Positions 1-64,000 of a stretch of 64,000 bases of DNA are shown here, piece after piece. The notes under the pieces were generated by a model, which had not been told where the DNA came from, searched no databases, and saw only the letters and a program-made list of their open reading frames with translations. This stretch comes from Gemmatimonadota bacterium (lineage in GTDB: Bacteria; JAAXHH01): contig VXMB01000014.1 of the NCBI GenBank assembly GCA_009841265.1, forward strand, positions 353,490 to 417,489. The letters are read 5' to 3'. A program made the position numbers and the translations under genes. The stretch's first letter is position 1. Each line of letters starts with the position of its first letter.

Positions 1-241
1 CTCCAGCAGTACCTGGACCGGAACGATCGAGGAGTGGGTAAGGGTGTTTTCAACTGTCGCAGTCATCGGGACATTCGCCTCGCCGGCCCGACTGGGGGCC
101 TGAACGCGCTTGACAGGGCCTAGGGGCGATTTAAACTAATGCTTACCCCTTTGGTCAACCGACGCGGATTGCGTGTGTAACGTTTCTTATTTACAATAGG
201 TTAACTTATATCCTTTAGATAACGGGCGAAACGGACCGTTG

Positions 242-1519
242 TCAAGCCGGTTTTGGCGGGCCGGGGAACAGGAAAGCCGATACATCGTGGACGAATCGAT
301 CGAAGGCGGATCGGTATTCCGGCCCGATGCGGTGGGCGTTCCGGACATTCCTGATCATGGACCGGGTCTCCTTTCCCCGCCGGTCGTAACGGTCCGGCAA
401 TGGTTCTCCCGTGGTGAAGGGGAACTCGTGCACGCCCAGGTCGAGGCGCAGGACGGGCGCCGGATGCAGGTTCCATTCCGTCTGATCGGCGGATATGACC
501 CGGTCGGCGGGATTGACGACCACCAGCAACCGGTCCTGCAGGTCCTCCATACGCGCTGACAGTGCGTCGCCGTGAAACAGCACCTCCTTCAGCCAGCGCA
601 GCGGGGCATCGACCGCTTGACCGTGGAGTTGGCGGTGGCGGCCGTCGACCAAGTTTCCGTGGTAGCCGACATCAACAAGATGGCGGTCACGGCCATCGAC
701 CAGGTTACCGTGGCGGCCATCGACCGCGGCGCGCACCGGTAGCCCGTCCGGGAATGACCCGCCGCTAAGATACGCCGACAGCCCCTTCGCGGCCGAATCG
801 TCCATGATGAACAGGCTTTCGGGCCGGATGCCGCCGAGGGGCGCGCCGGACGCGAAGAGGGCGGCCCGCGCATCGGAGAACCGTCCGAAGGGATCGGTCA
901 GCAAAAGGACAAGGGCCAGATAGCCGCCCGCCGAGTATCCCAGGAATCGCACCCGCGCCCCGGCCCTGCAGGACGCATGATCGCCCCCTTCGATGCGCGC
1001 GACCAGGTCCGCGGCGTCGAAGCAGGACTGCAGCCCGCCCAGGCAGTACCGTTCGGGCGCCCGGTCCAGCCTTTCGCTGATCCGTCCGTTGAAGGGGCTG
1101 GTCCGCCCGTTGCCCGTCATGGCGGCGCGGCGGGCGGCGATCTGGGTCTGCTCCTGCACGCTCCAGCGATCCGATCGCCTCCCCACGTGGAAGGACAGGG
1201 GGAAAAGAATGACAGGGATGCCGAGCCGCAGGGCGAAGCTGCCGGCCCAGGGCAGCATCCTGGCGTAGCTGCCCTCGTTCAGCCCGTGGAAGATGACCAG
1301 GACCTCGCCGGCGCCCGCCGCGGGCAGATCGACCGGTTCCACCATGAGGTAGCTGAAACCGCGGTTCTCCGCAATGTCCCGGTCCTCCGGCAGCAGCAGG
1401 CCGGTCCAGCGGGATTCGAAACGGGGGCGGCGAAGCCGGAAGCGTCCGTCGTCGACGGGATCGCCGCCCTTCCGGTACAGCCGGTTCAACTCATCGGGCT
1501 CGTATACGTTTCCGGGCAT
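242..1519 (-). CDS. alpha/beta-fold hydrolase (esterase/lipase-like) with an internal repetitive insertion
   Basis: 425-aa ORF. GYSAGG nucleophile-elbow motif (GxSxG) and an HGLNEG/IFHG-type oxyanion region. It ends immediately before the next gene. Family assignment is from motifs only. Confidence 0.55.
   Translation of the reverse strand: MPGNVYEPDELNRLYRKGGDPVDDGRFRLRRPRFESRWTGLLLPEDRDIAENRGFSYLMVEPVDLPAAGAGEVLVIFHGLNEGSYARMLPWAGSFALRLGIPVILFPLSFHVGRRSDRWSVQEQTQIAARRAAMTGNGRTSPFNGRISERLDRAPERYCLGGLQSCFDAADLVARIEGGDHASCRAGARVRFLGYSAGGYLALVLLLTDPFGRFSDARAALFASGAPLGGIRPESLFIMDDSAAKGLSAYLSGGSFPDGLPVRAAVDGRHGNLVDGRDRHLVDVGYHGNLVDGRHRQLHGQAVDAPLRWLKEVLFHGDALSARMEDLQDRLLVVVNPADRVISADQTEWNLHPAPVLRLDLGVHEFPFTTGEPLPDRYDRRGKETRSMIRNVRNAHRIGPEYRSAFDRFVHDVSAFLFPGPPKPA
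647..745. repeat. imperfect in-frame tandem repeat (about 24-27 nt units x4) inside the hydrolase CDS
   Basis: DNA units gccgtcgaccaagtttccgtggta / gccgacatcaacaagatggcggtcacg / gccatcgaccaggttaccgtggcg / gccatcgaccgcggcgcgcaccgg. They encode VDGRHGNLVDGRDRHLVDVGYHGNLVDGRHRQLHG on the minus strand. Confidence 0.5.
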
Positions 1520-1596
1520 CCGGCAACCTCCTGCGCGTCCGTTCCAGGCTGCGCGTCCGGTTCGGGGCCGATGATCCGTACCGCGCTTATATTAAC

Positions 1597-3537
1597 ATGC
1601 GACCACCAGACCCCCGCCGCGTGACCCTCCGCTCGATCCTGATCGGGATCGTCCTGGCCGTTTTCATCAGCCTCTGGATCCCCTACAACGTCTGGGTCGT
1701 GCGCGGGACATTCATGGACTTCGAGCACGTCTCGGCGTCCCTGATGGCGCCCTTCCTGTTCTTCGTCATCGTCGTGAACGGACTGCTGCGCAAGTACCGC
1801 CCCGCGGCCACGTTCACCACGTCGGAACTCCTCGTCATCCTAGCCTTCGGCCTGATCGCGTCCACCGTGCCGTCCCACGCCTTTATGAGCTATTTCATCG
1901 GCGTGATCACCACTCCGTACTATTTTGCATCGCCCGAAAACCAGTGGGTAGAGGTTTTCTTTCAATACCTGCCGGCCTGGCTGCTGGTCGACCCCGAGGA
2001 CCACACCATCCGCTGGTTCTACGAAGGGCTGCCCGCCTACGCCCGGCTGCCGTGGCGCCCCTGGATCGTCCCGCTCTTCTGGTGGGGCACATTCTTCATC
2101 GCCCTGTTCTTCGCGGGGTCCTGCCTGGTGGTGATCCTGCGGAAACAGTGGATCGTCCACGAGAAGCTCAGCTTCCCGCTGGCCCAGGTCATCGCCCAGG
2201 TCATCGACGAACCCGGCGGCCGTTCGTTTCTGCCGCCCTTCATGCGGGGCAGGCTCTTCTGGATCGGGTTCTCGCTGCCGCTGGCCGTGATCGGCTGGAA
2301 CATCGTCGACTACTTCACGCCGGTCGGGGTGATCCCCATCGGACAGCCCTACGCGACGGACCTTGTCATCGGCCACCTGTTCCCCGCCATCAAGATCAAG
2401 ATCAACATCTACCTCCTCTGCTTCGCCCTCTTCTCTCCGGTGGACATCCTGTTCAGCATCTGGGTCTTTCACCTGCTGGCCATCCTCGAGTCCGGCGGCA
2501 TGAACGCCGTGGGCCTGCTAGAAACCGGGGCCTCGCCGGACGCCGCGGTGCGGCTGCAGGAGATCGGCGCCCTGATCGTATTCGTGCTGTGGGGGTTTTG
2601 GATCGCCCGGCGCCACCTGTGGGACGTGGCGCGGAAAGCCCTGGGCCGGGCACCGGAAGTGGACGATTCCGAGGAGTTCTTTTCCTACCGGGCGGCCGTC
2701 CTGGGCGTGTTGCTGGGCGTCGCCTACATGGCGGCCTTCCTGCACATGGCCGGCATGAGTCCTGTCATCATGGCGCCCTTCCTGGTTCTGCTCTTCATCT
2801 TCTACGTCGGCGTGGCCCGGATCGTGGCGGAGACCGGCCTGGTCGCCCTCGACCTGCCCATGAACTCCCACGAGTTCCTCATTCGCGGGGTGGGCTCCTC
2901 CGGCATAGATCCTTCGTCCCTGACGGTCTTTGGCCTGACCAATGCCTTCGCGCGGAACTGGAAGACCTTTACCATGGTCTCCGTCTCCCACATCACCCGG
3001 ATCGGGGACCGGGTCTGGACCGACAAGAAGCTGATGTTCGCCGTGATCTGCGGGGCCTTTGCCCTGGCGTTCCTGATCGGCGCCGCATACACCGTCTATT
3101 CAGGATATGAGACCGTCGGCGCATCGCAGTTCGACCAGTGGGCGTTCACCACCGGGAACATCCACTTCTTCGAGAGCGTCAAGGTATGGATCCAGAACCC
3201 GACCCGGTTGTCGGTCATGGAAACCGCCTGGTTCTTCCTCGGAGGTCTCGTCATGATGGTGCTGATCTTCCTCCGGTACAAGTTCCCGGGCTGGCCGCTG
3301 CATCCCGTGGGACTCACCATTGCCCGCGGGGTGGCGATCGACAACGGCGCCTTCACCCTCTTCGTCGCGTGGGCGGTCAAGGTTCTGCTGCTACGGTCCG
3401 GCGGCATCAGCCTGTTCCGCCGCGCCCAGCCGCTGATCATGGGGATGCTGGTGGGATTCTGCACGGGACTCGTCCTGTCCAACCTCGTGGACATCATCTG
3501 GTTCCCGGGACAGGGCCACCGGATACACGGCTGGTAG
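1597..3537 (+). CDS. polytopic integral membrane protein of unknown function
   Basis: 646-aa ORF with more than 12 hydrophobic helices. No catalytic motif recognised. The competing antisense ORFs are GC artefacts. Confidence 0.5.
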   Translation: MRPPDPRRVTLRSILIGIVLAVFISLWIPYNVWVVRGTFMDFEHVSASLMAPFLFFVIVVNGLLRKYRPAATFTTSELLVILAFGLIASTVPSHAFMSYFIGVITTPYYFASPENQWVEVFFQYLPAWLLVDPEDHTIRWFYEGLPAYARLPWRPWIVPLFWWGTFFIALFFAGSCLVVILRKQWIVHEKLSFPLAQVIAQVIDEPGGRSFLPPFMRGRLFWIGFSLPLAVIGWNIVDYFTPVGVIPIGQPYATDLVIGHLFPAIKIKINIYLLCFALFSPVDILFSIWVFHLLAILESGGMNAVGLLETGASPDAAVRLQEIGALIVFVLWGFWIARRHLWDVARKALGRAPEVDDSEEFFSYRAAVLGVLLGVAYMAAFLHMAGMSPVIMAPFLVLLFIFYVGVARIVAETGLVALDLPMNSHEFLIRGVGSSGIDPSSLTVFGLTNAFARNWKTFTMVSVSHITRIGDRVWTDKKLMFAVICGAFALAFLIGAAYTVYSGYETVGASQFDQWAFTTGNIHFFESVKVWIQNPTRLSVMETAWFFLGGLVMMVLIFLRYKFPGWPLHPVGLTIARGVAIDNGAFTLFVAWAVKVLLLRSGGISLFRRAQPLIMGMLVGFCTGLVLSNLVDIIWFPGQGHRIHGW

Positions 3538-3557
3538 GTGTTCCGGGCAGCCGGATA

Positions 3558-3628
3558 TACGGCCGGCAGGCGATCGGAGCGGCCGGTACACCCACGGCCG
3601 GCAGGCGTCCGGAGCCGCCGGTACACCC
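3558..3628. repeat. tandem direct repeat (about 35 bp x2, roughly 90% identical) upstream of the kor promoter
   Basis: acggccggcaggcgatcggagcggccggtacaccc followed directly by acggccggcaggcgtccggagccgccggtacaccc. Confidence 0.6.
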
Positions 3629-3674
3629 GGCGTGCGAGGGTGCGGGAAATGTTGCGATTCCATGACGAATAGAA

Positions 3675-3704
3675 TTGACATTCGGGTACCTAACCCCATA
3701 TAAT
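3675..3704 (+). promoter_or_regulatory. near-consensus sigma70-type promoter for korAB
   Basis: TTGACA (3675-3680), 18-nt spacer, TATAAT (3699-3704), about 50 nt upstream of the korA start. Confidence 0.5.
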
Positions 3705-3752
3705 CAAATGGTTTTGTGGATTTGAACCCGCCTGGAGATCGCCGAGGGCCGT

Positions 3753-5492
3753 TTGATGGATCAGCTTGACCTGACTATACGTATCGCCGGCGAGAACGGC
3801 GAAGGCGTGCTTACCGTCGGCGACGTGCTGGCCGAAGCTCTGGCCCGGTCCGGTCTGCACATCTATACCTTCAAGAACCTTCCCGCCGAAATCAAGGGCG
3901 GCGCGTCCATGACCCAGGTCAGGGTGCAGGACACGCCCGTGCGCTCGCCGGGCGACGCCCTGGACATCCTGATGGTCTGGAACCAGGAGAACTACGACAT
4001 TCACGTGGGCGAGGTCAAGCCCACCGGCGTCGTGATCTACGATCCGGACGAATGCGACGCGGACGAAAACCTGGCGCTGACGCAGATCGGCGTGCCGCTC
4101 CAGACGATCACGAAGACCGTCATCAAGACGATGAAGTCCAAGAACGTGCTGGCCTTCGGGATCCTGACCGCCTGCCTCGGCATTCCCTTCGATTCGGCAA
4201 AGCAGATGGTGTCCGAAAGCCGGTGGGGACGGCGCAAAGAGTTTCTCGAGTCCAATATCAACGCGTTGAAGCAGGCCTATGTCTACGTCGACGAAAACGG
4301 CATCGACCTGGGCCTCCGGGTCACCGTCGAACGCAAGAACGGACACGCCCAGCTGATCATGACGGGGAACGACGCGCTCTGCATGGGCGCCCTGGCCGCC
4401 GGCTGCCGGTACTACGCCGGGTATCCCATCACGCCGGCCAGCGACGTCATGGAGACGCTGGCGAAAGCGATGCCGAGGGTGGGCGGCGTCCTGATGCAGA
4501 CCGAAGACGAGATCGCCGCCATCACCGCTTCCATCGGTGCGTCCTTCACCGGCGCGAAGGTGATGACCGCCACGGCGGGGCCGGGCCTGTCCCTCATGGT
4601 CGAGGCCCTTGGCCTGGCGACCATGGAGGAGATCCCCCTCGTGGTCGTCGACGTCCAGCGCGGCGGTCCGAGTACCGGCATGCCCACCAAGACGGAGCAG
4701 TCGGACCTGAACCTGGCCATCCACGGAGCCCACGGCGAGGCGCCCCGTATCGTGATCGCGGCGACCAATACAGAAGACTGTTTCTACACGGCGGTCAAGG
4801 CCTTCAATCTCGCGGAGAAGTACCAGACCCCGGTCATCCTGCTCAGCGACCAGCATCTCTCACAGCGCGCGCAGGTCATGTCCCGCCCCGATCTGAGCCA
4901 GGTCGAGATCGTCGAGCGCAAGCAGCCTGAACTGAACGGCAGCGTCACGCCCGAGGAGTTCGACCGGTACGAGATGACGGAGGACTACGTCTCTCCCATG
5001 CCTCTGCCGGGCCGCCATGACCAGCACTATGTGGCCACGGGGCTGGAACACGACGAGCACGCCCACATCGATTACTCGCCCGAAGCCCATATCCGCATGA
5101 CCGAAAAGCGGCACCAGAAAATCGAATCCGCGGTAAACGAGCCCGGGTTCGTCCAGCGGTACGGCGCGGAGGACGCACAGCTCGGGCTGATCGGCTGGGG
5201 ATCGTCGGAAGGACCCATTCTGGAAGCGCTGGACCGGACCCTCGCGAAGGGGTACAAGGTGGCTGCCCTGATATTCAAGATGCTCCATCCCCTGCCGGAG
5301 AAGGAAGCGCGCGCCTTCATCGAATCCATCCCGGTGGTCTCGGTGGTGGAACTGAACGCCAGCGGGCAGTTCGCGAACTACCTGCAGGGCCGCCTGGCCG
5401 TTTCTCTCCAGCGGTTCAACATCATAACGGGACTGCCCTTCAAGGCGGGCGAGATCGAGGAATACATCGAAGGAGTGCTGCAGTATGGCTGA
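3753..5492 (+). CDS. korA: 2-oxoacid:ferredoxin oxidoreductase alpha subunit (KorA/OorA-type, fused alpha-gamma)
   Basis: 579 aa. The N-terminus MDQLDLTIRIAGENGEGV...KNLPAEIKGG is typical of KorA. It overlaps the start of the beta subunit by 8 nt. Confidence 0.85.
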   Translation: MMDQLDLTIRIAGENGEGVLTVGDVLAEALARSGLHIYTFKNLPAEIKGGASMTQVRVQDTPVRSPGDALDILMVWNQENYDIHVGEVKPTGVVIYDPDECDADENLALTQIGVPLQTITKTVIKTMKSKNVLAFGILTACLGIPFDSAKQMVSESRWGRRKEFLESNINALKQAYVYVDENGIDLGLRVTVERKNGHAQLIMTGNDALCMGALAAGCRYYAGYPITPASDVMETLAKAMPRVGGVLMQTEDEIAAITASIGASFTGAKVMTATAGPGLSLMVEALGLATMEEIPLVVVDVQRGGPSTGMPTKTEQSDLNLAIHGAHGEAPRIVIAATNTEDCFYTAVKAFNLAEKYQTPVILLSDQHLSQRAQVMSRPDLSQVEIVERKQPELNGSVTPEEFDRYEMTEDYVSPMPLPGRHDQHYVATGLEHDEHAHIDYSPEAHIRMTEKRHQKIESAVNEPGFVQRYGAEDAQLGLIGWGSSEGPILEALDRTLAKGYKVAALIFKMLHPLPEKEARAFIESIPVVSVVELNASGQFANYLQGRLAVSLQRFNIITGLPFKAGEIEEYIEGVLQYG

Positions 5493-6459
5493 AGTCCGTA
5501 CGGCCGACACCGCCAAGACCACGGCGCCCGAACAGCCCGGTCAGGCCAGTCAGTCAGCGCCGGCCGAGCCGCTCAAGCCGGCCGCAAAACGAACGCTCAA
5601 GGACTACCGGAGCGAAGTCAAGCCTACCTGGTGCCCCGGCTGCGGGGATTTCGGTGTGCTTGCCGCATTGCAGCGCGCGCTGGCCGAACGCAACCTGGAT
5701 CCCAGGGACGTGGTCATCGTGTCGGGTATCGGCTGTTCCGGCCGACTGCCTGAATTCGTCAATGCCTACGGCCTGCACGTGGTACACGGCCGGGCACTGC
5801 CCGCGGCCCAGGGCGTCAAGGCGGCCAATCCCGATCTGACCGTCATCGCCGTCGGCGGCGACGGCGACGGGTTCGCCATCGGAGGCGGCCACGTGCCCCA
5901 CGCGGTACGGCGCAACCAGGACATCACCTATATCGTGATGGACAACCAGGTGTACGGTCTGACCAAGGGCCAACCCTCACCCAGCACGCCCACGGGGATG
6001 CAGGCGCTGCGGCGGAGCGTTTCCATGCCCAAGATGGCGCCCTACGAAGGGGTGCTGGAAGGCCAGTTGAACATCCTGGCCATGGTGATCGTGTACGGCT
6101 GCAGTTTCGTTGCACGCACGTTCTCCAGCCAGGCGTCGGAAATGGCGAAAATCATCGGCCGGGGGCTCGATCACCCCGGGTTCGCCTTCGTCCACGCGAT
6201 GAGTCCCTGCCCCACCTTCTACAACACCTACGACCCCTGGAAAGAGTCTTTCATGCCGTTGCCGGACGATTGGGACACCGGCGACCGGATCAAGGCGATC
6301 GACATGGCCATGGAAGAGGTGGGCGACGGCGTCTTCCACAGCGGCGTGTTCTTCCAGGACGTGTACCGCACCTATACCGACAAGCTGCAGGACGTGTACG
6401 CCAAGGCCTACGGCGACGAGCAGGCGACCATCGACGCCCTGATGGACCAGTACGCCTGA
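5485..6459 (+). CDS. korB: 2-oxoacid:ferredoxin oxidoreductase beta subunit (TPP-binding)
   Basis: 324 aa. WCPGCGDFG motif and a GDG-x-(n)-N TPP-binding region. Translationally coupled to korA. Confidence 0.85.
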   Translation: MAEVRTADTAKTTAPEQPGQASQSAPAEPLKPAAKRTLKDYRSEVKPTWCPGCGDFGVLAALQRALAERNLDPRDVVIVSGIGCSGRLPEFVNAYGLHVVHGRALPAAQGVKAANPDLTVIAVGGDGDGFAIGGGHVPHAVRRNQDITYIVMDNQVYGLTKGQPSPSTPTGMQALRRSVSMPKMAPYEGVLEGQLNILAMVIVYGCSFVARTFSSQASEMAKIIGRGLDHPGFAFVHAMSPCPTFYNTYDPWKESFMPLPDDWDTGDRIKAIDMAMEEVGDGVFHSGVFFQDVYRTYTDKLQDVYAKAYGDEQATIDALMDQYA

Positions 6460-6588
6460 GCCTGCGGGCCCGGTACGCATGGCCGCATGGCCGCCTGGCG
6501 CGATCCGGCCCTGCCCGGCGTCGCCCGATCCTGGCATGGTCCGCCCGGACCGGCTTCCCCTCAGTAAAACCTCAGCATTCCCGGAACA

Positions 6589-7446
6589 TCACCGGAACAC
6601 CACGGTTCGGCGTCCGTTGATCAACACGCGCCGCTGTATGTGGTAGAGTACGGCCCGCGCCAGCACGATGCGTTCGATGTCGTGCCCCACGGCCGTCAGT
6701 TCCGCCGGAGACATGCGATGGGTCACGGTCTCCACGTCCTGCTCGATGATCGGACCTTCGTCGAGGTCGGCCGTCACGTAATGGGCGGTAGCGCCGATCA
6801 GCTTCACCCCGCGCCGATGGGCCTGGTGGTAGGGCCGGGCACCCTTGAATCCCGGCAGGAAGGAGTGGTGGATGTTGATGATGCGGCCCGCCATCCGCTC
6901 GCAGACCTCGGGGCCGATGATCCGCATGTACCGGGCCAGCACGACGAAATCGATGTTGTTTTCCTCGATCTCGTCGATCAGCCGTTCCTCCTGCTCGTCC
7001 TTGTTCTCCGGCGTGATGGGCAGGTGCAGGAAGTCGAGGCCCGATTCCTTCGCCAGCTGTCCGGCGTCCGGGTGATTGGAGATGATCAGCGGAATATCCA
7101 GCCTGAGCTTGTCCATGCGGGTGCGGTTCAGCAGGTCCAGCAGGCAGTGCAATTCCCGCGACACCATGATGAGCGCCCGGGGCCGCGTATCGTCGGAGGA
7201 CAGGTCCCACTGCATCTCGAGCTCATCCGCCAGGGGTGCGAAGGTCCGCCACAGGGATCCCAAGGTTACGGGACCGCCGAAATGGACGCGCATGAAGAAC
7301 CGCTCGCTGAACGGATCGATGTACGTGTCGCTTTCGATGACGTGGCAACCCTGTTCAGCCAGCCAGCGGGTCACGGTGTAGATCAGTCCCGTGCGCTTGG
7401 GACAGGACAGGGCCAGCAGGAAGTTCTTTACGGTGCGTGCCTTCAT
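6589..7446 (-). CDS. purU: formyltetrahydrofolate deformylase
   Basis: 285 aa. N-terminal ACT domain (LLALSCPKRTGLIYTVTRWL) plus a formyltransferase core (HHSFLPGFKGARPYHQA). Confidence 0.85.
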   Translation of the reverse strand: MKARTVKNFLLALSCPKRTGLIYTVTRWLAEQGCHVIESDTYIDPFSERFFMRVHFGGPVTLGSLWRTFAPLADELEMQWDLSSDDTRPRALIMVSRELHCLLDLLNRTRMDKLRLDIPLIISNHPDAGQLAKESGLDFLHLPITPENKDEQEERLIDEIEENNIDFVVLARYMRIIGPEVCERMAGRIINIHHSFLPGFKGARPYHQAHRRGVKLIGATAHYVTADLDEGPIIEQDVETVTHRMSPAELTAVGHDIERIVLARAVLYHIQRRVLINGRRTVVFR

Positions 7447-7683
7447 GAATGGAGACCGTTACCGTGGGTTTGTGGTTTGGCTGCGTACCGCGTGTCCTCT
7501 TCGGGGGGCAGGATCGAAGATGAAGAGGGCATGAAGGTGGACCCTTCCGCAGGGCCCGGTTGCCGTGGAGCGGCGGGCGAGATCAGGCGGGACCGGACGG
7601 AACCGGGCGGAATCGACGGACGCTGGTGTGCGAATAGCGGACGCTGGCGGGCGCTCCGCCCTGGCTTGATCGGCGCAGGGCCG

Positions 7684-7929
7684 TCAGTCGTCCGTGAAGA
7701 AATCCGCGTTGATCTGGATGTAGTTCTGCCATTCGTCCGGAGTGTCTTCTTCGGCGAAAATGGCCTCAACCGGACATTCGGGCTCGCAGGCGCCGCAGTC
7801 TATGCACTCTTCCGGATCGATGTACAGCATCCGTTCGCCGTCCTTGGTGTGAATGCAGTCCACCGGGCATACATCGACACAGCCCTTGTCCATTACGTCA
7901 ATGCATGGCTCTGCGATAATGTAGGTCAT
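7684..7929 (-). CDS. 7Fe-type ferredoxin (3Fe-4S/4Fe-4S)
   Basis: Starts MTYIIAEPCIDVMDKGCVDVCPVDCIH...CIDCGACEPECPV. AGGAG RBS 6 nt upstream. The longer 109-aa ORF call is an upstream extension. Confidence 0.8.
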   Translation of the reverse strand: MTYIIAEPCIDVMDKGCVDVCPVDCIHTKDGERMLYIDPEECIDCGACEPECPVEAIFAEEDTPDEWQNYIQINADFFTDD

Positions 7930-8130
7930 CCGAGTCTCCTCGCTAAAACACGCTTTCTTGAAACAAACCGGCTTTGAGGATGCGTCGAACCCGGTACCGT
8001 CGGGAACAAACAATCAAACCAGGCAACGGTTCCGCCGCCAAAATACCGTAGTATAATAGTCGGCCCGTCATGGCCTGTCAAGCCTGAATTCGTTTGACCG
8101 CGGACCGGTTCTTCCTTAAGTTCAAAGGCC

Positions 8131-8814
8131 ATGCCACCGTTCGCCGTACCCACCGAGCTGGCCCGCCGTTACGACGTCTGTTTCAAGTCCATAGCCATTG
8201 GCAAGTGGGTGAACCTGGACATGCTGGCGGTACGCGATCCCGATGTGCTCATCGACGAAATCGACCCGGAATTCTACGATGAGGATGAACGCCTGCCCTA
8301 CTGGGCGGAGATCTGGCCCTCGGCGATCGGTCTCGGCCGTCACCTGTTCGAGTACCCCGCGCCCGCCGGTTCCCGGATCCTGGAACTGGGCTGCGGCATC
8401 GGCCTGGCCGGTATCGCCGCGGCCGCGGCCGGACTGGCGGTCACCGCGTGCGATTACGAAGAAGACGCCCTGGCCTTCGCCCGGTACAATGCCAGGCTGA
8501 ATGCCCTGGATGGGCGCGTATCATTCCGCTTCCTGGACTGGAGAAACCCGGATCTCGACCGCAAGTACACCATTGTAATCGGCTCGGACATCCTGTACGA
8601 AAGGCCGAATCACGACCCGATCCAGCGCCTGCTCCACGAAACGCTGGAACCGGGCGGCATGTTCCTCGCGAGCGATCCCGACCGCCGGGCGGCCGCCCCC
8701 TTCGTCGAATCCATGATCACCCGGGGATACCGCCACAGCGCGCAGCCCCGAAAGGTGAAATTCGAAAGCAAGGACAACCGCATCATCGTCCATCGGTTTC
8801 TGAAGGAAGACTGA
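8131..8814 (+). CDS. class I SAM-dependent methyltransferase (Methyltransf_16 / protein-lysine MTase-like)
   Basis: 227 aa. LELGCGIGLAGIAAAAAG motif I and DILYE motif. Confidence 0.6.
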   Translation: MPPFAVPTELARRYDVCFKSIAIGKWVNLDMLAVRDPDVLIDEIDPEFYDEDERLPYWAEIWPSAIGLGRHLFEYPAPAGSRILELGCGIGLAGIAAAAAGLAVTACDYEEDALAFARYNARLNALDGRVSFRFLDWRNPDLDRKYTIVIGSDILYERPNHDPIQRLLHETLEPGGMFLASDPDRRAAAPFVESMITRGYRHSAQPRKVKFESKDNRIIVHRFLKED

Positions 8815-8838
8815 GCCGCTGCCCAGATCGGAAAGGAC

Positions 8839-10113
8839 ATGAAAGAAGCCATCGACCAACTGCCGGAGGGGATCCGCGGGCAACTGCGCCGGGCCGGCCG
8901 CCTGGCCGATGAATCGGGACTGGCGCTGTACCTGGTCGGCGGGACCGTACGGGACCTGCTGCTGGGACGTTCCAGGACGGATATCGACCTGGCCGTGGAA
9001 GGGGACGGCATGGGATTCGCCGCCCGGCTGGCCCGGGCGTCCGGAGCCCGTTCCACACCGAATGCCCGGTTCCTGACGGCCACCGTGGAAATGCCCGAAG
9101 GCCACAGCCTGGACGTAGCCACAGCCCGCAGCGAGACCTACGAGTGTCCGGGCGCGCTGCCCAGGGTGGCGTCCGCGACGATGAACGTGGACCTGGCGCG
9201 GCGGGATTTCACGATCAACGCCATGGCGGTCTCGCTGAACGGGCGAAGCTTCGGCGAACTGGTCGATCCGTTCGAGGGCAGGTCCGACCTGCGGAAGAAA
9301 CGGGTCCGCATTCTCCACGACCGGAGCTTCATCGACGATCCGACCCGCCTCTTCCGAGCCGTCCGGTTCGAACAGCGCCTTCGGTTCAGGCTCGAGGGCG
9401 GGACCGAACGAAGGTTCCGGGAAGCGGTCGCCGGGGGCATGATCGGGAACCTTTCGGGCCCCCGGTTGCTCGAGCAGCTGAAACTGGTCTGCTTCGAACC
9501 GGATCCCTGGCTGGTCTTCAACCGGCTGGAAGGACTCGAGGTCCTCCGGGCCATCCACCCCGCCCTCGGATCCGACGAAGGACTGAAGACGCTTGTCCGG
9601 GAGATCAGCCCGTCCGGCGTTCCGGCGTCTCCGGCCCGAGACGGCTGGTGGATCCTGTACCTGGTGGCACTGTTCGGCCCGCACCGGGCCGAGACGCTGC
9701 GGGGCGTCGTGGACCGGTTGAAGCCCAACCGGCGTCTCAGGAAGGCTATTGAGGACATGTCCCGGTGGTCCGCCGTGGAGCGGGCCGTCGAGTCCGGGGA
9801 AATCGATACGCCGGCGGACTTCTTCCGCGCGGTGCGAACGCTCTCGGAGGACACCATGCTGTTCGTCACACTGACCCACCCGGACGAAGGCATGCGGAAG
9901 CGTTGCGAAACCTATTACCACCAGCACCGGCACATGCGCCTGTCCATCGACGGAGGTACGCTCAAGGACCTGGGCATCGCGGAGGGTCCGGCTTACGGCA
10001 GAATCCTGGACGAAGTGCTTTCGATGAAGATAAACGGCGAAATCGGGACCGAGGAGGAGGAACGCCGTGCCGCGCGGGATCTTCGGTCGCGCCTTCACCC
10101 CCCCGAACCCTGA
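8839..10113 (+). CDS. CCA tRNA nucleotidyltransferase / poly(A) polymerase family protein
   Basis: 424 aa. LVGGTVRDLLLGRSRTDIDLAVEGD head-domain motif and ERRDFTINAMA. Confidence 0.75.
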   Translation: MKEAIDQLPEGIRGQLRRAGRLADESGLALYLVGGTVRDLLLGRSRTDIDLAVEGDGMGFAARLARASGARSTPNARFLTATVEMPEGHSLDVATARSETYECPGALPRVASATMNVDLARRDFTINAMAVSLNGRSFGELVDPFEGRSDLRKKRVRILHDRSFIDDPTRLFRAVRFEQRLRFRLEGGTERRFREAVAGGMIGNLSGPRLLEQLKLVCFEPDPWLVFNRLEGLEVLRAIHPALGSDEGLKTLVREISPSGVPASPARDGWWILYLVALFGPHRAETLRGVVDRLKPNRRLRKAIEDMSRWSAVERAVESGEIDTPADFFRAVRTLSEDTMLFVTLTHPDEGMRKRCETYYHQHRHMRLSIDGGTLKDLGIAEGPAYGRILDEVLSMKINGEIGTEEEERRAARDLRSRLHPPEP

Positions 10114-10144
10114 ATGGATCCGCTAGCCTAGCAAAGGAGTATCC

Positions 10145-10792
10145 ATGCCCGACTTTACGATCCTGTTCGTCGCCATGCCGGCGATCCTCTTCGCCCTGAC
10201 CTTTCACGAGTACGCCCATGCCTGGGCGGCGTGGAAACTGGGCGACCCCACGGCGCGCAGCATGGGACGGCTTTCGCTTAACCCCCTGGTGCATCTCGAC
10301 CCGGCCGGAACTATCATGCTGATCATCACCGTCATGAGCGGATTCGGCATCGGCTGGGCGAAACCCGTGCCGGTGGATCCCCGCTACCTGCGCAATCCAC
10401 GGAAGGACATGCTCTGGATCGCCCTAGCCGGGCCGGTGTCCAATATCATCCTGGCCTTCATCCTGGTGGGCGTCTTCACCCACATGCCCTCGAGCGGCGC
10501 CCTGACCGACACGCTGCGTCAGATGGTCCGGTACGGGATCATCATCAACCTGGCGCTGGCCTTCTTCAACATGCTGCCGATCCCCCCGTTGGACGGGTCG
10601 CGGGTCCTGAAGGGACTGCTGCCCCCGGCGCAGGCGCAGCGGTACGGCCAGCTGGAGATGTACGGCCCCATGCTGCTGATCGGCCTGATCATCGCGGACC
10701 AGATGCTCCGGCTGGGCATCATCCGGACGTGGATCGCCGTGCCCGCCCAGATCAGCCTGCGCCTGATGAGCGAAATCTTCAGCAGCTTCTAA
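10145..10792 (+). CDS. site-2 protease family (peptidase M50) membrane metalloprotease
   Basis: 215 aa. HEYAHAW (HExxH) in the first TM helix and an LDG motif. AGGAG RBS. Confidence 0.75.
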   Translation: MPDFTILFVAMPAILFALTFHEYAHAWAAWKLGDPTARSMGRLSLNPLVHLDPAGTIMLIITVMSGFGIGWAKPVPVDPRYLRNPRKDMLWIALAGPVSNIILAFILVGVFTHMPSSGALTDTLRQMVRYGIIINLALAFFNMLPIPPLDGSRVLKGLLPPAQAQRYGQLEMYGPMLLIGLIIADQMLRLGIIRTWIAVPAQISLRLMSEIFSSF

Positions 10793-10803
10793 GCGGGGGT
10801 ATC

Positions 10804-11817
10804 ATGCGGCTAAGCGCCGAGACGGTCCGCCTGGACCTCATCCATCCCTTCCGCATCGCCCGCGAGGTCAGCGATCACAAGCAAAACGTGCTCGTGCGCA
10901 TCTCCGACGGCGAGCTGACCGGCACGGGTGAAGCCGCACCTTCCCGCTACTACGGGGAAGACGCCGGTTCGGTCATCCGGGCGCTGGAGAAAGTGCCGCC
11001 GCTCCTCGGCGGTGATCCCTTCGAACTCGAAGAAACGACCGATCGCCTCGCGTCCGCGCTTCCGGGCGATCCGTCGGCACGCGCGGCCGTGGATATCGCG
11101 CTGCACGACCTGGCCGCACAGCGGCTCGGCGTACCGCTCTACCGGTGGCTCGGCCTCGATCCCGCGAAAACACCCGTCACTTCATTCACCATCGGCATCG
11201 ACGAGCCGGCAGCCGTCCGTCGCAAAGTGCGGGAGGCCGCCGGATACCCGGCGTTGAAGATCAAGCTCGGTTCGGAAAAGGACCTCGAGATCATGCGTGC
11301 GATCCGGGATGAAACGGATGCGCGCATCCGGATCGACGCCAACGCGGGGTGGACGGCGGACCAGGCCGTGGAAATGGTCGGCCGCCTGTCCGAGTTCGGC
11401 GTGGAACTCGTGGAGCAGCCCCTGCCCCCCGGTTCGCCCGCGGACTGGCGCAGGGTGCGGGAGGCGGCGGCCATGCCGGTCTTCGCCGACGAAAGCGTGC
11501 TGGTCTCCCCGGACGTGCCCGCCATGGCCGGCCTGGTGGACGGCGTCAACGTTAAACTGATGAAGTGCGGCGGGGTCCGCGAAGCGCTCCGCCTCATCCA
11601 CACCGCCCGGGCTCACGGGATGCGCGTCATGATCGGCTGCATGATCGAAACCTCCGTCGCCATCACCGCCGCGGCCCACCTCTCCCCATTGGCCGATTAT
11701 GCCGACCTGGACGGCAACCTGTTGATTTCCAACGATCTCTTCAGCGGTGCGGCCGTGCGGGGAGGACGCCTGGTCCTGCCCGAAGGACCGGGAACAGGGA
11801 TAACACCTCGGCCATAA
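10804..11817 (+). CDS. dipeptide epimerase (L-Ala-D/L-Glu epimerase-like, enolase superfamily)
   Basis: Starts MRLSAETVRLDLIHPFRIA. KIKLG and RIDANAGW metal-ligand region, and the C-terminal barrel motif GCMIETS. The ORF-track start at 10729 overlaps the upstream gene, so I chose the ATG at 10804. Confidence 0.75.
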   Translation: MRLSAETVRLDLIHPFRIAREVSDHKQNVLVRISDGELTGTGEAAPSRYYGEDAGSVIRALEKVPPLLGGDPFELEETTDRLASALPGDPSARAAVDIALHDLAAQRLGVPLYRWLGLDPAKTPVTSFTIGIDEPAAVRRKVREAAGYPALKIKLGSEKDLEIMRAIRDETDARIRIDANAGWTADQAVEMVGRLSEFGVELVEQPLPPGSPADWRRVREAAAMPVFADESVLVSPDVPAMAGLVDGVNVKLMKCGGVREALRLIHTARAHGMRVMIGCMIETSVAITAAAHLSPLADYADLDGNLLISNDLFSGAAVRGGRLVLPEGPGTGITPRP

Positions 11818-11929
11818 GCGCCGGGTGTTCGCCGGCGATCCACCGAACCCGTGTAAATCCGCAACCCGATGCCCCGGGCATGCCGGCCGGGTCTTCGCCC
11901 GGCAGCGTCTCATGGTTGTCTTCGAGGCA

Positions 11930-12350
11930 TAAAATACACCAATAAAAATTAGTTTAATCGTATTATAATGAGTTTCGCCTTCACGGCCCCGCCCCGATTT
12001 CCACCCTTGCCGGAACACGACTAGCCCCCCTTGCCTCCGGTCCTGTACCGCAAGTACGGACCCGGAGACCGCGCCCGTCGCAGAAAAAAAGCAAAAAAGT
12101 GTTGACTTGGATAAAACTAATTATTAATTAAGCAAATACGATAGAAAAATAAGATAAATCGAAATGAATATAAATGGTGTCGCTCAGAATAATCCAATCA
12201 TTCGAGACCGGAATTCACACAATCTCCGATCGTTTAACGACTGTCCATTTCACGCAATGCACAGGACGGGAAAGGAGGACATATAGATCCGTGCCTTAAC
12301 GAAGCAGCGATTTTACAGCAAAGAGTAACAATCGATAAACGGGAGACCAT
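11930..12350. other. AT-rich island (estimated 60-65% AT by eye) in an otherwise GC-rich genome, immediately upstream of the collagen-like gene
   Basis: Contains A7 and A6 homopolymer tracts, TTGACT/TAATTA-like promoter elements, and a hairpin ccggtcctgtaccgcaagtacggacccgg. Confidence 0.6.
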
Positions 12351-12351
12351 A

Positions 12352-13758
12352 ATGCATTACCTCATAGTATTTGTGATTGCGTTCGCGCTTTCCGTGATGG
12401 GCTGCGAAGGCAAGACAGGTCCGGCGGGTCCGACCGGCTCGGCGGGTGCCGCAGGTCCGGCGGGTCCGGCGGGTCCCCAGGGATCGACTGGTCCGACTGG
12501 CCCGGCTGGCCCGGCTGGCCCGAAAGGTGACACGGGTGATTCTGGTCCGGCGGGTCCGGCAGGTCCGGCAGGTCCGGCAGGCCCCGAAGGTCCGGCAGGT
12601 CCGGCAGGTCCGCAGGGTGATCCTGGTGACCCGGCCACCATTGATCCAGGCAGCATCGGTAACATCCTGGCGGCTATTCACGAGGTCACGCTGATCCAGG
12701 ATGGCAATGACGATGCCTCCAACACCTTCGCTGGTCCTGGTTTCGCTGAGGGCGATCCGGGTGATGACTGGAATGTTACGCTGGACATCGGTGCAACCAC
12801 TGAGATAGCCGCCACGGCTTCCGCGCAGAACGAGGAGTCCATCCCCGTCGCGTTTGCGTGGGCGTCGGAAGATGCCGAGGTCGCGACGGTCGATGACGGC
12901 GTTATCGAAGGAGTCGGCGCCGGGGAAACCGACATCTCTGTGACCGTTGTGGGACGCGGGATCAAGGTTTCCTTTGAAGTCACGGTCCTTTCGCAGGTCA
13001 AGAGTATCGTTATGGACAGCCCCGCTGACGGGTTCTTCCTCACCAATGGTGAATCTGTAGCCCTTGCAGCCACTGCCTATGACAAAGCTCAAGACGATAA
13101 GACGGCGGAAAGGGACGGCAAAGAGGTTCCAGTCAGTCCATCCTTCATGAGCTCCGACGACAGCGTGATCGAGATCGATGGTTCCGAGGCCAACGCGGTC
13201 GGCGTCGGTTCCGCCAAGATCACCGCGCACTACGGAGACGTTGCGTCCAAGGCGATTACGATCAACGTGACGCCGGGCGGCGATGTTACCCATAAGCTTA
13301 CCTACACCATAATTGCCGCCTCCAAGCGTACCTTCACCAGAATCTATCAGACCGATGGTGAGACGCTGATTTCAAATGATCCGGTTCGCGGCCCGAGTTA
13401 TGATCCTGGGGATGACGCCACCGCGGCTGGTTCCGGCGGCGTGGGCGAGAATGTCGTCTTTACAGTTCAGGTTAGAGAGTACGACTCAGAAGGCAATGCC
13501 CCGATAGACGAAGGCTTCTCCGGCTCCATAACAGCTACAATCCAGCAACAGGGTAGCGTACTTGGCGCCGTCGCCAGCTCGGTTTCTGTAGGCAATCCCA
13601 GCGCCGGCATCGTCCAGGTAACTGTGAATAACGACGGCGATGGTAGCCAAATCACCGGTGAAGGTACGGCGCGCATCATCCTGAGTCTCGACGGAGCGGA
13701 TGACATCGCCCTGCCGGCCGTAATCGTCAAGAAGCAGGTATTGGAGGAACCGAGCTGA
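12352..13758 (+). CDS. collagen-like triple-helix repeat lipoprotein with C-terminal Ig-like (Big_2-type) domains
   Basis: 468 aa. Signal plus lipobox (…ALSVMGC). About 24 uninterrupted Gly-X-Y triplets ([26 protein letters not shown]…). This is followed by beta-rich repeats with Big_2-like signatures ([43 protein letters not shown]). Confidence 0.75.
12418..12636 (+). repeat. 9-nt periodic collagen (GXY) coding repeats
   Basis: Repeated ggtccggc(a/g) units. They encode the G-P-A/G-P-T triplets. Confidence 0.7.
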
Positions 13759-13996
13759 CAACACGCTATCGGATAATCCGGGCCCGTAGCCAGGGTGCAG
13801 ACAGAGTCCTGGAGCATCAATTATAGTTCTGAGGTGTCGCCCGTGGTTATCCAGAGTGAGGGTTGCCTTCGCGTCCCACCCTCGGGTGGTACTATCACCC
13901 TCATGCATTTGTATCAGGCACCTTGGAACGCCTTCCCGTTCGCCCCGAGTAGGAGCCACGGCCACTGAAAGGGGCGAGCGGCCTGAAAGACGAAAG

Positions 13997-14029
13997 CCCC
14001 GGCGCCCGAGCGCGCCGAGGCGTTTTATT
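13997..14029. terminator. putative bidirectional rho-independent terminator
   Basis: Stem ccccggcgc / gcgccgagg (8 of 9 bp) with loop ccgagc. Followed by cgttttatt on the plus strand and ctttcgtctttc on the minus strand. It lies at the 3' end of the lpxH-like gene. Confidence 0.35.
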
Positions 14030-14774
14030 CTGCAGGTTGCTCCTCGTCCCCGTACTTCTCCAGGAACATCTCGCCTTCGCGCAACACGCCATAGGTACCG
14101 TGCCGGATCCAGTCCCCGAGGTTGATATACGCCTTCTCGCCTCGATACTGGAGCGTCGGGCTGTGGATGTGCCCGAAGACCACCGCGTCGTAGCCTTCGT
14201 CGAGCAGGTCGAAGGCAAGGTCCCGGTAGGCTTCCCGCGGATCCCAGTCCGTGGGGGATCCATGACGCCTGCTCATCCGCGATATCAGCCGGCCGATCTT
14301 GAAGCCGCAGTCCGGGTGAATCAGCTGGAACAGGCGGATGCTGATCGCGCTGTGCATGATTTTCGATACCGCGCGGTATCCGCGGTCCCTGGTGATCAGG
14401 CCGTGGCCGTGGGCGACATAAATCCTGCGTCCGTGGTGGGTAGCGGTAAGCGGACCCTCCGCCGTTTCCACGCCGACCTGCTCGTTCAGAAAGGTTCCCA
14501 GCCAGAAATCGTGATTCCCCGGGAGGTATACGACCCGCGTGCCGTTCTCCACGAGCGAGCTCAAGGCGTGCAGTACCGTGTAGTGCTGGCGGGGCACGAC
14601 GCTGCGGTACTCGAACCAGAAATCGAATAGATCACCCACGATGTACAATAGCGGGGTCCCGCCCCTTAAGCTTCGCAGGAAGTCCAGCAACCGGTTTCTT
14701 CTCTCTTCTTCCGCCTCGTAATCGTCGATACCGAGGTGGGCGTCGGAAATGAAATAGACGGGATCTTGGCTCAT
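14025..14774 (-). CDS. LpxH-like metallophosphoesterase (UDP-2,3-diacylglucosamine diphosphatase family)
   Basis: Starts MSQDPVYFISDAHLG. GDLFDFW and GNHD motifs. I took the internal ATG at 14774 rather than the ORF-track start at 14855. Confidence 0.7.
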   Translation of the reverse strand: MSQDPVYFISDAHLGIDDYEAEEERRNRLLDFLRSLRGGTPLLYIVGDLFDFWFEYRSVVPRQHYTVLHALSSLVENGTRVVYLPGNHDFWLGTFLNEQVGVETAEGPLTATHHGRRIYVAHGHGLITRDRGYRAVSKIMHSAISIRLFQLIHPDCGFKIGRLISRMSRRHGSPTDWDPREAYRDLAFDLLDEGYDAVVFGHIHSPTLQYRGEKAYINLGDWIRHGTYGVLREGEMFLEKYGDEEQPAE

Positions 14775-14984
14775 AACAGGATCAGACCCGAAAAAGCACG
14801 GCAACCAAACCAGCCGGTTTTCCGGGCAACAGGGAGTATAACTTTGGATTGACAATTCACCTCGCGTGCGTTAATTAAAATACAATAGGCCATACATTTA
14901 ACTAACGAAATCTTTGGTCGCAATCGCAGTGCGCGAATGCCTCGGATTCGAGGCGTCGGCGTGGTGAACCGGAGAAGAGAACAG

Positions 14985-15407
14985 ATGGCGAGAAAGAAGC
15001 TGTCGTCGTTGACGGACCTGGAAATCGACATCATGAATGTCGTCTGGCGGCTGGGACGGGCGACGGTGCGCCAGATCGTCGATTCGCTTCGAAACCAGCG
15101 TCCCCTGGCGTACACCACGGTACAGACGGTCCTGTCCATACTCACTCAGAAGGGCGTGGTCCGGTATACCCGAGAAGGCCGGGCCTATGTCTACACCGCC
15201 ATCCTGAAACCCGAGGGCGTGCGCCGGGAAACCGTCCGGGCTGTCGTGGACAAGCTGTTCGCCGGATCGCCGCAGTCCCTGGTGCTGCACCTGATCGAAT
15301 CGGACGCGTTGACCGCGGAAGAAGCCGAGAGCCTGCGCAAACTGCTGGACCGGATGGCCTCGGAGTCGGTGGCGTCGGAGTCGAATCCGGAGGCATCGGA
15401 TGCTTGA
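14985..15407 (+). CDS. BlaI/MecI/CopY-family transcriptional repressor
   Basis: MARKKLSSLTDLEIDIMNVVW…TTVQTVLSILTQKG winged helix. It overlaps the downstream M56 sensor gene by 8 nt. Confidence 0.8.
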   Translation: MARKKLSSLTDLEIDIMNVVWRLGRATVRQIVDSLRNQRPLAYTTVQTVLSILTQKGVVRYTREGRAYVYTAILKPEGVRRETVRAVVDKLFAGSPQSLVLHLIESDALTAEEAESLRKLLDRMASESVASESNPEASDA

Positions 15408-17286
15408 TGCCGTCCACGCCATAGGCCTCTTCGAGCGGTTCGGCCGGGAGGTCGTGGACCTGCTGTGGCTTCCGAGCCTTGAAGCGTTGCTTCTCGGCGT
15501 CATGGTCTGGGCCCTGCTATTCGTGAACCCGGGATGCCCAGCCAGGATTCGGCACTTCCTCTGGCTGCTGGTTCTGGCCAAACCGCTGCTGACCCTCGTG
15601 CTGCCCTGGCATGGACCGTTCGAGATCCCGTGGGCGTCGATGGCGAGCCATGGATTGCCCGCCGCGGGCGATCACAACGCCCTGGCATCCGGAGTCTACG
15701 CCGTCGCGGGGCTGGTCTGGATGGGTTTCGCCGGTTTCGGCCTCTACCGCATCGGTTCATCGGTCATCACCATGTCCCGGCGAAGGCGGCGGTCCGTTCC
15801 GGTCGCCGTCCCCCGGGTAAGCGCGCTATTCGATCGGTGCCTGGCCGAATCGGGCTTGAAGCGCAGAGTGGCCCTGAGGGTCTCCGACGAGTTCGAGGTA
15901 CCCGTGCTGATCGCCGCCGGGCGCCCCGCCGTCGTGATTCCCTCCTGGTGCATCCTGGAACTTTCCAGCGCGGAGCTGAGGCAGGTCCTGCTTCATGAGC
16001 TGGCCCACTATGCCCGCCGGGATCACCTTACGGTCTTCCTGGTCCAGTTCTGCAGGTTCTTTTTCTTCTTCCACCCCGCGGTATGGTACGCCGCGTACCG
16101 GGCCGGGATCGAGGCGGAGCGGGCCTGCGACGCGGACGTCGTCCGTGTTTCCAGGCAGCCGGAGCGCTATGCATCCACCCTGTTGAAAGTTGCTGCGGGC
16201 AGGGTCCGGACGCACTGGCAGGCCGCCCTCGAACTGGCGCGGTCGGCCTCCATGGCGGCCCAGCGTATCCGGGACGTGCTCGGTTCGACGGTGAACCGGA
16301 AGGACCGCGCCTTCTTCCCGCTGCTGGCCGCCAGTATCTGCTCGCTGCTCGCGGTCATGCCCCTGTTGCGGCCGGCGGTCGAGGCCCCCGGAGACGTGCC
16401 TGTACCGCCACGAACGAGCATGCCCGGCGAACCGACGGTTCCCGGCCGGGTCGATACGGCGCCCGGTACGCAGCATCACGAAGATCCGGGCCCTGAGACG
16501 CAGGTCGCGCGGGTGGCGGACACGCCCCTGCCGCCGGACCGTCCGGCCAGTCGCAGGACCATGGTAGACGGCCGGCCCGCACCGCGCAGATCCATGGCCG
16601 CCAGGATGATAAAACCGGCGGTACCCCCTCGAGAAGGGATAGTCGAATCCACGAAGCGTGACCGGATCAACCCCGCCGTGCTCGGCCACGCCGCCCCACC
16701 GGTCATCCCGGATCGGACTTTGTCCGCGGGGAACCAGGCCAGGCAGAGACGTATCGAGGTGCAGGGCGTGGGCCGGACCGGCAATGAGCTGTTCGATCCC
16801 GGTACGGTCTCCCTGAGCGCCGGCTATTTCATTACACCGACCCACCAGTTCGGAGGCGTGTTTTCGATTCGAAAGCCCAACGATACGGAAGCATTTGACG
16901 ATACCCGGCGGCCTTCCGGCGCCCCGTACGGCGGTTCCCTCCTTCGGGCCCGGAGACTGGCCGGTTTCGGGACCTCGTCGGCCCAGGGAACGGTGCTTGA
17001 AACCTCAGAGGATGAGCAGGCCGAACGGATCACCCGGATCGGCGCCTTCTACCGGTACAATCTGCTCGTTCCGGGCGATTCCTTCACGCCTTTCTTCGGA
17101 TGGGGCGCCGGCCTGGAGATCAGGCCGCAGAACCGGAACATGACCATGATCGACGCCGGGGTCGGGCTGCGTTACTTCTGGGAACGGCACGTCGCCGTGG
17201 TCGTACAGGCATCCTACCGGAAGGAACTGGATGTCATCTCTCGTCCTTACCCTGAGATGACGCTGGGCTTTTCCGCGATCTTCTAG
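15400..17286 (+). CDS. BlaR1-like M56 peptidase/signal transducer with a proline-rich spacer and a C-terminal beta-barrel-like domain
   Basis: 628 aa. N-terminal TM helices and an HELAHYARRDH (HExxH) M56 motif. Pro-rich region at about aa 330-420. The C-terminus shows alternating hydrophobic strands and ends …LGFSAIF. Confidence 0.7.
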   Translation: MLDAVHAIGLFERFGREVVDLLWLPSLEALLLGVMVWALLFVNPGCPARIRHFLWLLVLAKPLLTLVLPWHGPFEIPWASMASHGLPAAGDHNALASGVYAVAGLVWMGFAGFGLYRIGSSVITMSRRRRRSVPVAVPRVSALFDRCLAESGLKRRVALRVSDEFEVPVLIAAGRPAVVIPSWCILELSSAELRQVLLHELAHYARRDHLTVFLVQFCRFFFFFHPAVWYAAYRAGIEAERACDADVVRVSRQPERYASTLLKVAAGRVRTHWQAALELARSASMAAQRIRDVLGSTVNRKDRAFFPLLAASICSLLAVMPLLRPAVEAPGDVPVPPRTSMPGEPTVPGRVDTAPGTQHHEDPGPETQVARVADTPLPPDRPASRRTMVDGRPAPRRSMAARMIKPAVPPREGIVESTKRDRINPAVLGHAAPPVIPDRTLSAGNQARQRRIEVQGVGRTGNELFDPGTVSLSAGYFITPTHQFGGVFSIRKPNDTEAFDDTRRPSGAPYGGSLLRARRLAGFGTSSAQGTVLETSEDEQAERITRIGAFYRYNLLVPGDSFTPFFGWGAGLEIRPQNRNMTMIDAGVGLRYFWERHVAVVVQASYRKELDVISRPYPEMTLGFSAIF

Positions 17287-17326
17287 CTTCTTCCTTCGTC
17301 CACATGGCCATCTGAATATTCAGCAA

Positions 17327-18778
17327 ATGGATCATCATTCCCGAAGAGCGGTCCCGGCGCTCATCATCGCCGGCGGCGCGGGCGTGCGCCTTCAGGCGAT
17401 AACCGGCCCGGTGCCCAAACCTCTGTTGCACCTATGCGGCGTGCCGTTGATCAAGCGGATCATATTGACGGCCGCGCGTGCCGGCGTAACGCGCTTCGTG
17501 ATCGTAACGGGGTACGAGGCGGACCGATTTCACGAGGTCCTCTCCAACGATCCCGGTCTGGACGCCTGCCGGATTGAATGGGTGCACAACGAACGGTGGG
17601 ATCTGCCCAACGGGGTTTCCGCCCTGGCCGCCCGCTCCCGCCTGGCGGAACCGTTCGTGCTGCTCATGGCCGATCACCTCTTCGAGCAACGGACGCTGGA
17701 GCGTCTGCTCGAGGAACCGGTGGCCGAAGGGGAGTGCCTGCTCGCCGTCGACCGGAAAATCGACCGCGTGTACGACGTGGACGACGCGACCAAGGTCGAA
17801 GTGCGCGGGGATAAAGTGGTGCGCATCGACAAGGAACTGCAAGCGTTCAACGCGGTGGACACCGGCATGTTCCTCTGTACGCCGGCCCTGTTCGAAGCCC
17901 TCGATGCGGTGAACGGGCCGGAGGGATGCGCGTTGAGCGACGGCATCCGGGCGCTTGCCGCGGAAGGGCGGATGCGCGCCTTCGACGTGGGCGATGGTTA
18001 CTGGCAGGACGTGGATACGCCCGAGATGCTGGCCCAAGGCGAGAAGGCCCTGCTGGGACGCCTCGTAAAACCCACAGACGGATGGGTATCCCGGCATATC
18101 AACCGGCCGGTTTCAACCCGCATCAGCCGATGGCTGGTCCGGACGCCGGTCACGCCGAACATGGTGACCCTGGCCACCTTCCTTACCGGCCTGGCCGGGG
18201 CGTGGTTCGTGCTGGACGGCGCCTACTGGCCGGTGCTGCTGGGCGCGTTGCTTTTCCAGGTTTCGTCCATCCTCGACGGCTGCGACGGGGAGGTGGCGGT
18301 ACTGACCTTCCGTGAATCGAAATACGGCTCGTGGCTCGACACGATCACGGACAACCTGACCTACCTGGCGTTCTTCGCGGCCGTGGTCTGGGCCTACGCG
18401 GGCGGCTCCGGGGAAACGGTAATCCGGTACCTCGGCCTGGGATCCGTCGCCGTGGTGGCCGCCTCGATACTCGTAATGTACTATTATCTGCTGCAGACCG
18501 GGGGGAGCGGCAGCCTGGTCCGGTTCAACCGGGCCTTCGAAGCGCACGCCGTCGGACGGCGGCGCCATCTCTTCTCCAGGCTGCTCAACCTGTTCAGGAT
18601 GATGGCCAAACGAGATTTCTTTACCATGCTGCTGCTGTGTTTCGCCGCCCTCGACCTGCTGAACTGGATGTTCTGGACCGTTACGGCCGGCGGCCTGGCC
18701 ATGGGCCTGGCCATATTCATTTCGACGGGGAGGCTGCTGGCGCGGGACCGGGCGGTGGCCGGGGACATGCGCTCATGA
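17327..18778 (+). CDS. bifunctional sugar/alcohol-phosphate nucleotidyltransferase :: CDP-alcohol phosphotransferase (IPCT/DIPPS-like)
   Basis: 483 aa. N-terminus ALIIAGGAGVRL (NTP-transferase G-x-G-x-R-L). C-terminal TM domain with DGCDGEVAVLTFRESKYGSWLDTITD, matching D-x2-DG-x2-A(R)-x8-G-x3-D-x3-D with R replaced by V. HINRPVSTRISRWL precedes TM1. Confidence 0.7.
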   Translation: MDHHSRRAVPALIIAGGAGVRLQAITGPVPKPLLHLCGVPLIKRIILTAARAGVTRFVIVTGYEADRFHEVLSNDPGLDACRIEWVHNERWDLPNGVSALAARSRLAEPFVLLMADHLFEQRTLERLLEEPVAEGECLLAVDRKIDRVYDVDDATKVEVRGDKVVRIDKELQAFNAVDTGMFLCTPALFEALDAVNGPEGCALSDGIRALAAEGRMRAFDVGDGYWQDVDTPEMLAQGEKALLGRLVKPTDGWVSRHINRPVSTRISRWLVRTPVTPNMVTLATFLTGLAGAWFVLDGAYWPVLLGALLFQVSSILDGCDGEVAVLTFRESKYGSWLDTITDNLTYLAFFAAVVWAYAGGSGETVIRYLGLGSVAVVAASILVMYYYLLQTGGSGSLVRFNRAFEAHAVGRRRHLFSRLLNLFRMMAKRDFFTMLLLCFAALDLLNWMFWTVTAGGLAMGLAIFISTGRLLARDRAVAGDMRS

Positions 18779-19548
18779 GCGGATTGCTGGACCGTGCAAG
18801 GGGACTCTTCGCCCTCCGGCTCAGGAAGGACTTCAACTTCCGCAGGGCCCAGGAAACGGTCCCCGCGTTACGCTGGCTGAAGCCGCGCAAAGGCGAGCGT
18901 ATTCTCGATATCGGCTGCGGAGAAGGGACCTATGACTACCGGCTCGCCCTTCGGGGCGCCCGGGTGTTCGGTTTCGACCTGGACCGGAACCAGTTGCGCC
19001 GTGCCCAGGCCCACCACAAGACGCCCTTCACGGGTTTCGTCTGCGCCCATTCGGACGCGTTCCCCCTTCGGTCGGGGCAGTTCGACACGGTCATGAGCCT
19101 GTGTGTCTTCGAGCACCTGCCGGACGACAGGCAGACGCTGCGTGAGATGTGGCGCGTGTTGCGGCCCGGGGGGCGCATCCTGTTGACCCTGGACAGCCTG
19201 AGCCTCGAGGTGATCCGAGAGTCCTGGCGCGACGAGCACCGGAAACGCCATAGCGTCCTGCAGTTCTATACGCACCCGTCGGTCGGCTCGTTGCTGGAAG
19301 CCTGTGGATTCAGACTGATCAGGCACAGGTACCTGCTTCGTTCCCGGCTGGACCTGGCGTTGATCCGGCTGAGCTACGCCACGGAGCGCATGCACGCGGT
19401 CCCGGCGGCGTTGATCCGGTTGGGACTGGTATCGGCCGGCAGGATGGTATCCGCGGTCTTCAACCTGTTCACCGGGAACCAACGGGGATGGACCCTGTTG
19501 ATCGAAGCGGACAGGATGACCCCCGGTCCGGTGAATCCCCCATCATGA
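18775..19548 (+). CDS. class I SAM-dependent methyltransferase
   Basis: Starts MSGLLDRARG, overlapping the upstream stop as ATGA. ILDIGCGEGTY motif I and VFGFDLD motif II. The ORF-track start at 18331 is an out-of-context extension. Confidence 0.7.
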   Translation: MSGLLDRARGLFALRLRKDFNFRRAQETVPALRWLKPRKGERILDIGCGEGTYDYRLALRGARVFGFDLDRNQLRRAQAHHKTPFTGFVCAHSDAFPLRSGQFDTVMSLCVFEHLPDDRQTLREMWRVLRPGGRILLTLDSLSLEVIRESWRDEHRKRHSVLQFYTHPSVGSLLEACGFRLIRHRYLLRSRLDLALIRLSYATERMHAVPAALIRLGLVSAGRMVSAVFNLFTGNQRGWTLLIEADRMTPGPVNPPS

Positions 19549-21071
19549 CGCGTACCCAGGAACAGCCGGCTCCGACCCGGTCCCGGTCCGACGCATCGAC
19601 GATCGCCCGGGGCGCGGCCGTCAATTTCATTGGAACGGTAGCGCGGCTGATCAAGTCCGTGTCGTTCATCGTCCTAACGCGGCTGTTCGGCGCCGAGATC
19701 TTTGGGTTGTACATGCTCGGGTGGACCATCGTGGACCTCGTGTCGAAGGTCGGCCAGTTCTCGCTGGACAAGGGGCTGGTCAATTTCATCCCGCGCATGC
19801 GCGAGGACGGGGAAACGGAGGCCATCCACCGGACCATCGCGCAGGCCCTGGGCGTGGGCCTGCTGCTGAGCGCAGGGATCGGCGCCGCGCTCTATGCCGC
19901 TGCGGCTCCCCTGGCGGACGGCCTGCTCGACAAGCCCCGGCTTGCCGGCATGCTTCGGCTGCTGGCGGTCGGCCTGCCGCTCATCGCCCTGACCCAGATT
20001 ATCCTGGGCGTCACCCGGGCGCATAAGGTCATGAAGCACGACGCCATGGTCCGGGGCGCGGTCGAGCCGCTGGTGCTGTTCGGGGCGGCCTGTGTCCTGT
20101 TCTACCTGGGCTGGCGCACCTACGGCATCGCCGCGGCCCACCTGGCCGCGCTGGCCTGCGGCCTGCTATACGCCGTTTACGTGTTTACGAGGTTCTATTC
20201 CTGGCGGGCCTGTCTTGCCCACCTGCGCGCACTGCGGGCCGTCACCCCGCTGACCCGCTTCTCGCTGCCGGTCATGGGCTATGAACTGGTCTACATGTTC
20301 ATGATCCGCCTGGACGTGCTCATGGTCGGCTACTTTCTGCCGGCCGCACAGGTGGGGGTTTACGTGATCGCGGTCGAAATCGCCCTGGTGACCAAGAAGG
20401 TCCGGCAGTGGTTCGACCCCGTTTTCAGTCCCATCGTGGCCGAACTGAATCACCGCAACGACCTGCGGCGGCTGGAGCTCAACCTGCGGCTGGTCACCCG
20501 GTGGGTGCTGACCATCGGCCTGGCGTTCCTCTGCGTGGTGTCGCTGGTCGGTAACGAACTGCTTGGACTTTTCGGATCCGAATTCGTCGCGGGATTCATG
20601 ACGATGGTCGTCCTGGCCATGAGCCAGGTCGTCTACGCCGCCATGGGTTCGGGCGATACCGTGCTCATCATGTCGGGCCGGCCCTGGCTGAATCTCGTGA
20701 ATACGGTCGCGGTCGTGGCGGTCAATTTCGTCCTGAACCTGTGGCTGATACCGGCCCTGGGCATCCTGGGCGCGGCCCTGGGAACGCTGGCGGCTTTCGG
20801 GCTGTTGACGCTGATCCGCCTGGCCGAAGTGTATCACCTGTTCCGGATCCTTCCCCTGTCCTGGCGCATCCTGAAGCCATGCGCCGCAGCGGTCCCCGCC
20901 TTCGCGTGCGCTTACCTGGCGGGCGTCTACGCGCCGGATATCCCGTGGCTTCGCATGGCCGCGCTGCCCACGATCTTCCTGGCCGCCTACCTCGGCGTCC
21001 TGGGTCTCCTGGGGTTGGAAGAGGATGACCGGGTCGCCCTTCGACGCTTGCGCGGACGGGGCCGACCATGA
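19545..21071 (+). CDS. Wzx/MOP-superfamily polysaccharide or lipid flippase-like membrane protein
   Basis: About 508 aa from MTRTQEQP. Roughly 12-14 TM helices. The start overlaps the methyltransferase stop as ATGA. Confidence 0.65.
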   Translation: MTRTQEQPAPTRSRSDASTIARGAAVNFIGTVARLIKSVSFIVLTRLFGAEIFGLYMLGWTIVDLVSKVGQFSLDKGLVNFIPRMREDGETEAIHRTIAQALGVGLLLSAGIGAALYAAAAPLADGLLDKPRLAGMLRLLAVGLPLIALTQIILGVTRAHKVMKHDAMVRGAVEPLVLFGAACVLFYLGWRTYGIAAAHLAALACGLLYAVYVFTRFYSWRACLAHLRALRAVTPLTRFSLPVMGYELVYMFMIRLDVLMVGYFLPAAQVGVYVIAVEIALVTKKVRQWFDPVFSPIVAELNHRNDLRRLELNLRLVTRWVLTIGLAFLCVVSLVGNELLGLFGSEFVAGFMTMVVLAMSQVVYAAMGSGDTVLIMSGRPWLNLVNTVAVVAVNFVLNLWLIPALGILGAALGTLAAFGLLTLIRLAEVYHLFRILPLSWRILKPCAAAVPAFACAYLAGVYAPDIPWLRMAALPTIFLAAYLGVLGLLGLEEDDRVALRRLRGRGRP

Positions 21072-22357
21072 GATTCAGCGTAGTCCTGTTCGCGGATACG
21101 GACGCCCTGGCGGCCGGAGCCGGCCGGTCGATTTACGGCATATCGCTGCTGGAGCGACACCTCCGGGTCTTCGCATCCCTGGGGGCCCGGCAGGTCACGG
21201 TCGTCGGACCTTCGCCCGGGCGGGGATCGAACGTCCGGGAATCGAATATCCGGGTCGAGGGATTCGACGATCGCTGGTTCCGGGAACTGGACGCCGTCCA
21301 TTACGTACGTGCGGACGAAAGCCCCACCCGGTGGCTGCCCGGGAAGGACGAAAGGGCCCTGGTCATGGACGCCGGCCACCTGTACGACCCTCGGGTTCTA
21401 CGGGCCATGATCGACGGCAGCCCGAACCGGAGAGCCGAGGACTCGTCGGTCAGGGAATCCTGCAGGCTGCTGGTGGCGGACGCGGACCTCCTTGCAGGGA
21501 TCACGACGTCCTGGACCGGCTCCGAGTCGCTGTGGTCCGCGCTGGACTCGGTGCAGGAATCGGCCTGCCCGGTATTCGACCTGCGCGAAATGGATCCCTA
21601 TATCGTGGATCTGAGACGAAGTCTGCCCCCCTGGTGGCTGGTCGTCGATTCGGACCTGAAGATCCGCCGTGCGGAGGCCCTGCTGACCGACGCCGCGCAG
21701 AAGGGCACGCTGGATTTTCCCGCGGAGTTCATCCATCCGCCCCTTGAAAACCTGCTTACGAAATGGATTTCGGCCAGTACTGTGACGCCGAACCAGGTAA
21801 CCACCCTCTCTATACTGCTCGCCTTTCTGACCACCGGTCTTCTGGCCGCGGGACAGATGGGTACGGGATACCTGGCCGCCGGACTGGCGATCGCCTTTAT
21901 CGTCGGGGTGCTGGACGGTGTCGACGGCAAGTTGGCCCGCGTGACGGTGCGGTGCACCCGGTTCGGGGACCGTTACGAACATATCCTTGATGTGGTCTGG
22001 GAACTGACCTGGTATTGGGCACTGGGGTGGATGCTCAGTGCCGGCGGCGAGGCGGTCGGTCCTTTTGTGCTCGCCACGGTGATCACGTTATTTTACCTGT
22101 TTGACAAGGCGGCCACGGGGATGTTCAAGTCCAGGCAGGGCATAGAACTGTTTGACTATGCGCCCGTGGATCGCTTCTTTCGCCGTATCGGCGCCCGGCG
22201 AAATACGAATGTCCTGTTGCTGCTCGCGGGTATGGCGGTCGGCATGCTGGAGGAAGCGTTCACCTGCGTGGCGATCTGGACGGTGATCACGGCGGCGTTC
22301 CATTGGACGCGGGCGATCTGGCTGCTGTCGCAACCGTCGCCTGCCGACAGGTCCTGA
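21068..22357 (+). CDS. CDP-alcohol phosphotransferase with a divergent N-terminal cytoplasmic (nucleotidyltransferase-like?) domain
   Basis: 429 aa. The C-terminal TM domain has a canonical DGVDGKLARVTVRCTRFGDRYEHILD motif. The N-terminal 230 aa show no clear G-x-G-T-R motif. The start overlaps the flippase stop. Confidence 0.65.
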   Translation: MRFSVVLFADTDALAAGAGRSIYGISLLERHLRVFASLGARQVTVVGPSPGRGSNVRESNIRVEGFDDRWFRELDAVHYVRADESPTRWLPGKDERALVMDAGHLYDPRVLRAMIDGSPNRRAEDSSVRESCRLLVADADLLAGITTSWTGSESLWSALDSVQESACPVFDLREMDPYIVDLRRSLPPWWLVVDSDLKIRRAEALLTDAAQKGTLDFPAEFIHPPLENLLTKWISASTVTPNQVTTLSILLAFLTTGLLAAGQMGTGYLAAGLAIAFIVGVLDGVDGKLARVTVRCTRFGDRYEHILDVVWELTWYWALGWMLSAGGEAVGPFVLATVITLFYLFDKAATGMFKSRQGIELFDYAPVDRFFRRIGARRNTNVLLLLAGMAVGMLEEAFTCVAIWTVITAAFHWTRAIWLLSQPSPADRS

Positions 22358-22646
22358 TTCCGCCGGTCGAGAGAACTAAGGGAACCGGGTACGCTCGCCG
22401 GATGTGCCACTTCCGTGCATGGACCGGCCATCGCTATTTGTTGGATCAATAGGTGGACAGATGCGTCTAATATACTTGAGAAAGCGAGCATTTACGATTG
22501 CGGTGGGTCGACGCGTGAAGCGAGTCGGCGATTACGGCGACCACAGTGAGTCGGCGACTACATCGATTATGGCGGGTCGGCGACCACAGATATCACGGCG
22601 CGTCGACCCGTACGGTGAGAAGACCCCTGCGAGAAGCGGAGGCATC

Positions 22647-24050
22647 GTGTTTCGTGTTCTGGCTCACATCCTGGCGGTATTGCTGATCGCGGGGCCGGTA
22701 TTCGCGCAGAGCCCGAACGGACCCGTCCAGGCCGACCAGGATGACCAGGCCGTCCGGTCCGTCCAGGCTGTCCGGATGACGCTGGAACAATGCGTGGATC
22801 GGGCGCTGCGGGTCAGTCCGGATATCGAACAGGCTGTCCTTACCGTCGAAGGCCTGGAAGCCAGGTTGAGCGAAGCGAGATTCGCGGGCATCACACCCCG
22901 GTTGCAATGGACCAATATCTTCGGTCCCGCGCCGGGCATAGAAGGCGACACGGAACAGATCGAGACCATCCGGAGCGACCTGACCGATCTGGGCGTTTTC
23001 TCACGCACGCAGATCGAACTGGTTCAGCCACTGTACACCTTCGGGAAGCTCAGTAACGCGAAGAAGGCGGCCGGGTACGGTCTCGAAGCGGGCGAGGCGG
23101 CCGTGGAATCCCGGAAGTTCGACGTGGCGTTCCAGGTGAAGAAGCTGTTCTACGGACTCGTACTGGCGGGGGAACTCAGGGACATCATCCTGGATAGCGT
23201 AGAAAAGGTACAGGAGGCCCGGGACCGCGTAAACGAGATGATCGAGGAGGACTCGGAAGACGTCGGCCAGAACGACCTGTTGAAAATCGATGTCTTCGAA
23301 TTCGAGGTGCAGCAGAGCCGGGCGCGGGCCGAGAAGTCGATCGAAATGGGGAGGGCGGCGCTGAAGACCCTGCTCGAAATAGACCGCTCCGTTGATTTCG
23401 ATATCGTCCATACAGCCGCGGAGATCGAACCGGCGGACCTCGAAGAACTGGACGATTATATAGAACGGGCGAAGAACCGGCGGTACGACATCCGGCAGCT
23501 GAGGGCCGGAGTGCTGGCCCGCCGGGCGCTGCTGAAGGTGGCCAGGAGCGACTTCTACCCCCAGATCGCCCTGGCGGGATCGCTCCAGTGGGGCATCGCA
23601 CCGCACAGGCCGGAGCTCGACAATCCTTTTCTCAGGGACGAGTTCAATTTCCTTCGCGGCGGTGCCGTGATTACCTTGCGCCAGAACTTCAACTTCGGCC
23701 TGACCCGCGCGAAGTACATTGCCCGCAAGGTGGAACTGGAAGCGCTGGTGAGCAAGGAATCCCAGGCGATGAGCGCGGTCGCGCTGCAGGTGGAGCAGAC
23801 CTACCGCGACGTGATCGAGGCCCGTACCAACGTGGTCAACAGCGACCGGGCCCTTCGCTCCGCCAGGGCATGGCTGACATCGGCTCAACTGGGTTTCGAT
23901 GTTACCGGAGACAGTTCGGAACTGCTGGACGCGTTTACCGCGCATGCGAAGATGCAACATGCGTACCGGCAGTCGCTGTACCAGTACCGGGTTTCGCTGG
24001 CCGAACTCGGTCATGTGACCGGCAACGGGATTTACAATGGGCGGCGCTGA
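22647..24050 (+). CDS. TolC-family outer-membrane efflux protein
   Basis: GTG start 5 nt after GGAGG. Signal peptide VFRVLAHILAVLLIAGPVFAQ. Two repeated coiled-coil/barrel halves typical of OEP family members. Confidence 0.7.
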   Translation: MFRVLAHILAVLLIAGPVFAQSPNGPVQADQDDQAVRSVQAVRMTLEQCVDRALRVSPDIEQAVLTVEGLEARLSEARFAGITPRLQWTNIFGPAPGIEGDTEQIETIRSDLTDLGVFSRTQIELVQPLYTFGKLSNAKKAAGYGLEAGEAAVESRKFDVAFQVKKLFYGLVLAGELRDIILDSVEKVQEARDRVNEMIEEDSEDVGQNDLLKIDVFEFEVQQSRARAEKSIEMGRAALKTLLEIDRSVDFDIVHTAAEIEPADLEELDDYIERAKNRRYDIRQLRAGVLARRALLKVARSDFYPQIALAGSLQWGIAPHRPELDNPFLRDEFNFLRGGAVITLRQNFNFGLTRAKYIARKVELEALVSKESQAMSAVALQVEQTYRDVIEARTNVVNSDRALRSARAWLTSAQLGFDVTGDSSELLDAFTAHAKMQHAYRQSLYQYRVSLAELGHVTGNGIYNGRR

Positions 24051-24083
24051 TCACGGTGCCGCGTTTGAAGCACGGAACGGAGG

Positions 24084-25070
24084 ATGGGAATGAACCATAG
24101 GCGTGGGGAGGCGGGTTTGGGACGTGGTACATCGGCGCGCAAGGCGCGGTGCACGCCGGCGTACAAGGTGCAGAGCACGCCGGCAAGCAGAGCGCGGGGT
24201 TGGCCGGCCGGCAGGGCGTTCGGATTGCTGGCGGGCGCGGGCCTGCTGATCTGCGCCGCGTTCATCGATCCGTCTTCCGTCCTTCGCACGGACTCGGAGC
24301 CACAGGTGCTGACGGCCCCAGAGTCCAGGACGGCCTGGACGGTTTGGCCGCGGACCGCCTCGTTCTTTCCGGGTGTCGCGCGGGCGGACCATGCGGACCA
24401 TGCGGGCTATGCGGACTATGCGTCCCCTCCCCAGCGGGGCGATGGCCAACGAAAGTCCATCACGATCGAAGCCTTCGACGATTCGGCCCCGGGCGGCTTT
24501 CCCCTGACCTGGAAAGCCTGGCGGGGCGACGACGACCTGGCCCGCAGTTTGTACACGATACGGGAGGAGAAGGGCAACCGGTATCTCCACGCGGCAGACG
24601 ACGGCTCCTCCGTCATCATTCTCAAGCAAGTCAATGAATGGGATGCGAACGAATACCCGGTGCTGTCCTGGCGATGGAGGGCGACGGTCCTGCCCGAAGA
24701 CGGCGATGAACGCATCCGATCCAAAAACGACAGTTCCGTGGCCGTATACGTGGTCCTGGACCAGAACTTCATCGGCGTGCCCAAGACCCTGAAATATGTC
24801 TGGAGCACCACCGTGCCGGTCGGTACCCATTACCGCCGCGAAGGTATCGGCCGCCCCCACGTGATCGTACTCGAGACCGGAAAGGAGAAACTCGGACAGT
24901 GGGTCGAGGAGTCGGTCGACGTGCATGCGGACTATGTCCGGATCTTCGGGAAGAAGCCGCCCAGGAAAGCCGTCGGGATCGGCATTCTGACGGATGGCAA
25001 CGCGACGGGAACGGATTCCAGGGGAGATTACGACGACTTCGTGGTTCATCGCCGGGACTCCGGGTCCTGA
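24084..25070 (+). CDS. DUF3047-like secreted/membrane-anchored protein
   Basis: 328 aa. Hydrophobic N-terminal anchor. The C-terminal about 200 aa (FPLTWKAWRGDD…VLSWRWRATVLPEDGDE…YVVLDQNF) resembles the DUF3047 family. Assigned from memory only. Confidence 0.45.
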   Translation: MGMNHRRGEAGLGRGTSARKARCTPAYKVQSTPASRARGWPAGRAFGLLAGAGLLICAAFIDPSSVLRTDSEPQVLTAPESRTAWTVWPRTASFFPGVARADHADHAGYADYASPPQRGDGQRKSITIEAFDDSAPGGFPLTWKAWRGDDDLARSLYTIREEKGNRYLHAADDGSSVIILKQVNEWDANEYPVLSWRWRATVLPEDGDERIRSKNDSSVAVYVVLDQNFIGVPKTLKYVWSTTVPVGTHYRREGIGRPHVIVLETGKEKLGQWVEESVDVHADYVRIFGKKPPRKAVGIGILTDGNATGTDSRGDYDDFVVHRRDSGS

Positions 25071-25104
25071 TCCGGCCTGCAGCAAGAAAGGATGGAGGTG
25101 GGAA

Positions 25105-25704
25105 ATGCATGTGAATCGCCGTGCGGTCCGCCGCCTGGGACGCTTTACCGCCTGGGCTGCGGTGTCGCTGCTGGCTTTCGGGAGTTACGCGCAGGAATAC
25201 TCGCCCATCGAGACGCTGAAGCAGCGGGACGCCGCGCTACGCGCCCTGGACGGGGCCGCCACCGAAGCGGCAATGGACAGCCTGGTGCGCCATGCCGTCG
25301 TCTCCGGGTTCGATTTCGAACGGCACAGCCGCATTTCACTCGGCAGGCACTGGCGGGAGCGGACGGACACCGAGCGGGAGGAGTTCGTTTCGGTCCTGCG
25401 CAGGTGGACCGAAAGCCGGGCACTGGACAAGCTGCGCAAGCGATCGGACAGGACGACGTACGACGGGGAAGAAACCCGGGGCAGCCGGTCGCTGGTGAGA
25501 ACGACGCTATGGTACAAGGGCACTAAAACGCTCGTCGATTACAAGATGGAGCTCAAAGCGGGCGAATGGCTCATCTATGACATGGTGATCGACGGGGCGA
25601 GTGTCGCGCTGGCCAACCGGGACGCATTCTACAAGAAGATCAGCAGGACATCCTACGACGAATTGCTCAACACCCTGCGTGCGAAAACCCTTGAAATAGA
25701 ATAG
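25105..25704 (+). CDS. MlaC/Ttg2D-family periplasmic lipid-binding protein
   Basis: Starts MHVNRRAVRRLGRFTAWAAVSLLAFGSYA (signal peptide). GGAGG RBS. Typical MlaC length and helical composition. Confidence 0.65.
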   Translation: MHVNRRAVRRLGRFTAWAAVSLLAFGSYAQEYSPIETLKQRDAALRALDGAATEAAMDSLVRHAVVSGFDFERHSRISLGRHWRERTDTEREEFVSVLRRWTESRALDKLRKRSDRTTYDGEETRGSRSLVRTTLWYKGTKTLVDYKMELKAGEWLIYDMVIDGASVALANRDAFYKKISRTSYDELLNTLRAKTLEIE

Positions 25705-25784
25705 CGAAACGAGTATACTTTCAAGCCTGTACTGTATACTCGAATTGAGTAATGTAACGATGTCCTATGTTTTTAGGAGACGGA

Positions 25785-27227
25785 ATGGCGGCGACTGCCT
25801 ACAATCGATGTATCTTTTTCCTCGTCGACGGCGCACGGGAAGACGTCATGCGGAAAATGATCGAGGCCGGCGAACTTCCGTCCCTGCGGCGATACATCCT
25901 CGACCGGGGAGATTACCGGAAAGCGGTGACCTCGTTCCCGTCCACGACCGGTCCGGCCCATGTGCCCTTTTTGACCGGCTGTACGCCCGGTACGTGCAAT
26001 CTCCCCGGCATCCGCTGGTTCGACCGGTCCCAGCCGGAGGGGCTTACCCATTTCCGGCAGGCGCGCAGTTACGTGGGACCGGGTGGACTTTATATCGACA
26101 GCGATCTTAGGGACGGTATCCACACCATCTTCGAATATTTCGAACGCCCGGCGGGGGTGTTCAGCCTGGTGAACAAGGGGTTGGGCATATTCGAAAACCG
26201 GACGTTGCTGACCAGGAACTGGTACCTGTATTACGCCCATTTATCCGGCCGGTGGCAGGTCATGGACGCCGCGGCCTGGAGGTACATCGACCGGGCCGTC
26301 GACCGGGGCGTGGATTTCCTGTCGGTCGTATTCCCGGCGGTGGACGAATACTCCCATTATACCGATCCGTTTTCGGACACCACGTTGGAGGCCTACCGGG
26401 CATTCGACCGGGGATTCGGCGGGCTGGCGGAGCGGCTTCAGCAGCTGAACATGCTGGACGACACGCTTCTCGTGGTCTCCAGCGATCATGGCCTGACCTC
26501 CACCCATACGCATTTCGAGCTATGGTCCTTTCTCGACGAAATCGGATTCAATACGCTGTACTATCCCCGGATCCTGCGCGGTGGATGCGACGCGGCAATG
26601 ATGGTCTCGGGCAACGGCATGGCGCATATCTACCTGAAGAAGGGCGAAACCTGGGAAGAAAGGCCTTCATACGATGAGATCCGCGCATTGGGGGAAACCG
26701 ATCCCATCGAGGCCCTGCTCGAACAGGAGGCGGTAGACCTGGTGGCGGCGACCCGGGAGGACTCGGTCATCGTCTGCGGGCGCCGGGGGATCAGTGAAAT
26801 CAGGGAGATGCCCGGCGGTATCGGGTACCGGGTGCTCGAGGGCAAGGATCCTTTCGGCTACGGCGGCATGCCGGCCGAAGCGTCCCATGAGCAGATGCTC
26901 TCCGCCACGTACGACTCGGACTATCCCGACGCGCTTTACCAACTGCTGCGCGTCTTCGGTTCGCCGCGGTCCGGAGACATGATCGTCAGCGCCCGAAAGG
27001 GCTACGATCTGAGATTCCGGCATGAACATCCCGAGCACAAGTCGACCCACGGTTCATTGCATCGCGACCATATGCACGTGCCTTTGATGATGAACACGGA
27101 CATTGCGGCGGAATGCGTCCGCACCGTGGACGTGTTCCCCGCCATGCTGAACCTGACGGGACGTTCCGTCAGGGGTACCATAGACGGCAGAGATTCCGTC
27201 ACCGCCGCCACGCGCGCGGTGGCGTAG
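25785..27227 (+). CDS. alkaline-phosphatase-superfamily phosphodiesterase/nucleotide pyrophosphatase-like enzyme
   Basis: 481 aa from MAATAYNRCIFFLVDGARED (metal-binding D-G-x-R). AGGAG RBS. Type I phosphodiesterase fold signatures (SFPSTTGPAH, SSDHG). Confidence 0.65.
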   Translation: MAATAYNRCIFFLVDGAREDVMRKMIEAGELPSLRRYILDRGDYRKAVTSFPSTTGPAHVPFLTGCTPGTCNLPGIRWFDRSQPEGLTHFRQARSYVGPGGLYIDSDLRDGIHTIFEYFERPAGVFSLVNKGLGIFENRTLLTRNWYLYYAHLSGRWQVMDAAAWRYIDRAVDRGVDFLSVVFPAVDEYSHYTDPFSDTTLEAYRAFDRGFGGLAERLQQLNMLDDTLLVVSSDHGLTSTHTHFELWSFLDEIGFNTLYYPRILRGGCDAAMMVSGNGMAHIYLKKGETWEERPSYDEIRALGETDPIEALLEQEAVDLVAATREDSVIVCGRRGISEIREMPGGIGYRVLEGKDPFGYGGMPAEASHEQMLSATYDSDYPDALYQLLRVFGSPRSGDMIVSARKGYDLRFRHEHPEHKSTHGSLHRDHMHVPLMMNTDIAAECVRTVDVFPAMLNLTGRSVRGTIDGRDSVTAATRAVA

Positions 27228-27237
27228 GAGCATATTC

Positions 27238-28347
27238 ATGTCCGAACAGGTTCAGATCTCACCGGCGGTGGAACCCATCGCGCCGTCTCCCGCGCATCCC
27301 GGACCACCCGCACCGCCCGTACTGCAGCCGGACGCGGGCTATCTCGGATACGACCGCACGTTGTTGCGGCCCATGTCCTTCGCCACGAAGCTTCGCGCCT
27401 TGCTCAAATACGTTTGGGTGCGAATAAAGGGCGGACCGATGGCGGTAAACATGGAGGTGACCTACCTCTGCAACGCCACCTGCGATTTCTGTGATTACTG
27501 GAAGACGAAACGTTCGGGCAAGCTGGGCGACTACGATTACGTGGCGGCGCTTCGGAAGCTGAACCCCCTGACGGTCACCCTGACCGGCGGCGAACCCACG
27601 ATCAACAAGCAACTGCCCGAGGCGGTCAGGCGCATCAAGGAATCCCTGGGATTCGTCTACATCGGCATGGTCACCCACGGATCTCTTCTGACCGTGGAAA
27701 AGGCCATGGCCCTGTGGGATGCCGGCCTGGACCACATCTCGATTTCGTTGAATTACATCGGACGCGAACATGACGAGGAACGGGGCATCGAGGGTCTCTA
27801 CGAGCATATCACCACGCTCGTGCCCCATTTGACGGCCCGGGGGGTCAACGTGATCTTCAACACAGTGATCATGCGGGAGAACCTGGACCACGTCGTACCC
27901 ATAGCGCACCTGGCGCGTACCATGGGCGCGAAGGTTTCCTACAGCTGTTACAGCGACTTCAAGAACGGGAACGAAACCCACCTGGTGGATTCGGCCCACG
28001 CCGAACGGCTGGAGTCCGTGATCGAAGATCTGATTTATCAGAAATCACGCTTAGGGAACATCGTCAGTTCCGCCTGGTACTTGCGCCGCATTCCCGCCTA
28101 TTTCCAGGATTCCCTACCACGGTCCTGCACGGCGGCGGGCAAGTGGCTGGTGCAACTGACCCCCGACGGTGACATAAAGACCTGCGCGGAACTGCCCGTA
28201 TCGTCCGGATACGCCGACTTCAAAAAGGTCTCGAAGAAGATCGACTGCAACCGGTGCTGGTACAGTTGCCGGGGCGAGACGGAATCTTCGTTAAAGATCG
28301 GAAGGTTGCTGGAGGGCCTGGAAAGGGTCTGGAAAGCGGGCGTCTAA
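27238..28347 (+). CDS. radical SAM enzyme (C-terminal Cys-rich, SPASM/twitch-like)
   Basis: 369 aa. CNATCDFCDYW (CxxxCxxC). C-terminal cysteines CTAAG…C…CNRCWYSC. Confidence 0.7.
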   Translation: MSEQVQISPAVEPIAPSPAHPGPPAPPVLQPDAGYLGYDRTLLRPMSFATKLRALLKYVWVRIKGGPMAVNMEVTYLCNATCDFCDYWKTKRSGKLGDYDYVAALRKLNPLTVTLTGGEPTINKQLPEAVRRIKESLGFVYIGMVTHGSLLTVEKAMALWDAGLDHISISLNYIGREHDEERGIEGLYEHITTLVPHLTARGVNVIFNTVIMRENLDHVVPIAHLARTMGAKVSYSCYSDFKNGNETHLVDSAHAERLESVIEDLIYQKSRLGNIVSSAWYLRRIPAYFQDSLPRSCTAAGKWLVQLTPDGDIKTCAELPVSSGYADFKKVSKKIDCNRCWYSCRGETESSLKIGRLLEGLERVWKAGV

Positions 28348-31300
28348 TCGACCGCCGTCAACTCCCTCGACAGTATCCGCCCGGTATGGGAAAGCGAACC
28401 GGCGATTTCCTCGGGCGTCCCCGCGGCAACCACGTGACCGCCCCGGTCACCGCCTTCCGGTCCGAGGTCGACGATCCAGTCGGCCGTCTTGATGATGTCC
28501 AGGTTGTGCTCGATCACCAGCACCGTATTCCCCTTGTCCACCAACCGGTTCAGGACCGTCAACAGCTTGCGGATGTCGTCGAAGTGGAGCCCCGTGGTCG
28601 GCTCGTCGAGCAGGTAGATGGTCTTGCCGGTGCCCGGCCGGGAGAGTTCCTTCGCGAGCTTGACGCGCTGCGCCTCGCCCCCTGACAGCGTGACGGCCGA
28701 CTGGCCGAGCTTGATGTAGTCGAGTCCCACGTCGTACAGCGTCTGGAGCATGCGCCGGATGCGGGGCACGTTCTCGAAATGCTCGAGGGCCTCGGCCACG
28801 GTCATGTCCAGGACATCGGCGATGGTCCTACCCTTGTAGGTCACCTCCAGCGTCTCCTTCATGTAGCGCTTCCCGTCGCAGACCTCGCAGGTCATCCACA
28901 CGTCCGCCAGGAAGTGCATCTCGATCTTGCGTACGCCGAGTCCCTGGCAGGCTTCGCAGCGGCCCGCGGGCACGTTGAAGCTGAACCGCCGGGGTTCGTA
29001 CCCCCGCATGCGGGCCTCCACGGTCCGGGCGAAGAGCTGGCGGATCGGCGCGAAGAGCCCGACGTAGGTGCACGGGTCCGACCGCGGGGAATGGCCGATA
29101 GGCGTCTGGTCGATGTTGATGACCTTGTCCACGAAGCGCAGCCCCTTGATCTCGTCGTGGGGACCGGGATTGACCTGGGCGCGGTGCAGGGTGGAGGCCA
29201 GCACGGGATACAGGATATCGTTGACGAGAGAGCTCTTCCCCGACCCGGACACCCCCGTTACGCAGATGAAGAGGCCGAGGGGCAGCGTCACGTCGATGTT
29301 CTTCAGGTTGTTCTGGCGGGCCCCGATGATGCGAAGCCTGTTGCGGCCCGGCTTGCGGCGGTCCGTGGGCACTTCGATGCGCAGCCGGTCGGCGAGGTAG
29401 CGCCCGGTGAGCGATGTCTCGTGTTCCTTTAGGGTCCCGGGCGCGCCTTCGCCCACGATCCTACCCCCGAACACGCCGGCCCCTGGACCGAAATCCACCA
29501 GGTTGTCGGCATGCTCCAGCGTGTCGCGGTCGTGTTCGACCATGATGAGGGTATTGCCGAGATCGCGCAGGTTCTCCAGGGCCTCGATCAGCCGGAGGTT
29601 ATCCCGCGGGTGGAGTCCGATCGTGGGTTCGTCCAGCACGTAGAGCACGCCGGTCAGTCCCGATCCGATCTGGCTGGCCAGGCGTATCCGCTGCGCCTCG
29701 CCGCCCGAAAGCGTGGGCGCACGGCGGTCGAGCGTCAGGTATTCCAGCCCCACGTCCAGCAGGAAGCGCACGCGGTTACGGATTTCCGTCAACACCTCGC
29801 CCGCGACTTCACGCTGGGAAGTGGAGAGTTCCAGCTTCTCGATGAAGTCCATGGCGCGGTCGACGGGAAGGGCGCAGAGCCCGGCAATGGACACGCCGTC
29901 GATCAGCACGGAGAGGCTCTCGGGCCTGAGGCGCCCGCCCTCACAGGCCGGACAGGGCGTCGGTTGCAACATACGGGCCAGTTCAGGGAAGCGGTTCGCG
30001 TACCGGGCGACCAGTTCCACCGTCGGGAAGATGCCCCGGAACTGGAAGGACAGGCCGGGTACCCGCTGATCGTCCACCCACTGGTCGCTTCCATAGAGTA
30101 ACACCTGGAGCTGTTCCGGTGACAAGGCGTCGACCGGCGTCTTGAGGGTAAACCCATGCGAGGACCCCACCTGTTCCAGCAGGTCGAGCAGGGACCGCTC
30201 GCCCATGGCACTTTCACCGGCTGCGCCTTCACCCCAGATCGCGTCCGCGGCTTCACGCACCGGTTTCGCGCGATGGGGTATCAACAGGTCGAGATCGATC
30301 CCGGGCTGGGTACCGAGTCCCTCGCATTCGGGGCACATGCCCGACCGGTGGTTGAAAGAGAAGCTCTGGGGCGTGGGTTCGTCGTAGCTGTTCCCACAGG
30401 ACGGACAGGAATAGTACCGGCTGAAACGGATGTCGCGGGGTCCGCCGGCATCCGGCTCCTCCACCTCGGCGATCAGCAACCCTCCCGACAGTTCCAGGGC
30501 CGTCTCCACCGAGTCGGCCAGGCGCTGGCGCACGTCGCCCTGCATGACGATCCGGTCCACCACAACGCACAACTCGTGACGCCGTCGGCGGTCGATCTCT
30601 ATGTCCTCTTCGAGCCGCCGCAATTCGCCGTCGATGCGCACCCGGATGAACCCATTCCGGCGGGCCCGGTCCAGGAGGACCTCATACCCCTCGGCGCCTT
30701 CGGGTTCCAGCGGGGCGTGGAGCGTGGCGCGGGTCCGGTCCGGCAGGGTCATGATGCGGTCCACGATCTGGCTGGGCGTCTGCGCGCCGATGGGCACCCG
30801 GCAGGCCGGACAGTGGGGGACGCCCACGAGGGCGTAGAGCCCGCGCAGGTATTCGTAGATCTCCGTGATGGTACCCACCGTGGAACGGGGGTTCCGGCCC
30901 GGTGACTTCTGTTCGATGGAAATGGCCGGGGACAGGCCGACGATGTGGTCCACCTTCGGTTTCTGCATCTGCTGAAGGAACTGCCGCGCATAGGCGGACA
31001 GGGATTCCACGTACCGCCGCTGGCCTTCCGCGTAAATCGTATCGAGGGCCAGGGATGTCTTCCCCGAGCCCGATACGCCCGTGAATACCGTCATCCGGTC
31101 CCGGGGGATCGTCACGGAGAGATCGTTCAGGTTGTGTTCCCGCGCGCCGCGCACGGTGATCTCCCGGATGTGGCCGTCCGCACCGGCGGTCCGGTCGTCT
31201 GCGCCGGCGGTCCGGTACGCAGACCGCGATGATTCCGGAATCGCCGGCGTCGCCGATGGAGGTCCTTGCGACATGCGAGGCCGCAGCGCCTTTGCCAGGA

Positions 31301-34160
31301 TCTGTCCCGTGGACGAACCGGCGACGCCCGCGACGGTCTCCGGCGTTCCCTCGGCGATGACGCGTCCGCCCGCTTCTCCGCCCTCCGGCCCCAGGTCGAT
31401 GATCCAGTCGGCCGTCTTGATCACGTCGATGTTGTGCTCGATGACGACGACGGTGTTGCCTTTGTCCACGAAGGCGTTCAGCACGGCGAGCAGGTGGGTG
31501 ATGTCTTCGAAGTGCAGGCCGGTCGTGGGTTCGTCCAGCACGTACATGGTCCGCCCCGTGCTGCGCTTGCACAGCTCGCGCCCCAGCTTGATGCGCTGCG
31601 CCTCGCCGCCCGACAGCGTAGGCGCGGGCTGGCCCAGCTTGATATACCCCAGGCCCACGTCGTAAAGGGTCCGGAGCACCCGGGCGATGGAAGGAACGTG
31701 TTCGAAGATATCCAGCGCTTCCTGCACGTCCAGCCCGAGCACGTCGGCGATGGAATGCCCCTTGTACTTCACCTCCAGGGTCTCACGGTCGAACCTCCTG
31801 CCCTCGCAGACGGGACAGGAAACCCACATGTCCGCCAGGAAATCCATCTCCACCCGCGTCGCGCCGTTGCCTTCGCAGGCCTCGCACCGGCCGCCCCGCA
31901 CGTTGAAGCTGAACCGGCCCGGCTTGTAGCCGCGCAACCTGGCCTCCGGGGTTTCGGCGAAGAGGGCGCGGATCGCGTCGAAGACCTTCGTATAGGTCGC
32001 CGGATTCGATCTCGGCGTGCGGCCGATGGGCGCCTGGTCGATGTTGATGACCTTGTCCAGGTAACTCACGCCCTTGAGGCCGTCGAACACGCCCGGCTGG
32101 GTGCCGGCCTTGTTCAGCGACCGGGCCAGGGCCGCGTACAGGATATCGTTGATCAGCGAGCTTTTGCCCGAACCGGACACGCCCGTGACGCAGGTGAACC
32201 GGCCCACGGGCAGACGGACGTCCAGGTTCTTCAGGTTGTTCTGACGGGCGCCCAGGATCGTCAGCCAACTGTCGTTAACGCCGCGGCGGGAGACCGGAAC
32301 GGGGATCGACTTCTTCCCGCACAGGTACTGGCCGGTCAGCGAAGCCGTGCTGGCCGCCACGACACCGGGACGGCCCTCGGCCACGATCTCGCCGCCGTTG
32401 ACGCCGGCTCCCGGTCCGAAATCCACGATGTGGTCGGAGGCCCACATGGTCTCTTCATCGTGTTCGACGATGATGACCGTATTGCCCTGGTCCCGCAAAT
32501 GGCCGAGGGTATCCAGCAGCCGCCGGTTGTCCCTGGGATGCAGGCCGATGCTCGGTTCGTCGAGCACGTACATCACGCCGACGAGCCCGCGGCCGATCTG
32601 GCTTGCAAGCCGTATGCGCTGCGCCTCCCCGCCGGAGAGCGTCGGCGCCGTACGTTCCAGCGTCAGGTATTCGAGGCCCACGTTGAGCAGGAAGTCGAGC
32701 CGTGCGACGATCTCCTTGAGCGCTTCGTCGCCGATCTGGCGTTCGGCGTCCGACAGGGACAGTTTCTCGAAGAACGCGCGGATGTCCAGGATGGGCAGCC
32801 GGCACAGCGCGGCGATGGAGAGGCCGCCCAGGGTGACGGACAGCGCTTCGGGCTTCAGGCGTTCGCCGTGGCATTGGTCGCACTCCCCGATGGCCATGTA
32901 CCGTTCGAGTTCGGCCTTGTGCCGCTGGGACTTGAGCGTATGGTACCGCTTTTCGAGGTCGTTTACGACCCCGTTGAACCGGTCCTTGTGCGACCATTCG
33001 CCGCCCTTTCCGTTGCGGAACGTAAAGGTGATGCGCTTGTAGCCCAGTCCGTACAGCACCACCCGCCGCGCCTCTTCGGCCAGGCGCTCCCACGGCGTAT
33101 CCAGGCTGAATCCCACGTGCTGGGCGATCCCTTCGTAAAAGTGCCGTTTCCAGAGATTGGCGATCGTGCCGAGGGGTTCGATCGCCCCTTCGTTGATGGA
33201 CTTCGACGGATCGGGCACGATGAGCCGTGGTTCGATCCGCATCATGGTGCCCAGGCCGTGGCAGTTGGCGCACATGCCCTGCGGACTGTTGAAGGAGAAC
33301 AGCTGCGGCGTCGGTTCCTCGTAACTCAGATCGCACTTGTTACAGGCGTACCGGGTGCTGAAGAGCAGGTCGGAGGTCCGGCCGTCTTCCTCCTGCTGGA
33401 CCATGACGGTACCCTGTCCCAGGTGCAAAGCGCCTTCGACGGCTTCGACCAGCCGGGTGCGGATGTCGTTCCGCATGACGAGGCGGTCCGTCACCACTTC
33501 GATCGTGTGCCGCATGTTGCGGTCGAGGTCGGGATCTTCGGAGAGGTTGACGACCTCGCCGTTCACCCGCGCGCGCAGATAGCCTTGCCGGCGCAGGTCC
33601 TCGAACAGGTCCCGGTACTCGCCGCGGCGCCCCTGGATCACCGGCGCCATCACGAGCATCCGCGTTCCTTCCGGAAGCGCCAGGATCCGGGCGACGATCT
33701 GTTCGAGGGTCTGCGCCCCGATCCGTTCCCCGCACTTCGTGCAGTGCGGCACCCCCACCCGGGCGTAGAGCACGCGCAGGAAGTCGTAGATCTCCGTGAT
33801 CGTCCCGACGGTGGACCGGGGATTCAGCCCGGCGGCTTTCTGTTCGATGGAAATGGCGGGCGCCAGTCCCGTTATCCGGTCGACGTCGGGTTTCTGCATC
33901 TGGCCGAGGAACTGCCTCGCGTAGGCGGAGAGCGATTCGACGTACCGCCGCTGGCCCTCGGCGTAGAGGGTGTCGAAGGCCAGCGAGGACTTGCCGGAAC
34001 CGGATACGCCGGTGAAGCAGATCAGCGCGTCTTTCGGAAGGTCCAGGTTCACGTTCTTCAGGTTGTGAACGCGGGCCCCTTTGATCTGTATGGTCGTTCC
34101 GGCCATGGGAAGAAGGTCGGGTTCCGGGGGTTTGAAAATCGGGTCGTTTCGCGCCGGCAC
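28344..34160 (-). CDS. uvrA: tandem-duplicated UvrA fusion (two complete excinuclease ABC subunit A modules)
   Basis: 1938 aa. Module 1 covers aa about 20-955 and module 2 about 985-1938. Each carries two ABC ATPase cassettes (GVSGSGKSS Walker A x4, LSGGEAQR signature x4), zinc-finger cysteines and a UvrB-binding-like region. The start could instead be M19 (MAGTT…). Confidence 0.85.
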   Translation of the reverse strand: MPARNDPIFKPPEPDLLPMAGTTIQIKGARVHNLKNVNLDLPKDALICFTGVSGSGKSSLAFDTLYAEGQRRYVESLSAYARQFLGQMQKPDVDRITGLAPAISIEQKAAGLNPRSTVGTITEIYDFLRVLYARVGVPHCTKCGERIGAQTLEQIVARILALPEGTRMLVMAPVIQGRRGEYRDLFEDLRRQGYLRARVNGEVVNLSEDPDLDRNMRHTIEVVTDRLVMRNDIRTRLVEAVEGALHLGQGTVMVQQEEDGRTSDLLFSTRYACNKCDLSYEEPTPQLFSFNSPQGMCANCHGLGTMMRIEPRLIVPDPSKSINEGAIEPLGTIANLWKRHFYEGIAQHVGFSLDTPWERLAEEARRVVLYGLGYKRITFTFRNGKGGEWSHKDRFNGVVNDLEKRYHTLKSQRHKAELERYMAIGECDQCHGERLKPEALSVTLGGLSIAALCRLPILDIRAFFEKLSLSDAERQIGDEALKEIVARLDFLLNVGLEYLTLERTAPTLSGGEAQRIRLASQIGRGLVGVMYVLDEPSIGLHPRDNRRLLDTLGHLRDQGNTVIIVEHDEETMWASDHIVDFGPGAGVNGGEIVAEGRPGVVAASTASLTGQYLCGKKSIPVPVSRRGVNDSWLTILGARQNNLKNLDVRLPVGRFTCVTGVSGSGKSSLINDILYAALARSLNKAGTQPGVFDGLKGVSYLDKVINIDQAPIGRTPRSNPATYTKVFDAIRALFAETPEARLRGYKPGRFSFNVRGGRCEACEGNGATRVEMDFLADMWVSCPVCEGRRFDRETLEVKYKGHSIADVLGLDVQEALDIFEHVPSIARVLRTLYDVGLGYIKLGQPAPTLSGGEAQRIKLGRELCKRSTGRTMYVLDEPTTGLHFEDITHLLAVLNAFVDKGNTVVVIEHNIDVIKTADWIIDLGPEGGEAGGRVIAEGTPETVAGVAGSSTGQILAKALRPRMSQGPPSATPAIPESSRSAYRTAGADDRTAGADGHIREITVRGAREHNLNDLSVTIPRDRMTVFTGVSGSGKTSLALDTIYAEGQRRYVESLSAYARQFLQQMQKPKVDHIVGLSPAISIEQKSPGRNPRSTVGTITEIYEYLRGLYALVGVPHCPACRVPIGAQTPSQIVDRIMTLPDRTRATLHAPLEPEGAEGYEVLLDRARRNGFIRVRIDGELRRLEEDIEIDRRRRHELCVVVDRIVMQGDVRQRLADSVETALELSGGLLIAEVEEPDAGGPRDIRFSRYYSCPSCGNSYDEPTPQSFSFNHRSGMCPECEGLGTQPGIDLDLLIPHRAKPVREAADAIWGEGAAGESAMGERSLLDLLEQVGSSHGFTLKTPVDALSPEQLQVLLYGSDQWVDDQRVPGLSFQFRGIFPTVELVARYANRFPELARMLQPTPCPACEGGRLRPESLSVLIDGVSIAGLCALPVDRAMDFIEKLELSTSQREVAGEVLTEIRNRVRFLLDVGLEYLTLDRRAPTLSGGEAQRIRLASQIGSGLTGVLYVLDEPTIGLHPRDNLRLIEALENLRDLGNTLIMVEHDRDTLEHADNLVDFGPGAGVFGGRIVGEGAPGTLKEHETSLTGRYLADRLRIEVPTDRRKPGRNRLRIIGARQNNLKNIDVTLPLGLFICVTGVSGSGKSSLVNDILYPVLASTLHRAQVNPGPHDEIKGLRFVDKVINIDQTPIGHSPRSDPCTYVGLFAPIRQLFARTVEARMRGYEPRRFSFNVPAGRCEACQGLGVRKIEMHFLADVWMTCEVCDGKRYMKETLEVTYKGRTIADVLDMTVAEALEHFENVPRIRRMLQTLYDVGLDYIKLGQSAVTLSGGEAQRVKLAKELSRPGTGKTIYLLDEPTTGLHFDDIRKLLTVLNRLVDKGNTVLVIEHNLDIIKTADWIVDLGPEGGDRGGHVVAAGTPEEIAGSLSHTGRILSRELTAVD

Positions 34161-34363
34161 AGCAACCGGAAGTTGCTATACGGGTGTTTAGAAATCAAGG
34201 TATTTTAACGACACCCGGATGATCCCGTAAAAGATGCTTGAAATACGTGTCGGCGGGGGTTAATCTGAGGCGGTCGGTCCTGGATTTCGACCATGTGTCC
34301 CTCGATGCGGCAGGCGGCCGATCCTGCTTTGCCGACAGCGTACAGACGGCCGGAGCAATCATC

Positions 34364-35086
34364 ATGACCAATCCCTGGTACGTCGATTACTTCGGCGAAG
34401 ATTACTACCATTTCGACCACCACGAGGACACGGACCTCGAAGTGGATGGCCTCGCGCGCCTGATCGGGCGTCCGGACGGGAGCGGGGTCCTGGACCTCGG
34501 CTGCGGTTACGGACGGGTGAGCACGCCACTGAGAAAACGCGGATACCGGGTCGTGGGATACGACCTGTCTCCCCCGCTGCTGAAACGTGCCCGCGAGCGG
34601 GACCCCGCGGGGACCTGGGTAAGGGGCGATATGCGCTTCCTGCCTTTTTCCGGGCAGTTCGACACGGTCATCAGCCTGTTCAACACCCTGGGGTACTTCG
34701 AAGAGGAAGACGAGAACTTCAGGGTACTGAAATCGGTCTCCGAGGCACTGCGGCCCGGCGGGCGGCTCGTGTGCCAGCTCGTCAACCGCGACTACCTGGT
34801 CCGCCGGTTCGCCGCCCAGGAAGTCCATCGGCGGGACGGCCGCATCCTGCTCGAAGAGCGCGAATTCGATCCCGTGGCCAACCGAGTCCATACACAATCG
34901 ACCGTGCTCAACGGCGCCGAAAAACGGACGTACGCGTCATCCATACGGGTCTACACGGTGACCGAACTGGACTTGCTCCTGGCCGCCGCGGGCATGACGA
35001 TCGGGGCGGTCCACGGCGGGCTCGATTTCAGGCCGTACGACTGGGATACGAACCAGTTGGTCATCGTCGCCGAACGGACCGGATAG
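34364..35086 (+). CDS. class I SAM-dependent methyltransferase (Methyltransf_11-like)
   Basis: Starts MTNPWYVDYFGEDYY. VLDLGCGYGRVS motif I and VVGYDLS. GGAG RBS 8 nt upstream. Confidence 0.65.
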   Translation: MTNPWYVDYFGEDYYHFDHHEDTDLEVDGLARLIGRPDGSGVLDLGCGYGRVSTPLRKRGYRVVGYDLSPPLLKRARERDPAGTWVRGDMRFLPFSGQFDTVISLFNTLGYFEEEDENFRVLKSVSEALRPGGRLVCQLVNRDYLVRRFAAQEVHRRDGRILLEEREFDPVANRVHTQSTVLNGAEKRTYASSIRVYTVTELDLLLAAAGMTIGAVHGGLDFRPYDWDTNQLVIVAERTG

Positions 35087-35202
35087 CGCCGAACCCGGGC
35101 CGGATCCAGCCCCCAATCTGCTTGACAAAACCCCCCTCCGCCCGTAGGATTCAGTGTCGTTTCATTGCATCCGGGCAAGGATAGAACGCAAAGGAAATTT
35201 AC

Positions 35203-36246
35203 ATGGCATCCGACCCGTTGCGCGTGGGGGTGATCGGGCTTGGATTCGGCCAGTACCACGTCCGCGGCTACCAGGCCTGCCCCGGCGTGGTGGTCGAGAC
35301 CGTCTGCAGCCGGACCGCGGCGACCGCCCAGCGCGTGGCGAAGGACTACGGGATCGCAGAGACCCACACGGATTACCGCGCGGTGCTGGATCGCGGGGAC
35401 ATCGACGCGGTGAGCATCTGCACGCCCGTGAACCTCCACCGGCAGATGGTCATGGAGGCCCTGGAAGCCGGCAAGCACGTGCTGTGCGAGAAGCCGCTCG
35501 GACTGAACGCCGAAGAGGCCAAAGACATGCTCGAAAGCGCCCGCCGGAGCGGCAAGGTCCACATGACCAACTTCGGCTGGCGGTTCAATGGTCCGGCCTT
35601 TCGCATGAAATCCCTGCTCGAAGAGGGGTATATCGGCAGGGTCTACCACCTGAACGCCCGCTACATGATGGGTTACCGGGCGAGTCCCCGGAAGGCGCAC
35701 AGCTGGCGGGAGCGGCGCCTGGAGGCGGGACTCGGCGCCATGGGCGACCTCGGCGTGCACCTGATCGACATGACGCGGTGGTGGGCCGGCGAGTTCGAAC
35801 GGGTGTGCGCGCTGATGCACACGCTCATTCCCGAACGCCGCGCGCCGGACTCCTCCGCCATGCGGGAATCCGAGCTCGAAGACGCCTGCGCCTTCATCGC
35901 CCAGATGCAGGGCGGGGTCCAGGCCGTGTTCCACGTAAGCCGTTGCGCACTGTACACGGACTTCATTCACATCGACATCCACGGGAGCGACGGCGCGCTG
36001 CATTTCCAGTTCGTACGGGACACCATGCAGGCCAGTCTGAAGGGCGGCCAGGGGCTGCGGGGCAACCTCCAGCCGCTGTCCGTACCGTCCCAGCAAGGCG
36101 CGCTGTCTCCGCAGCGGCACTTCGTCGAAGCGATCCGGTCCGGCGTCGAAGCCGATCCGAGTTTCCACGAAGGGTACTGCGTGCAACAGGTCGCCGACGC
36201 CATAACCATCTCGGAGGAGCAGCAGACATGGGTATCCCTTTCCTGA
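35203..36246 (+). CDS. Gfo/Idh/MocA-family NAD(P)-dependent oxidoreductase
   Basis: LRVGVIGLGFGQYH Rossmann fold and the EKPLGLNAEEA motif. Confidence 0.8.
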   Translation: MASDPLRVGVIGLGFGQYHVRGYQACPGVVVETVCSRTAATAQRVAKDYGIAETHTDYRAVLDRGDIDAVSICTPVNLHRQMVMEALEAGKHVLCEKPLGLNAEEAKDMLESARRSGKVHMTNFGWRFNGPAFRMKSLLEEGYIGRVYHLNARYMMGYRASPRKAHSWRERRLEAGLGAMGDLGVHLIDMTRWWAGEFERVCALMHTLIPERRAPDSSAMRESELEDACAFIAQMQGGVQAVFHVSRCALYTDFIHIDIHGSDGALHFQFVRDTMQASLKGGQGLRGNLQPLSVPSQQGALSPQRHFVEAIRSGVEADPSFHEGYCVQQVADAITISEEQQTWVSLS

Positions 36247-37184
36247 CATCGCGGCGGGTTCCGCGACGGGTTCCGCGGCGAACTCGGCCCCGGATTACGA
36301 CCATGCTGATGATCCCCCTGTGCCTCTTCTGGCTCGCCGGCTGCGCCGGACAGGAATCGGAGCCGGAAACCGCGGACGCGGTCCCCGATCAGGCCCAGGT
36401 CATCGCGGAAGAGGTAATGGAGGCCATGGGGGGGCGGGATAACTGGGACGCCACCAGGTACATCCGGTTTTCGTTCTTCGGGTTCCGCACCCACTACTGG
36501 GACAAGCACGACGGTCGGCACCGCCTTTCCTGGACCGACCGCGAAAGCGGGCAGTCCCACGTGATCCTGATGAATCTGAATACGGGGGAAGGGCAGGCGT
36601 TCGTTGACGGCTCGGAAGTCACGGACATGGAGGCGCAGAACCAATCCCTGGAGCGTGCCCGGGGCGCATGGATAAACGACACCTACTGGCTGCTGATGCC
36701 CTACAAGCTGCAGGACCCGGGTGTTGACCTGGCCTACGATGGCGAGGAAGTCGTAGACGGCACCGTCTACGACAAGCTGCATCTCAGTTTCAATGAGGTG
36801 GGGAATACACCGGGCGACGAGTACTGGGCCTATATCAACCGGGAAACCCGTCTCATGGACAAATGGGTCTATCTCCTGCAGTTGCGGGAGGGCCAGGACG
36901 AGCGAAGCCGGGGCGAATGGAAGTGGAACGACTGGCGCAGCCATGGCGACATCCTGTTGTCCGCGGAACGCGAGCGGATGGACGGCCAGAAGCGGTCCCA
37001 CGAAGACCTGGCGGTGCTCGAGTTCGTAGACGATCGGGTATTTACGTCGCCCGACCCGGTATCTCCCGAGATGGTACGGGAGCGAACCGGGCAGCCTGGT
37101 CCCGGCGCGTCCGAGTCGTCCGGCGCGTCCGAGTCAACCGGAGTTCCGAGCGCCACCACACAGCCTGCCGAAGGGTCGGAGTGA
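36228..37184 (+). CDS. putative lipoprotein of unknown function
   Basis: Signal plus lipobox …MLMIPLCLFWLAGCAG. The start is ambiguous between ATG 36228 and ATG 36303. It is the tail of the artefactual 676-aa ORF in the track. Confidence 0.45.
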   Translation: MGIPFLTSRRVPRRVPRRTRPRITTMLMIPLCLFWLAGCAGQESEPETADAVPDQAQVIAEEVMEAMGGRDNWDATRYIRFSFFGFRTHYWDKHDGRHRLSWTDRESGQSHVILMNLNTGEGQAFVDGSEVTDMEAQNQSLERARGAWINDTYWLLMPYKLQDPGVDLAYDGEEVVDGTVYDKLHLSFNEVGNTPGDEYWAYINRETRLMDKWVYLLQLREGQDERSRGEWKWNDWRSHGDILLSAERERMDGQKRSHEDLAVLEFVDDRVFTSPDPVSPEMVRERTGQPGPGASESSGASESTGVPSATTQPAEGSE

Positions 37185-37194
37185 CAAAGCCGTC

Positions 37195-37548
37195 ATGTCC
37201 ACCGCACCGCCCTCGCCCGAACACGTTGCCCTCGATCACCCGGAAAAGGGCGAACTGACCGTATTCTGGAACGACGGCAGCGCAAGAAAGTACGCCCTGG
37301 CCGATCTTCGTAAGGCCTGTCCCTGTGCCACCTGCCGCGATCTGAGGGATCAGTTGTCCTCCGCCGCCGGGTTGACCTTGCTTGCCAACGAATCGCTGGA
37401 TCCGAGCGTCGAGGTGGTCGACATGAGTACCGTCGGACGCTACGCGCTGCAGTTTACCTGGAAAGACGGCCATAATACCGGCATCTACACGTACGAGTAC
37501 CTGTACGGCACGGGCCAGGACCTCGACGGGGAAGGAAAGGATCGATGA
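37195..37548 (+). CDS. DUF971 (gamma-butyrobetaine-hydroxylase N-terminal-like) zinc-binding small protein
   Basis: 117 aa. CPCATC motif. Overlaps the next gene by 4 nt. Confidence 0.55.
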   Translation: MSTAPPSPEHVALDHPEKGELTVFWNDGSARKYALADLRKACPCATCRDLRDQLSSAAGLTLLANESLDPSVEVVDMSTVGRYALQFTWKDGHNTGIYTYEYLYGTGQDLDGEGKDR

Positions 37549-38690
37549 AGGTCAAGGTTGGTTTCCTGGGGGTGGCCCATCCGCACGCCCTTCCCCATTT
37601 CCGCACCCTGGAGCTGCTGGACGAGGTATCGGGCATCGTGGCCTGGGACGAGGATGACGAAGCGCTGGAACGGTTGCGGCGCGAGGACCATCCGAAGCTG
37701 GAACCCGGGCGGACCACCTTCGACCGGATCATGGAGCGGGAGGACATCCCCATCGTCGTTTCACTGGCGACGAACGACCGGAATCCCGAATGGGTGATCC
37801 GGGCGGCGAAGGCGGGAAAGCACGTCCTGACCGAGAAACCGGTCGCGGCCAGCAGCGCGGACATGGCGCCCCTGCTCGACGCGGTTCGCGGTGCCGGGGT
37901 TCGCCTGGGGGTCTACTACACCTGGCGGTCTCACCCCATCGTCAATGATCTCAGGGTGTTGATCGACGCGGGCGTTATCGGAAAGCTGTTGTCCGTGGAA
38001 GGCCGGATGGTCACGTCCCAGGTCCGTTTCCGCGACCCTGCGCACTGGCTGTTCCGGAAGCGGATTGCCGGCGGCGGCATCCTCAGCTGGCTGGGCTGCC
38101 ACTGGATCGACGCGATCCGGTACGTCACGCGGGACGAGGTCACGGCCGTTACCGCCATGGTGGATACGTTGAACGAGCAGCCCATCGACGTGGAGGATAC
38201 GGCCGGGGTAATCATGCGGATGGGCAGCGGCGCGATCGCCACGCTTCACGCCGGATACCTCCTGCCCATCAGCCAGGCCGGGTACCTGTCGGGCAGCTAC
38301 GACACCTACCTGGGTTTCCGCGGTCTGGAAGGCAACATCACCTGGTATCCCACCGATGAGGACCGGCCCGTCGTCGTCGAGAGCACGTCGAAGGCCTGGG
38401 ACGCCACGCCCCGCCGTGAATTGAAGTACGTCGTCGCGGAATCCGAAGCATATGGGGGCCGGTACGGCCAGGACTTCGTCGGCCGGTTCATCGCCTCGGC
38501 CATGGGGGACGGTCAATCGGCCGGTACGGTCAGCCCGGTCAGCCCGGACGGCCCGGACGGCCTTCCAGAACCGCAAGCCCCATACGATGACGGGGAGAAC
38601 GCCTTGCGTGTTCTGCAGATTATAGAAGCCGCGTATCGTTCCAGCGAAACGGGCCGCATGGTTTCCCTGGAACAGGACCGGGAGGGTTAG
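37545..38690 (+). CDS. Gfo/Idh/MocA-family oxidoreductase
   Basis: MKVKVGFLGVAHPHA and the EKP motif. Confidence 0.75.
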   Translation: MKVKVGFLGVAHPHALPHFRTLELLDEVSGIVAWDEDDEALERLRREDHPKLEPGRTTFDRIMEREDIPIVVSLATNDRNPEWVIRAAKAGKHVLTEKPVAASSADMAPLLDAVRGAGVRLGVYYTWRSHPIVNDLRVLIDAGVIGKLLSVEGRMVTSQVRFRDPAHWLFRKRIAGGGILSWLGCHWIDAIRYVTRDEVTAVTAMVDTLNEQPIDVEDTAGVIMRMGSGAIATLHAGYLLPISQAGYLSGSYDTYLGFRGLEGNITWYPTDEDRPVVVESTSKAWDATPRRELKYVVAESEAYGGRYGQDFVGRFIASAMGDGQSAGTVSPVSPDGPDGLPEPQAPYDDGENALRVLQIIEAAYRSSETGRMVSLEQDREG

Positions 38691-38696
38691 GCGCTC

Positions 38697-39524
38697 ATGG
38701 CTTCGATGGGTGGCAAAGTGGTGGTGGTTACCGGTGCATCGACCGGTATCGGGCAGTCGGCGGCCGAGGCCTTTGCCCGCGAAGGCGCCACGGTCGTCCT
38801 GACGGCCCGTTCCGAGGGAAGGCTGGAACGTATCGCCGCGGACATCGAGAAGGCGGGTGGACGGGCTGTCCCCATGGCCGTGGACGTCACGGACCGGTCC
38901 GCCGTGTTCGAGAAAATGAAAGAGATTGCGGCGTCCCAGGGAAGTATAGACGTGCTGGTCAACAACGCGGGCATCGGCCTGCTGAGCCCGGTGGAGGGTA
39001 TGGATCCGGAGGAATTGAAGCGGATCTTCGACGTGAATTTCTTCGGCCTGATCTGGTGCACGCAGGCGGTGCTGCCCCACATGATCAAGCAGAAAAGCGG
39101 CCGGATCGTCAATATCTCATCCGTCGCCGGTAAGCGCGCGCTGCCCCACATCTCGGCCTACTGCGCAAGCAAATTCGCCGTGCAGGCCTTCTCGGACAGC
39201 CTGCGCATGGAGGTGGCCGAACACGGCATCACCGTTACGGTCCTCTGCCCGCCCCGGGTCGACACGACCTTCCACGACACGCCCCTGATGAGACAGAAAG
39301 GGCAGCGGATGAGCGCCCCTTCGATCTCCGCGGAATACGTGGCTGCGGCCATTGTCCGCGCCGCCCGACGGGGAAGCCGGGAAGTCGTGGTGTCCTTCTA
39401 TGGCAAGTTCTTCGTCTTCTTCCACTGGCTGTCGCCCCGCCTCCTGGAATGGATCATGAAGCACCTCTGGATGCGGCTTGACACGAAGAAGACCGAAAGG
39501 ACGGGCAGCGACGAGCAACCTTGA
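38697..39524 (+). CDS. short-chain dehydrogenase/reductase (SDR)
   Basis: TGASTGIG and YCASK motifs. Confidence 0.8.
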   Translation: MASMGGKVVVVTGASTGIGQSAAEAFAREGATVVLTARSEGRLERIAADIEKAGGRAVPMAVDVTDRSAVFEKMKEIAASQGSIDVLVNNAGIGLLSPVEGMDPEELKRIFDVNFFGLIWCTQAVLPHMIKQKSGRIVNISSVAGKRALPHISAYCASKFAVQAFSDSLRMEVAEHGITVTVLCPPRVDTTFHDTPLMRQKGQRMSAPSISAEYVAAAIVRAARRGSREVVVSFYGKFFVFFHWLSPRLLEWIMKHLWMRLDTKKTERTGSDEQP

Positions 39525-39546
39525 AGTCCGCCCTGAAGATCCCCGG

Positions 39547-40971
39547 CTATCCGTTCACCGATTTCGAAATCTCCTCGACCGCACCGAGTAGTTTATCCAC
39601 CTCGGCCGCCGTGACCATGATATGCATCGAGGCGCGGTTGGCGTCCCAGCCGACCTGCATGTGGGTCACGCTGCGGATGTAGATGTTGTAATCCTCCAAC
39701 AGCTTTGAATTCAGATCCCGTGTCGGCACCCCCTTGATTCGGAAGGGGACCAGACCCGCGTGAAGCCGTGGATCCTCGGAAGCGAACACCTCTACGCCGT
39801 CGATATTGCGGAGTCCGTTGGCCAGTTTGCCGGCCAGGTAGCGGATGCGGGCCTCGATCCCTTCAGGGGTCAGGTGGTTGTGGAAATCGAGCGCCGCGTT
39901 CACGGCCGTCCACTTTGCATAGCAGCTGGAACCCCGCCGCGTATACTGGCCGGCCGAGTTCATCCGCTCGAGCCACCGCTCGTTCGTGGAGAGATCCTCG
40001 CCGTACATGTTCTTGCCCGCGAAGGGCGTGGTCGAGGTGACGGGCTGAATCCGGTCGAACATGTCCTCTTTCACATAGAAGAACCCGGACTGCATGGAGG
40101 CCAGCATCCACTTGTGCGACGGGCCGGCGTACATGTCGCATCCGAGGTCGTGCATGTCGAGCTTGACCATGCCCGGTGGTTGGGCGCCGTCGACCAGCGT
40201 GATAACGCCCTTTGACCGCGCCATCTCGCAGATCTCCTTGACCGGCATGAACAGTCCGTCCGTGTAGTTCGTATGACAGAAGCTGAGCAGCTTGGTCCGT
40301 GGCGTGATCGCGGCTTCGAAGGCCTTCAGGAGGTCGTCCGGCGACTTCGGCGGGTGAAGCTTCGGATCGGAAAGGTCGATGACGCCTACCTTCAGCTTGT
40401 CCCGGTGCGCCCGGTTCAGCACGGGGTTCGTGCCGGCACCGTGGCAGTGGTTGGTATAGAGGATCTCGTCCCCGGGTTCGAGAACGGGTCCGAAAGTACC
40501 CGTGATCATCCCGTCGGTCGTATTGTTCGCCAGGGCGAGTTCGTTGGGTTTGCAGCCGACGTACGCGGCGAATTTGGCCATGAACGCGTCGGCATAGTCC
40601 ATGGTATAGTGATTTAGCCTGAAATCCACGTAATCGTTGTTGAGGCGATTCAACGCTTCGATCTGCGCCATGTGGACGCTGCGCGGCGATGGTCCCCGCG
40701 TTCCGGTGTTCATGTAGGCGAGGTCAGGGCGGATCAGGAACTGTTTGGTGACCAGTTTCCAGAACTGTTCGTCATCGGGCGCGGCCGCCGCGCCCATGTC
40801 GTTCATGTCCACCGACGCTCGGGCGGATTTCGTTCCCAGCGACAGCAGGGCGGCGCCTGCCAGCGTGCCGCCGAGAAAGCGGCCCAGGAAACCCCTGCGG
40901 TTGAGCGCCGCCAGTTCCCTGGGATCTTCGAATCTCGGATCGAAGTTCAGATCCGGTAAGAGGGGGTTCAT
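39547..40971 (-). CDS. Tat-exported aminotransferase class-V-fold PLP-dependent enzyme
   Basis: 474 aa. Twin-arginine signal NRRGFLGRFLGGTLAGAALLSLG. Class V fold (cysteine desulfurase/isopenicillin-N-epimerase-like) with a PLP lysine region SHKWM. Confidence 0.7.
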   Translation of the reverse strand: MNPLLPDLNFDPRFEDPRELAALNRRGFLGRFLGGTLAGAALLSLGTKSARASVDMNDMGAAAAPDDEQFWKLVTKQFLIRPDLAYMNTGTRGPSPRSVHMAQIEALNRLNNDYVDFRLNHYTMDYADAFMAKFAAYVGCKPNELALANNTTDGMITGTFGPVLEPGDEILYTNHCHGAGTNPVLNRAHRDKLKVGVIDLSDPKLHPPKSPDDLLKAFEAAITPRTKLLSFCHTNYTDGLFMPVKEICEMARSKGVITLVDGAQPPGMVKLDMHDLGCDMYAGPSHKWMLASMQSGFFYVKEDMFDRIQPVTSTTPFAGKNMYGEDLSTNERWLERMNSAGQYTRRGSSCYAKWTAVNAALDFHNHLTPEGIEARIRYLAGKLANGLRNIDGVEVFASEDPRLHAGLVPFRIKGVPTRDLNSKLLEDYNIYIRSVTHMQVGWDANRASMHIMVTAAEVDKLLGAVEEISKSVNG

Positions 40972-41141
40972 GGAAGTACCTCCGAATCAGCCGTCCGCAA
41001 CCGGCGCTGCACCGGGTGGTTCCAGCACGGTATTCATCCGGTTGAAGGCGATCATGAAAAGCTGGGGAAGAGATACTCTTATTTATGCGTCACGGCCCGA
41101 TTTTAAGCAACCTGTTTTTGATTCGAAGGCTAAGAAATCAC

Positions 41142-41169
41142 TTGACAAGGCACCCCCCTTCCGTATATT
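41142..41169 (+). promoter_or_regulatory. candidate sigma70 promoter and long 5' leader for cspA
   Basis: TTGACA, 16-nt spacer, TATATT. About 150-nt leader, as is typical for cold-shock genes. Confidence 0.35.
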
Positions 41170-41316
41170 TGCCCGAAGGAGCAAATCCTTTAATCCTCAT
41201 CCCCGACAACCTATGCGCGACCACCGACCAGGCATCCCACCGTCTTTGTCGGTGCCGTGTATTCATTGAGGTTGTCAGGGAGACCATTTCTTCCTATGAA
41301 GGGCAGGAGTGTCAGT

Positions 41317-41523
41317 ATGGAACGCGGCACGGTAAAGTGGTTTAACGAACGCAAGGGGTTCGGATTCATCGCGCGTGACGATGGGGACGATGTGTTCGTT
41401 CACTATTCGGCGATCGTCGCACAGGGATTCAAGACGCTGAATGAAGGCGATGAAGTCACCTTTGACATAACTGAAGGTCCCAAGGGACTCCAGGCCGCTA
41501 ACGTAACCAAGGTGTCCGGTTAG
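41317..41523 (+). CDS. cspA: cold-shock protein (CspA family)
   Basis: [18 protein letters not shown]…FVHYSAI. RNP1 and RNP2 motifs. AGGAG RBS. Confidence 0.9.
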
Positions 41524-41554
41524 AGACGCCGTCACAGCACAGTACGCAAGTGTG

Positions 41555-41591
41555 ATAGCCCGTGGACTGATCCGCACAGTACACGGGCTAT
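41555..41591 (+). terminator. hairpin downstream of cspA (candidate terminator)
   Basis: Perfect 10-bp inverted repeat atagcccgtg … cacgggctat with a 17-nt loop. Only a weak U-tract follows. Confidence 0.3.
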
Positions 41592-41700
41592 TGTGTATCG
41601 ATGGACACAGTGCTAACGGACGCGCTGTCAACGGACGCGCTGCCAACGGACCGACCCCGTACGGACCCGCCCGAACACTGGGCGCCCTGGAGATGCCCGT

Positions 41701-42597
41701 ATGCCCGGCAGAGACTCGCCTGTTCCGGTAACCGACTTCGACACGCCCTCCCTCGAGTTTGACTTCCCCCGCCTGAGCATCGGATTCGCCGAGTACGACG
41801 AAGGCCCGACCGGATGTACCGTCTTCCTTTTCGACGAAGGCTTCGTCACGGCCGTCGACGTGCGCGGCGGCATGCCCGGCGTGGTCGAATCCGAGTACCA
41901 GTTCCACCACGCCATCTGCTTCGCAGGGGGTTCGTTGCACGGGCTGGAAGCCGTTTCCGGCGTGCGGGCCGTCCTGACCGCTGCGGCGGCGCCGGGCAAT
42001 CCCCCGCCCCTCCCGCTCGTCGCCGGCGCGATCATCTTCGACTGGTTCAACCGGAAGGGTTTCGTGTATCCGGACAAGGCGCTTGGAAAAGCGGCCGCGG
42101 AGGCGGCGTCACCGGGCCGGTTCTTCTACGGCCGGCGTGGCGCGGGACGCTGGGCGGGCGTCGGCCAGGGAGGCGCTTTTCGCGAGATCGGCGCGACGAA
42201 GATCGCCGTTTTCACCGTGGTGAACGCCCTGGGTGACATCGTGGACCGCGAAGGCCGGGTCCGCACGCGGGATCATCGTCATCCCTACGACAAGCTGGAA
42301 GCGCGCCTCGCCAGGGGCTCGAAATCCAGGTCCGACCAGGTGGGCAGGCATACCACGCTGACGCTGGTCGTGACCAACCAGAAATGGACCCAGGGTGAAC
42401 TGAACCAGATCGGCAGGCAGGTCCACGCGTCCATGGCCCGGGCGATCCAGCCTTTTCACACGACGCGGGACGGGGACGTGCTGTTTACGGCGACGACGGG
42501 CGAGGTGGAGAACAGGCGTCTGAAGAGCACGACCGATTTCGGGATGATCGCCTCGGAACTGGCCTGGGACGCCGTGCTGAACAGCCTGGGAGCGTGA
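41701..42597 (+). CDS. DmpA/ArgJ-fold (peptidase S58 / P1 family) aminopeptidase
   Basis: GPTGCTVFLF motif and a self-processing-site-like GG/S region. Confidence 0.65.
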   Translation: MPGRDSPVPVTDFDTPSLEFDFPRLSIGFAEYDEGPTGCTVFLFDEGFVTAVDVRGGMPGVVESEYQFHHAICFAGGSLHGLEAVSGVRAVLTAAAAPGNPPPLPLVAGAIIFDWFNRKGFVYPDKALGKAAAEAASPGRFFYGRRGAGRWAGVGQGGAFREIGATKIAVFTVVNALGDIVDREGRVRTRDHRHPYDKLEARLARGSKSRSDQVGRHTTLTLVVTNQKWTQGELNQIGRQVHASMARAIQPFHTTRDGDVLFTATTGEVENRRLKSTTDFGMIASELAWDAVLNSLGA

Positions 42598-42616
42598 GCC
42601 ACGGTCACCCGGCCGT

Positions 42617-45154
42617 TCAACGAGCGAGGTTCTCGTACACCGCACGGGCTTCCCGGAACTGGCCGATCACGTGATCGATTTCCTCTTGCGAACGCCAGCC
42701 AGGATGTGCTTCGGCCATTTCGATGAGCCGGTCGATCCACCGGACGAAGTACCGGGCGGAATCCGGGTTGCGGATCGGGTCATCGCCCGCGTAGACCCGA
42801 ATGGACTGCGTGGTGGCCAGCGGATAGCGGTCGTCGATGGGATGGGTCCACGGGGCGCCCTCGGCCTGGAGGGTGTACCATCCGCTTTCGCGAACGGTCA
42901 TCTCTTCCTCGAAAACCGCTTCCGTACCTTTTCCGGACAGCGGGATCTCCTTCAGAATCCGGCCGTTCCGGTAGACCATGACCTTCTCGAGGGGTACGAT
43001 GCTCCGGACCTCTCCGCGAAGGGTGATCGAACCGCCTTCTGCCGGAAGCCGGATGACCTCGCCGGGCATCGCATCGTCGATGGTGAATTCAAGCAGCGGT
43101 CCATTGGTGGCGAAGGTCCGTCCGGCCCGCAGCGCTGACAGCCAGGCATCCCAGGACAGGGGCTTGTCGCCCAGGTAGACGTAGGACCGCACCTGTCCGA
43201 CGATGGCGGTGCGGTACATGCTGCTGATGGAGTCCTCCCCGCCCGTCAGCACGATGTTGATGTCGTTGTTGAGCAGGTGATGCCACACGTCGAGTACGGC
43301 GTGTCCCGCCCCCGAGATCTCGAGGGCTTCCACGGTACCCAGCGCCGCGTCCACGGGAAATGCCTTGGCGCTGCCCAGCGTCGGATTTTCGCCGCCCAGT
43401 GGATCGGCCTCTCCGAAATAGGGATGGACGTATGCCCTGAATGCGCCCTGCTCACCGGCAAGCTTCAGCATATCCGTGTTCGACGGGTACAGGCTGTATA
43501 TCGCGGTGCCCTCGTAACCGGACGCGAAGGGCGACAGGAGGAAGTCCGAAAGCCCGATGAAGTATACATGCCCGTGGAAAGCGGGACGGTACTCCTCACC
43601 CACGTGCAGGACGTGATCCGGCGTGGAAAGGGCGTCGGGCTTGCCCGTGAAGAACTGGTAGTCGAGCATGCGGTTGTCCTTGTTGGCCACGAGTTCGTTG
43701 ACCACGGACTGGTCCTCCGCCTCCGACATGTGCATCAGGTTCTCCAACGTGTTGTGCAGGTCCCCCGCGTAGTTCATGTGAATGTGGGTGCTGCCGCTGT
43801 ACCATCCCTTTTTCCGCATGTCCGTCATGCGCCGCAGCGTCAGGGCCACGGCAGTGGTCTTCCCGTCCTCGATCTCGACGGTCGTGCTGGCGGGATGGTA
43901 TTCGAACCCCTTCATGGCTTCCACGGTCAGCGGACCGGCCGGGACATCCAGGATAATCGATCCGGGTGCGTGAAAGAAGTGTTCCCGGAGCCGGCCGACG
44001 CGGTGGTACGCGCCTTCCGCGGCATAGGACTTGCCGTCGGATGCCCGGGCATAGACGCGGACCGTGGCCGGTTTCCCCGTTTCGCCGTCCAGCACGGTGA
44101 CCGCCGCCCGGCCGTGGGGACCGCGCCAGCGCTTTTCCTCGATCACGATGTCGGTAAGCTTGCCGCCTACCGTCTCCATGATCCGCAGAACTGGCAGGCC
44201 GTTTTCATTGGTGATGTAGGCAATTCTGGACCCGTCCGGCGACCAGCGGGGATAGAAGTCGTCCCAATCTCCGAAGGTGATCTTGTAGGGATGGCCCCCA
44301 TCGGCGGGCAGCAGGTAGAGTTTCGTGTACTGGCCGCCGCGGTGGGACGCGTACACGAAGCGGGACCCGTCCGGCGACCAGTGCGGCCGAGTCCGGTACA
44401 GCGTCTGTTCTTCGAATACGACTCGGGCCCGGTCGATGCCGAACGGCTCGACGGGCATCCGCCAGACGGCGCCGGATCCGAGGGGAATGCCGCGGTTGCC
44501 GATGAACATCAGCTCACTGCCGTCCGGCGACCAGCTCGGTTCGATGTGGAGGTCATAGGCGCCGAAGTACAGGCGGCTCCTGCCATAGTCGTTGTCGCGG
44601 GTCAGCTGTATCGGGTCTCCGGCTGCGCTGCCGTCCGCCATGTCCTGCACGAAGATGTTGAAATAACCGTTGGGTTCCGTGGACACGTAGGCCAGCCTGG
44701 AACCGTCGGGCGACCAGGCGGGGTCGAGATAGAGGTGATCCCCGGTCTTCAGCGGACGGGAAACCCCGGTTTCGACGTTCAGGACCATGAGATCGATCGT
44801 CCGGTTGTCGGCTTCCGCCGAGTAGGCGATCCATGCGCCGTCGGGCGACCAGGCCGGTGAGGAGTCGTAGGTTTCGTTGTCCGTGAGTTCGTAAGCCGTG
44901 CGTTCGCCCAGTCGCATCCGCCATATCGAACCGTGCAGCGCGAAGGCCAGTGTCTCGCCGTCGGGGGACCATGCCGGCCGGCGGGGCGTGGTCGTGGAAG
45001 GCGGCGGCAGGTAGAAGTTGTGCATGTAGTTGCCGCCGGTACGGGCAGCCTGGTAGGCCGTTGGAGGAGGCTGCTGGGCTTCCGTACCGTTTGCCGCCAC
45101 GATGAGGCCGGCGGCGAGGACGAGGCGCAGGGACGCGGATATCCGCTGGATCAT
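42617..45154 (-). CDS. secreted TolB-like WD40/PD40 beta-propeller fused to a PHP/CehA-McbA-type metallohydrolase domain
   Basis: Start chosen at MIQRISASLRLVLAAGLIVAA (signal peptide, GGGAGG RBS). Five to six 'SPDGxxxAY' PD40 repeats. His-rich C-terminal region (STHIHMNYAGD, HVYFIG, HPYFGE). The ORF-track 5' extension to 45565 overlaps the upstream gene. Confidence 0.6.
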   Translation of the reverse strand: MIQRISASLRLVLAAGLIVAANGTEAQQPPPTAYQAARTGGNYMHNFYLPPPSTTTPRRPAWSPDGETLAFALHGSIWRMRLGERTAYELTDNETYDSSPAWSPDGAWIAYSAEADNRTIDLMVLNVETGVSRPLKTGDHLYLDPAWSPDGSRLAYVSTEPNGYFNIFVQDMADGSAAGDPIQLTRDNDYGRSRLYFGAYDLHIEPSWSPDGSELMFIGNRGIPLGSGAVWRMPVEPFGIDRARVVFEEQTLYRTRPHWSPDGSRFVYASHRGGQYTKLYLLPADGGHPYKITFGDWDDFYPRWSPDGSRIAYITNENGLPVLRIMETVGGKLTDIVIEEKRWRGPHGRAAVTVLDGETGKPATVRVYARASDGKSYAAEGAYHRVGRLREHFFHAPGSIILDVPAGPLTVEAMKGFEYHPASTTVEIEDGKTTAVALTLRRMTDMRKKGWYSGSTHIHMNYAGDLHNTLENLMHMSEAEDQSVVNELVANKDNRMLDYQFFTGKPDALSTPDHVLHVGEEYRPAFHGHVYFIGLSDFLLSPFASGYEGTAIYSLYPSNTDMLKLAGEQGAFRAYVHPYFGEADPLGGENPTLGSAKAFPVDAALGTVEALEISGAGHAVLDVWHHLLNNDINIVLTGGEDSISSMYRTAIVGQVRSYVYLGDKPLSWDAWLSALRAGRTFATNGPLLEFTIDDAMPGEVIRLPAEGGSITLRGEVRSIVPLEKVMVYRNGRILKEIPLSGKGTEAVFEEEMTVRESGWYTLQAEGAPWTHPIDDRYPLATTQSIRVYAGDDPIRNPDSARYFVRWIDRLIEMAEAHPGWRSQEEIDHVIGQFREARAVYENLAR

Positions 45155-45966
45155 ATTGTAACACCTCCCAGTGCCTTCTCCACTTCGGATTCCCACGTGC
45201 CGTCCACGCGAACGCCGTACTCCGCCACCCCTCCCGTCGCCCGTGGTCCGGTGACATAGGGCCGGTAGTCGCGGCCGTCCGCGATGAGTTGCTCCGGCGC
45301 GTAGTCCGCGCGCAGAAAGTGGAAGGCGATGCCCGCGCGGGACCGGTCCGTCCGGTTGTGGCCGGTGCAGTGCGCGGTGCCGTAGCAGAAGAACAGGGCG
45401 CCGCCCGCTTTCAGTTCGATGGTGTCCGCCTGTTCCTCCGGCGGATAGCAGCGGATGTGGTGATCGCTGTAGGGGTCCCGGCTGTGCTCGTAGGGTGTCC
45501 GGTAACTGCCGGGAATCACCTGCATGGTGCCGTTCTCGACGGTGGCGTCGTGCACGGCGATCCACATGGCCGTTCCCATGAGCGGATCGCGGATCTTGAA
45601 ATAGGCGTTATCCTGGTGCCAGTGGGTGCCCATGCCGTCTCCGCCCGGCTTGAGAAAGACCTGGTCCAGGTGAAGAATAAAGGGATCTCCGATTAACTGG
45701 GAGATGGCACCGGCCACGTCGGGCTGGAACGGAAGAGCCCTGAACAGGTCGCTGTGCCGGTACATCGGGCACAGTTGCAGATTGCGCTGCGTGGTGGACG
45801 TCGTCTTCCCGTCGCCCTCCGTGGCGACGTTGCGCAGGGCGCCGTCTTCCATGAGACGATCGATCTCGGCCTGGAGGGCCCGGGTCTCCCGGTCCGTGAA
45901 GAATCCCGGTCTGACCACGTAGCCGTGGGTGCTGAAATGGGCGACTTCGTCGCTTGTCAAAGTCAT
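45151..45966 (-). CDS. PhyH-family Fe(II)/2-oxoglutarate dioxygenase
   Basis: 271 aa. THWHQD…H facial triad region. The stop overlaps the downstream start as ATGA. Confidence 0.75.
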   Translation of the reverse strand: MTLTSDEVAHFSTHGYVVRPGFFTDRETRALQAEIDRLMEDGALRNVATEGDGKTTSTTQRNLQLCPMYRHSDLFRALPFQPDVAGAISQLIGDPFILHLDQVFLKPGGDGMGTHWHQDNAYFKIRDPLMGTAMWIAVHDATVENGTMQVIPGSYRTPYEHSRDPYSDHHIRCYPPEEQADTIELKAGGALFFCYGTAHCTGHNRTDRSRAGIAFHFLRADYAPEQLIADGRDYRPYVTGPRATGGVAEYGVRVDGTWESEVEKALGGVTI

Positions 45967-46102
45967 CTTCTGGAAGTCCTTTATCTGTGGGGATTATCTG
46001 TGGAGGTATTTTAGCAGGTTCATTCGGTGTCTGAAACGCATGCGGCCGGCAGGTATGTGCACTATGACCAACCCGGGCTTGCATAGTCAAGCGGAAGATG
46101 GC

Positions 46103-47587
46103 CTACACGCCAACCGGGGTTGTTTCCGAAATCGCCTCGTTTCCGAAACGTTCGATGGCTTCCAGGGTTTCGCGCACGTCGTCCCAGGTCGTGGTGTAGT
46201 TGACGATGCAGAGCCTGAGTGTAAACCTGCCCCGCAACAGGGTCGATGACATGAGGGCGGGGTCCTCCCAGAAGACGCGGGCGAGCACTTTCCGGTTTAT
46301 TCTCTCGAGCGATCCCTCATCGAGGTCTGCGGCGGCGGAATTGACGCGGAAGCATACGATACCGAGCGATGACGGCAACAACAATTCCAGGGTCCCGCTG
46401 TTCCGGATATGCTCCTCGGCCCGCCCGGCCAGTTCCATGCCATTGGAAACGGCGTTTCGGAATGCAGTCATTCCAAAGGTCTTCACGGACACCCAGATTT
46501 TCAGGGCCCGTACCGACCGGCTCAGTTGCAGGCCCCGGTCCGAGAAGTTGGGGTGGTTCGCGCCCCATATCGTGTCCTGGAGGATATCGTGCCGTACGGC
46601 GAATGCGCGCTCGAGGTGGCCTAAGTCCTTCACCATCAGGCAGCCGGCTTCGTAGGGTTGAAAGAACAGCTTGTGCGCGTCCAGACCGATGGAGTCCGCC
46701 CGTTCGATGCCGCGCAGGAGGTCCTTTCCCTTTTCGGTGATTACCGTAAAACCGCCGTAGGCGGCATCGACGTGGAGCCAGATGCCGTCCGCCTCGCAGA
46801 AATCCGCGATCGTTTCGAGCGGATCGATTGCGCCTGTACTGGCCGCCCCGGCGTTGGCGCAGACCGCCACCGGTTCTAATCCCGCGGCCCGGTCCGCTGC
46901 CACCGTTTGCTTCAGCGCCTCCGGATCCATCCGGAAAAGCGCGTCGGTAGGAATCAAACGCACGTTTTCGGATCGTATGCCCATGATCCTGGCCGCCCGG
47001 ACCAGCGCGCTATGGCTCTGGTCGCTCATATAGACCGTGCCGCGTTCGGGCGCGCCCGCAGACTCCCGTGCCGCGACCAGGGCTTCCAGGCTGGCCGCGG
47101 AGCCTCCGGAAGTCATCAGGCCGCCGGCGGTGTCCGGATACCCCAGCCAGCGCCGGATCCAGTCCATGACGACCAGTTCCATCTGGCTCGCCCCACTTGA
47201 TGTGAGCCATGTACACTGGTTGACCTGGTAGGCGGAGACCATGAAGTCCGCCAATATGCCGGGCCAGGTCGGCGCCGAAGGGATGAACGCGAAGGACCGG
47301 GGGTGGTCAAGCCGGGCGCCCAGGGGTAGTATGTCCTTTGCCGCCCTCCCCAGGACCTCCAGCGCGGGGCTGCCGTGTTCGGGCGGATCCTCCATGAGCT
47401 GATCTTCCAGTTCTTGCTTGAACTCGCCGTCCCAGGCCTGTTCATCCGGAAGATTCCTGATACGTTCTATAATGATTTCCGCCGTCCTGGTCGCGAGCTC
47501 GAGCATGACGTCGGGGGTCATCTGGAGGCTGTTAAGCGCTTCCGCACTTGATTCTGCGTGCTGCTTTTCCCGATTCTCCCGACACAT
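46103..47587 (-). CDS. group II PLP-dependent decarboxylase (aromatic-amino-acid/diaminobutyrate decarboxylase family)
   Basis: DAAYGG and PLP lysine region SIGLDAHKLFFQPYEAG. Start taken at the ATG (MCREN…) preceded by GGAAGAGG. A GTG at 47626 is an alternative. Confidence 0.7.
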   Translation of the reverse strand: MCRENREKQHAESSAEALNSLQMTPDVMLELATRTAEIIIERIRNLPDEQAWDGEFKQELEDQLMEDPPEHGSPALEVLGRAAKDILPLGARLDHPRSFAFIPSAPTWPGILADFMVSAYQVNQCTWLTSSGASQMELVVMDWIRRWLGYPDTAGGLMTSGGSAASLEALVAARESAGAPERGTVYMSDQSHSALVRAARIMGIRSENVRLIPTDALFRMDPEALKQTVAADRAAGLEPVAVCANAGAASTGAIDPLETIADFCEADGIWLHVDAAYGGFTVITEKGKDLLRGIERADSIGLDAHKLFFQPYEAGCLMVKDLGHLERAFAVRHDILQDTIWGANHPNFSDRGLQLSRSVRALKIWVSVKTFGMTAFRNAVSNGMELAGRAEEHIRNSGTLELLLPSSLGIVCFRVNSAAADLDEGSLERINRKVLARVFWEDPALMSSTLLRGRFTLRLCIVNYTTTWDDVRETLEAIERFGNEAISETTPVGV

Positions 47588-47633
47588 TTTTAACCTCTTC
47601 CGATACCCGTTATCGCTCAGTGTCACGAAACGC

Positions 47634-48881
47634 TCAGTGCCACGAATCCAGGTACGCCTTCTGTTCCGGCGTCAACTCGTCCACGGCCAATCCCATGCTC
47701 GCGAGCTTCAGGCCGGCGATCTCGCGGTCGATTTCATCCGGCAGGGTGTGTACTCCGGGTGTCATTTCCTCGTGCCTGGCTGCCAGGTGCTCCGCCGCCA
47801 GGGCCTGGTTGGCGAAGGACAGGTCCATGACCGCGGCGGGATGTCCCTCGCCGGCAACCAGGTTGACCAGCCGGCCCTCGCCGAGGAGATACAGTCTCCG
47901 GCCGTTCGCCAGGACGTACTCCTCCACCCATGGGCGCAGGGACTGTCGCTCGACCGCGAGGGCGTCCAGGGCCTGCACGTCGATTTCCACGTCGAAATGT
48001 CCGGCGTTGGCCAGCATGGCGCCGTCTTTCATGGCTTCCAGGTGATCGCGGCGTATGACCCCGCGGTTTCCGGTCACGGTAATGAACAGGTCGCCCAGTG
48101 CGGCCGCCTCGGCCATGGGCAGTACCCGGAATCCTTCCATGGCGGCTTCCAGGGCCGCGACGGGGTCCACTTCCGTTACGATGACCTGACCGCCCAGGCC
48201 CCTGGCCCGGGATGCCACGCCCCGTCCGCACCAGCCGTAGCCGCAAACCACCACGGTTTTGCCCGCGATCAGCGCATTGGTTGCCCGGAGGATGCCGTCG
48301 AGCGCGCTTTGCCCCGTGCCGAACCGGTTGTCGAATTGGTGCTTGGTTTTTGAATCGTTGACCGCGATGACCGGAAAGGTCAGGTCGCCGTTCCGGACCA
48401 TGCTTCGGAGCCGGTTAACGCCCGTGGTCGTCTCTTCCGTTCCGCCGATGATCTTGTCCAGCTGTTGGCGGTGGTCCCGATGCGCCGTGGTAACCAGGTC
48501 GGCCCCGTCGTCCAGCAGGAGATCCGGCTGCGCATCCAGCACGGTGTGCAGGTGCCGGCTGAATGTGCCGGAGTCTTCCCCTCTTTTCGCAAATACGGGC
48601 ACCCCGTGATGCGCGACCAGGCTGGCAGCCACGTCGTCCTGCGTGCTCAAGGGATTGGACGCGCAGACGATGGGTTCCGCGCCGCCCGCTTTGATCGCCG
48701 TGACCAGGTTGGCCGTCTTGGTCGAAATGTGCAGGCACACGCCGACGCGCAGGTTACGAAGGGGCTGTTCCCGCACGAACCGGTCTTTTATCGCGCGCAA
48801 GACCGGCATCTGGCGGGCGTCCCACGCCATGCGCGCCGCGCCGGCCTCGGCGAGATCGGGATCACGGATGTCAGATTCCAT
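47634..48881 (-). CDS. ahcY: adenosylhomocysteinase (short/archaeal-type)
   Basis: CASNPLSTQDD, the GYGWCGRG NAD-binding motif and HFDVEID. Start at MESD… (48881) or MTVAMESD… (48893). The ORF-track TTG at 48920 lies inside a -35-like hexamer. Confidence 0.85.
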   Translation of the reverse strand: MESDIRDPDLAEAGAARMAWDARQMPVLRAIKDRFVREQPLRNLRVGVCLHISTKTANLVTAIKAGGAEPIVCASNPLSTQDDVAASLVAHHGVPVFAKRGEDSGTFSRHLHTVLDAQPDLLLDDGADLVTTAHRDHRQQLDKIIGGTEETTTGVNRLRSMVRNGDLTFPVIAVNDSKTKHQFDNRFGTGQSALDGILRATNALIAGKTVVVCGYGWCGRGVASRARGLGGQVIVTEVDPVAALEAAMEGFRVLPMAEAAALGDLFITVTGNRGVIRRDHLEAMKDGAMLANAGHFDVEIDVQALDALAVERQSLRPWVEEYVLANGRRLYLLGEGRLVNLVAGEGHPAAVMDLSFANQALAAEHLAARHEEMTPGVHTLPDEIDREIAGLKLASMGLAVDELTPEQKAYLDSWH

Positions 48882-49104
48882 GGCTACTGTCATTATGGCT
48901 TTCGGCGCATGGCACGTCAAGGTTATTACCGAAAGCGAATATTCGTATTGTTTTATTTACTTGATATAAAATAGACACCCTTCCGCGGTGCCCTCATATG
49001 CCCTTGACATCCGGGGTTTTCAACAACTAACATGGTGAGATTTCACTTCCGGGTAAGTGACTGATTTATAGCGTTTTACATGGACCGTTCTTCGTTTCCT
49101 CCGT

Positions 49105-50463
49105 TTGTTCGGACACTCCATGCTCGACCTCTCCAGAAAACGCCTCAACCGTACCATCCTTACCCTCGCATGGCCGGCCATTCTCGAGAACCTGATGCAC
49201 ACGACGGTGTACATCGTCGACAGCATCTTCATCGGTACCCTCGGAACGCTGGCTTTCGCCGCCGTCGGCCAGAGTTCCATGATCCTCTTTACCGTGGTAT
49301 TCGTGTTCTACGGGATCGGGGTGGCGACGGGCGCCGTCGTGGCGAGGAACCTGGGCCGGGGCAACCAGAAGACGGCCTGCGAGGCCGCCGGCCAGGGAAT
49401 CATACTCGGAACGTCCATCGGCCTTATGGTGGCCGCGCTGGGTCTGATGTTCGGCGAGGATCTCATGGTGTTTCTGGGTACGGAGCCGGACGTCGTCGAA
49501 CGTGCCCAGGAGTACATGCCGATCGTCTTCGCCTTCAGCGTGCTGCGTCTTTTCATCTATACCAGCAGCGGGATCCTGCGCGCGGCCGGCGACACCAAGA
49601 CGCCCATGTGGATCACCGGCGTCATGAACGTGTACAACATCTTCGCCGACTGGGTGCTGATCTTCGGCATCGGACCCTTCCCGGAACTGGGCATAACGGG
49701 CGCGGCCCTTGCCACGGGCACGGCTTACGTCCTGGGCGCCGTCCTGCTCCTGTACAGGCTGTTCCGCCGTCATGCGAGATTCAGGCTGTGCGGCAGCGAC
49801 ATCGGTATTATCAGATCCGAGCACCTGCGGACCATCATACGGATCGCCGTGCCGAATCTCGGAGAACAGTCCGTCATGCAATGCGCCTATTTCTCGTTCA
49901 TGTGGATCGTGACCAGCCTGGGCACGACAGCGCTCACGGCGCATTTCATGACCATACGGGTGGAGATGGTATCCTTCATGCCCGTATTCGGACTTTCCAT
50001 GGCCGTGGCCACCGTGGTCGGACAGAGCCTGGGCGCCGAGCGCCCCGAAATCGCCGAGCTCGCCGTGAAGAAGGCTGCTCGAATCGGCCTGATCGCCATG
50101 AGCGCGCTGGGTCTTATCTTCGTCGCCGTACCCGGTCTGCTCGTCGGCATCTACAGCCCGTCGCCGGAAGTGTATGACCTGGCCGTGCTCTGCGTGCGTA
50201 TCGCCGCCCTCGAACTGCCGACGTCGGCTTTGCTGATGATCTACACCGGCGCCATGCGGGGCGCGGGAGACACCGTTAGCCCCATGCTGATCAGCATATT
50301 CGGCGCGATCTTCCTGCGGATCGGCATGATGTACGTGCTGGTGATCGAACTGGGCTGGGGATTGCCGGGGGTATGGTACGGTACGGCGCTGGACTGGGGT
50401 ATCCGCCTGGTGATCGCCTGGTTCCTGTTCCGGCGGGGACGCTGGAAGAGGATAAAGATTTAG
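49105..50463 (+). CDS. MATE-family efflux transporter
   Basis: 452 aa with 12 TM helices. The N-terminus [27 protein letters not shown] is typical of MATE. Confidence 0.8.
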
Positions 50464-50476
50464 GGGGTATGAATCG

Positions 50477-50920
50477 ATGCGGGTAGTATTGCAGCGCGTC
50501 TCCAGCGCTTCCGTCAAAATCGACGGCGCGGTAACCGGAGAAATCGGTCCCGGTCTCGTACTGCTCCTCGGTATTGCGAAGGACGATGCGCCAGAGGACG
50601 TGGAGTACGTCGTTAACAAATGCGCCGGACTCCGGATCTTCGGCGACGAACAGGGGAAGATGAATCGTTCTCTGCACGACGTGGGGGGCGAAGTGCTGGC
50701 CATTTCGCAGTTTACCCTGTTCGGAGATACCCGCAAGGGCCGCAGGCCCAGCTTCGAAAGCGCCGCGCCGCCCGAACAGGCCGAACCACTGTACGAGCTG
50801 GCGGTCGAACGCCTCAGGGAGCGCGGTATACGGGTCGCCACCGGCCGTTTCGGCGCCTACATGGAAGTGTCGCTGGTCAACGATGGGCCCGTGACCTTGA
50901 CCGTCGAGTCCCGCCGATGA
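50477..50920 (+). CDS. dtd: D-aminoacyl-tRNA deacylase
   Basis: [13 protein letters not shown]…SQFTL…NDGPVT motifs. Confidence 0.85.
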
Positions 50921-51501
50921 AGCAGATCGTCCTGGCCTCTTCCTCGCCCCGTCGGTCCAGCCTGCTCCGGCAGATCGGGATAACCTTCGAGATTGTGCTG
51001 CCGGACGTCGACGAATCCCGGTTTTCCTTTGAAGGCGATCCTTCCGGAACGGCAGAACGGCTCGCATTGGCCAAGGCGAAGAGCGCCGCCTGCCGGGTCG
51101 ACCCCCGCGGCCGCCTGGTACTTGGCGCGGACACGGTGGTCCTGTTCGAGGACGAGGTCATCGGCAAGCCGAAAGATGCGGAAGACGCGTTCGCCATGTT
51201 GCAAAAGCTGGCCGGCCGTTCTCACCGTGTGCTCACGGGGTTCGCGCTGCTGGATCCGCAGGCGGACCGGGCGGTGACGGGACACGAGTGGACGACCGTC
51301 TCCATGCGGGAGTTAACCGACGCTAAAATCCGCGCGTACGTGGATACGGGCGAGCCTCTGGACAAGGCGGGATCCTATGGCGCCCATGCGTTGGGCGCCG
51401 GACTCATCACCCGCGTGGAGGGCTGTTTCTACAACGTGATCGGCCTTCCCCTCGCCCGGCTGCTGACGACTCTGGAAAACTTCGATGACCAAGCGCCGTG
51501 A
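50917..51501 (+). CDS. maf: Maf-like nucleoside triphosphate pyrophosphatase
   Basis: [17 protein letters not shown]. Overlaps the dtd stop as ATGA. Confidence 0.8.
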
Positions 51502-51584
51502 CCAGGGTCGCATCGGCGCGACCAATGTCGCAACGGTGTGATTAAGGACGGCACGGCAGGCCCAGGGGCCGACCGGGTAACGCC

Positions 51585-52103
51585 ATGGCCGATTTCAGAG
51601 GACACGTCTGGGGCGGTTTCTTCGCCACGCTCATCTCCATGTCGCTCTGTGCCGCCGGACTTTGGTGGACGGAACTGCTCGATCCTTATTGGACCCTGGA
51701 CGTCTGGCCCAGGGTGCTTCTGCTGCTCTCCATCGGGCTGTTGTCGGCCTGTTTTCCGGACGTGGACACCGAGAGTAAATCGCAGCGGCTGTTCTACCGC
51801 CTGTTGATTCTGCTGGACATCTGGTTTATCTTGATCGGGGATTACAGGACGGCGGCCCTTCTGGGACTCGGCGCCATGCTGCCGCTGCTCGGCAAGCACA
51901 GGGGATGGACCCATACCTGGCTGGCCATGCTGCTGGTGCCGGCGTTGTTCCTGCTCGTCCCCATGTACCTGAAAGGGTCCGTTGAGTCCTTTCCAATCGT
52001 CTGCTACATCGTATCGGTCTCGGCCTATGCCAGCCACCTGGTGCTCGACGGATATATAGAACAGACGGGCCGGCGTATCCGACGCCTGGTCGCGGGAAAC
52101 TGA
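51585..52103 (+). CDS. membrane-bound metal-dependent hydrolase-like protein (DUF457-like)
   Basis: 172 aa with 4-5 TM helices and His/Asp-rich loops. Weak assignment. Confidence 0.4.
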   Translation: MADFRGHVWGGFFATLISMSLCAAGLWWTELLDPYWTLDVWPRVLLLLSIGLLSACFPDVDTESKSQRLFYRLLILLDIWFILIGDYRTAALLGLGAMLPLLGKHRGWTHTWLAMLLVPALFLLVPMYLKGSVESFPIVCYIVSVSAYASHLVLDGYIEQTGRRIRRLVAGN

Positions 52104-52155
52104 GCGGCGTCCGCCATCAATACCGAGCGGCGTCCGCCATCGATCCGGAGATACC

Positions 52156-52449
52156 ATGAAAAGCGCACTGGAAATCGCCATGGAGAAGACCGCCGGCGCA
52201 CAGCAGGGCGGCAAGCTGACGGACGAGCAGCGTAAGGGGATCGCCGACCTGGAAAAGGAATACCAGGCCAAGATCGCGGAACAGGAGATCATGATCGAAT
52301 CGAAAATCAAGGCGTTGGCGGCCCAGGCCCAGGGCCACGAGTTCCAGCAGCAGGTACACGCCCTGCGGGAACAACTCGTCCAGGAGCGGGAACGCCTGGA
52401 AGCGGAGAAGAATGCGAAAATACAGGCGGTCCGCGATCGGAGATCTTGA
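52156..52449 (+). CDS. small coiled-coil protein of unknown function
   Basis: 97 aa, highly charged with a heptad pattern. GGAG RBS 5 nt upstream. Confidence 0.4.
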   Translation: MKSALEIAMEKTAGAQQGGKLTDEQRKGIADLEKEYQAKIAEQEIMIESKIKALAAQAQGHEFQQQVHALREQLVQERERLEAEKNAKIQAVRDRRS

Positions 52450-52450
52450 C

Positions 52451-53434
52451 ATGGCAAAGAAGCGTCTGCGCGTCGCCCTGATCGGCTGCGGAGGCAACAT
52501 GCGGGGCGCCCACGTGCCGCGCATCCAGACCGACGGCGCGGTCGAAATCGCGGCGGTTGCGGATACCTCGGAAGAAGCCGCCCGGGCGTTGATGGACCGA
52601 TGGGGCAGCCCGGTGCCCTGCTACGCCGACTACCGGGACATGATAGAGGGTCACCGGCTCGACGCGGTCATGGTGAGTTCACCCCATGCCCTGCACTACG
52701 AGCAGGTGGACTATGCCCTGGATCAAGGTCTGCATACGCTCGTCGAGAAGCCGCTCACCATTTCGTCCAGCCATACGTGCGCCTTGATCGGAAAGGCGGA
52801 AGAAAAGCGCCGGATTCTGTTGGTGAGCTACCAGCGCAATTTCATGGCGCCCCATGTCTATGCCCGGGAGCTGATTCGGAAGGGCGCTATCGGCGAGCTG
52901 CGCGGCGTCGTGGCCTACGTCACGCAGAACTGGGGCGGCACGCGCGGGTGGCGGCTCGACCCGGTCCTGTCGGGCGGCGGCATGTTTCTCGATACGGGCA
53001 GTCACCTGGTGGCTTCCACGCTGTGGATTACGGATCTCAAGCCCCTCGAGGTGAGCGCATTCCTGGACAAGGCCGGGAGGGACGTGGATATCAACATGGT
53101 GGTGGCGGTGCGGTTCAGGGACGGCGCGTACGGTACGCTGAACACCTTCGGAAACGCTTCCCGCCATGACGAACGCATCGCGATACACGGCAGCGAAGGA
53201 AGCCTCGTCTTTCACCTGCACCAGTGGCAGGTCAAGTCGGTCCTTCTGAATGACGAGCCGCTGAAGATCCCGGCGAGGATCCGGGAGGACACGCCGGACG
53301 CCGCGTTCTTCCGCATGATCCGCAACGGCGGGAAGGAGTATGAGCCTCCCCATTTCGCCCTGGCCGTTTCCCAGGTCAGCGAGGCGGCCTACCGGTCAGT
53401 GGATGCAGGGAAACCGGTTCAGGTCGCCGGGTAG
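52451..53434 (+). CDS. Gfo/Idh/MocA-family oxidoreductase
   Basis: Starts MAKKRLRVALIGCGGNMRGAH. EKP motif. Confidence 0.75.
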   Translation: MAKKRLRVALIGCGGNMRGAHVPRIQTDGAVEIAAVADTSEEAARALMDRWGSPVPCYADYRDMIEGHRLDAVMVSSPHALHYEQVDYALDQGLHTLVEKPLTISSSHTCALIGKAEEKRRILLVSYQRNFMAPHVYARELIRKGAIGELRGVVAYVTQNWGGTRGWRLDPVLSGGGMFLDTGSHLVASTLWITDLKPLEVSAFLDKAGRDVDINMVVAVRFRDGAYGTLNTFGNASRHDERIAIHGSEGSLVFHLHQWQVKSVLLNDEPLKIPARIREDTPDAAFFRMIRNGGKEYEPPHFALAVSQVSEAAYRSVDAGKPVQVAG

Positions 53435-53509
53435 TTCCGGGCGCGGCCGGCACCAGGAGACTCAAGGGATCAGGAGATCAGGAGCATCAGGAGCACCGGG
53501 AGACTGTAC

Positions 53510-54301
53510 ATGAGTGCGACAGGACGTCTGGCGGAAAAGCGGGCGGTCGTCACCGGAGCGGGGAGCGGTATCGGCCGCGCCATCGCGCTGAGACTCGCGC
53601 AGGAAGGCGCGCACGTGGCGGCCGTGGACATCGATCGCGACAGCGCGGAAGCTACGGCGGACCGGATCCGTGACGGCGGCGGCACCGCGGCGGCTTTGAC
53701 CGTCGACCTGGTCCAGGTCGACCGCATCGTACCCATGATCGACGAAGCCGTTTCCGCCCTGGGCAGGCTGGATATCCTGGTCAACAACGCGGGACGGGTT
53801 GAAATCAAGCCCTTCCTCGATCTGACCGAGATGGAATGGGACCAGGTCATCGATCTCAATCTTAAAGGGACGTACTTCTGCATGCAGGCGGGGGCCCGCC
53901 AGATGATCCGGCAGGGCGGCGGCGGCCGTATCATCAACATGTCCTCCATCTCGGGCAGACACGGCCGGGCCGATTCGAGCGCATACGCCGCCAGCAAGAT
54001 GGCCGTCATCAGCATCACGCAGTCCGCGGCCCTGGCGCTGGCGGATCACGGGATCCTGGTCAACGCGCTGTGTCCGGGCGTCGTGGCCACACCTATGTGG
54101 GACCACATCGACGAGGACCGCGCCCGCCTGTTCGGATACGAGCCGGGTACGGCCCGGGCCCGGCTTGTGGAGAAGATCCCCCTCAAACGGGTCTCCGAGC
54201 CGGAGGAGATCGCCGCCGCGGCGGTCTTCGTCGCCTCCGACGAGAACACGCTGATCACCGGCCAGGCGATCAATGTCGACGGCGGGATGGAAATGAACTG
54301 A
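53510..54301 (+). CDS. SDR-family oxidoreductase (glucose/3-oxoacyl reductase-like)
   Basis: TGAGSGIG and YAASK motifs. Confidence 0.8.
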   Translation: MSATGRLAEKRAVVTGAGSGIGRAIALRLAQEGAHVAAVDIDRDSAEATADRIRDGGGTAAALTVDLVQVDRIVPMIDEAVSALGRLDILVNNAGRVEIKPFLDLTEMEWDQVIDLNLKGTYFCMQAGARQMIRQGGGGRIINMSSISGRHGRADSSAYAASKMAVISITQSAALALADHGILVNALCPGVVATPMWDHIDEDRARLFGYEPGTARARLVEKIPLKRVSEPEEIAAAAVFVASDENTLITGQAINVDGGMEMN

Positions 54302-54367
54302 AACCGGGGACGGCGCTTGCAGGACTGCGCCCGCCGGTCGGCAGCGAAGCAGCCGTTCGGGTTTGAT

Positions 54368-54396
54368 CTTGACAGTGCGCAACGCCCGCCGTATAC
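54368..54396 (+). promoter_or_regulatory. candidate sigma70 promoter upstream of kptA
   Basis: TTGACA, 17-nt spacer, TATACT. Confidence 0.4.
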
Positions 54397-54531
54397 TCGG
54401 TAGGTTCCTTTTCACAGCAAGTTCTGGTACATTGCATCGGCCGGCATGGCCTGCACAGTCTGCATAGCCTGCACAGCCATCGTGGCCGCCATATTCCGCT
54501 CAGGCAAGACTCCATCAGAAAGACTCCATCA

Positions 54532-55134
54532 ATGGATCCACGAAGACGCGAAAGACTCTCCAAGCTCCTCTCCCTGATTCTCCGTCATAAACCCGAAAGA
54601 TTCGACATAACGCTCGACGAAAGGGGTTACGCGTCAATCGACGAGATCGTCGAGGCCATCCAGGAGAAGTTCGATCTGCTGGCGAGGGATGAAATCCTCG
54701 AGATCGCCGACGGCGCTGAGAAGAGAAGATTCGAGGTGGAGGAAGACCGCATCCGGGCGCGTTACGGACATAGTTTTCCCATCGACCTGGGGCTGCCTCC
54801 CGCGGATCCGCCCGAGTACCTCTATTACGCGACCGTACCCGCGCGGGCCTCGGTCATCACCAATGGCGGACTGACGCCCAGCGACCGCCAGTACGTCCAC
54901 CTTTCCCTTTCCGAAGATATCGCCGCACAGGTAGCCAGGAACCAGACGGATACGCCGGTCGTCTTCCGCATCAGTGCGCGGCAGGCCACCGAAGCCGGCG
55001 TGAACTTCTACGATCGCTCTCCGGTCATCCTGACCACGGGCGTGCCCTCCGAGTTCATCGATGTGCTGCAGGAGGCCCCGCCACCTCCCGCCGAGTTCGG
55101 CCGCCGGAAGCGGAAGGCCCCTCCGCGCAGATAA
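54532..55134 (+). CDS. kptA: RNA 2'-phosphotransferase (Tpt1/KptA)
   Basis: LSKLLSLILRHKPE…RYGHS. Typical Tpt1 N-terminus and H-x-H. Confidence 0.8.
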   Translation: MDPRRRERLSKLLSLILRHKPERFDITLDERGYASIDEIVEAIQEKFDLLARDEILEIADGAEKRRFEVEEDRIRARYGHSFPIDLGLPPADPPEYLYYATVPARASVITNGGLTPSDRQYVHLSLSEDIAAQVARNQTDTPVVFRISARQATEAGVNFYDRSPVILTTGVPSEFIDVLQEAPPPPAEFGRRKRKAPPRR

Positions 55135-55135
55135 C

Positions 55136-56251
55136 ATGCGCCGCCTCGTCCTCCCTTTCCTCGGCCTGTTGCTTGCCGTCTGCCTGCTGTTGTTCGACCT
55201 GACCATTCTGTGGTCGGGGCGCACCGCCATACGCCCCGTGATGCAAAAGGGCGTCGCCCTGGGGGTGTTCAAGGCCTCGGAGGGGATGTCCTACTACCGG
55301 TCCTCCCTGGAAGACATCGCGGCCCTGGGCGCTTCCCACCTTTCCGTCCCCGTATTCATCCTGCAGGATTCCGTGGATTCCGTCACCCATTTCACACGCC
55401 CGTCGGACGGCGCCACGGGGGAACAGCACGAACGCGTGATCCGGGAGGTCATCGACTACGCTCACCGGATGGGGTTGAAGGTCATGCTGACGCCCATCGT
55501 CAACCTGGACCGCCCCGGCGAGAGGGAATGGCGCGGTACCATATCCCCGGGCGATTGGGAGGCGTGGTTTGAAAGTTACCGCGGAATGGTCCGCCATTAC
55601 GCCCGGCTGGCCGCGGAAATGGACGTGGAGTATCTGAGCGTGGGTACCGAGCTCGTATCGGCCGAAAGGTTCACCGGGCAATGGAGGGAGACCATCTCCG
55701 AGGTGCGTGGGATCTTCCCGGGGCAACTCACCTATTCCGCGAACTGGGACCGGTACGACCGGGTCGCGTTCTGGGACGATCTCGACTTCGCGGGGATATC
55801 GGCTTACTACGAACTATCGGAATCCGAGGATCCCACCGTGGAACAACTGGTCTCCGCCTGGCGTCCGGTCAAGGCGGACCTGCTGCGCTGGCAGGCCCGG
55901 TGGAACAAACCCCTTTTGTTCACCGAAGTCGGATACATGAGCCAGTCCGGTGTCGCCGCCCATCCCTGGAATTACGTGTCGGAGAAGCCCCTCGATCTGG
56001 AGGCGCAGCGGCGTTGTTACGAGGCCCTGCGGCTGGCCTGGGAAGGGGAAGAGCGGTTTGCCGGCCTGTACCTTTGGATCTGGGAACCGGACAAGCGGGG
56101 TGGGCAAGACCGGGGATACAATTTCGCGGGCAAGCCCGCGGAAGAGGTCGTTCGCGACTGGTACCACAGCGTGCCGGACAACGCCAACGTCCTCGACTAC
56201 GCCGTCAATGGCATGGAGCGGTTTCTGCGGACCCTGCGGCAAGGGTTGTGA
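55136..56251 (+). CDS. secreted glycoside-hydrolase-like TIM-barrel protein (GH113/GH26-like mannanase fold?)
   Basis: Signal/TM MRRLVLPFLGLLLAVCLLL. Conserved acid residues in VGTELVS and FTEVGY contexts. Family uncertain. Confidence 0.5.
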   Translation: MRRLVLPFLGLLLAVCLLLFDLTILWSGRTAIRPVMQKGVALGVFKASEGMSYYRSSLEDIAALGASHLSVPVFILQDSVDSVTHFTRPSDGATGEQHERVIREVIDYAHRMGLKVMLTPIVNLDRPGEREWRGTISPGDWEAWFESYRGMVRHYARLAAEMDVEYLSVGTELVSAERFTGQWRETISEVRGIFPGQLTYSANWDRYDRVAFWDDLDFAGISAYYELSESEDPTVEQLVSAWRPVKADLLRWQARWNKPLLFTEVGYMSQSGVAAHPWNYVSEKPLDLEAQRRCYEALRLAWEGEERFAGLYLWIWEPDKRGGQDRGYNFAGKPAEEVVRDWYHSVPDNANVLDYAVNGMERFLRTLRQGL

Positions 56252-56316
56252 GGAAACCGGCGCGCCGACCTGGCGTGCCGTACTGTTCTGGAGTGCCGGC
56301 CTGGCCGGGCTGGCCG

Positions 56317-57324
56317 CTAAGGCACGGCGGAAGGATCGGCGGTCCTGCGCAGGTTCTTCAGGTTGTCGCGCTTTCCCATGACGATCAGGATGTCTCCGGA
56401 CGCCAGCGTCCGGTCGCTTCCCGGGTTGAACAGGACGTTGCCACCGGACCCCTGGACGGCGATGACGATGACGTCATGGTTCGATCCGATGGCTCCTTCC
56501 CCAACGGATGATCCCGCGAGCCCCGATCCAGACCCGATCTCGATCTGGTCGAGTTCCAGGTCGAGCTTGTCCGCCATGGATGCCAGCTCCATGAAGTCGG
56601 CCACGGCTGGCTTGAGCAGCATCTGCGCCATCTGCCGGGAACCCGTGATGACCGGCGAGACCACCTTGTCCGCACCGGCGCGGGTCAGCCTGGGAATGAC
56701 GGACTCCTCGTTGGCCCGGGCCACGATGTGGATGTCCGGGTTCAGATCCCGCGCCGTCAGGGTGATGTACAGGTTCTCCGGGTCGGAAGACACGGCGCAC
56801 ACGATGCCCCTTGCCCGCTCGATCCCCGCAGACTTCAACACTTCCTCCTTCGTGGCGTCGCCCTTCAGCACGCGGTAATCGTCCGATTCAAAGGGTTCTG
56901 CCCGGTCTTCGGTCTCGATGAGCACGCAGTCCAGGCCGCGGGCGGTTATTTCCTGCCCGATTCTCCTGCCGACGCGGCCCGCGCCACAGACGATGTAGTG
57001 GTCATTCAGTTCCTGGATTTCGTTCATGAGGCGTCTCTTCCCCAGTGAGGAGACGATTTCGAGCGATACGACCGACTGTACGGCGACGGACAGCGCGTAG
57101 CCCAGCGTCCCGACGCCCACGACGATCAGCAGCGTGCCAAAGTAGCGGCCGTTTTCGGTGAGGCCGGCCGGTTCGGTATATCCGATGGTCGTGATGGTGA
57201 TCAGGGTGAAGTAGAAGCTTTCGAACCAGGTCCATTCCGTCAGCAACTTGTATCCCAGGGTTCCGAATCCAAGGATGACCACGATGGCGACGGAGGCCCC
57301 TATGAGTTTGTTCTTGGGATTCAT
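56317..57324 (-). CDS. two-TM K+-channel-like pore fused to TrkA-N/TrkA-C (RCK) domains
   Basis: Pore helix/filter LITITTIGYTEP. GAGRVG Rossmann fold. C-terminal TrkA-C. Confidence 0.75.
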   Translation of the reverse strand: MNPKNKLIGASVAIVVILGFGTLGYKLLTEWTWFESFYFTLITITTIGYTEPAGLTENGRYFGTLLIVVGVGTLGYALSVAVQSVVSLEIVSSLGKRRLMNEIQELNDHYIVCGAGRVGRRIGQEITARGLDCVLIETEDRAEPFESDDYRVLKGDATKEEVLKSAGIERARGIVCAVSSDPENLYITLTARDLNPDIHIVARANEESVIPRLTRAGADKVVSPVITGSRQMAQMLLKPAVADFMELASMADKLDLELDQIEIGSGSGLAGSSVGEGAIGSNHDVIVIAVQGSGGNVLFNPGSDRTLASGDILIVMGKRDNLKNLRRTADPSAVP

Positions 57325-57400
57325 TTATCCGGATCGCCTGGGCCGCCAAGGCCGCGTGGTCCGCCAAGGCCGCGTGGTCCGCCCGGACCGCCTGGAGCGT

Positions 57401-59329
57401 CTAGACGGACGCCGGCGCCGCGTGACCACCGTAGCCGAGGGTTTCCACGTCCCGGTGCAGGCGTTCCAGCACACGGGACCTGACCTCTTCGAAGAGCTCC
57501 CGGGTCAGGAAATGCACACCGGGCAGGTCGCCCTTGGCCTGACCAATGAAGACGTCGGCCGGCATGTCGTATTCGTCCGGGGTGATCCCCTGTTTCTGCT
57601 CGAGGGCGAAACCCAGGATATGGGCCCGGTAGGTGGCGTCCAGCACCCGATCGGCCGAGAAGGGCACCCCGAAGACGGACTCTATGCCTTCGCTGACCTG
57701 GTCCGGCGGGGCCATGGTGAACAGGCATCCCCCGTGCAGGTCCTTGTTCACCATCTTCCAGCCTTCCTCGGTGATGTTGTGGACCCAGTAATCGGCGGAA
57801 TCGGGCTTGCAGTCCGGGTCCATCACGTACAGCAGGAAGGTGCGCATGGACATGTGGCCGCCAGCCACGGCGAAGGGATAGCCCGGATTGGTCTGACCCA
57901 GGTAGGCGGAGAACTCGACCCCCTTGGCATGCATGGCGAAAGCCTTTCCGCCTATCTCTTCGGCGATCGCCTGGACGCCCTTGCCGAAGAGAGGTTCGCG
58001 TCCGTAGGCGATATCCTCCTTGAGCCGCCGGGCGCCTTCCGCGTCGCCGAAGGTGACGCCGCCCGCGACGGTGCCGTTGCCCCGGGCATTGTAATCCATC
58101 AGGAAGGAGATCACGACGTTGGCCGAAATGGTATCGAACCCCAGGTCGTCGTCCAGCCGGGCAAGCTCCAGGTTGTCATGGGGATCCAGAATGCCCAGGT
58201 TGGCGCCGGACAGTTCCATGGGTTCGAACTCGAATCGGCCCAGGTACTCTCCGTGGTTCCTTCGGGCCTTACGCCAGTCGGGATCCTTGCCGCCTTCCGG
58301 GACGTCGTAGAAGTCCTGGTGGCAGGTAATCTGGCAGCCGTAGCAACTCTTGTCGATGACGATGAAATCGTCCGATTCCCGCATGGTCTCCAGGTGTACG
58401 GGGACGGCTACGTTCTCGCCGGGCGGCTCGAAGTTTCTGTAGGGCAGCACCCCGAATCCGTCGAGTATCTTGCTGTTCTTGCCCGTGCCGCCCAGTCCGT
58501 TCCGGTTGTGCGGATGGCGGTATCCCCGGCTCTGCTCGCCCCGTCCGATCTCGTTGTTGATGACCTTGAGCCGGTCGTCACCCTTGCGGTAATAGTCGTT
58601 CTCCGCCCTGGCCACGATGCCGAGGATGTTCTTGGAACCGAGCACGGATCCCATGCCGAGCCGGCCCGCGAAACGCCACTTGTCTTCCCCGCTCATCAAC
58701 TGTTCCTGGGTCGACCCCACCACGGCCGCGTACCAGACCGTTTCCCAGTGCTCGCCTGCGGGCCCGAGGACGGCGAAATGGGCGTGGTAGTTCTTGTCGC
58801 CATCGTTGTAGCGCTCGTCCAGGTAGACCATCTTGTCCCTGACCCGTGCGCCGACCAGGTGTGCAGGGGCTTCGACCAGGGAAAGATCGGGGCCGTCGTC
58901 GGTCTGCCTGATCACCAGGAAGCTCGGTACGACCGCGCGGCCGGTGAGGATCAGGTCGCCGATGCCGGTATAGGAGAACTTGCGGCCGAAACTCCCGCTC
59001 ATGGCCGACCATACGGGCATGGGCATGCCGGCCCGGGTGCGCTTAAGGGGAGAATAGCCGGAGAAATACGCCCGCAGACCGGTCATGAACTGCGTGCCGG
59101 TGAAGCAGCCCGTATTGATGACCAGTGGGACGTCCGGCGCAAAGGGATCGCTCACGTCGTAACCCGATAGGATCTTGAAGGACCGGCCGATGCCGCCCAG
59201 GAAGTCCATATCGTCCTGGACGCGGTGGTCCTCGACGCTGACTTCGCGGCCTTCGGCCAGATCGTATTCGATACGGGTATAGCAATAATCGGTCACGTCT
59301 CCCGGCGCGCCGTTCGCAGGTTTCAGCAC
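57401..59329 (-). CDS. aldehyde:ferredoxin oxidoreductase (tungstopterin AOR family)
   Basis: 642 aa. N-terminal AFOR_N and C-terminal 4Fe-4S/pterin-binding regions (CYGCQITC). The antisense 640-aa ORF is an artefact. Confidence 0.85.
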   Translation of the reverse strand: MLKPANGAPGDVTDYCYTRIEYDLAEGREVSVEDHRVQDDMDFLGGIGRSFKILSGYDVSDPFAPDVPLVINTGCFTGTQFMTGLRAYFSGYSPLKRTRAGMPMPVWSAMSGSFGRKFSYTGIGDLILTGRAVVPSFLVIRQTDDGPDLSLVEAPAHLVGARVRDKMVYLDERYNDGDKNYHAHFAVLGPAGEHWETVWYAAVVGSTQEQLMSGEDKWRFAGRLGMGSVLGSKNILGIVARAENDYYRKGDDRLKVINNEIGRGEQSRGYRHPHNRNGLGGTGKNSKILDGFGVLPYRNFEPPGENVAVPVHLETMRESDDFIVIDKSCYGCQITCHQDFYDVPEGGKDPDWRKARRNHGEYLGRFEFEPMELSGANLGILDPHDNLELARLDDDLGFDTISANVVISFLMDYNARGNGTVAGGVTFGDAEGARRLKEDIAYGREPLFGKGVQAIAEEIGGKAFAMHAKGVEFSAYLGQTNPGYPFAVAGGHMSMRTFLLYVMDPDCKPDSADYWVHNITEEGWKMVNKDLHGGCLFTMAPPDQVSEGIESVFGVPFSADRVLDATYRAHILGFALEQKQGITPDEYDMPADVFIGQAKGDLPGVHFLTRELFEEVRSRVLERLHRDVETLGYGGHAAPASV

Positions 59330-59633
59330 AATATCCCCCTCGCTGTTGGACTCGAATCGTATGCCATCTGAATCGGTTTGGATTTCAAACGGGACCGCGA
59401 CGGATTACCCCGCGGCTTCGTTCGAACGGGACCGCGCCGCATTAGCGCGCGGGTACGATTAATATAAAGGAATGACCGCGCGAAAACAGCAATAATCCCG
59501 GTGCCGTAAAATAAACCATGCGGAGCAATGGACGGTTGACAAAACCCCCGCGTTTCATTAAGAATAACGCCAGGAACGACTCCGTTCCGCGCTCAAATTC
59601 ACCGCCCTGAACCGAATGTCGCCGAGGCCAGCC

Positions 59634-60563
59634 ATGACCATGACCGACCTTTCCCAGCAGACCGAACCCGCGATCGAAGTCCCCCGGATTGTGGACGATG
59701 AGCAGATCCAGTTCTACGTGGACAACGGCTATCTCGTCGTTCCCGACCTGATGACCGGCGAGGAACTGCAGGAACTGAAGGACGACCTGGTGGACGTGGC
59801 GCGGGGGAAGTATCCCTGCCGGGGACTCGATCCGCCGAAGCCCGACGACACCGACGAGGACGTGCTGCAACGCATCCTGTGCATACACCAGCCGCACTTC
59901 GTCAGCCAGGTGATCGAGAAGTACGTGCGCCATCCGAAGATCTGCGGCGTGCTGAGCCAGATTACCGCGGCCCACCTGCCCTACTGGGACGGTAGTGTCA
60001 AGTGCATGCAGTCCATGTACTTCATCAAACCGCCCCGGTTCCAGGGCCAGGCGTGGCACCAGGACGAGATCTTCATCCCCACGCGGGACCGGTCCCTGAT
60101 CGGCGCATGGATCGCCGTGGACGACGCCACCATCGAAAACGGGTGCCTGTACGTCATCCCCGGTTCCCATCGCAACGGCTACCTGTACCCCCAGCGGGCT
60201 CACGAGAACCCCGATGAGTTCGACTTCGCCCCCGAGAGTTACGGCTTCGACGAATCAGTGGAAGTGCCGGTCGAAGTCGGCGCCGGCGCCCTGGTCTTCT
60301 TCAACGGCTATCTCCTGCACCGGTCCTACAAGAACCGGAGCGACCAGCCCCGTCGCGTGCTGGTGAACCACTACTGCAACGCGTGGAGCCTGCTGCCGTG
60401 GGGTATCGAGGAGGGCGAGCGCCCTGCCACGGCCGACCGGCGCGTAATCGTTCCGGTTTCCGGCACCGACCCCTACGCCTGGAAGGGCTACGAACCCACG
60501 CAGGACGAGATCTGGATCCGCAACTGCAAGGCGGCGGATGAGATGAAGGAGGAGGCGCACTAG
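59634..60563 (+). CDS. PhyH-family Fe(II)/2OG dioxygenase
   Basis: WHQDE…H triad region. Start ambiguous (59616 or 59634). Confidence 0.7.
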   Translation: MTMTDLSQQTEPAIEVPRIVDDEQIQFYVDNGYLVVPDLMTGEELQELKDDLVDVARGKYPCRGLDPPKPDDTDEDVLQRILCIHQPHFVSQVIEKYVRHPKICGVLSQITAAHLPYWDGSVKCMQSMYFIKPPRFQGQAWHQDEIFIPTRDRSLIGAWIAVDDATIENGCLYVIPGSHRNGYLYPQRAHENPDEFDFAPESYGFDESVEVPVEVGAGALVFFNGYLLHRSYKNRSDQPRRVLVNHYCNAWSLLPWGIEEGERPATADRRVIVPVSGTDPYAWKGYEPTQDEIWIRNCKAADEMKEEAH

Positions 60564-60588
60564 GCGGTCTCTCTTGGACCCCGTACAG

Positions 60589-61344
60589 TCACTCCCTGAC
60601 CGCCTCGAACCCGATGATGGGGGGCGCGGCCATGAATTCGTCCCAGAACTTGTTGTTCCGCTCGGACGGATGCAACTGCGGGTCGACCCAGCGAAAACCC
60701 GTAAAGCCAGCTTCCTCGAAGACCCTGCAGTAGGTTCCTGGCGACAGATAGTAGTTGTTGAACTCGAACCGCGTGCCGTCGTCGTTCGTGAACCGGTAGA
60801 CTATGGGGTCGCCTTCGTTCGGCGCCTCGGCCCTCCTCGTGTATACCTTCTCAAATCCATACCGGGCGTATGAGACCGTGCCGCCGGGTGCATTCAGGAC
60901 ATTGTCGTTGAAACCCACGAACCGCCCGCCCGGTTTCAGCGCGCCGTGGGCCGCCCGGACGAAACGAAGGAGTTCGTCCGCGTCTCGGGCGTAGTTCAGC
61001 AGGTACAAGGCCACGACGAGATCGACCGGTTCGTCCAGGACCAAGGCCGCCGCGTCCCGGTTCAGATACCGGCAACCCGTGGGGCGCGCGCGTTCCTCGG
61101 CCTCCGCCAGCCGGATCATTTCGGCCGAGACGTCGACGCCGAGCACCTCACCGGCGCCGGCCTGTTTCAGCTTGCGCGTATAAAACCCCTCGCCGCAGGC
61201 CAGGTCGAGCGCCTTCACCCCGCTGATGTCCCCAAGCATTTCGAAAAGCGTGTATTCCTCGATGTATTTGCGAAAAGACAGTTGCTTGGAGTCTTTGTAG
61301 GCCCCGGCGATGGCGTCGTATTCGGATTCGGCTGGTTGCGTCAT
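60589..61344 (-). CDS. class I SAM-dependent methyltransferase
   Basis: LDLACGEGFYTRKL motif I and VLGVDVS. Confidence 0.75.
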   Translation of the reverse strand: MTQPAESEYDAIAGAYKDSKQLSFRKYIEEYTLFEMLGDISGVKALDLACGEGFYTRKLKQAGAGEVLGVDVSAEMIRLAEAEERARPTGCRYLNRDAAALVLDEPVDLVVALYLLNYARDADELLRFVRAAHGALKPGGRFVGFNDNVLNAPGGTVSYARYGFEKVYTRRAEAPNEGDPIVYRFTNDDGTRFEFNNYYLSPGTYCRVFEEAGFTGFRWVDPQLHPSERNNKFWDEFMAAPPIIGFEAVRE

Positions 61345-61560
61345 ATAGGTTTCCCTTTGCTTTGCCTCTCACATTATACCTGAACAGAACAGTGTTTCAA
61401 GTTCCATTGTCTCATTCAGAAGCGGTTTACACGGCCCGCAGGTCCATGCGCTTCGCCCGCAATTCCGTTGACGAAACGGCCTCCTCCGCATAGTTTTCCC
61501 ATTATTTGAAAAACCGGATCCCATTGTAAAAGTAACGTCCCGTTTCCCTGTGGAGCTCCC

Positions 61561-63057
61561 GTGAACGTCATCTGCGTCTGCCTGGACACCTTTCGCGCCG
61601 ACATCATCGGCCCGGGCAGGAAGTACAGCCACGCGTACACACCCAATCTCGACGCGTTTCACCGCAGCAGCATCCGGTTCAACCGCGCCTTCGGAGAGGG
61701 ACAGCCCACGCTTCAGGTACGCCGGGCGCTGTTCACCGGGATGCGAAGTTTCCCGTGGCGGTACAACTTCGATCGGCGCGGACACTGGCACCATGCGCCC
61801 GGCTGGCACAAGATCCCGCCGGAGCAGGACACGATCGCGGAGGTCCTGCTGGAACGGGGGTACCTTACTGCCCTCATCGCCGACACGTACCACATGTTCA
61901 AGCCCACCATGAACTTCTCCCGGGGGTTCGCCCATCTGGATTTCGTGCGGGGACAGGAATCGGACAACTGGAAGAGTGGCGATCCGAAACTGGTCGAAGC
62001 GCAACTCGCCCGGCACGTGAGGCAGCCCGTGGACATGTTGAGGCATGCGGGACTGGTGAACTACCTGCTGAACCAGCGCCACAGGAAGGACAAGGACGAC
62101 TACCAGTGCGCCCGGGTGTTCAATTCGGCCAGCGCGTGGCTCGCGGACAACCATACGGCGGGGCCCTTCTTCCTGTGGGTCGACAGCTTTGATCCCCATG
62201 AGCCCTGGGACCCGCCGACGGAATACGCCGACCGGTATTTCGAGCACGACGGTCTCGATTTCATCGTACCCGGTCCCGCATACGCCCGTGACGGATCAGG
62301 CAGACCAGGCGGATCAGGCGGACCAGGCGAGCCAGGCGGACCAGGCCAACCGGGCGGTCCGTCGGAAGCGGAACTCCGTCGCATCGAGGCGCTGTACCTG
62401 GGGGAGGTCACCCTGGTGGACGAGTACGTGGGCCGGTTGCTGAATGCGGTGGCGGACCTGAACCTCCTCGATGAAACCCTGATCGTGATCCTGTCGGACC
62501 ATGGGACCCAGTTGCTCGACCAGGGGAGCTTCGGCAAGGGACCAAACGAACTGCATCCCTTCAATACACAGCTCAACCTCATGATGCATGTACCTGGCGG
62601 TCCGACGGACGTGGACGTGGACGCCTTCGTGCAGAACCACGACCTCATGCCCACGCTGCTCGGCCGGCTCGGGGTACGGGCGGACTGGACGGACGGCGAG
62701 GACCTGTGGCCGCTGGTCACGGGTGAAAAGGCCGCCATCCGTGATCGGATCGTGACCGGGTGGGCGTCCTTCATCACGGGCAACGCCGTGGGCCGGGCCA
62801 GTGTGCGGGACGACCGCTGGAACTTCTGCACGTCGGTGGGCTACGAGGACGAGAACGGCGATGAACTCTTCGACCTGGAGGACGATCCGGAAGAACGGCG
62901 GAATGTCGCAGGACAGCATCCTGACGTTGTCTCGGAGCGCCGAAGCGACGTGGAGGCGGTCCTGGGCCAGCCCCTCCCCGGCCGGATGGTGGAAGTATGC
63001 GATCCCGCCCCGGCGCCCATGACGCACTGGCTGGAGCAACGGTTGCGGAGTAGCTGA
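61561..63057 (+). CDS. sulfatase-family (arylsulfatase-like) enzyme with a Gly-X-Y insertion
   Basis: GTG start. CVCLDTFRAD sulfatase signature (C-x-P/A-x-R-type formylglycine motif variant) and SDHG. Confidence 0.7.
   Translation: MNVICVCLDTFRADIIGPGRKYSHAYTPNLDAFHRSSIRFNRAFGEGQPTLQVRRALFTGMRSFPWRYNFDRRGHWHHAPGWHKIPPEQDTIAEVLLERGYLTALIADTYHMFKPTMNFSRGFAHLDFVRGQESDNWKSGDPKLVEAQLARHVRQPVDMLRHAGLVNYLLNQRHRKDKDDYQCARVFNSASAWLADNHTAGPFFLWVDSFDPHEPWDPPTEYADRYFEHDGLDFIVPGPAYARDGSGRPGGSGGPGEPGGPGQPGGPSEAELRRIEALYLGEVTLVDEYVGRLLNAVADLNLLDETLIVILSDHGTQLLDQGSFGKGPNELHPFNTQLNLMMHVPGGPTDVDVDAFVQNHDLMPTLLGRLGVRADWTDGEDLWPLVTGEKAAIRDRIVTGWASFITGNAVGRASVRDDRWNFCTSVGYEDENGDELFDLEDDPEERRNVAGQHPDVVSERRSDVEAVLGQPLPGRMVEVCDPAPAPMTHWLEQRLRSS
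62291..62359 (+). repeat. 9-nt tandem repeats encoding 8 Gly-X-Y triplets inside the sulfatase
   Basis: ggatcaggc aga ccaggc ggatcaggc ggaccaggc gagccaggc ggaccaggc caaccgggc ggtccg, encoding DGSGRPGGSGGPGEPGGPGQPGGP. Confidence 0.6.
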
Positions 63058-63150
63058 CCTTAAGGGGATGCAATTCGCGGGGATTCGCATGGACTTGTAC
63101 AATTGTACAACTATCCACCACGAGCACGTCGTGTCGCCGACGGAGTGGCC

Positions 63151-63933
63151 ATGCGACTAGCGAAAAAGGCCGCGATCGTGACGGGCGCGGGGGACGGAAT
63201 AGGACGGGGCATCGCGCTGGCGCTCGCCCGGGAAGGCGCCGCGGTGGCGGTGTGCGACATCAACGCCCAAACCGTCGCGGAGACCGGCCGCCTGGTCGCG
63301 GACACGGGCCGGCCCGTCCTGGCGGAAGCGCTGGACATCACCGACCATGACCGGGTTCGGTCCTTCGTGGACGACGCGGCGTCCCGGTTCGGCAGGATCG
63401 ACGTCCTGGTCAACAACGCCGCCATCATGCCCGTAAGCCCCATCGAGGACCAGGATGAGGAGACCATGTCCCGCATCCTCTCCGTCAACCTGCTGGCACC
63501 GGCCGTCTTCAGCAAGTACTGCATTCCGCATATGCGGGCGGCAGGCGGCGGATCGATCATCCACATGGCCAGCGTGACGGGCCATAACGGCCATCCGGGC
63601 GTGGCCGTCTACGGGGCGACGAAAGGTGGACTGATCGCCCTGGCCCGGGGCCAGGCCATGGAACTGGCCGAAGACGGTATCAGGGTCAACACGGTTTCAC
63701 CCGGCACGGTGGATTCGCCCATGCTGCACAACTTCGTGAAGGAGAACGCCGGGGATCCGGAGGCGGCACTCAGGGCTTTCGACCGCCTGCATCCCATCGG
63801 CCGGGTCGCCACCATCGGGGAGGTCGCCAACGTCTTCGTTTTCCTGGCGAGCGACGAATCCAGCGACATCACGGCGACGGACATCCGGTGCGACGGCGGC
63901 TACGCGGTCCAGGGACGACAGCCGACCGAATAG
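63151..63933 (+). CDS. SDR-family oxidoreductase
   Basis: Starts MRLAKKAAIVTGAGDGIGRG. YGATK motif. Confidence 0.8.
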   Translation: MRLAKKAAIVTGAGDGIGRGIALALAREGAAVAVCDINAQTVAETGRLVADTGRPVLAEALDITDHDRVRSFVDDAASRFGRIDVLVNNAAIMPVSPIEDQDEETMSRILSVNLLAPAVFSKYCIPHMRAAGGGSIIHMASVTGHNGHPGVAVYGATKGGLIALARGQAMELAEDGIRVNTVSPGTVDSPMLHNFVKENAGDPEAALRAFDRLHPIGRVATIGEVANVFVFLASDESSDITATDIRCDGGYAVQGRQPTE

Positions 63934-64000
63934 CGACAGGCAATCGAGGCAATGACGGCAATGAGCACCAGCGGCAAGGAGAACCTATGTCAGTAGGAGT

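Follow-up and report, generated by a model that had tools for sequence, protein, structure and literature searches.

A predicted collagen-stalked lipoprotein with an exchanged Ig-like tail, a conserved AT-rich region of predicted expression signals and a family-specific structured 3' RNA

The window, the whole 64,000-nt stretch of DNA that was analysed, carries on its plus strand an open reading frame (12352-13758) that translates into a 468-residue protein of three parts: a signal peptide with a lipobox at Cys18 (12352-12405), a collagen-like stalk of 25 unbroken G-X-Y triplets (residues 20-94; 12409-12633), 17 of which are G-P-X, and a variable tail comprising residues 95-468 and the stop codon (12634-13758). 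The lipobox pattern [LVI][ASTVIM][GAS]C is matched by LSVMGC after a hydrophobic h-region, Gly17 and Cys18 are unchanged across 21 aligned proteins, and the DNA encoding the signal peptide and lipobox is near-invariant family-wide, synonymous sites included (ATGCAYTAYCTCATA). The n-region of the aligned family proteins is an invariant M-H-Y that contains neither Lys nor Arg; lipoprotein n-regions normally carry Lys/Arg (PROSITE rule PS51257), and the M-H-Y form is thus atypical. As the preliminary description had stated, the G-X-Y run is uninterrupted: it extends from Gly17 to Pro94 (26 triplets, or 25 when counted past Cys18), the protein scores 49.7 bits against Pfam Collagen (PF01391; cut-off 27.2), and the coding DNA shows a 9-nt periodicity (TRF: 22.4 copies, 12416-12616).

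At the start of the tail is a conserved linker (..TIDP..LGNILA.IH..LIQDG); three to four Ig-like domains with a beta-sandwich fold come after it. Pfam Big_2 (PF02368) is marginal at residues 141-199 (22.7 bits against a gathering threshold of 22.8), and some paralogue tails lie above that cut-off (25.2 and 26.8 bits). The AlphaFold2 monomer model (mean pLDDT 82) consists of repeated beta-sandwiches, and its best Foldseek matches are strings of Ig-like domains from the S-layer proteins SbsC, EA1 and Sap, from LigA (a fold-level Big_2 match, E = 1e-10) and from phage Hoc; TM-scores are low because only single domains superpose, and sequence identity is 11-20%. Model and structure search thus together support an Ig-like fold, which bears out the collagen-like, lipobox-bearing, Ig-domain protein proposed earlier and leaves a surface-fibre or adhesin-type architecture plausible. 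The linker that follows the G-X-Y run (TIDP..LGNILA.IHH..LIQDG) is, judged from its sequence, a candidate trimer nucleation site.

Uninterrupted G-X-Y stalks that form triple helices, as the present one may, are found in Streptococcus Scl1/Scl2, Legionella Lcl and Bacillus BclA. Anchoring differs, with LPXTG sorting in Scl, the exosporium in BclA and an N-terminal lipobox here, and the globular domain of the present protein is, in contrast to those of Scl, Lcl and BclA, C-terminal and Ig-like. No full-length equivalogue match to Scl1/Scl2 or Lcl exceeded its NCBIfam cut-off; the scores (SclB, 56.1 bits against 325; Lcl and SclA, 45.7 bits against 500 and 400) come from the G-X-Y region only. 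The Leptospira Lig and other Big_2 proteins and the S-layer proteins SbsC, EA1 and Sap, which provide the best structural matches, are likewise surface-exposed strings of Ig-like beta-sandwiches, but Lig and the S-layer proteins lack a collagen stalk.

This gene belongs to a family. The protein has 35 homologues, of which the full-length ones retain head and collagen, and 65 family loci were located in about 20 MAGs, with up to 9 copies per assembly; the non-redundant set comprises 85 genes by regex scan and 92 by a broader scan. Within the 64-kb window, tblastn and nhmmer found no further copy. The family is confined to one uncultured MAG clade whose members carry the submitter labels Latescibacterota, Gemmatimonadetes and Zixibacteria and which, from record labels, appears to be sponge- or coral-associated. 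All family proteins begin with MHY and share a head made up of the signal peptide, the lipobox and the start of the collagen, while their tails are strongly divergent, forming at least 28 clusters that are mostly Ig-like and include one trypsin-like peptidase class (Trypsin_2). The triplet count ranges from 15 to 47 among 71 full-length genes, and every alignment indel in the collagen region consists of whole triplets. Variation in triplet number, anticipated from the 9-nt coding repeats, is therefore real, and the G-X-Y frame is kept in all relatives, which speaks against a low-complexity artefact. For a same-strain comparison of the repeat, the only other assembly (L068) begins within the repeat. 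In BclA, repeat-number polymorphism alters fibre length, according to a reference cited in PMC10987987.

The collagen segment would begin two residues past the mature N-terminus at Cys18. Its trimerisation, as in bacterial collagens, would give a rigid stalk of ~21 nm, on which three to four Ig-like domains, arranged as a rod, would stand at a distance from the membrane. We infer that the predicted lipoprotein serves on the cell surface, either as an adhesin or as part of a coat. The same rod might instead remain in the periplasm as a structural lipoprotein, either an Lpp-like spacer or tether or a carrier of cargo: the residue at +2 after the lipobox is Glu, no surface-export signal is recognisable, the calculated stalk length is near the width of a periplasm, one tail class is a peptidase, and the neighbouring genes (LpxH, an M50 protease and a BlaR1-like protein) are envelope-related. 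We nevertheless regard a periplasmic role as unlikely, because a fixed periplasmic ruler is ill served by a three-fold range of stalk lengths, and because the number of tail clusters, the multiple copies per genome and the swapping of tails described below are of a kind typical under diversifying selection acting from outside the cell.

In 14 other MAGs the gene, together with its AT-rich upstream region, is found in this slot as well, with the genes for a dipeptide epimerase and LpxH on either side, and the flanking genes share 84-98% amino acid and 92-94% nucleotide identity with those of the closest relatives. Neither mobile-element genes flanking the locus nor a recombinase gene adjoining the slot were found. 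Inside the slot, nucleotide homology to the slot relatives is lost over 12620-13770. The tail is 30-36% identical to those of the slot residents, which share 51-96% among themselves, whereas with paralogues located elsewhere its identity is 52-59%. The 3' element described below has a body 93% identical to that of the paralogue L006, compared with 76-78% for slot orthologues. The tail, along with the greater part of the 3' element, thus derives from a paralogue lineage other than that of this slot. Identity comparisons and homology drop-out place the recombined tract at ~12620-13980 on the plus strand, with its left breakpoint within the collagen repeats and its right one within the 3' RNA, in that element's conserved 3' domain. 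Diversification of the DGR type, considered in view of the conserved 3' end, was rejected: the protein C-terminus is itself conserved in this family, and the 266-nt gap to LpxH is too short for a reverse transcriptase.

Phage fibres often carry collagen repeats and Ig-like domains, and the Foldseek matches include SU10 tail proteins as well as Hoc, so that the gene could be read as a prophage remnant encoding a tail-fibre-like protein. This is extremely improbable: the slot has housekeeping flanks in 15 genomes, this one included, IMG/VR contains 0 copies of the 3' motif, and its protein matches are ordinary tail-fibre collagen repeats that lack the lipobox head.

Upstream of the gene, base composition departs sharply from that of the window (63.2% GC). 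The stretch 12081-12351 has 36.9% GC, with a minimum of 23% per 100 nt, and nowhere else in the window is GC as low, whether measured over 100, 200, 300 or 400 nt; other intergenic promoter regions in the window have 42-49% GC and are at most 243 nt long. An AT-rich region of ~400 bp at 35-40% GC had been estimated by eye. The region is indeed the window's GC minimum, but the estimate is slightly off, since the lowest 400-nt window has 43.2% GC: a 95-nt segment of 70% GC (11986-12080, plus strand), which contains a local hairpin (CCGGTCCTGTAC..GTACGGACCCGG) and does not align to close relatives, parts the main island from a distal patch of 30% GC (11926-11985, plus strand) that contains TATAAT and is partly conserved in slot orthologues. 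The A7 and A6 tracts already described (12084-12090 and 12093-12098) are the sole A or T homopolymers of at least 6 nt within the 64 kb.

When the upstream regions of 12 orthologues are aligned, putative expression signals emerge in this island. Immediately downstream of the A-tracts (12084-12098, plus strand) lies a putative sigma-70-type promoter (12102-12129, plus strand), in which a 16-nt spacer separates the -35 element TTGACT (12102-12107) from a -10-like TTAATT (12124-12129). The -10 hexamer is TAAATT in most orthologues, giving a promoter of A-tract plus TTGACT-N16-TAAATT for this head type; the TTAATT of the window is weak, which explains why a consensus scanner missed the promoter. 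Within the A-tract region, CAAAAAAGTG is conserved in orthologues and occupies the position expected of an UP element, whose proximal subsite AAAAAARNR it resembles. From the inferred transcription start, an AT-rich leader of ~215 nt is predicted (12136-12351, plus strand); promoter block and leader are conserved over the 12 orthologous regions, and leaders of ~200 nt are also present in other head types. Across the 85 scanned family genes, the last 300 nt 5' of the gene have 33-56% GC, and their own loci 51-65%. Because this cassette layout is common to family copies, the AT-rich island corresponds to the promoter and the 5' half of the leader. We conclude that the island is the family's conserved expression region, its conservation being observed and its individual roles predicted.

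These results bear directly on the proposal that the gene was horizontally acquired and is silenced by an H-NS/Lsr2/MvaT-type protein, switched by slippage in the A7/A6 tracts, or both. The window's GC minimum and its only long homopolymers do lie here, the codon usage of the gene is atypical (GC3 0.63 against a window mean of 0.80, sd 0.056, about 3 sd lower), and the tail has clearly been exchanged. Yet the island is kept at this slot in the other MAGs between housekeeping flanks and is general upstream of paralogues, no mobile-element genes flank it, and the swapped DNA came from inside the family, all of which argues against a foreign island or a recent horizontal origin. Homopolymer phase variation fares no better: both tracts are positioned 4-18 nt 5' of the -35 hexamer, outside the spacer and the coding sequence alike, and of 11 orthologous promoters 10 preserve the length of the proximal A6. 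We therefore consider acquisition with silencing or slippage very unlikely. The low GC3 also does not look like that of a classically highly expressed gene in a high-GC genome.

Other explanations of the island were set aside. A riboswitch or known RNA was rejected on a negative Rfam search and on RNAalifold, which gave no shared consensus fold for 52 family leaders. An invertible promoter was likewise rejected: comparison of 11 orthologues revealed no conserved inverted repeats around the promoter, and the lone imperfect AT-rich inverted repeat in the window (11943-59/12110-26) has no conserved counterpart in them.

The leader contains a Shine-Dalgarno-like box, GGAAAGGAGG followed by nnATATAG (12269-12286, plus strand), located 83 nt 5' of the ATG. 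Of the 85 family genes scanned, 73 carry GGAAAGGAGG: in 71 it stands 73-84 nt 5' of the ATG, and in the remaining 2 it is 123 nt from a mis-called start. The true Shine-Dalgarno sequence, GGGAG (12341-12345, plus strand), lies 6 nt 5' of the ATG within the invariant block ACGGGAGA. A hairpin, CTGTCC..GGACGG (12241-12269, plus strand), sits directly 5' of the box and is invariant in 13 slot orthologues, so that it provides no covariation either way. No conserved start codon or uORF follows the box in the family leaders, and a uORF terminating at the conserved TAG of ATATAG was rejected, since in the largest head type it would lack a start codon. On sequence grounds, the box is a candidate STAB-SD-type element, a class defined by an SD-like leader sequence that can pair with the 16S 3' end and does not serve initiation.

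Precedent for such an arrangement comes from cry genes, in which a STAB-SD (a non-initiating SD-like leader sequence) and a structured 3' end stabilise the mRNA, with 30S binding protecting it from 5'-3' exonuclease (PMC4113751). The present gene resembles Bacillus thuringiensis cry3A in that its long leader carries an SD-like sequence far 5' of the true SD and its 3' end is structured. It differs in that the box lies ~80 nt before the ATG of a ~215-nt predicted leader and that the 3' element is a multi-helix structure of ~260 nt instead of a simple stem-loop.

That element (13768-14029, plus strand), identified by covariation, nhmmer and BLAST, begins 3 nt past the stop codon and is predicted to contain the helices P1, P3, P5, P6 and P7, of which P1 and P6 would make up a pseudoknot. 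Its loops GAGUAGGAGC and CACUGAAA are invariant, and its 3' terminus is a hairpin plus U-run (13994-14029), a terminator shared with the convergent LpxH gene. Across the alignment, 94.4% of cells are paired, compared with 36-51% when the 3' partners are slid, and compensatory changes occur in 13 pairs, a number reached in 0 of 500 shuffles; P5 was excluded from these pairing statistics, its 3' strands being one alignment column off-register between element types. At one P6 pair, 12 sequences have GU, 12 have UG and 7 have AU. Helix P1 is invariant and therefore carries no covariation evidence. The Rfam 15 search returned no match at E ≤ 1 in 11500-14200 on either strand, and hammerhead, twister and similar ribozyme classes were rejected on unsuited motif order and the Rfam result.

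The element is tightly tied to the gene family. BLAST detected it after 52 of 70 other full-length family genes, and an nhmmer profile search of 628 kb of sequence returned 89 matches, of which all ~80 checked sit just 3' of a family gene, complete or fragmentary; the others are overlapping duplicate loci. A pattern search of metagenomes recovered the full element in 15 of 16 matches; the 12 that extend far enough upstream all follow, at a distance of 3-29 nt, a large ORF whose visible part is family-like. The 3' element is thus a well-supported structured RNA tied to one gene family and absent from Rfam; gene-family-specific 3' UTR structures appear to be rare among bacteria.

Two long-range pairings with the 3' element were considered and not adopted. 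CUUCCCGUU, in the 3' element, is complementary to the Shine-Dalgarno region AACGGGAG, and both are nearly invariant; the sole variant type, L002, is not compensatory, and this UTR pairing is no more than an idea. The lipobox codons (12398-12413) are also complementary over 16 nt to part of the 3' element (13863-13878), a pairing rejected as inconsistent across element types.

Almost every family copy therefore comes as a cassette of AT-rich promoter and ~200-nt leader with box, and in most copies the ~260-nt 3' RNA follows the gene. The conserved 5' and 3' ends could in principle be the recombinase recognition termini of a duplicative or recombinational DNA cassette, with the apparent RNA conservation acting at the DNA level: the ends match the recombination breakpoints, paralogues are clustered, in both orientations, with repeated flanks 78-96% identical, and short-read assemblies break at the family genes. 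We find this quite unlikely, however, since many of the compensatory changes are G-U/U-G wobbles, which are meaningful only in sense-strand RNA, the element begins immediately after the stop codon and ends with an intrinsic terminator, and no recombinase gene is adjacent. Conservation of the cassette ends could still stem partly from concerted evolution instead of function.

The gene is one member of a multigene family, which in our judgement is probably one of collagen-stalked surface lipoproteins with a conserved expression cassette and exchangeable Ig tails. In such a family, the GGAAAGGAGG box and the 3' structure would probably stabilise the mRNA or control translation, by analogy with the STAB-SD of cry3A and with 3' retroregulators, and the conserved head and 3' element may double as homology arms for the exchange of tails between paralogues. 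A joint reading in which the 3' element represents a new class of pseudoknotted cis-RNA, the element and the box control mRNA fate, the cassette ends drive tail exchange and the whole serves as a surface-variation system is put forward tentatively, as a possibility only. The mRNA fate in question could be stability, translation, or coordinated or mutually exclusive expression of variable lipoproteins. If the joint reading is true, the apparently sponge-associated symbionts could use surface variation to handle host or phage recognition.

Parallels to the individual parts exist in unrelated bacteria. The Vlp/Vsp/Vsa proteins of Mycoplasma and the Vsp/Vlp proteins of Borrelia combine a conserved 5' UTR and prolipoprotein signal peptide with divergent repetitive mature regions and recombination between paralogues. 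The present family resembles them in its many recombining paralogues, conserved 5' end and divergent mature region. It differs in that none of their switches (poly-A in the promoter spacer, site-specific inversion, expression site) was found here, and the Mycoplasma and Borrelia families, whose organisms are unrelated to this one, have neither a collagen stalk nor a structured 3' RNA. In the collagen-like proteins (PCLs) of Pasteuria ramosa, for example Pcl7, the variable C-terminal globular domain determines host attachment (PMC10987987). PCLs share with the present protein the order of G-X-Y stalk and variable C-terminal globular domain, although there is no sequence homology beyond G-X-Y. 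Unlike this family, they are Firmicute spore-surface proteins, are not lipoproteins and carry other C-terminal domains. PCLs are not known to share a 5' leader or 3' RNA cassette.

For the question of how sponge symbionts are distinguished from food bacteria and survive inside a phagocytic host, a clade-specific repertoire of predicted lipid-anchored, collagen-stalked proteins whose Ig-like tips are rapidly exchanged offers a specific candidate for the surface that faces host or phage. Collagen-like proteins are not mentioned in the genome literature examined on sponge Latescibacterota and PAUC34f. The conserved head sequence offers a handle for locating every family copy. Family genes are often mis-called as truncated ORFs, and they are sites at which short-read assemblies break.

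The collagen-like gene (12352..13758, + strand) encodes a protein of 468 aa in which Gly occupies each third residue from G17 to P94. The uninterrupted Gly-X-Y (GXY) run reported in the preliminary description is confirmed at 25–26 triplets (26 in total, 25 after Cys18), with a Pfam Collagen score of 49.7 bits (cut-off 27.2), and the underlying DNA repeats with a period of 9 nt (22.4 copies, 12416-12616; TRF). The product had also been described as a lipoprotein with Big_2-like Ig folds. An AlphaFold2 model built from 21 family sequences (mean pLDDT 82) begins with the signal-peptide helix at the N-terminus and continues as an extended GXY stretch; aa 83-107 form a linker of low prediction quality, and all-beta domains follow at ~108-215, ~216-310, and 311-468. 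Foldseek comparison to the PDB matched strings of Ig-like beta-sandwiches, including S-layer SbsC, EA1, and Sap (E down to 2e-12), Leptospira LigA Big_2 (1e-10), phage Hoc, and titin. While the lipobox and the Ig-like folds stand, Big_2 itself is only at threshold (22.7 bits, cut-off 22.8), and lipidation is a prediction from the lipobox, in a signal peptide whose n-region contains no Lys or Arg. Matches to NCBIfam SclB, Lcl, and SclA are confined to the GXY region and fall far under their cut-offs. We consider "collagen-like, Ig-domain lipoprotein" a fair description. The triple-helix rise is 0.286 nm per residue, and the stalk would measure ~21 nm if 75 residues form a triple helix; the protein presumably trimerises, is surface-exposed, and serves as an adhesin or coat component.

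Using the portion outside the collagen run (aa 95-468) as query, we obtained 35 proteins with 30-63% identity, in addition to one 100%-identical fragment of the same gene. All full-length homologues begin with MHY[LF], the start of a conserved head (signal peptide, lipobox, and collagen start), and all carry PF01391. Scanning one genome per GTDB species, we located the family at 65 loci in ~20 MAGs. Pattern scans gave 85 non-redundant genes (92 with a looser pattern), and a single assembly contains as many as 9 distinct copies. Submitters labeled these MAGs Gemmatimonadetes, Candidatus Latescibacterota, or "bacterium", and one protein Zixibacteria; identity of 84-98% among the flanking housekeeping proteins of these MAGs indicates a single clade whatever the labels. 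The MAG labels IRC1_bin, APA_bin, SB0665_bin, Plut_88884, ENGE20-1, and MKWU01 presumably refer to sponge or coral holobionts, which would be the ecological setting.

Stalk length varies in frame: 71 full-length genes contain 15-47 uninterrupted triplets (median 27), and collagen-region indels among aligned homologues are whole triplets only. The anticipated variation in length of the GXY run is therefore present, and the GXY region is not the out-of-frame artefact that was considered as an alternative. Grouped at 45% identity, the tails (the variable part, aa 95-468 here) make up 28 or more clusters, the majority of them divergent Ig-like domains. One tail class is a Trypsin_2 serine peptidase, found at locus L001 (4383-5459(-) and 7767-8681(-)), L032 (from 6124(+)), and L044 (from 5910(+)); because their signal peptide, lipobox, and collagen head are those of the Ig-tailed proteins, the head appears to be a general display module. 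Copies are often clustered, as in L002, where four lie within 13 kb with repeated flanks 78-96% identical, and in L001, where two convergent copies are 98% identical over their first 1003 nt and then diverge. The L002 flanks downstream of the paralogues are repeated for 500-870 nt past the stop codon, with recurrent 53-aa ORF calls (338-499, 3243-3404, 7848-8136, and 10666-10827). The 100%-identical fragment comes from an independent short-read assembly (L068; ENA ERZ23491992 scaffold_1121, position 1 at approximately window 12471), probably of the same strain. This assembly breaks within the collagen repeat, so that the gene is called as a 248-aa fragment, and several MAG contigs end at family genes, suggesting that the family is systematically under-assembled and mis-annotated.

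Upstream of the gene, GC content drops from a window average of 63.2% to 36.9% at 12081-12351 (minimum 23% in 100 nt), the lowest of the window at all scales tried. The A7 (12084-90) and A6 (12093-98) tracts are the sole A or T runs of ≥6 in 64 kb, and the remaining intergenic promoter regions, ≤243 nt long, have 42-49% GC. The island is confirmed as an exceptional feature of the window, but instead of one tract of roughly 400 bp it comprises two patches (11926-11985 and 12081-12351) separated by 95 nt of 70% GC. AT-rich upstream DNA is common before family genes, whose last 300 nt upstream have 33-56% GC versus 51-65% for their loci (85 genes scanned). Codon usage is likewise atypical relative to the neighbors, with a GC3 of 0.63 versus 0.80 ± 0.056 for the window, a property shared by the whole family; the one ORF with a lower GC3 in a crude window gene set is an antisense artefact. 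A recent foreign origin is contradicted by synteny, as the gene order of M50 protease, dipeptide epimerase, collagen-like gene, LpxH (-), BlaI, and BlaR1-like protein recurs in 14 other MAGs. Comparison of orthologous upstream regions gave no support to phase-variable expression through the A-tracts. An inverted-repeat search of the window and orthologues likewise did not support an invertible promoter. The arms of an imperfect 17-nt AT-rich inverted repeat (11943-11959 / 12110-12126, 88% complementary) lie on either side of a segment that contains the GC-rich spacer, both A-tracts, and the -35 hexamer. Comparable weak repeats are present at L012 and L030 and in none of 8 other orthologues, and the window's repeat is probably a chance occurrence in AT-rich DNA.

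The 11 orthologous upstream regions that share this head type preserve the block (A)nCACAAAAAAGTGTTGACT-N16-TAAATT almost without change. A putative sigma-70-type promoter is thereby assigned to 12102-12129, where the window reads TTAATT in place of the orthologues' TAAATT. The A6 tract adjoins the -35 hexamer on its upstream side; in this position and in its sequence, AAAAAAGTG, it resembles an UP-element proximal subsite. The predicted leader spans ~12136-12351 (~215 nt), and in other head types a type-specific promoter-like block lies ~125 nt before the box described below, suggesting that a leader of ~200 nt is general. RNAalifold found no common fold in 52 diverse leaders. Two sequence blocks are kept in all head types. 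The first, the box GGAAAGGAGGnnATATAG, lies 73-84 nt ahead of the ATG in 71 of 85 family genes, and at 123 nt in 2 further genes for which the scan took an internal start; its sequence is perfectly Shine-Dalgarno-like. No conserved start codon or uORF follows it in the family leaders compared. The second, TAAACGGGAGAnnnnnATGCAYTAYCTCATA, comprises the true SD and first codons and is invariant even at synonymous sites. A hairpin at 12241-12269, invariant in the slot orthologues (members between the dipeptide epimerase and LpxH genes in other MAGs), precedes the box. The closest documented analogue of the box is the cry3A STAB-SD, an upstream SD-like sequence that is bound by the 30S subunit and thereby protects the mRNA (PMC4113751). 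By this analogy, and with low confidence, the box would bind 30S and act as a STAB-SD-like mRNA protector.

Homology to relatives restarts directly after the stop codon. Of the 70 other full-length family genes, 52 are followed by conserved blocks that BLAST detects with the window's 300-nt 3' flank as query. We aligned 31 copies of this ~260-nt 3' element (window 13768-14029) and derived helices P1, P3, P5, P6, and P7 by hand. The alignment contains invariant stretches (GGAUAAUCCGGG.CCCGUAG, UAUCC, GCAUUUGU, CUUCCCGUUCG, GAGUAGGAGC, and GGCCACUGAAA), variable hairpins, and a terminator, GCCCCG..CGGGGCUUUU. P1 encloses the 5' strand of P6 but not the 3' strand, so that the two helices would form a pseudoknot. 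Helix cells are paired in 94.4% of cases, versus 36-51% with the 3' partners slid by 1-3 columns, and 13 pairs show two-sided changes (shuffle mean 6.2; 0/500 shuffles reach 13). Compensatory pairs are found in P6 (6/10), P7 (4/11), and P3 (2/5), with P1 essentially invariant. P5, whose 3' strands are offset by one column in the alignment and which was therefore excluded from the pairing count, has three unrelated sequence pairs, one per element type (AUGAGG/CCUCAU, CAGGGC/GCCCUG, and CGGGAC/GUCCUG). The 3' RNA thus covaries, and frequent G-U/U-G alternations point to a sense-strand RNA. We take an AGUA/GAA internal loop to resemble the loop-E (sarcin-ricin) motif and an inner hairpin to have a UNCG-type tetraloop.

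An nhmmer profile of this alignment found 89 copies in 628 kb scanned, with a single copy in the window (13771-14026). Each of ~80 matches examined either follows a family gene or fragment by 3-30 nt or is partial and somewhat further on; the others sit in loci duplicating L001 and L002. An exact-pattern scan of JGI metagenomes yielded 16 loci, 15 with the full element and the sixteenth a chance match. In all 12 with enough upstream sequence, the element lies 3-29 nt after a large ORF, 8 of these ORFs having the family head and 4 running off the contig start. The pattern had no match in IMG/VR, nor the element any in Rfam 15 at E≤1. Across the scanned loci (family genes in L001-L084) and metagenome matches, the element is found downstream of this gene family only. 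Promoter/leader, head, variable tail, and 3' RNA together constitute a conserved cassette. Presumably co-transcribed and ending in a terminator, the element would most simply act as a 3' stabiliser or control element, making it, with the 5' box, a candidate stabiliser. The GC-rich hairpin at 13994-14029 is an apparent bidirectional terminator for the collagen-like gene (+, then GTTTTATT) and the convergent LpxH gene (-, then TTTCGTCTTT). The invariant lipobox codons (TGGGCTGCGAAGGCAA, 12398-12413) show 16-nt, 88% complementarity to the element at 13863-13878, and the SD region AACGGGAG has its complement in 3' CUUCCCGUU. The 5' and 3' ends may pair over this long range, without support from covariation.

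Nucleotide identity to the closest relatives varies along the slot. It is 92-94% in flanking genes up to 11816, undetectable in the distal intergenic DNA (11817-12084), 72-79% across promoter, leader, signal peptide, and collagen (~12084/12218-12620), undetectable in the tail (12620-13770), and ~83% from 13771 through the 3' element and downstream genes. Slot-resident tails elsewhere share 51-96% identity among themselves but 30-36% with the 374-aa tail of the window, which is 52-59% identical to paralogues at other loci (L001, L002, L004, L006, and L007). Similarly, the body of the 3' element is 93% identical to paralogue L006 and 76-78% to slot orthologues (mutually 91-99%), while its last ~70 columns are 91-96% identical to both. 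This pattern indicates that a ~1.35-kb tract (~12620-13980) was replaced in a tail swap, bounded on the left by a breakpoint within the collagen repeats and on the right by one in the conserved 3' domain; the 3' element would form the right-hand homology arm.

In its protein logic the family is best compared to the Pasteuria PCL family (PMC10987987), and in its genetic logic to the variable lipoproteins of mycoplasma and Borrelia, although it is a member of neither. Collagen-like proteins go unmentioned in two genome papers on sponge Latescibacterota and PAUC34f, and a full-text search for "collagen triple helix" with sponge symbionts gave no linking paper among the matches listed. Just downstream of LpxH, a BlaI/CopY-family repressor gene runs into the beginning of the BlaR1/M56-like membrane protease gene (14937-17286); the pair is kept in all slot orthologues, with the BlaR1-like protein much more divergent (61-91%) than BlaI (~86-96%). 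The longest ORF of the dipeptide-epimerase homologue begins 64 nt inside the M50-like gene (10729-10792), and its true start is probably further downstream; the proteins at L029 and L067 align from residues 22-25 only, and those at the other 12 loci from residue 1.

Follow-up and report, generated by a model that had tools for sequence, protein, structure and literature searches.

The gene pair at 14985-17286 of the 64-kb window (the whole stretch of DNA that was analysed, 64,000 nucleotides) poses the question whether a BlaI/BlaR1-type switch can take its input from the outer membrane. The first gene (14985-15407, + strand) encodes a BlaI-like protein. The second (15400-17286, + strand) is a 628-aa ORF that overlaps the first by 8 nt. 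For this pair we computed the domain identities, a fold prediction for the barrel, and the conservation of both the fusion and its gene neighbourhood. As judged by sequence comparison and structural modelling, the pair is a BlaI-family repressor together with a three-part 628-aa protein, consisting of an M56 protease, a linker and a predicted barrel. We put at about 60 % the probability that the two genes form a proteolytic switch, in which the sensor-protease, predicted to be integral to both membranes, reports the state of the outer membrane or cell surface. The comparisons below draw on 29 loci in which both parts of the fusion are present, from about 25 uncultured species of the FCB group. 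All sequences of the family come from MAGs of uncultured hosts, which include complete 3.7-3.9 Mb chromosomes from separate projects.

A first-pass annotation of the sequence had proposed a BlaI/BlaR1-type pair, and both proteins match the corresponding Pfam families with the same E-value of 2.7e-33. The 140-aa product of 14985-15407 (+) is a winged-helix repressor of the BlaI/MecI family (PF03965, Penicillinase_R, 115 bits, 2.7e-33). It aligns over its full length with the structures of MecI, S. aureus BlaI and M. tuberculosis BlaI (3e-14 to 6e-13). At the level of sequence, it keeps the scissile-site context of cleavable BlaI/MecI proteins, with SLVLH|L aligning with the known scissile site SLVLN|F. 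The start codon ATG 14985 and a preceding stretch that contains GGAG are kept in all 26 aligned loci, which makes a longer ORF from 14937 unlikely. A BlaI gene lies upstream of the fusion in 29 of 29 loci with both parts. Co-occurrence of the sensor-protease with a BlaI-type repressor is thus a constant of the family, and the 8-nt overlap of the two genes is present in all intact loci.

Residues 1-326 of the larger protein (15400-16377, +) correspond to a BlaR1-type M56 zinc-metalloprotease membrane domain. PF05569 (Peptidase_M56) covers residues 23-290 with 115.9 bits against a cut-off of 31 (2.7e-33). The NCBIfam model blaR1_generic gives 77 bits against 400, with the match limited to the protease part, positions 123-315 of the 585 in the model. 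The HELAH motif, from which an M56 domain had first been read, is found at residues 199-203 (15994-16008) and EAERACD at residues 238-244; H199, E200, H203, E238, E240, C243 and D244 do not vary among 49 sequences. The spacing of 37 between H203 and E240 is presumably the same as that between H205 and E242 of S. aureus BlaR1. In the full-length AlphaFold2 (AF2) model, residues 1-320 reach a pLDDT of 70-90, and Foldseek matches the domain to the S. aureus BlaR1 cryo-EM structures 8ext, 8exs, 8exp, 8exq and 8exr (E 3e-6 to 3e-4), with a TM score of 0.60 against BlaR1 chains that comprise only the TM/protease part. Hydropathy indicates four hydrophobic helices, with a cluster of five arginines (RRRRR) after helix 3. 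These segments and the arginine cluster fit the topology of BlaR1, in which the C-terminal part is located outside the cytoplasm (PMC7593790), suggesting the same location for the C-terminal part here.

This C-terminal part had been described as a barrel-like domain of roughly 200 residues with amphipathic β-strand periodicity, ending in ...GFSAIF. The domain is indeed there, albeit smaller, at about 178 residues (451-628; 16750-17283, +), and AF2, Foldseek, NCBIfam and hhalign together point to an 8-stranded outer-membrane β-barrel. When the domain is modelled by itself with a 26-sequence alignment, AF2 predicts eight strands (residues 452-460, 470-477, 482-491, 544-554, 562-574, 580-595, 598-609 and 617-627) with a pLDDT of 80-93, a mean pLDDT of 70.6 and a pTM of 0.63. 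In the full-length model the same region reaches a pLDDT of only 40-60, so that confidence in the fold comes from the domain-only run. As judged by its structural matches, the fold is probably that of a closed, antiparallel 8-stranded barrel. The best Foldseek match in the PDB is the N-domain of OprF (E 4.4e-6, TM 0.78), followed by Ail, NspA, OmpA (TM 0.68), OmpW, OmpX and PagL, and a designed transmembrane barrel (TM 0.72) matches as well. The Foldseek probability is 1.00 for OprF, the designed barrel, OmpA, NspA, Ail, OmpW and OmpX.

The last strand resembles a β-signal (EMTLGFSAIF, residues 619-628; 17254-17283, +). It is hydrophobic at positions -1, -3, -5, -7 and -9; F628, G623 and L622 are the same in all 49 sequences compared, and the C-terminus reads [AT]IF in 30 of 30 loci. 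Between strands 3 and 4 lies a long variable stretch of about 52 residues (492-543; 16873-17028, +). It is the portion of the domain with the highest entropy and the most indels and is disordered in AF2, with a conserved core, LLRARKLAGFG. We predict that it forms a surface-exposed loop, L2, because both termini of such a barrel lie, as a rule, in the periplasm.

Sequence searches link the domain to known outer-membrane protein (OMP) families only weakly. The NCBIfam model OMP_myx_plus (TIGR04565) matches at E 1.8e-4, with 21.6 bits against a cut-off of 60. In an exhaustive profile search, the first match beyond the family itself and spurious repeat matches is P0100, a protein of 156 aa that carries a lipoprotein-type signal peptide and in turn matches Pfam OMP_b-brl (PF13505) at 3.7e-5 (24.4 bits, cut-off 28.7). 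With hhalign, the domain aligns to the family of P0100 with a probability of 93.9 %, a value that derives from a thin alignment of two members. When the C-terminal 228 aa were compared by sequence with PDB chains, nothing meaningful was returned. The isolated C-terminus and two divergent relatives had no Pfam match at E <= 10, including TonB_C (PF03544), PBP and OMP families; PF13568 (OMP_b-brl_2) likewise did not match the domain at this threshold.

Could the protein then be an ordinary inner-membrane sensor-protease of the BlaR1 kind, with a soluble periplasmic β-barrel or β-sandwich that binds a periplasmic ligand? This would explain why curated OMP thresholds are not reached and why the full-length AF2 model is weak in the C-terminal region. 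The alternation of hydrophobic and polar residues, which holds family-wide and is as real as the first-pass annotation had it, is also seen in soluble barrels. One face of the strands carries about a dozen invariant glycines and invariant charged residues, and the opposite face a drifting set of I/V/L/F. Although the polar face is the more conserved of the two, as expected for a transmembrane barrel, the difference is not significant (p ~0.10). On the other hand, all 23 PDB fold matches at E <= 1e-3 are outer-membrane or designed transmembrane barrels, with no lipocalin, avidin or other soluble barrel among them. The assignment to a soluble TonB-C or PBP domain, which would have spoken most directly against a barrel, was looked for in Pfam and did not emerge. 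In line with insertion into a membrane, the strands are 9-16 residues long, an invariant Gly/charged face opposes a drifting hydrophobic one, the terminal Phe never varies, and the nearest relative outside the family is an OMP_b-brl-like protein with a signal peptide. Finally, a length-conserved spacer of about 124 residues would have no obvious purpose if the domain stayed at the inner membrane. We therefore consider a soluble sensor domain unlikely.

The spacer in question (residues 327-450; 16378-16749, +) is a predicted disordered periplasmic linker with an AF2 pLDDT below 40. It had been described as a TonB-like, Pro-rich spacer of about 90 residues. Of this description, the Pro-richness stands (19 %), while the length has to be corrected to about 124 aa, and the likeness to TonB is at best a loose analogy: no TonB-type (EP)n or (KP)n repeats are visible in the spacer, and Pro content is 7-19 % family-wide, with Pro-richness confined to the clade of the present protein. 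Most relatives have linkers of 123-132 aa, and one subclade has 153-162 aa. This conservation of length suggests that the linker serves to span a distance. Its sequence is barely conserved outside two short motifs, MVDGRPAPRRSM (residues 388-399) and INPAVLG (residues 423-429), whose family forms are MVDGRPxPRRSM and INPAALG. A conserved Pro occupies the +1 position after the last helix (AVEA-P). Pro at +1 disfavours signal peptidase I, and release by signal peptidase directly past the last helix is thus unlikely.

Cleavage further along the linker would turn the fusion into a mere form of delivery. The chain might be cut after export, for example at a conserved motif, so that the outer-membrane protein is freed from the M56 protease and no lasting link across the envelope exists, or the cleavage of the tether might itself be the signal. 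The conservation of MVDGRPxPRRSM and INPAALG in a linker that otherwise drifts freely would fit such a site. However, the conserved length of the linker argues for spanning, the Pro at +1 argues against signal peptidase I, and the domain never occurs as a separate gene, although this would be a simpler route to a free OMP. There is a parallel for cleavage in Dma1 of the Bacteroidota, whose C-terminal fragments are found in vesicles (PMC10927553). On balance we regard delivery by cleavage as improbable, and favour a tether that stays intact.

The genes around the pair point to the envelope. Divergently transcribed, as already annotated, is a gene for an LpxH-like calcineurin-type metallophosphoesterase (14025-14774, - strand; Pfam Metallophos, 1.2e-12). 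With 87 and 80 bits, it stays under the cut-offs of 134 and 190 set for the NCBIfam LpxH equivalogs. The gene probably starts at ATG 14774, the mechanical ORF at TTG 14855, and it is divergent in all of the 26 loci, out of 29, whose sequence extends to it. Downstream of the fusion follows a tightly packed cluster of envelope-lipid genes on the same strand (17327-28347, +; Pfam and NCBIfam). Its products are an NTP-transferase/CDP-alcohol transferase, a SAM methyltransferase, a Wzx-type flippase, a second CDP-alcohol transferase, a TolC-like OEP, a DUF3047 protein, MlaC, a type I phosphodiesterase and a radical SAM protein. Envelope-lipid genes lie downstream in all loci, and synteny is kept down to about 40 % identity. 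No terminator-like site was detected in the gaps between the genes of the cluster, which is possibly co-transcribed. The presence of LpxH-like, TolC-like OEP and MlaC genes implies a diderm host. There is no sigma factor gene within the conserved neighbourhood, and Rfam and tRNA scans of the 64-kb window were empty.

The region between the divergent genes contains a block conserved across 26 loci (14840-14906), the presumed promoter/operator region, with the sequence AACTTTGgATTGACAAttca...GCGTTAATTAAAATACAnnnGGnCATAyATTTAACTAc; its flanks are not conserved. The first-pass annotation had proposed a search for a BlaI-type dyad here; the classical BlaI/MecI/CopY box TACAnnTGTA is absent from the intergenic region, as are looser TACA...TGTA spacings. 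The best operator candidate by sequence is instead a 15-bp palindrome, TGGATTG-A-CAATTCA (14845-14859), which overlaps a -35-like TTGACA (14849-14854) that is conserved at >=90 % of the 26 loci. It is the best positionally conserved dyad, has at most one mismatch in 10 of the 26 loci and occurs once in the 64-kb window. A sigma-70 consensus scan of the intergenic region found no promoter and no good -10 hexamer 16-18 nt from TTGACA.

The lack of a canonical operator in this region, together with neighbours for envelope lipids and transport, would also suit a protein with no role in transcriptional signalling. Here, the M56 domain would act as a protease or tether in envelope maintenance, for instance by linking the inner and outer membranes or by mechanical control of vesiculation, and BlaI would regulate the operon independently. 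Such an uncoupling is hard to reconcile with a repressor-protease pair that is universal and overlaps by 8 nt in all intact loci, with a scissile-site context kept in BlaI and with invariant catalytic residues. Moreover, control of the repressor by the protease is seen in all BlaI/BlaR1 pairs that have been studied (PMC7593790). A purely structural role thus appears quite improbable, and a proteolytic switch remains the favoured reading.

All of this presupposes that the fusion is real. The M56-linker-barrel frame is uninterrupted in 27 of 29 loci and broken in two (L001, by a scaffold gap, and L026, by a frame change). A search with the full-length protein recovers about 65 clusters of full-length relatives (38-100 % identity), whereas the C-terminal domain used alone in a word-indexed homologue search returns three fragments. 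Despite the two broken frames, an assembly or gene-calling artefact that merged an M56 gene with the gene of a small OMP next to it is ruled out by the independent loci with one frame, which include complete 3.7-3.9 Mb chromosomes of different projects, by the many full-length clusters, and by the junction itself, where no start codon, signal peptide or intergenic gap separates the two parts. The barrel family is narrow. The exhaustive profile search of 1.84 billion representative proteins yields six 50 %-identity clusters of the domain and no unfused copy, and none of 14 other, more distant M56 proteins that we inspected has a barrel-like C-terminus.

How would such a switch work? From the architecture we infer a dual-membrane localisation, a direction of signalling, a range of cues, cleavage of the repressor and a regulon. 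Residues 1-326 would be a four-helix zinc protease of the inner membrane whose active site faces the cytoplasm, and the last helix would export the remaining chain. The disordered linker of about 124 residues would cross the periplasm, and BAM would insert residues 451-628 into the outer membrane by means of the C-terminal ...GFSAIF signal, leaving the variable loop of about 52 residues at the cell surface. A change at the outer membrane or surface could then be passed via the tether to the last helix and on to the protease. The surface loop might respond to a ligand or to damage; other candidate cues are an altered lipid state of the outer membrane and a change in the distance between the membranes. 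Once activated, the protease would cut the BlaI-like repressor near SLVLH|L, in the dimerisation region, and thereby derepress the divergent promoter region. This would probably act on the operon itself and on the envelope-lipid genes that follow in the same orientation, and possibly on the divergent LpxH-like gene.

A more specific version, which we put forward only tentatively, is that the surface-loop barrel, the length-tuned tether and the BlaR1-type protease make up an independently evolved trans-envelope line in one polypeptide, serving as a feedback for outer-membrane homeostasis. The sensed state might be the condition of lipid or LPS, damage, a ligand or the inter-membrane distance. 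Destruction of BlaI would then switch on genes related to lipid A (LpxH-like), envelope phospholipids, the flippase and Mla. If the dual-membrane switch itself is confirmed, surface sensing would be tied to envelope-lipid genes, and the inputs of BlaR1-type switches would extend past beta-lactams.

Among the closest known systems is BlaR1/MecR1 with BlaI/MecI (MEROPS M56), a sensor-transducer for beta-lactams and its repressor from Staphylococcus and Bacillus. The M56 fold and catalytic motifs are common to both. In both, an extracytoplasmic module is attached past the last helix, and an adjacent BlaI-family repressor has the cleavage-site context. Presumably they also share the sequence of events, in which a change in the sensor leads to activation of the protease, cleavage of the repressor and derepression (PMC7593790). 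Here, however, a tether of about 124 residues and a predicted barrel take the place of the penicillin-binding, class-D beta-lactamase-like sensor. The host is diderm, and the genes nearby serve envelope lipids and include neither a beta-lactamase nor a PBP gene. BlaR1/MecR1 systems control a beta-lactamase or PBP2a gene by way of TACAnnTGTA-type operators, which the intergenic region lacks. The uncharacterised fusions of M56 with TonB_C in Gram-negative bacteria (such as TonB1 and TonB10 of B. thetaiotaomicron; PMC10350073) likewise combine an N-terminal M56 domain, a spacer that crosses the periplasm and a C-terminus directed at the outer membrane. Their C-terminal module docks onto TonB-dependent transporters. 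The present protein has neither TonB_C nor (EP)n/(KP)n repeats, and its C-terminal module is predicted to sit within the outer membrane itself rather than to dock onto such transporters.

In the models, the C-terminal domain resembles the small 8-stranded barrels (OmpA/OprF N-domains, OmpX/Ail, NspA, OmpW and PagL; OMP_b-brl clan) in its predicted fold and number of strands, in having short turns on the periplasmic side and a single long loop that faces outward, in a polar lumen that is rich in Gly and carries invariant charges, and in the C-terminal Phe. Unlike these proteins, it has no cleavable N-terminal Sec signal peptide of its own, since the M56 domain and linker precede it in the same ORF. 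As the C-terminal part of an inner-membrane protein it would need the last transmembrane helix for export. Its sequence similarity stays under curated thresholds, and its family is extremely narrow. If confirmed, the protein would offer a compact system in which to study the transfer of an inner-membrane-anchored chain to BAM. A functional analogy exists with FecA-FecR-FecI, where information from the outer membrane or surface also reaches a cytoplasmic transcription factor, with regulated proteolysis involved. Fec relies on three proteins and on TonB energy, whereas here one polypeptide would make the connection, and the output would be a repressor instead of a sigma factor.

The first-pass annotation had suggested an envelope-spanning transducer of a different kind from beta-lactam sensors. 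Our models support this for a localisation that is predicted, but the architecture has a precedent. For the Dma anti-sigma factors of Bacteroidota, experiments have shown that one polypeptide can combine a helical anchor in the inner membrane with a disordered tether and, at its C-terminus, an 8-stranded barrel. Dma1 is, according to its authors, the first protein for which integration into both membranes was demonstrated (PMC10927553). The authors reported no Dma-like proteins outside the Bacteroidota (PMC10927553). Proteins integral to both membranes of a diderm are very rare, and a line from the cell surface to gene control in one protein has so far been shown only for Dma. If our reading is correct, the present family would be a second dual-membrane class, which arose by a separate fusion of modules in another FCB phylum. 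On the more tentative feedback reading, dual-membrane regulators would be a general design and not a peculiarity of Bacteroidota anti-sigma factors. The tether from a barrel to an inner-membrane regulator would, if confirmed, be a recurring solution for surface sensing without TonB-dependent relays. As in Dma, a module facing the cytoplasm, one or more inner-membrane helices, a long disordered tether and a C-terminal 8-stranded barrel follow one another, here by prediction only; a transcription factor gene is paired with the regulator, and the host belongs to the FCB group. The Dma1 barrel is annotated as Pfam OMP_b-brl_2 (PMC10927553), which has no match here at E <= 10, and the present lineage lies outside the Bacteroidota. 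The signalling chemistry would differ as well: in Dma, an anti-sigma domain with one helix keeps an ECF21 sigma factor sequestered, and here a four-helix M56 zinc protease would act on a BlaI repressor.

The 628-aa ORF at 15400-17286 (+) encodes a member of peptidase family M56 that forms a BlaI/BlaR1-type pair with the repressor gene directly upstream. Residues 23-290 match Pfam Peptidase_M56 (2.7e-33), and the HELAH motif lies at residues 199-203. Hydropathy analysis revealed a BlaR1-like set of membrane helices, the last at residues ~303-326, and an RRRRR cluster follows helix 3. The M56 part was modelled with confidence (pLDDT 70-90), its model matches the cryo-EM structures of S. aureus BlaR1, and its catalytic residues are invariant in the family alignment. 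The 140-aa repressor (14985-15407, +) belongs to the BlaI/MecI family (Pfam Penicillinase_R, 2.7e-33); the pairing proposed in the first-pass annotation is borne out. The repressor aligns end to end with MecI and with the BlaI proteins of S. aureus and M. tuberculosis, with its SLVLH/L aligned to the known scissile site SLVLN/F (ALVH/F in M. tuberculosis). Aligned loci place its conserved start at the ATG at 14985, not at 14937. Homologues of the fusion protein do co-occur with such a repressor, as the annotation had proposed to check: a BlaI gene lies directly upstream in 29/29 loci. An 8-nt overlap between the two genes, present in the window and in distant relatives alike, suggests that their expression is coupled. 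In contrast to the BlaR1 and MecR1 beta-lactam sensors, the fusion protein has neither a penicillin-binding domain nor accompanying bla/mec targets, and is therefore not a sensor of that kind.

The C-terminal domain comprises ~178 residues and ends in ...GFSAIF. It has no match in the PDB by sequence search and none in Pfam even at E <= 10. When 1.84 billion representative proteins were searched exhaustively with a profile, only six clusters reached E < 1e-10; all are of 629-641 aa, so that the domain was found there only in fusion with M56. The weak sequence signals that could be detected all agree on an outer-membrane barrel. The NCBIfam model OMP_myx_plus, which describes an outer-membrane barrel domain, covers most of the domain (E 1.8e-4). 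Leaving aside repeat junk, the best profile-search match outside the family is P0100, 156 aa long, with a signal peptide of the lipoprotein type and the chain end ...GLRVIW; P0100 itself matches Pfam OMP_b-brl (3.7e-5), and profile-profile comparison links it to the domain with 93.9 % probability. P0100 and P0101 form a two-member metagenome family (156-158 aa) with a hydrophobic signal-like N-terminal segment and an aromatic last residue; a lipobox-like LTAC motif is present in P0100 and absent from P0101. These two are the sole unfused relatives of the barrel domain found among the 1.84 billion proteins.

The fold was settled, at the level of prediction, by structural modelling. AlphaFold2, run on the C-terminal domain alone with a 26-sequence alignment, returned a model with exactly eight long strands (pLDDT 80-93; mean pLDDT 70.6, pTM 0.63), in which the sole disordered loop spans domain residues 53-95 (498-540 of the protein). 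All 23 PDB matches found by Foldseek at E <= 1e-3 are outer-membrane or designed transmembrane beta-barrels. The N-terminal barrel of OprF ranks first (E 4.4e-6, TM 0.78), and further matches include Ail, a designed TM barrel (0.72), NspA, the OmpA transmembrane domain (0.68), OmpW, PagL and OmpX. The prediction of an 8-stranded outer-membrane-type barrel is thus well supported, and the barrel-like C-terminus read earlier from sequence alone holds as a prediction. So does the reading of the C-terminal Phe as a feature of outer-membrane barrel signals, as this residue is confirmed at the chain end and invariant in the family, with a hydrophobic residue at every second position of the last strand.

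Each strand alternates between an aliphatic or aromatic face and a face of Gly, Ser and charged residues. About a dozen Gly are invariant, together with E453, R552, E573, R591 and K608. Conservation tends to be higher on the polar face (16 invariant columns vs 10), a difference that is not significant alone (p about 0.10). Domain identities, fold prediction and conservation are all computed results. If both barrel termini lie in the periplasm, the short connections at 478-481 and 596-597 would be periplasmic, and the long, variable and indel-rich loop 492-543 is predicted to be exposed on the cell surface, as is usual for classical OMPs. That the domain is instead a soluble periplasmic barrel is unlikely, given Foldseek matches that are all transmembrane barrels. 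A TonB-C or PBP domain, the outcome that the first-pass annotation had set against a barrel, was searched for with Pfam, and neither was found in the fusion protein or its C-terminal domain.

The two modules are joined by a disordered linker of ~124 residues (327-450; pLDDT < 40 in the models) with 19 % Pro. Across the family its Pro content ranges from 7-19 %. Most relatives have a linker of 123-132 residues and one subclade a longer one of 153-162, with the sequence free to drift. Such length conservation without sequence conservation is what would be expected of a tether that bridges a fixed distance. The "TonB-like Pro-rich spacer" of the first-pass annotation stands as regards proline content in the window protein, with ~124 residues in place of the ~90 given there; TonB-type dipeptide repeats are absent, so that the likeness to TonB is an analogy only. 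Two short motifs are kept in the family, MVDGRPxPRRSM and INPAALG, which in the window read MVDGRPAPRRSM (16561-16596, residues 388-399) and INPAVLG (16666-16686, residues 423-429). They could serve to bind a partner or peptidoglycan, or mark a site of processing. Processing of the tether, giving two separate proteins, seems to us as improbable as a soluble barrel.

The fusion itself is real. A full-length search retrieved ~65 protein clusters of 626-669 aa (38-100 % identity, 100 % coverage), one of them identical to the window protein, all labelled as Gemmatimonadetes or Zixibacteria MAG proteins. The M56 and C-terminal parts share a single open frame at 27/29 loci, and a script applied to all loci found HExxH and an [AT]IF chain end at every one. 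The single frame and the full-length clusters refute an assembly or gene-calling artefact. At the two remaining loci the frame is broken, by a scaffold gap in L001 and by a frame change in L026. In the latter, a Latescibacterota MAG locus, the M56 and barrel parts lie in different frames at ~4047-4640, which reflects either a frameshift introduced by sequencing or assembly or a gene copy that is naturally split or degraded. Of 185,579 species-representative genomes, 25 carry the C-terminal domain, at a single locus each; all are MAGs labelled Latescibacterota (FCB group), Gemmatimonadota or Zixibacteria, several of them complete chromosomes of 3.7-3.9 Mb. None of fourteen other M56 proteins sampled has a barrel-like C-terminus. 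The M56-barrel family is restricted to a narrow lineage of uncultured FCB-group bacteria.

The divergent LpxH-like metallophosphoesterase gene noted earlier was confirmed at 14025-14774 (-), with scores short of the LpxH equivalog cut-offs, and it is present at all loci that reach that far (26/29). In the intergenic region of 26 aligned loci, a ~67-bp block (14840-14906) is kept and its flanks are not; a TTGACA inside it is kept at >= 90 % of loci. A search of the intergenic region for a BlaI-type dyad, as the first-pass annotation had suggested, found no TACAnnTGTA box; among dyads conserved in position, the best is TGGATTG-A-CAATTCA (14845-14859), a 15-bp palindrome over the conserved TTGACA. 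It occurs once in the window and with <= 1 mismatch in 10/26 loci, and is a candidate operator only. A GC-rich hairpin (~14795-14830), whose pairing survives sequence change across loci (with variants such as CCGGGAACCGGTCGGTTTTCCCGG in other loci), lies beside the LpxH-like start and would sit in the 5' leader of that mRNA (- strand).

Directly downstream of the fusion gene, in 29/29 loci, lies a bifunctional NTP-transferase/CDP-alcohol transferase gene (17327-18778, +; best model archaeal inositol-1-phosphate cytidylyltransferase/DIPP synthase, 241 bits, below the 580 cut-off). Same-strand genes follow for a methyltransferase, a Wzx-type flippase, a second CDP-alcohol transferase (21068-22357, +), a TolC-like OEP, DUF3047, MlaC, a phosphodiesterase and a radical SAM protein, with tiny or negative gaps and no terminator-like site between them. 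These genes also mark the host as a diderm that has outer-membrane barrels. The two transferases, methyltransferase and flippase may equip this lineage with a CDP-alcohol-dependent head-group or inositol-lipid pathway. We infer that the cluster and the LpxH-like gene are controlled by the BlaI-like repressor and the fusion protein.

Other genes nearby deserve mention. A 215-aa M50-family (site-2 protease-like) peptidase (10145-10792, +), encoded a few genes upstream and also kept at three relatives' loci (L001, L003, L005), is possibly linked to the switch. A 468-aa protein (12352-13758, +) in the window's lowest-GC stretch (0.574) carries collagen-like Gly-X-Y repeats (Pfam Collagen 3e-13), resembling those of Scl/Lcl adhesins, followed by a Big_2 domain. 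Its gene looks like an insertion, as it is missing from the syntenic position in the same three loci, where an MR_MLE gene adjoins the LpxH-like gene. A 1938-aa ORF (28344-34160, -) with two UvrA interaction domains, two UvrA DNA-binding domains and ABC ATPase modules, ~2x the usual length, has the appearance of a "double" UvrA, duplicated in tandem within one chain.

We infer dual-membrane localisation, a cue, repressor cleavage and a regulon. The M56 domain would anchor the chain in the inner membrane, the disordered tether would span the periplasm, and the chain end would be inserted by BAM as an 8-stranded barrel, leaving a loop at the surface. A perturbation of the outer membrane or cell surface would be relayed via the tether and the last helix to the protease, which would cut the BlaI-like repressor and thereby derepress the envelope operon. 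That the fusion is a tether or protease without a signalling role is very improbable. The interpretation of the first-pass annotation is supported at the level of prediction.

Full-text searches found no description of an M56-barrel fusion. M56-TonB_C fusions are known and uncharacterised (PMC10350073); they carry TonB_C, whereas the fusion protein does not. In architecture, the nearest precedent is the Dma family of Bacteroidota, whose members have an anti-sigma domain, then an inner-membrane helix and a long stretch of disorder before the 8-stranded barrel at the C-terminus, and for which a single polypeptide in both membranes has been shown by experiment (PMC10927553). A later Dma2 preprint mentions neither BlaR nor M56. 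The layout is common to both families, demonstrated experimentally for Dma and predicted here. However, the M56-barrel family lacks the anti-sigma/ECF21 feature that defines Dma, and it occurs in a different phylum. While the dual-membrane layout itself is already known from Dma, the M56-barrel family would represent a dual-membrane regulator with the proteolytic output of BlaR1/BlaI.

Follow-up and report, generated by a model that had tools for sequence, protein, structure and literature searches.

A diverged relative of the DIP-synthesis enzyme among flippase, lipid-carrier, and outer-membrane genes of a sponge-associated Gemmatimonadota bacterium suggests an undescribed inositol-phosphate lipid

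Genes and organization of the locus

We analyzed a window of 64 kb, meaning the whole stretch of DNA under study, from the genome of a sponge-associated Gemmatimonadota bacterium. The original prediction had placed nine genes on one strand and joined the first four by ATGA start/stop overlaps. All nine ORFs (g1 to g9) do lie on the + strand with the expected Pfam domains (Table 1), and the three overlaps were read in the sequence at 18775 (g1/g2), 19545 (g2/g3), and 21068 (g3/g4). For g5, g6, g7, and g8, the true starts likely fall downstream of the longest-ORF starts (22404 for g5 and 24994 for g7). Table 1 lists the later starts, which were taken from gene calls (467 aa for g5) and which place a signal peptide at the N terminus of g5 and g7.

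Although the nine genes stand as originally placed, the unit probably does not open at 17327 but upstream, at a BlaI/BlaR1-like gene pair (14937 to 17286). The BlaR1-like gene ends 40 bp before g1 and adjoins g1 in loci L007 to L011, L035, L088, L095, and L096, and in all Gemmatimonadota-like relatives examined, the BlaI-type gene (alternative start perhaps at 14985) immediately precedes the g1 cluster. The BlaR1-like protein contains a linker rich in Pro, and its C-terminal segment closes with GFSAIF, resembling a beta-barrel terminus. The pair is probably the operon regulator.

Table 1. Features of the cluster and its putative regulators
Feature	Coordinates	Strand	Basis
BlaI-type (Penicillinase_R) repressor, putative cluster regulator	14937..15407	+	Pfam PF03965, E 3.6e-33
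BlaR1-like M56 membrane sensor-protease	15400..17286	+	Pfam Peptidase_M56, E 2.7e-33; hydrophobic segments
g1: clade-B IPCT/DIPPS-like fusion	17327..18778	+	Pfam NTP_transferase/NTP_transf_3 + CDP-OH_P_transf
g2: class I SAM methyltransferase	18775..19548	+	Methyltransf_11/25
g3: MOP-superfamily flippase, Wzx-like	19545..21071	+	Polysacc_synt
g4: g1 paralogue with degenerated cytidylyltransferase-like N-domain	21068..22357	+	CDP-OH_P_transf at C terminus
g5: TolC-like outer-membrane factor, two OEP repeats, signal peptide	22647..24050	+	Pfam OEP, E 1.4e-38
g6: DUF3047 protein	24090..25070	+	Pfam DUF3047, E 2e-36
g7: MlaC/HpnM-like periplasmic lipid carrier, signal peptide	25105..25704	+	Pfam MlaC, E 6e-28
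g8: cytoplasmic NPP/alkaline-phosphatase-superfamily hydrolase	25785..27227	+	Pfam Phosphodiest, E 3.7e-27
g9: radical SAM enzyme	27238..28347	+	Pfam Radical_SAM, E 3e-20

The flippase g3 has about 12 to 14 hydrophobic segments. Signal peptides are predicted in g5, which has a hydrophobic N-terminal segment, and in g7, whose best NCBIfam match is HpnM (52.9 bits; cut-off, 160). The g6 protein starts with a membrane anchor, and a disordered linker joins this to a beta-sandwich domain that is lectin/CBM-like. Neither a signal peptide nor an anchor is predicted in g8 or g9; g8 also lacks TM or other hydrophobic segments, and its matches to NPP structures in the PDB are weak. In the radical SAM enzyme g9, the CX3CX2C motif is formed by C78, C82, and C85, and a twitch/SPASM-like Cys-rich domain at the C terminus provides for an auxiliary cluster. 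Genes for a glycosyltransferase, an initiating phosphoglycosyl transferase, Wzy, or a TagF-type protein are all absent from the cluster, which therefore does not match a locus for O-antigen or teichoic acid.

The fusion enzyme g1 and its paralogue g4

The g1 protein joins an inositol-1-phosphate-cytidylyltransferase-type domain (approximately residues 9 to 245) to a CDP-alcohol phosphotransferase domain with six transmembrane helices (6-TM) and the signature D317xxD320G321xxA324V...G334xxxD338xxxD342. Both fusions had been assigned to the IPCT/DIPPS type with a CDP-alcohol transferase fold, and this assignment was borne out. A. fulgidus IPCT/DIPPS (PDB 4mnd), producer of the heat-protective solute di-myo-inositol-phosphate (DIP), aligns with the whole length of g1 at E 2.6e-52. 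The g4 structure model (pLDDT, 91.7) has 4mnd and AF2299 as its top Foldseek matches (target-normalized TM-score of 0.82 to AF2299 at 15% identity). IPCT structures 2xme and 4jd0 match g1 at E ∼1e-24, followed by the next nucleotidyltransferase at 7.5e-12. The NCBIfam IPCT/DIPPS model is covered end to end by g1 with 241 bits (equivalog cut-off, 580); behind it, AIPS and PIPS are the transferase models that best fit the g1 and g4 TM domains (25 to 51 bits; cut-offs, 170 to 180). Invariant R21, K31, and D116 of g1 are counterparts of the catalytic residues named for TmIMPCT (PMC12275187), and all four metal-binding/catalytic Asp residues of the CDP-alcohol transferase are kept.

In a neighbor-joining tree of 81 homologues, the family splits into two clades, and g1 falls in clade B (∼478 to 534 aa), apart from the canonical clade A (∼435 to 465 aa). 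Identity of g1 to clade A is 41% in the nucleotidyltransferase domain, 59% in JM1, 36% in TM1-3, and 12% in TM4-6. Clade-specific substitutions are nearly absent from the nucleotidyltransferase domain. Clade B reads K/V in place of the invariant AR-motif Arg of clade A, D-N-L-T-Y in place of D4-R-Y-A-D, and R-D-F-F in place of R-D-x-R, and its TM4-6 region carries two insertions relative to clade A. In PIP synthase, Arg residues in the TM4-6 acceptor pocket bind the acceptor phosphate (PMC4634129). By these alignments, clade B retains the metal/nucleotide site and the cytidylyltransferase domain and has a remodeled acceptor pocket (TM4-6).

The paralogue g4 also ends in a 6-TM CDP-alcohol phosphotransferase, with the variant motif D283xxD286G287xxA290R291...G300xxxE304xxxD308. 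Its N-domain (residues 1 to ∼195), in which the GxGxRL...PK nucleotide loop is deleted, had been described as different from that of g1. Instead, profile alignment to g1 (405 columns; probability, 99.9%) and the structure model indicate a degenerated copy with the same fold, a predicted pseudo-cytidylyltransferase. Invariants of the g4 family include D107, R109, Y178, R183, and an R369/R372/R377 patch, and Glu replaces the third signature Asp. In a Latescibacterota locus (L020), g1 and g4 are fused into one 934-aa protein, supporting the idea that they work in one pathway.

Gene neighborhoods of related loci

Genes for OEP, MlaC, MMPL, or MOP proteins adjoin the g1 homologue in 28/39 clade B loci but in none of the 40 clade A loci (p 9e-13 by Fisher tests, which ignore kinship among loci; 17 of the transport-linked loci are from Latescibacterota). 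OEP and MlaC each adjoin g1 homologues in 25/39 clade B loci. This distribution strongly supports the original proposal that the product belongs to the envelope and is not a cytoplasmic solute. The neighborhoods also show that linkage of the genes extends to relatives in other phyla. We conclude that the grouping is beyond chance, because at least six further lineages, with differing gene orders, have parts of the set near g1/g4 homologues; among close relatives in the Gemmatimonadota, part of the co-localization stems from general synteny of this region.

The core module consists of g1, OEP, DUF3047, MlaC, the NPP-type hydrolase, and the radical SAM enzyme, into which the methyltransferase, MOP flippase, and g4 can be inserted as an accessory module. 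In locus L096, the three accessory genes are absent and the cluster is otherwise intact. The methyltransferase gene follows g1 in L012, L020, and L088 and is missing from L095 and L096, and g3 homologues accompany g4 homologues in L012, L037, L088, L091, L094, and L095 and the g1-g4 fusion in L020. The gene order in Latescibacterota is OEP, g1, MlaC, MMPL, which puts g1 between the first and the third of these, and in Nitrospira, Myxococcota, Methylomirabilota, and “Deltaproteobacteria” loci, the radical SAM gene is directly downstream of g1. An MMPL/RND pump or LPG_synthase_TM protein would take the place of the MOP flippase in other phyla; in L097, an LPG_synthase_TM gene is divergent from the g1-radical SAM pair.

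In agreement with the original prediction, no inositol-1-phosphate synthase (MIPS) or IMPase was found in the 64-kb window by tblastn with a MIPS query and Pfam scans of all other plausible ORFs; neither CdsA nor PgsA genes were found in it. MIPS adjoins clade A in 16/40 loci and clade B in 2/39. Clade B loci with MIPS include a Nitrospirota locus (L089), with MIPS, a PIPS-like gene, g1, and MMPL in order, and a Methylomirabilota locus (L041), with MMPL, MlaC, SHC, MIPS, g1, and radical SAM. An Emcibacter locus (L091) contains g4, a CDP-alcohol phosphotransferase, and MOP, with an IPCT-like nucleotidyltransferase beside MIPS, and a Chthoniobacterales locus (L094) contains two g4-like genes, nucleotidyltransferases, MOP, radical SAM, MacB/OEP, and MIPS. 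The link to inositol for the source genome is indirect, because MIPS is seen only in these related loci.

Proposed product, alternatives, and closest known systems

With a diverged relative of the DIP enzyme set amid genes for a flippase, a lipid carrier, and outer-membrane proteins, the locus suggests an inositol-phosphate lipid, so far undescribed, that is bound for the outer membrane. We give roughly even chances to the reading that the locus is a synthesis-and-export island for an envelope lipid whose head group derives from CDP-activated inositol phosphate. The starting substrate would be L-myo-inositol-1-phosphate, supplied by a MIPS whose gene would lie elsewhere in the genome. Based on homology and the conserved catalytic residues, the g1 N-domain would convert it to CDP-inositol. 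Given the remodeled pocket and the gene neighborhood, the 6-TM domain would then pass inositol phosphate on to an acceptor that differs from that of canonical DIPPS, free inositol-1-phosphate; a membrane lipid or lipid-bound head group is the most likely candidate. The paralogue g4, predicted to be unable to make its own CDP-alcohol, would carry out the pathway's second phospho-alcohol transfer, either anchoring inositol phosphate to lipid, as PIP synthase does, or adding a second unit. The g8 hydrolase may strip a terminal phosphate or trim a phosphodiester of an intermediate, in parallel to DIPP to DIP and PIP to PI, and g2 and g9 would tailor the product. The lipid would then be flipped across the inner membrane by g3 and ferried through the periplasm by g7, with g5 and the anchored lectin-like g6 acting at or near the outer membrane, probably all under control of the BlaI/BlaR1-like pair.

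An anionic lipid of the same architecture and destination with a non-inositol head group seems unlikely. In this reading, the g1 N-domain would activate a different phospho-alcohol or phospho-acid, such as glycerol phosphate or phosphoglycerate, from which both transferases would assemble the lipid. CpgD is structurally like IMPCT yet makes CDP-glycerate (PMC12275187), TM1-3 of g1 fits the CDP-glycerol-binding AF2299 (97.6 bits) better than AfDIPPS (78.2 bits), and g1 scores far under the equivalog cut-off. The window lacks MIPS, and the g4 homologue in L092 adjoins a CTP_transf_like gene and an aminotransferase with no MIPS beside it. However, the nucleotidyltransferase domain has 41% identity to that of the MIPS-linked clade A enzymes, with hardly any clade-specific changes; the E-values of IPCT structures lie 12 orders of magnitude below those of other nucleotidyltransferases; and MIPS directly adjoins clade B g1 in L089 and L041 and occurs with g4 clusters in L091 and L094.

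Still less probable is that the enzymes supply a marine symbiont with soluble compatible solutes, namely polyol phosphodiesters of the DIP, GPI, or DGP type, with g8 as the final phosphatase and the transport genes either unrelated or solute exporters. Substrates of the closest characterized relatives, AfIPCT/DIPPS and AF2299, are soluble, and both enzymes are of the solute type and do not process lipids, which also speaks against a lipid product; both g1 and g4 have six TM helices, an architecture that Clarke et al. tied to soluble acceptors (PMC4634129); and cytidylyltransferase, transferase, and phosphatase together make up the full logic of DIP synthesis. Against this, transport and lipid-carrier genes accompany clade B in several phyla and in varied orders but canonical DIPPS in none of its 40 loci, and the Arg and Asp residues invariant in the canonical acceptor pocket are missing from clade B. 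MlaC proteins carry lipids, not solutes, and DIP is a marker of (hyper)thermophiles, whereas sponge symbionts are mesophiles. MOP/Wzx flippases normally handle polyprenyl-diphosphate-linked units, two phospho-alcohol transferases could act repeatedly, and DUF3047 has a carbohydrate-binding-module-like fold, all compatible with a polyprenyl-linked carrier on which a poly(polyol-phosphate) chain resembling teichoic acid, or a polyol-phosphate decoration, is built and then flipped by the Wzx-like protein. We nevertheless regard this as the most improbable reading: genes for a glycosyltransferase, a priming phosphoglycosyl transferase, a polymerase, and a chain-length regulator are all missing from the cluster, its core can do without a MOP gene (L096), and the conserved partners MlaC and MMPL handle lipids.

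The original prediction could not match the cluster to a described pathway, and we likewise found no published description of such a cluster, nor any lipid of this kind reported for the carrier phyla in the literature searched. The nearest enzyme to g1 is A. fulgidus IPCT/DIPPS (AF0263), the bifunctional enzyme of DIP synthesis, which shares the two-domain layout, catalytic R/K/D, four Asp residues, and six TM helices. Unlike AF0263, g1 belongs to a separate clade, lacks the AR-motif Arg, has D4-R-Y-A-D and R-D-x-R replaced and two TM4-6 insertions, and is flanked by lipid-transport genes instead of MIPS. AF2299 (PDB 4o6m/4o6n/4q7c) resembles g4 in placing a noncatalytic cytidylyltransferase-like domain before a 6-TM transferase, but the g4 family has Glu as its third signature residue and its own invariants, and g4 is set beside g1 and a MOP flippase. 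The CDP-alcohol phosphotransferase subfamily of g1 and g4 also includes two enzymes that use CDP-lipid and inositol-1-phosphate, bacterial PIP synthase and archaeal archaetidylinositol-phosphate synthase, and a phosphatase is needed afterwards there as in the proposed pathway; g1, however, brings its own cytidylyltransferase, implying a CDP-alcohol rather than a CDP-lipid donor.

Among transport systems, the likeness is to the Mla phospholipid pathway and to hopanoid transport by HpnN (MMPL/RND) and the MlaC-like HpnM, the latter being the best NCBIfam match of the MlaC-like g7; g1 also lies beside MlaC and MMPL in other phyla and beside squalene-hopene cyclase in Methylomirabilota. The window has no MlaD/E/F/A or MMPL, and the pairing of MlaC with a TolC-like OEP and DUF3047 is not among the described arrangements. 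In Caulobacter, the IPCT-like CpgD activates phosphoglycerate for ceramide diphosphoglycerate (CPG2) (PMC12275187), so that the activated compound becomes a second anionic head-group unit on an outer-membrane lipid, similar to the proposed scheme. That pathway builds on a ceramide lipid and has no fused CDP-alcohol transferase, and ceramide-synthesis genes were not seen in the window. Finally, a putative Kennedy-like inositol-lipid cluster of Bacteroides vulgatus and Prevotella, itself unconfirmed, has an NTP transferase and a CDP-alcohol phosphatidyltransferase proposed to form CDP-inositol and then transfer inositol phosphate to lipid (Heaver et al. 2022, PMC9246714), with an LPG_synthase-type neighbor (BT_1521 homologue) similar to that of g1 in L097. 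There, the activities are encoded by separate genes with a HAD hydrolase and adjacent MIPS, whereas the window has no HAD or MIPS, fuses the two activities, and adds a pseudo-fused paralogue, a methyltransferase, a radical SAM enzyme, an NPP-type hydrolase, and an outer-membrane export set.

Gene content of the cluster and its surroundings

The window derives from a sponge-metagenome MAG, and exact copies of its first cluster gene, g1, occur in ENA ENGE20-1_SAMN12347671 scaffold_6 and in GCA_009836475.1; the complete relative OZ220749.1 carries a g1 with 94% identity. Nine co-directional ORFs (g1 to g9) fill the cluster, and Pfam searches bore out the domains that the original prediction had assigned to each. 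The ATGA overlaps that it described between genes were located in the sequence at 18775, 19545, and 21068, and its statement that inositol-1-phosphate synthase (MIPS) and IMPase are missing holds for the whole 64 kb. Gene calls on identical contigs place the starts of g5 to g8 later; given these starts, the N-termini of g5 and g7 are signal peptides. One membrane anchor was found in g6, and neither g8 nor g9 has a hydrophobic segment, so both are predicted to be cytoplasmic. A promoter and terminator scan of 13.7 to 28.7 kb returned counts no higher than in shuffled sequence and was uninformative on operon boundaries.

Features of the window and of loci around g1 or g4 homologues in other genomes
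Feature	Source	Position	Strand	Description
Whole cluster	window	17327-28347	+	g1 to g9
g1	window		+	NTP_transferase, NTP_transf_3, CDP-OH_P_transf (Pfam)
g2	window		+	class I methyltransferase (Pfam)
g3	window		+	Polysacc_synt, MOP/Wzx-like (Pfam)
g4	window		+	CDP-OH_P_transf (Pfam); N-terminal half without Pfam assignment
g5	window	start 22647	+	OEP (Pfam)
g6	window	start 24090	+	DUF3047 (Pfam)
g7	window	start 25105	+	MlaC (Pfam)
g8	window	start 25785	+	Phosphodiest (Pfam)
g9	window		+	Radical_SAM (Pfam)
BlaR1-like M56 protein	window	15400-17286	+	Pro/Arg-rich linker
Tandem UvrA	window	28344-34160	-	1938-aa ORF
Collagen-repeat protein	window	12352-13758	+	468 aa
Low-GC patch	window	12001-14000		GC 0.574
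GFO/IDH/MocA	window	35203-36246, 37545-38690, 52412-53434	+	oxidoreductases
PhyH-type	window	45151-45966	-	dioxygenase
PhyH-type	window	59616-60563	+	dioxygenase
DUF6785/DUF6784	window	1597-3537	+	large protein
DUF6051	window	242-1519	-
g1-g4 fusion	L020	9989-12793		934-aa ORF
Three-domain protein	L090	10001-12019		g4 family
521-536-aa protein	L088	16272-17837		no Pfam match
521-536-aa protein	L012	5920-7482		no Pfam match
521-536-aa protein	L095	15552-17162		no Pfam match
Methylomirabilota run	L041	1589-12532		MMPL to radical SAM
Latescibacterota trio	L087	14826-18038		downstream of MMPL

Based on Pfam and PDB matches, g8 is an NPP-type AP-superfamily enzyme, with an FPSTTGPAH stretch that resembles the NPP nucleophile motif; as a cytoplasmic protein, it would fit a dephosphorylation step following DIPPS-type or PIPS-type reactions. 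The radical SAM protein g9 has CX3CX2C at residues 78, 82, and 85 and a twitch/SPASM-like auxiliary domain of five conserved C-terminal cysteines (297, 316, 337, 340, and 344). Its best relatives, PqqE and the PTO1314 family, give low scores. Elsewhere in the NCBIfam results, hits on the DVU_1551 and DVU_1556 families scored weakly, short of the cut-offs, and carried no information.

The BlaR1-like M56 protein upstream of g1 has a long linker, and its C-terminal ~150 residues end in ...TLGFSAIF, like the terminus of an outer-membrane beta-barrel; M56 proteins would not ordinarily have such a sensor domain. An ORF that converges on g9 and overlaps the g9 stop codon comprises two complete UvrA copies in tandem fusion; a giant UvrA gene (1920-1956 aa) likewise follows the cluster at L001 and L096. 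The collagen-repeat protein combines triple-helix repeats with a Big_2 domain and lies in a patch whose composition is unlike its surroundings (~0.64 GC); horizontal acquisition may account for it, or it may represent a sponge symbiont's eukaryote-like protein. The GFO/IDH/MocA family includes inositol dehydrogenases; the window's three members and its two PhyH-type dioxygenases could not be linked to the cluster. The adjoining DUF6785/DUF6784 and DUF6051 genes, both uncharacterised, sit beside a PFOR-type oxidoreductase pair.

Clade B neighborhoods and cluster modularity

A scan with g1, using one genome per species, yielded 80 loci, and a neighbor-joining tree of the encoded proteins split cleanly into clade A, with proteins of 435-465 aa from archaea and many subsurface bacteria, and clade B, with proteins of 478-534 aa that include g1 of the window. 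MIPS lies directly upstream of the g1 homologue in 16 of 40 clade A loci and adjoins it in only 2 of 39 clade B loci. Lipid-transport genes were never found near the 40 clade A genes, compared with OEP, MlaC, MMPL, or MOP nearby in 28/39 clade B loci (Fisher p 9e-13, uncorrected for phylogeny); 17 of these transport-linked loci are from Latescibacterota. The link recurs in several lineages with differing gene orders, and in several phyla g1 and the radical SAM gene (rSAM) form the minimal conserved pair.

Gene content around clade B genes, by lineage
Lineage	Genes
Gemmatimonadota-like genomes	whole cluster
Latescibacterota	GT4, OEP, g1, MlaC, MMPL, GMC, GFO
KSB1	g1, DUF3047, OEP, MlaC, SDR, rSAM
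Methylomirabilota	MMPL, MlaC, squalene-hopene cyclase, MIPS, g1, rSAM
Nitrospirota	MIPS, PIPS-like gene, g1, MMPL
Longimicrobiales	MMPL, g1, MOP, g4
"Deltaproteobacteria" MAG (L097)	LPG_synthase_TM divergent from g1-rSAM

At L096, a marine JGI contig whose g1 is 67% identical to that of the window, the order is BlaI, BlaR1, g1, OEP, DUF3047, MlaC, AP, rSAM, and then the giant UvrA gene, and the methyltransferase, MOP, and g4 genes are missing. L095 has g1, MOP, g4, another radical SAM gene, an uncharacterised gene, and OEP, without the methyltransferase, and L088 additionally encodes a SPASM radical SAM enzyme and an uncharacterised protein of 521 aa. The core is thus made up of g1 and rSAM, the OEP, DUF3047, and MlaC genes, and the gene of the NPP-type hydrolase; the methyltransferase, MOP, and g4 genes are an accessory module that can be inserted. 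In Gemmatimonadota-like genomes, a BlaI/BlaR1-like pair (14937-17286 in the window) always precedes g1; synteny extends further upstream of this pair, so conservation within the lineage alone is weak evidence.

The 521-536-aa protein of L088, L012, and L095, absent from the window, lies between g4 and OEP and is preceded in every case by a SPASM radical SAM gene. In Latescibacterota (L087 and 15 other loci), OEP, g1, MlaC, and MMPL are followed by a conserved trio, a 266-aa protein that matches no Pfam family and two oxidoreductases, one GMC and one GFO/IDH/MocA, often with a polyprenyl synthase after it. The Methylomirabilota run occurs at L041 and L071, the latter with an additional g1 paralogue (30% identity); hopanoids may be what the inositol-phosphate transferase of this phylum acts on. 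For the cluster itself we set a hopanoid link aside: among 90 loci, squalene-hopene cyclase occurs only in Methylomirabilota, and the window has none.

Two divergent fusion enzymes

g1 aligns over its full length with the A. fulgidus IPCT/DIPPS (4mnd; E 2.6e-52), and its N-domain matches two solved inositol-1-phosphate cytidylyltransferases (2xme and 4jd0) at E ~1e-24, the next nucleotidyltransferase being twelve orders of magnitude worse. This cytidylyltransferase-type domain has the catalytic residues R21, K31, and D116 of IPCT/DIPPS; across 19 aligned homologues, no variation occurs at these three positions, at G17 and G19, or at aspartates D317, D320, D338, and D342. The CDP-alcohol phosphotransferase signature D1xxD2G1xxAR...G2xxxD3xxxD4 is incomplete, with 7/8 residues present: the arginine of the AR pair, invariant in clade A and at a variable, mostly K, position across clade B, is Val325 in g1. 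NCBIfam equivalog NF041135 (IPCT/DIPPS) is matched end to end at 241.5 bits, below its cut-off of 580, and the PIP synthase and archaetidylinositol-phosphate synthase models give 51 and 45 bits against cut-offs of 170-180. The score, the signature arginine, and the acceptor residues place g1 outside IPCT/DIPPS proper, as may its neighborhood.

Between g1 and clade A, the cytidylyltransferase domain is 41% identical, the juxtamembrane helix 59%, and TM1-3 36%, with a drop to only 12% in TM4-6. The invariant clade A residues A-R, D4-R-Y-A-D (on TM3), and R-D-x-R (at the start of TM5) have the clade B equivalents A-K/V, D-N-L-T/S-Y, and R-D-F-F, g1 itself reading D-N-L-T-Y and R-D-F-F in place of the canonical acceptor-side TM3 and TM5 residues, and clade B has insertions at 381-392 and 410-419. 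N343 and F432 of g1 stand where clade A has arginine. In PIP synthase structures, TM1-3 form the nucleotide site and TM4-6 the inositol-phosphate acceptor pocket, where the acceptor phosphate is held by two arginines, of which one belongs to an RxxR motif (PMC4634129). Equivalence of the RxxR motifs, and of the g1 TM5 motif with R153/R191 of RsPIPS, is putative; HMMER alignments to PDB sequences end after TM4. Considered with this pocket layout, the motif changes and the low TM4-6 identity suggest that clade B retains the donor side (CTP plus inositol-1-phosphate to CDP-inositol, and CDP binding) and uses a different, less anionic acceptor.

The second CDP-alcohol phosphotransferase, g4, belongs to a large family (508 matches) whose members have generic annotations only. 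Profile-profile comparison with g1 (probability 99.9%, E 1.6e-36, 405 columns) shows that g4 is its full-length paralogue, and the profile alignment places an eight-residue deletion in g4 precisely at the GxGxRL...PK nucleotide loop. In Foldseek searches, the best structural matches of the confident g4 AlphaFold (AF2) model (pLDDT 91.7) were 4mnd and AF2299 (4q7c, 4o6n, and 4o6m; TMt 0.81-0.82), and the N-domain alone further matched RmlA, MurU, and PntC. The paralogy, the deletion, and these matches make g4 a 6-TM transferase with a pseudo-cytidylyltransferase fused to it, the arrangement known from AF2299; a non-catalytic cytidylyltransferase-like N-domain packed on a 6-TM transferase is also what the model displays. 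The canonical Asp at D3 is replaced by E304, the majority consensus in a 39-sequence alignment, and other residues are invariant in this family specifically, among them those of a basic patch (R369/R372/R377/R378). Scores to the PIP synthase and archaetidylinositol-phosphate synthase models (NCBIfam) are 42 and 25 bits, with cut-offs of 170-180.

Homologue neighborhoods link the g4 family to inositol and to flippases. At the Latescibacterota locus L020, g1 and g4 are fused in one ORF, followed by methyltransferase, SPASM radical SAM, and MOP genes. A locus of the cultivable Emcibacter sp. (GCA_048269205.1) holds g4, a CDP-OH PT, an uncharacterised gene, and MOP; close by are MIPS and an NT resembling IPCT, which scores 118 bits against the NCBIfam model's IPCT half. 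A Chthoniobacterales contig carries two g4-like genes, a CDP-OH PT, two NTs, HAD, SDR, and MOP, along with a radical SAM gene, MacB, MFP, two OEP genes, and MIPS. The g4 context at L092 is non-inositol, with a CTP_transf_like gene and an aminotransferase. Separately, P0192, P0197-P0199, P0211, P0216, and the L090 protein have three domains in about 665-672 aa, an active-looking NTP transferase plus a complete g4-like unit (pseudo-NT and CDP-OH PT); L090, the sole such context looked at, has no transport or MIPS genes.

Proposed pathway, alternatives, and known systems

An envelope-lipid pathway is the best-supported reading of the cluster and, in our judgment, about as likely as not, its chemical steps all being drawn from homologies, motif changes, and gene linkages. 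In such a pathway, g1 would make CDP-inositol and use it to put inositol phosphate on an acceptor that is a lipid or is bound to one, g4 would carry out a second transfer, g8 would remove phosphate, and g2 and g9 would tailor the product. The flippase g3 would move it across the inner membrane, a role that MMPL or LPG_synthase_TM proteins would take elsewhere, and g7, g5, and g6 would deliver it to the outer membrane. More tentatively, clade B enzymes could be CDP-inositol:lipid inositolphosphotransferases whose products form a class of outer-membrane lipids not yet described, bearing inositol phosphate, possibly two such units where g4 is present, in many largely uncultivated diderm phyla. 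These would include Gemmatimonadota, Latescibacterota, KSB1, Methylomirabilota, Nitrospirota, Myxococcota, and Verrucomicrobiota, and the lipids would travel by a previously unrecognised route of MlaC-like carrier, TolC-like protein, DUF3047, and swappable inner-membrane translocators (MOP, MMPL, and LPG_synthase_TM).

Weighing against the envelope-lipid reading are the lack of MIPS in the window and the TM1-3 region of g1, which is nearer to the CDP-glycerol-binding AF2299 than to DIPPS. IPCT-like enzymes may also activate other substrates, as CpgD does in making CDP-glycerate for an outer-membrane sphingolipid (PMC12275187), which speaks against an inositol lipid; set beside the closer match of the g1 N-domain to inositol-1-phosphate cytidylyltransferases than to other nucleotidyltransferases, a non-inositol head group seems unlikely to us. 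The six TM helices of both g1 and g4, a number associated with soluble acceptors by Clarke et al., count against a lipid product, and soluble DIP-type solutes, viewed next to the transport genes around clade B, are quite improbable. A polyprenyl-linked poly(polyol phosphate) would share a Wzx-like flippase with this cluster, and we think it very improbable. Pfam searches of the nine genes and their immediate neighbors found no glycosyltransferase, priming phosphoglycosyl transferase, Wzy, or TagF-type polymerase, which led us to reject an O-antigen, capsule, or teichoic-acid locus of the Wzx-dependent kind.

Inositol lipids are regarded as rare among bacteria. Annotations routinely assign IPCT/DIPPS to compatible-solute synthesis, and its genes are taken as a sign of adaptation to heat or pressure. 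Here, a large, sequence-distinct IPCT/DIPPS branch appears wired to lipid-transport machinery in mesophilic, mostly uncultured phyla. If this holds, many metagenome annotations of "DIP synthesis" would be wrong, and a new family of anionic envelope lipids, along with a Kennedy-type bacterial inositol-lipid route, would await discovery. Functions could then be proposed for DUF3047, for the TolC-like/MlaC pairing, and for one radical SAM family, the closest partner that clade B enzymes have.

The literature searched on CDP-inositol, DIPPS/IPCT, DUF3047, Gemmatimonadetes phosphatidylinositol, and MIPS with rSAM and CDP-alcohol transferase contained no description of the clade or the cluster. The Mla system was ruled out: its full form comprises MlaC, MlaFEDB, and MlaA, whereas the cluster has MlaC only, with no MCE/MlaD, MlaE permease, or MlaA in the window. 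Hopanoid HpnM/HpnN transport does not fit, as g7 scores 52.9 bits against 160 for the HpnM equivalog, and the window has neither MMPL (HpnN) nor squalene-hopene cyclase. The Bacteroidetes alternative inositol-lipid cluster combines MIPS, an NTP transferase, a CDP-alcohol phosphatidyltransferase, and a HAD hydrolase (Heaver 2022, PMC9246714); the window differs in having the NT and CDP-OH PT fused and lacking HAD and MIPS, and is not this cluster. The nearest idea in the literature is the Bacteroidetes Kennedy-like proposal, itself unconfirmed (PMC9246714). g4 probably works like AF2299, yet it constitutes a distinct family.
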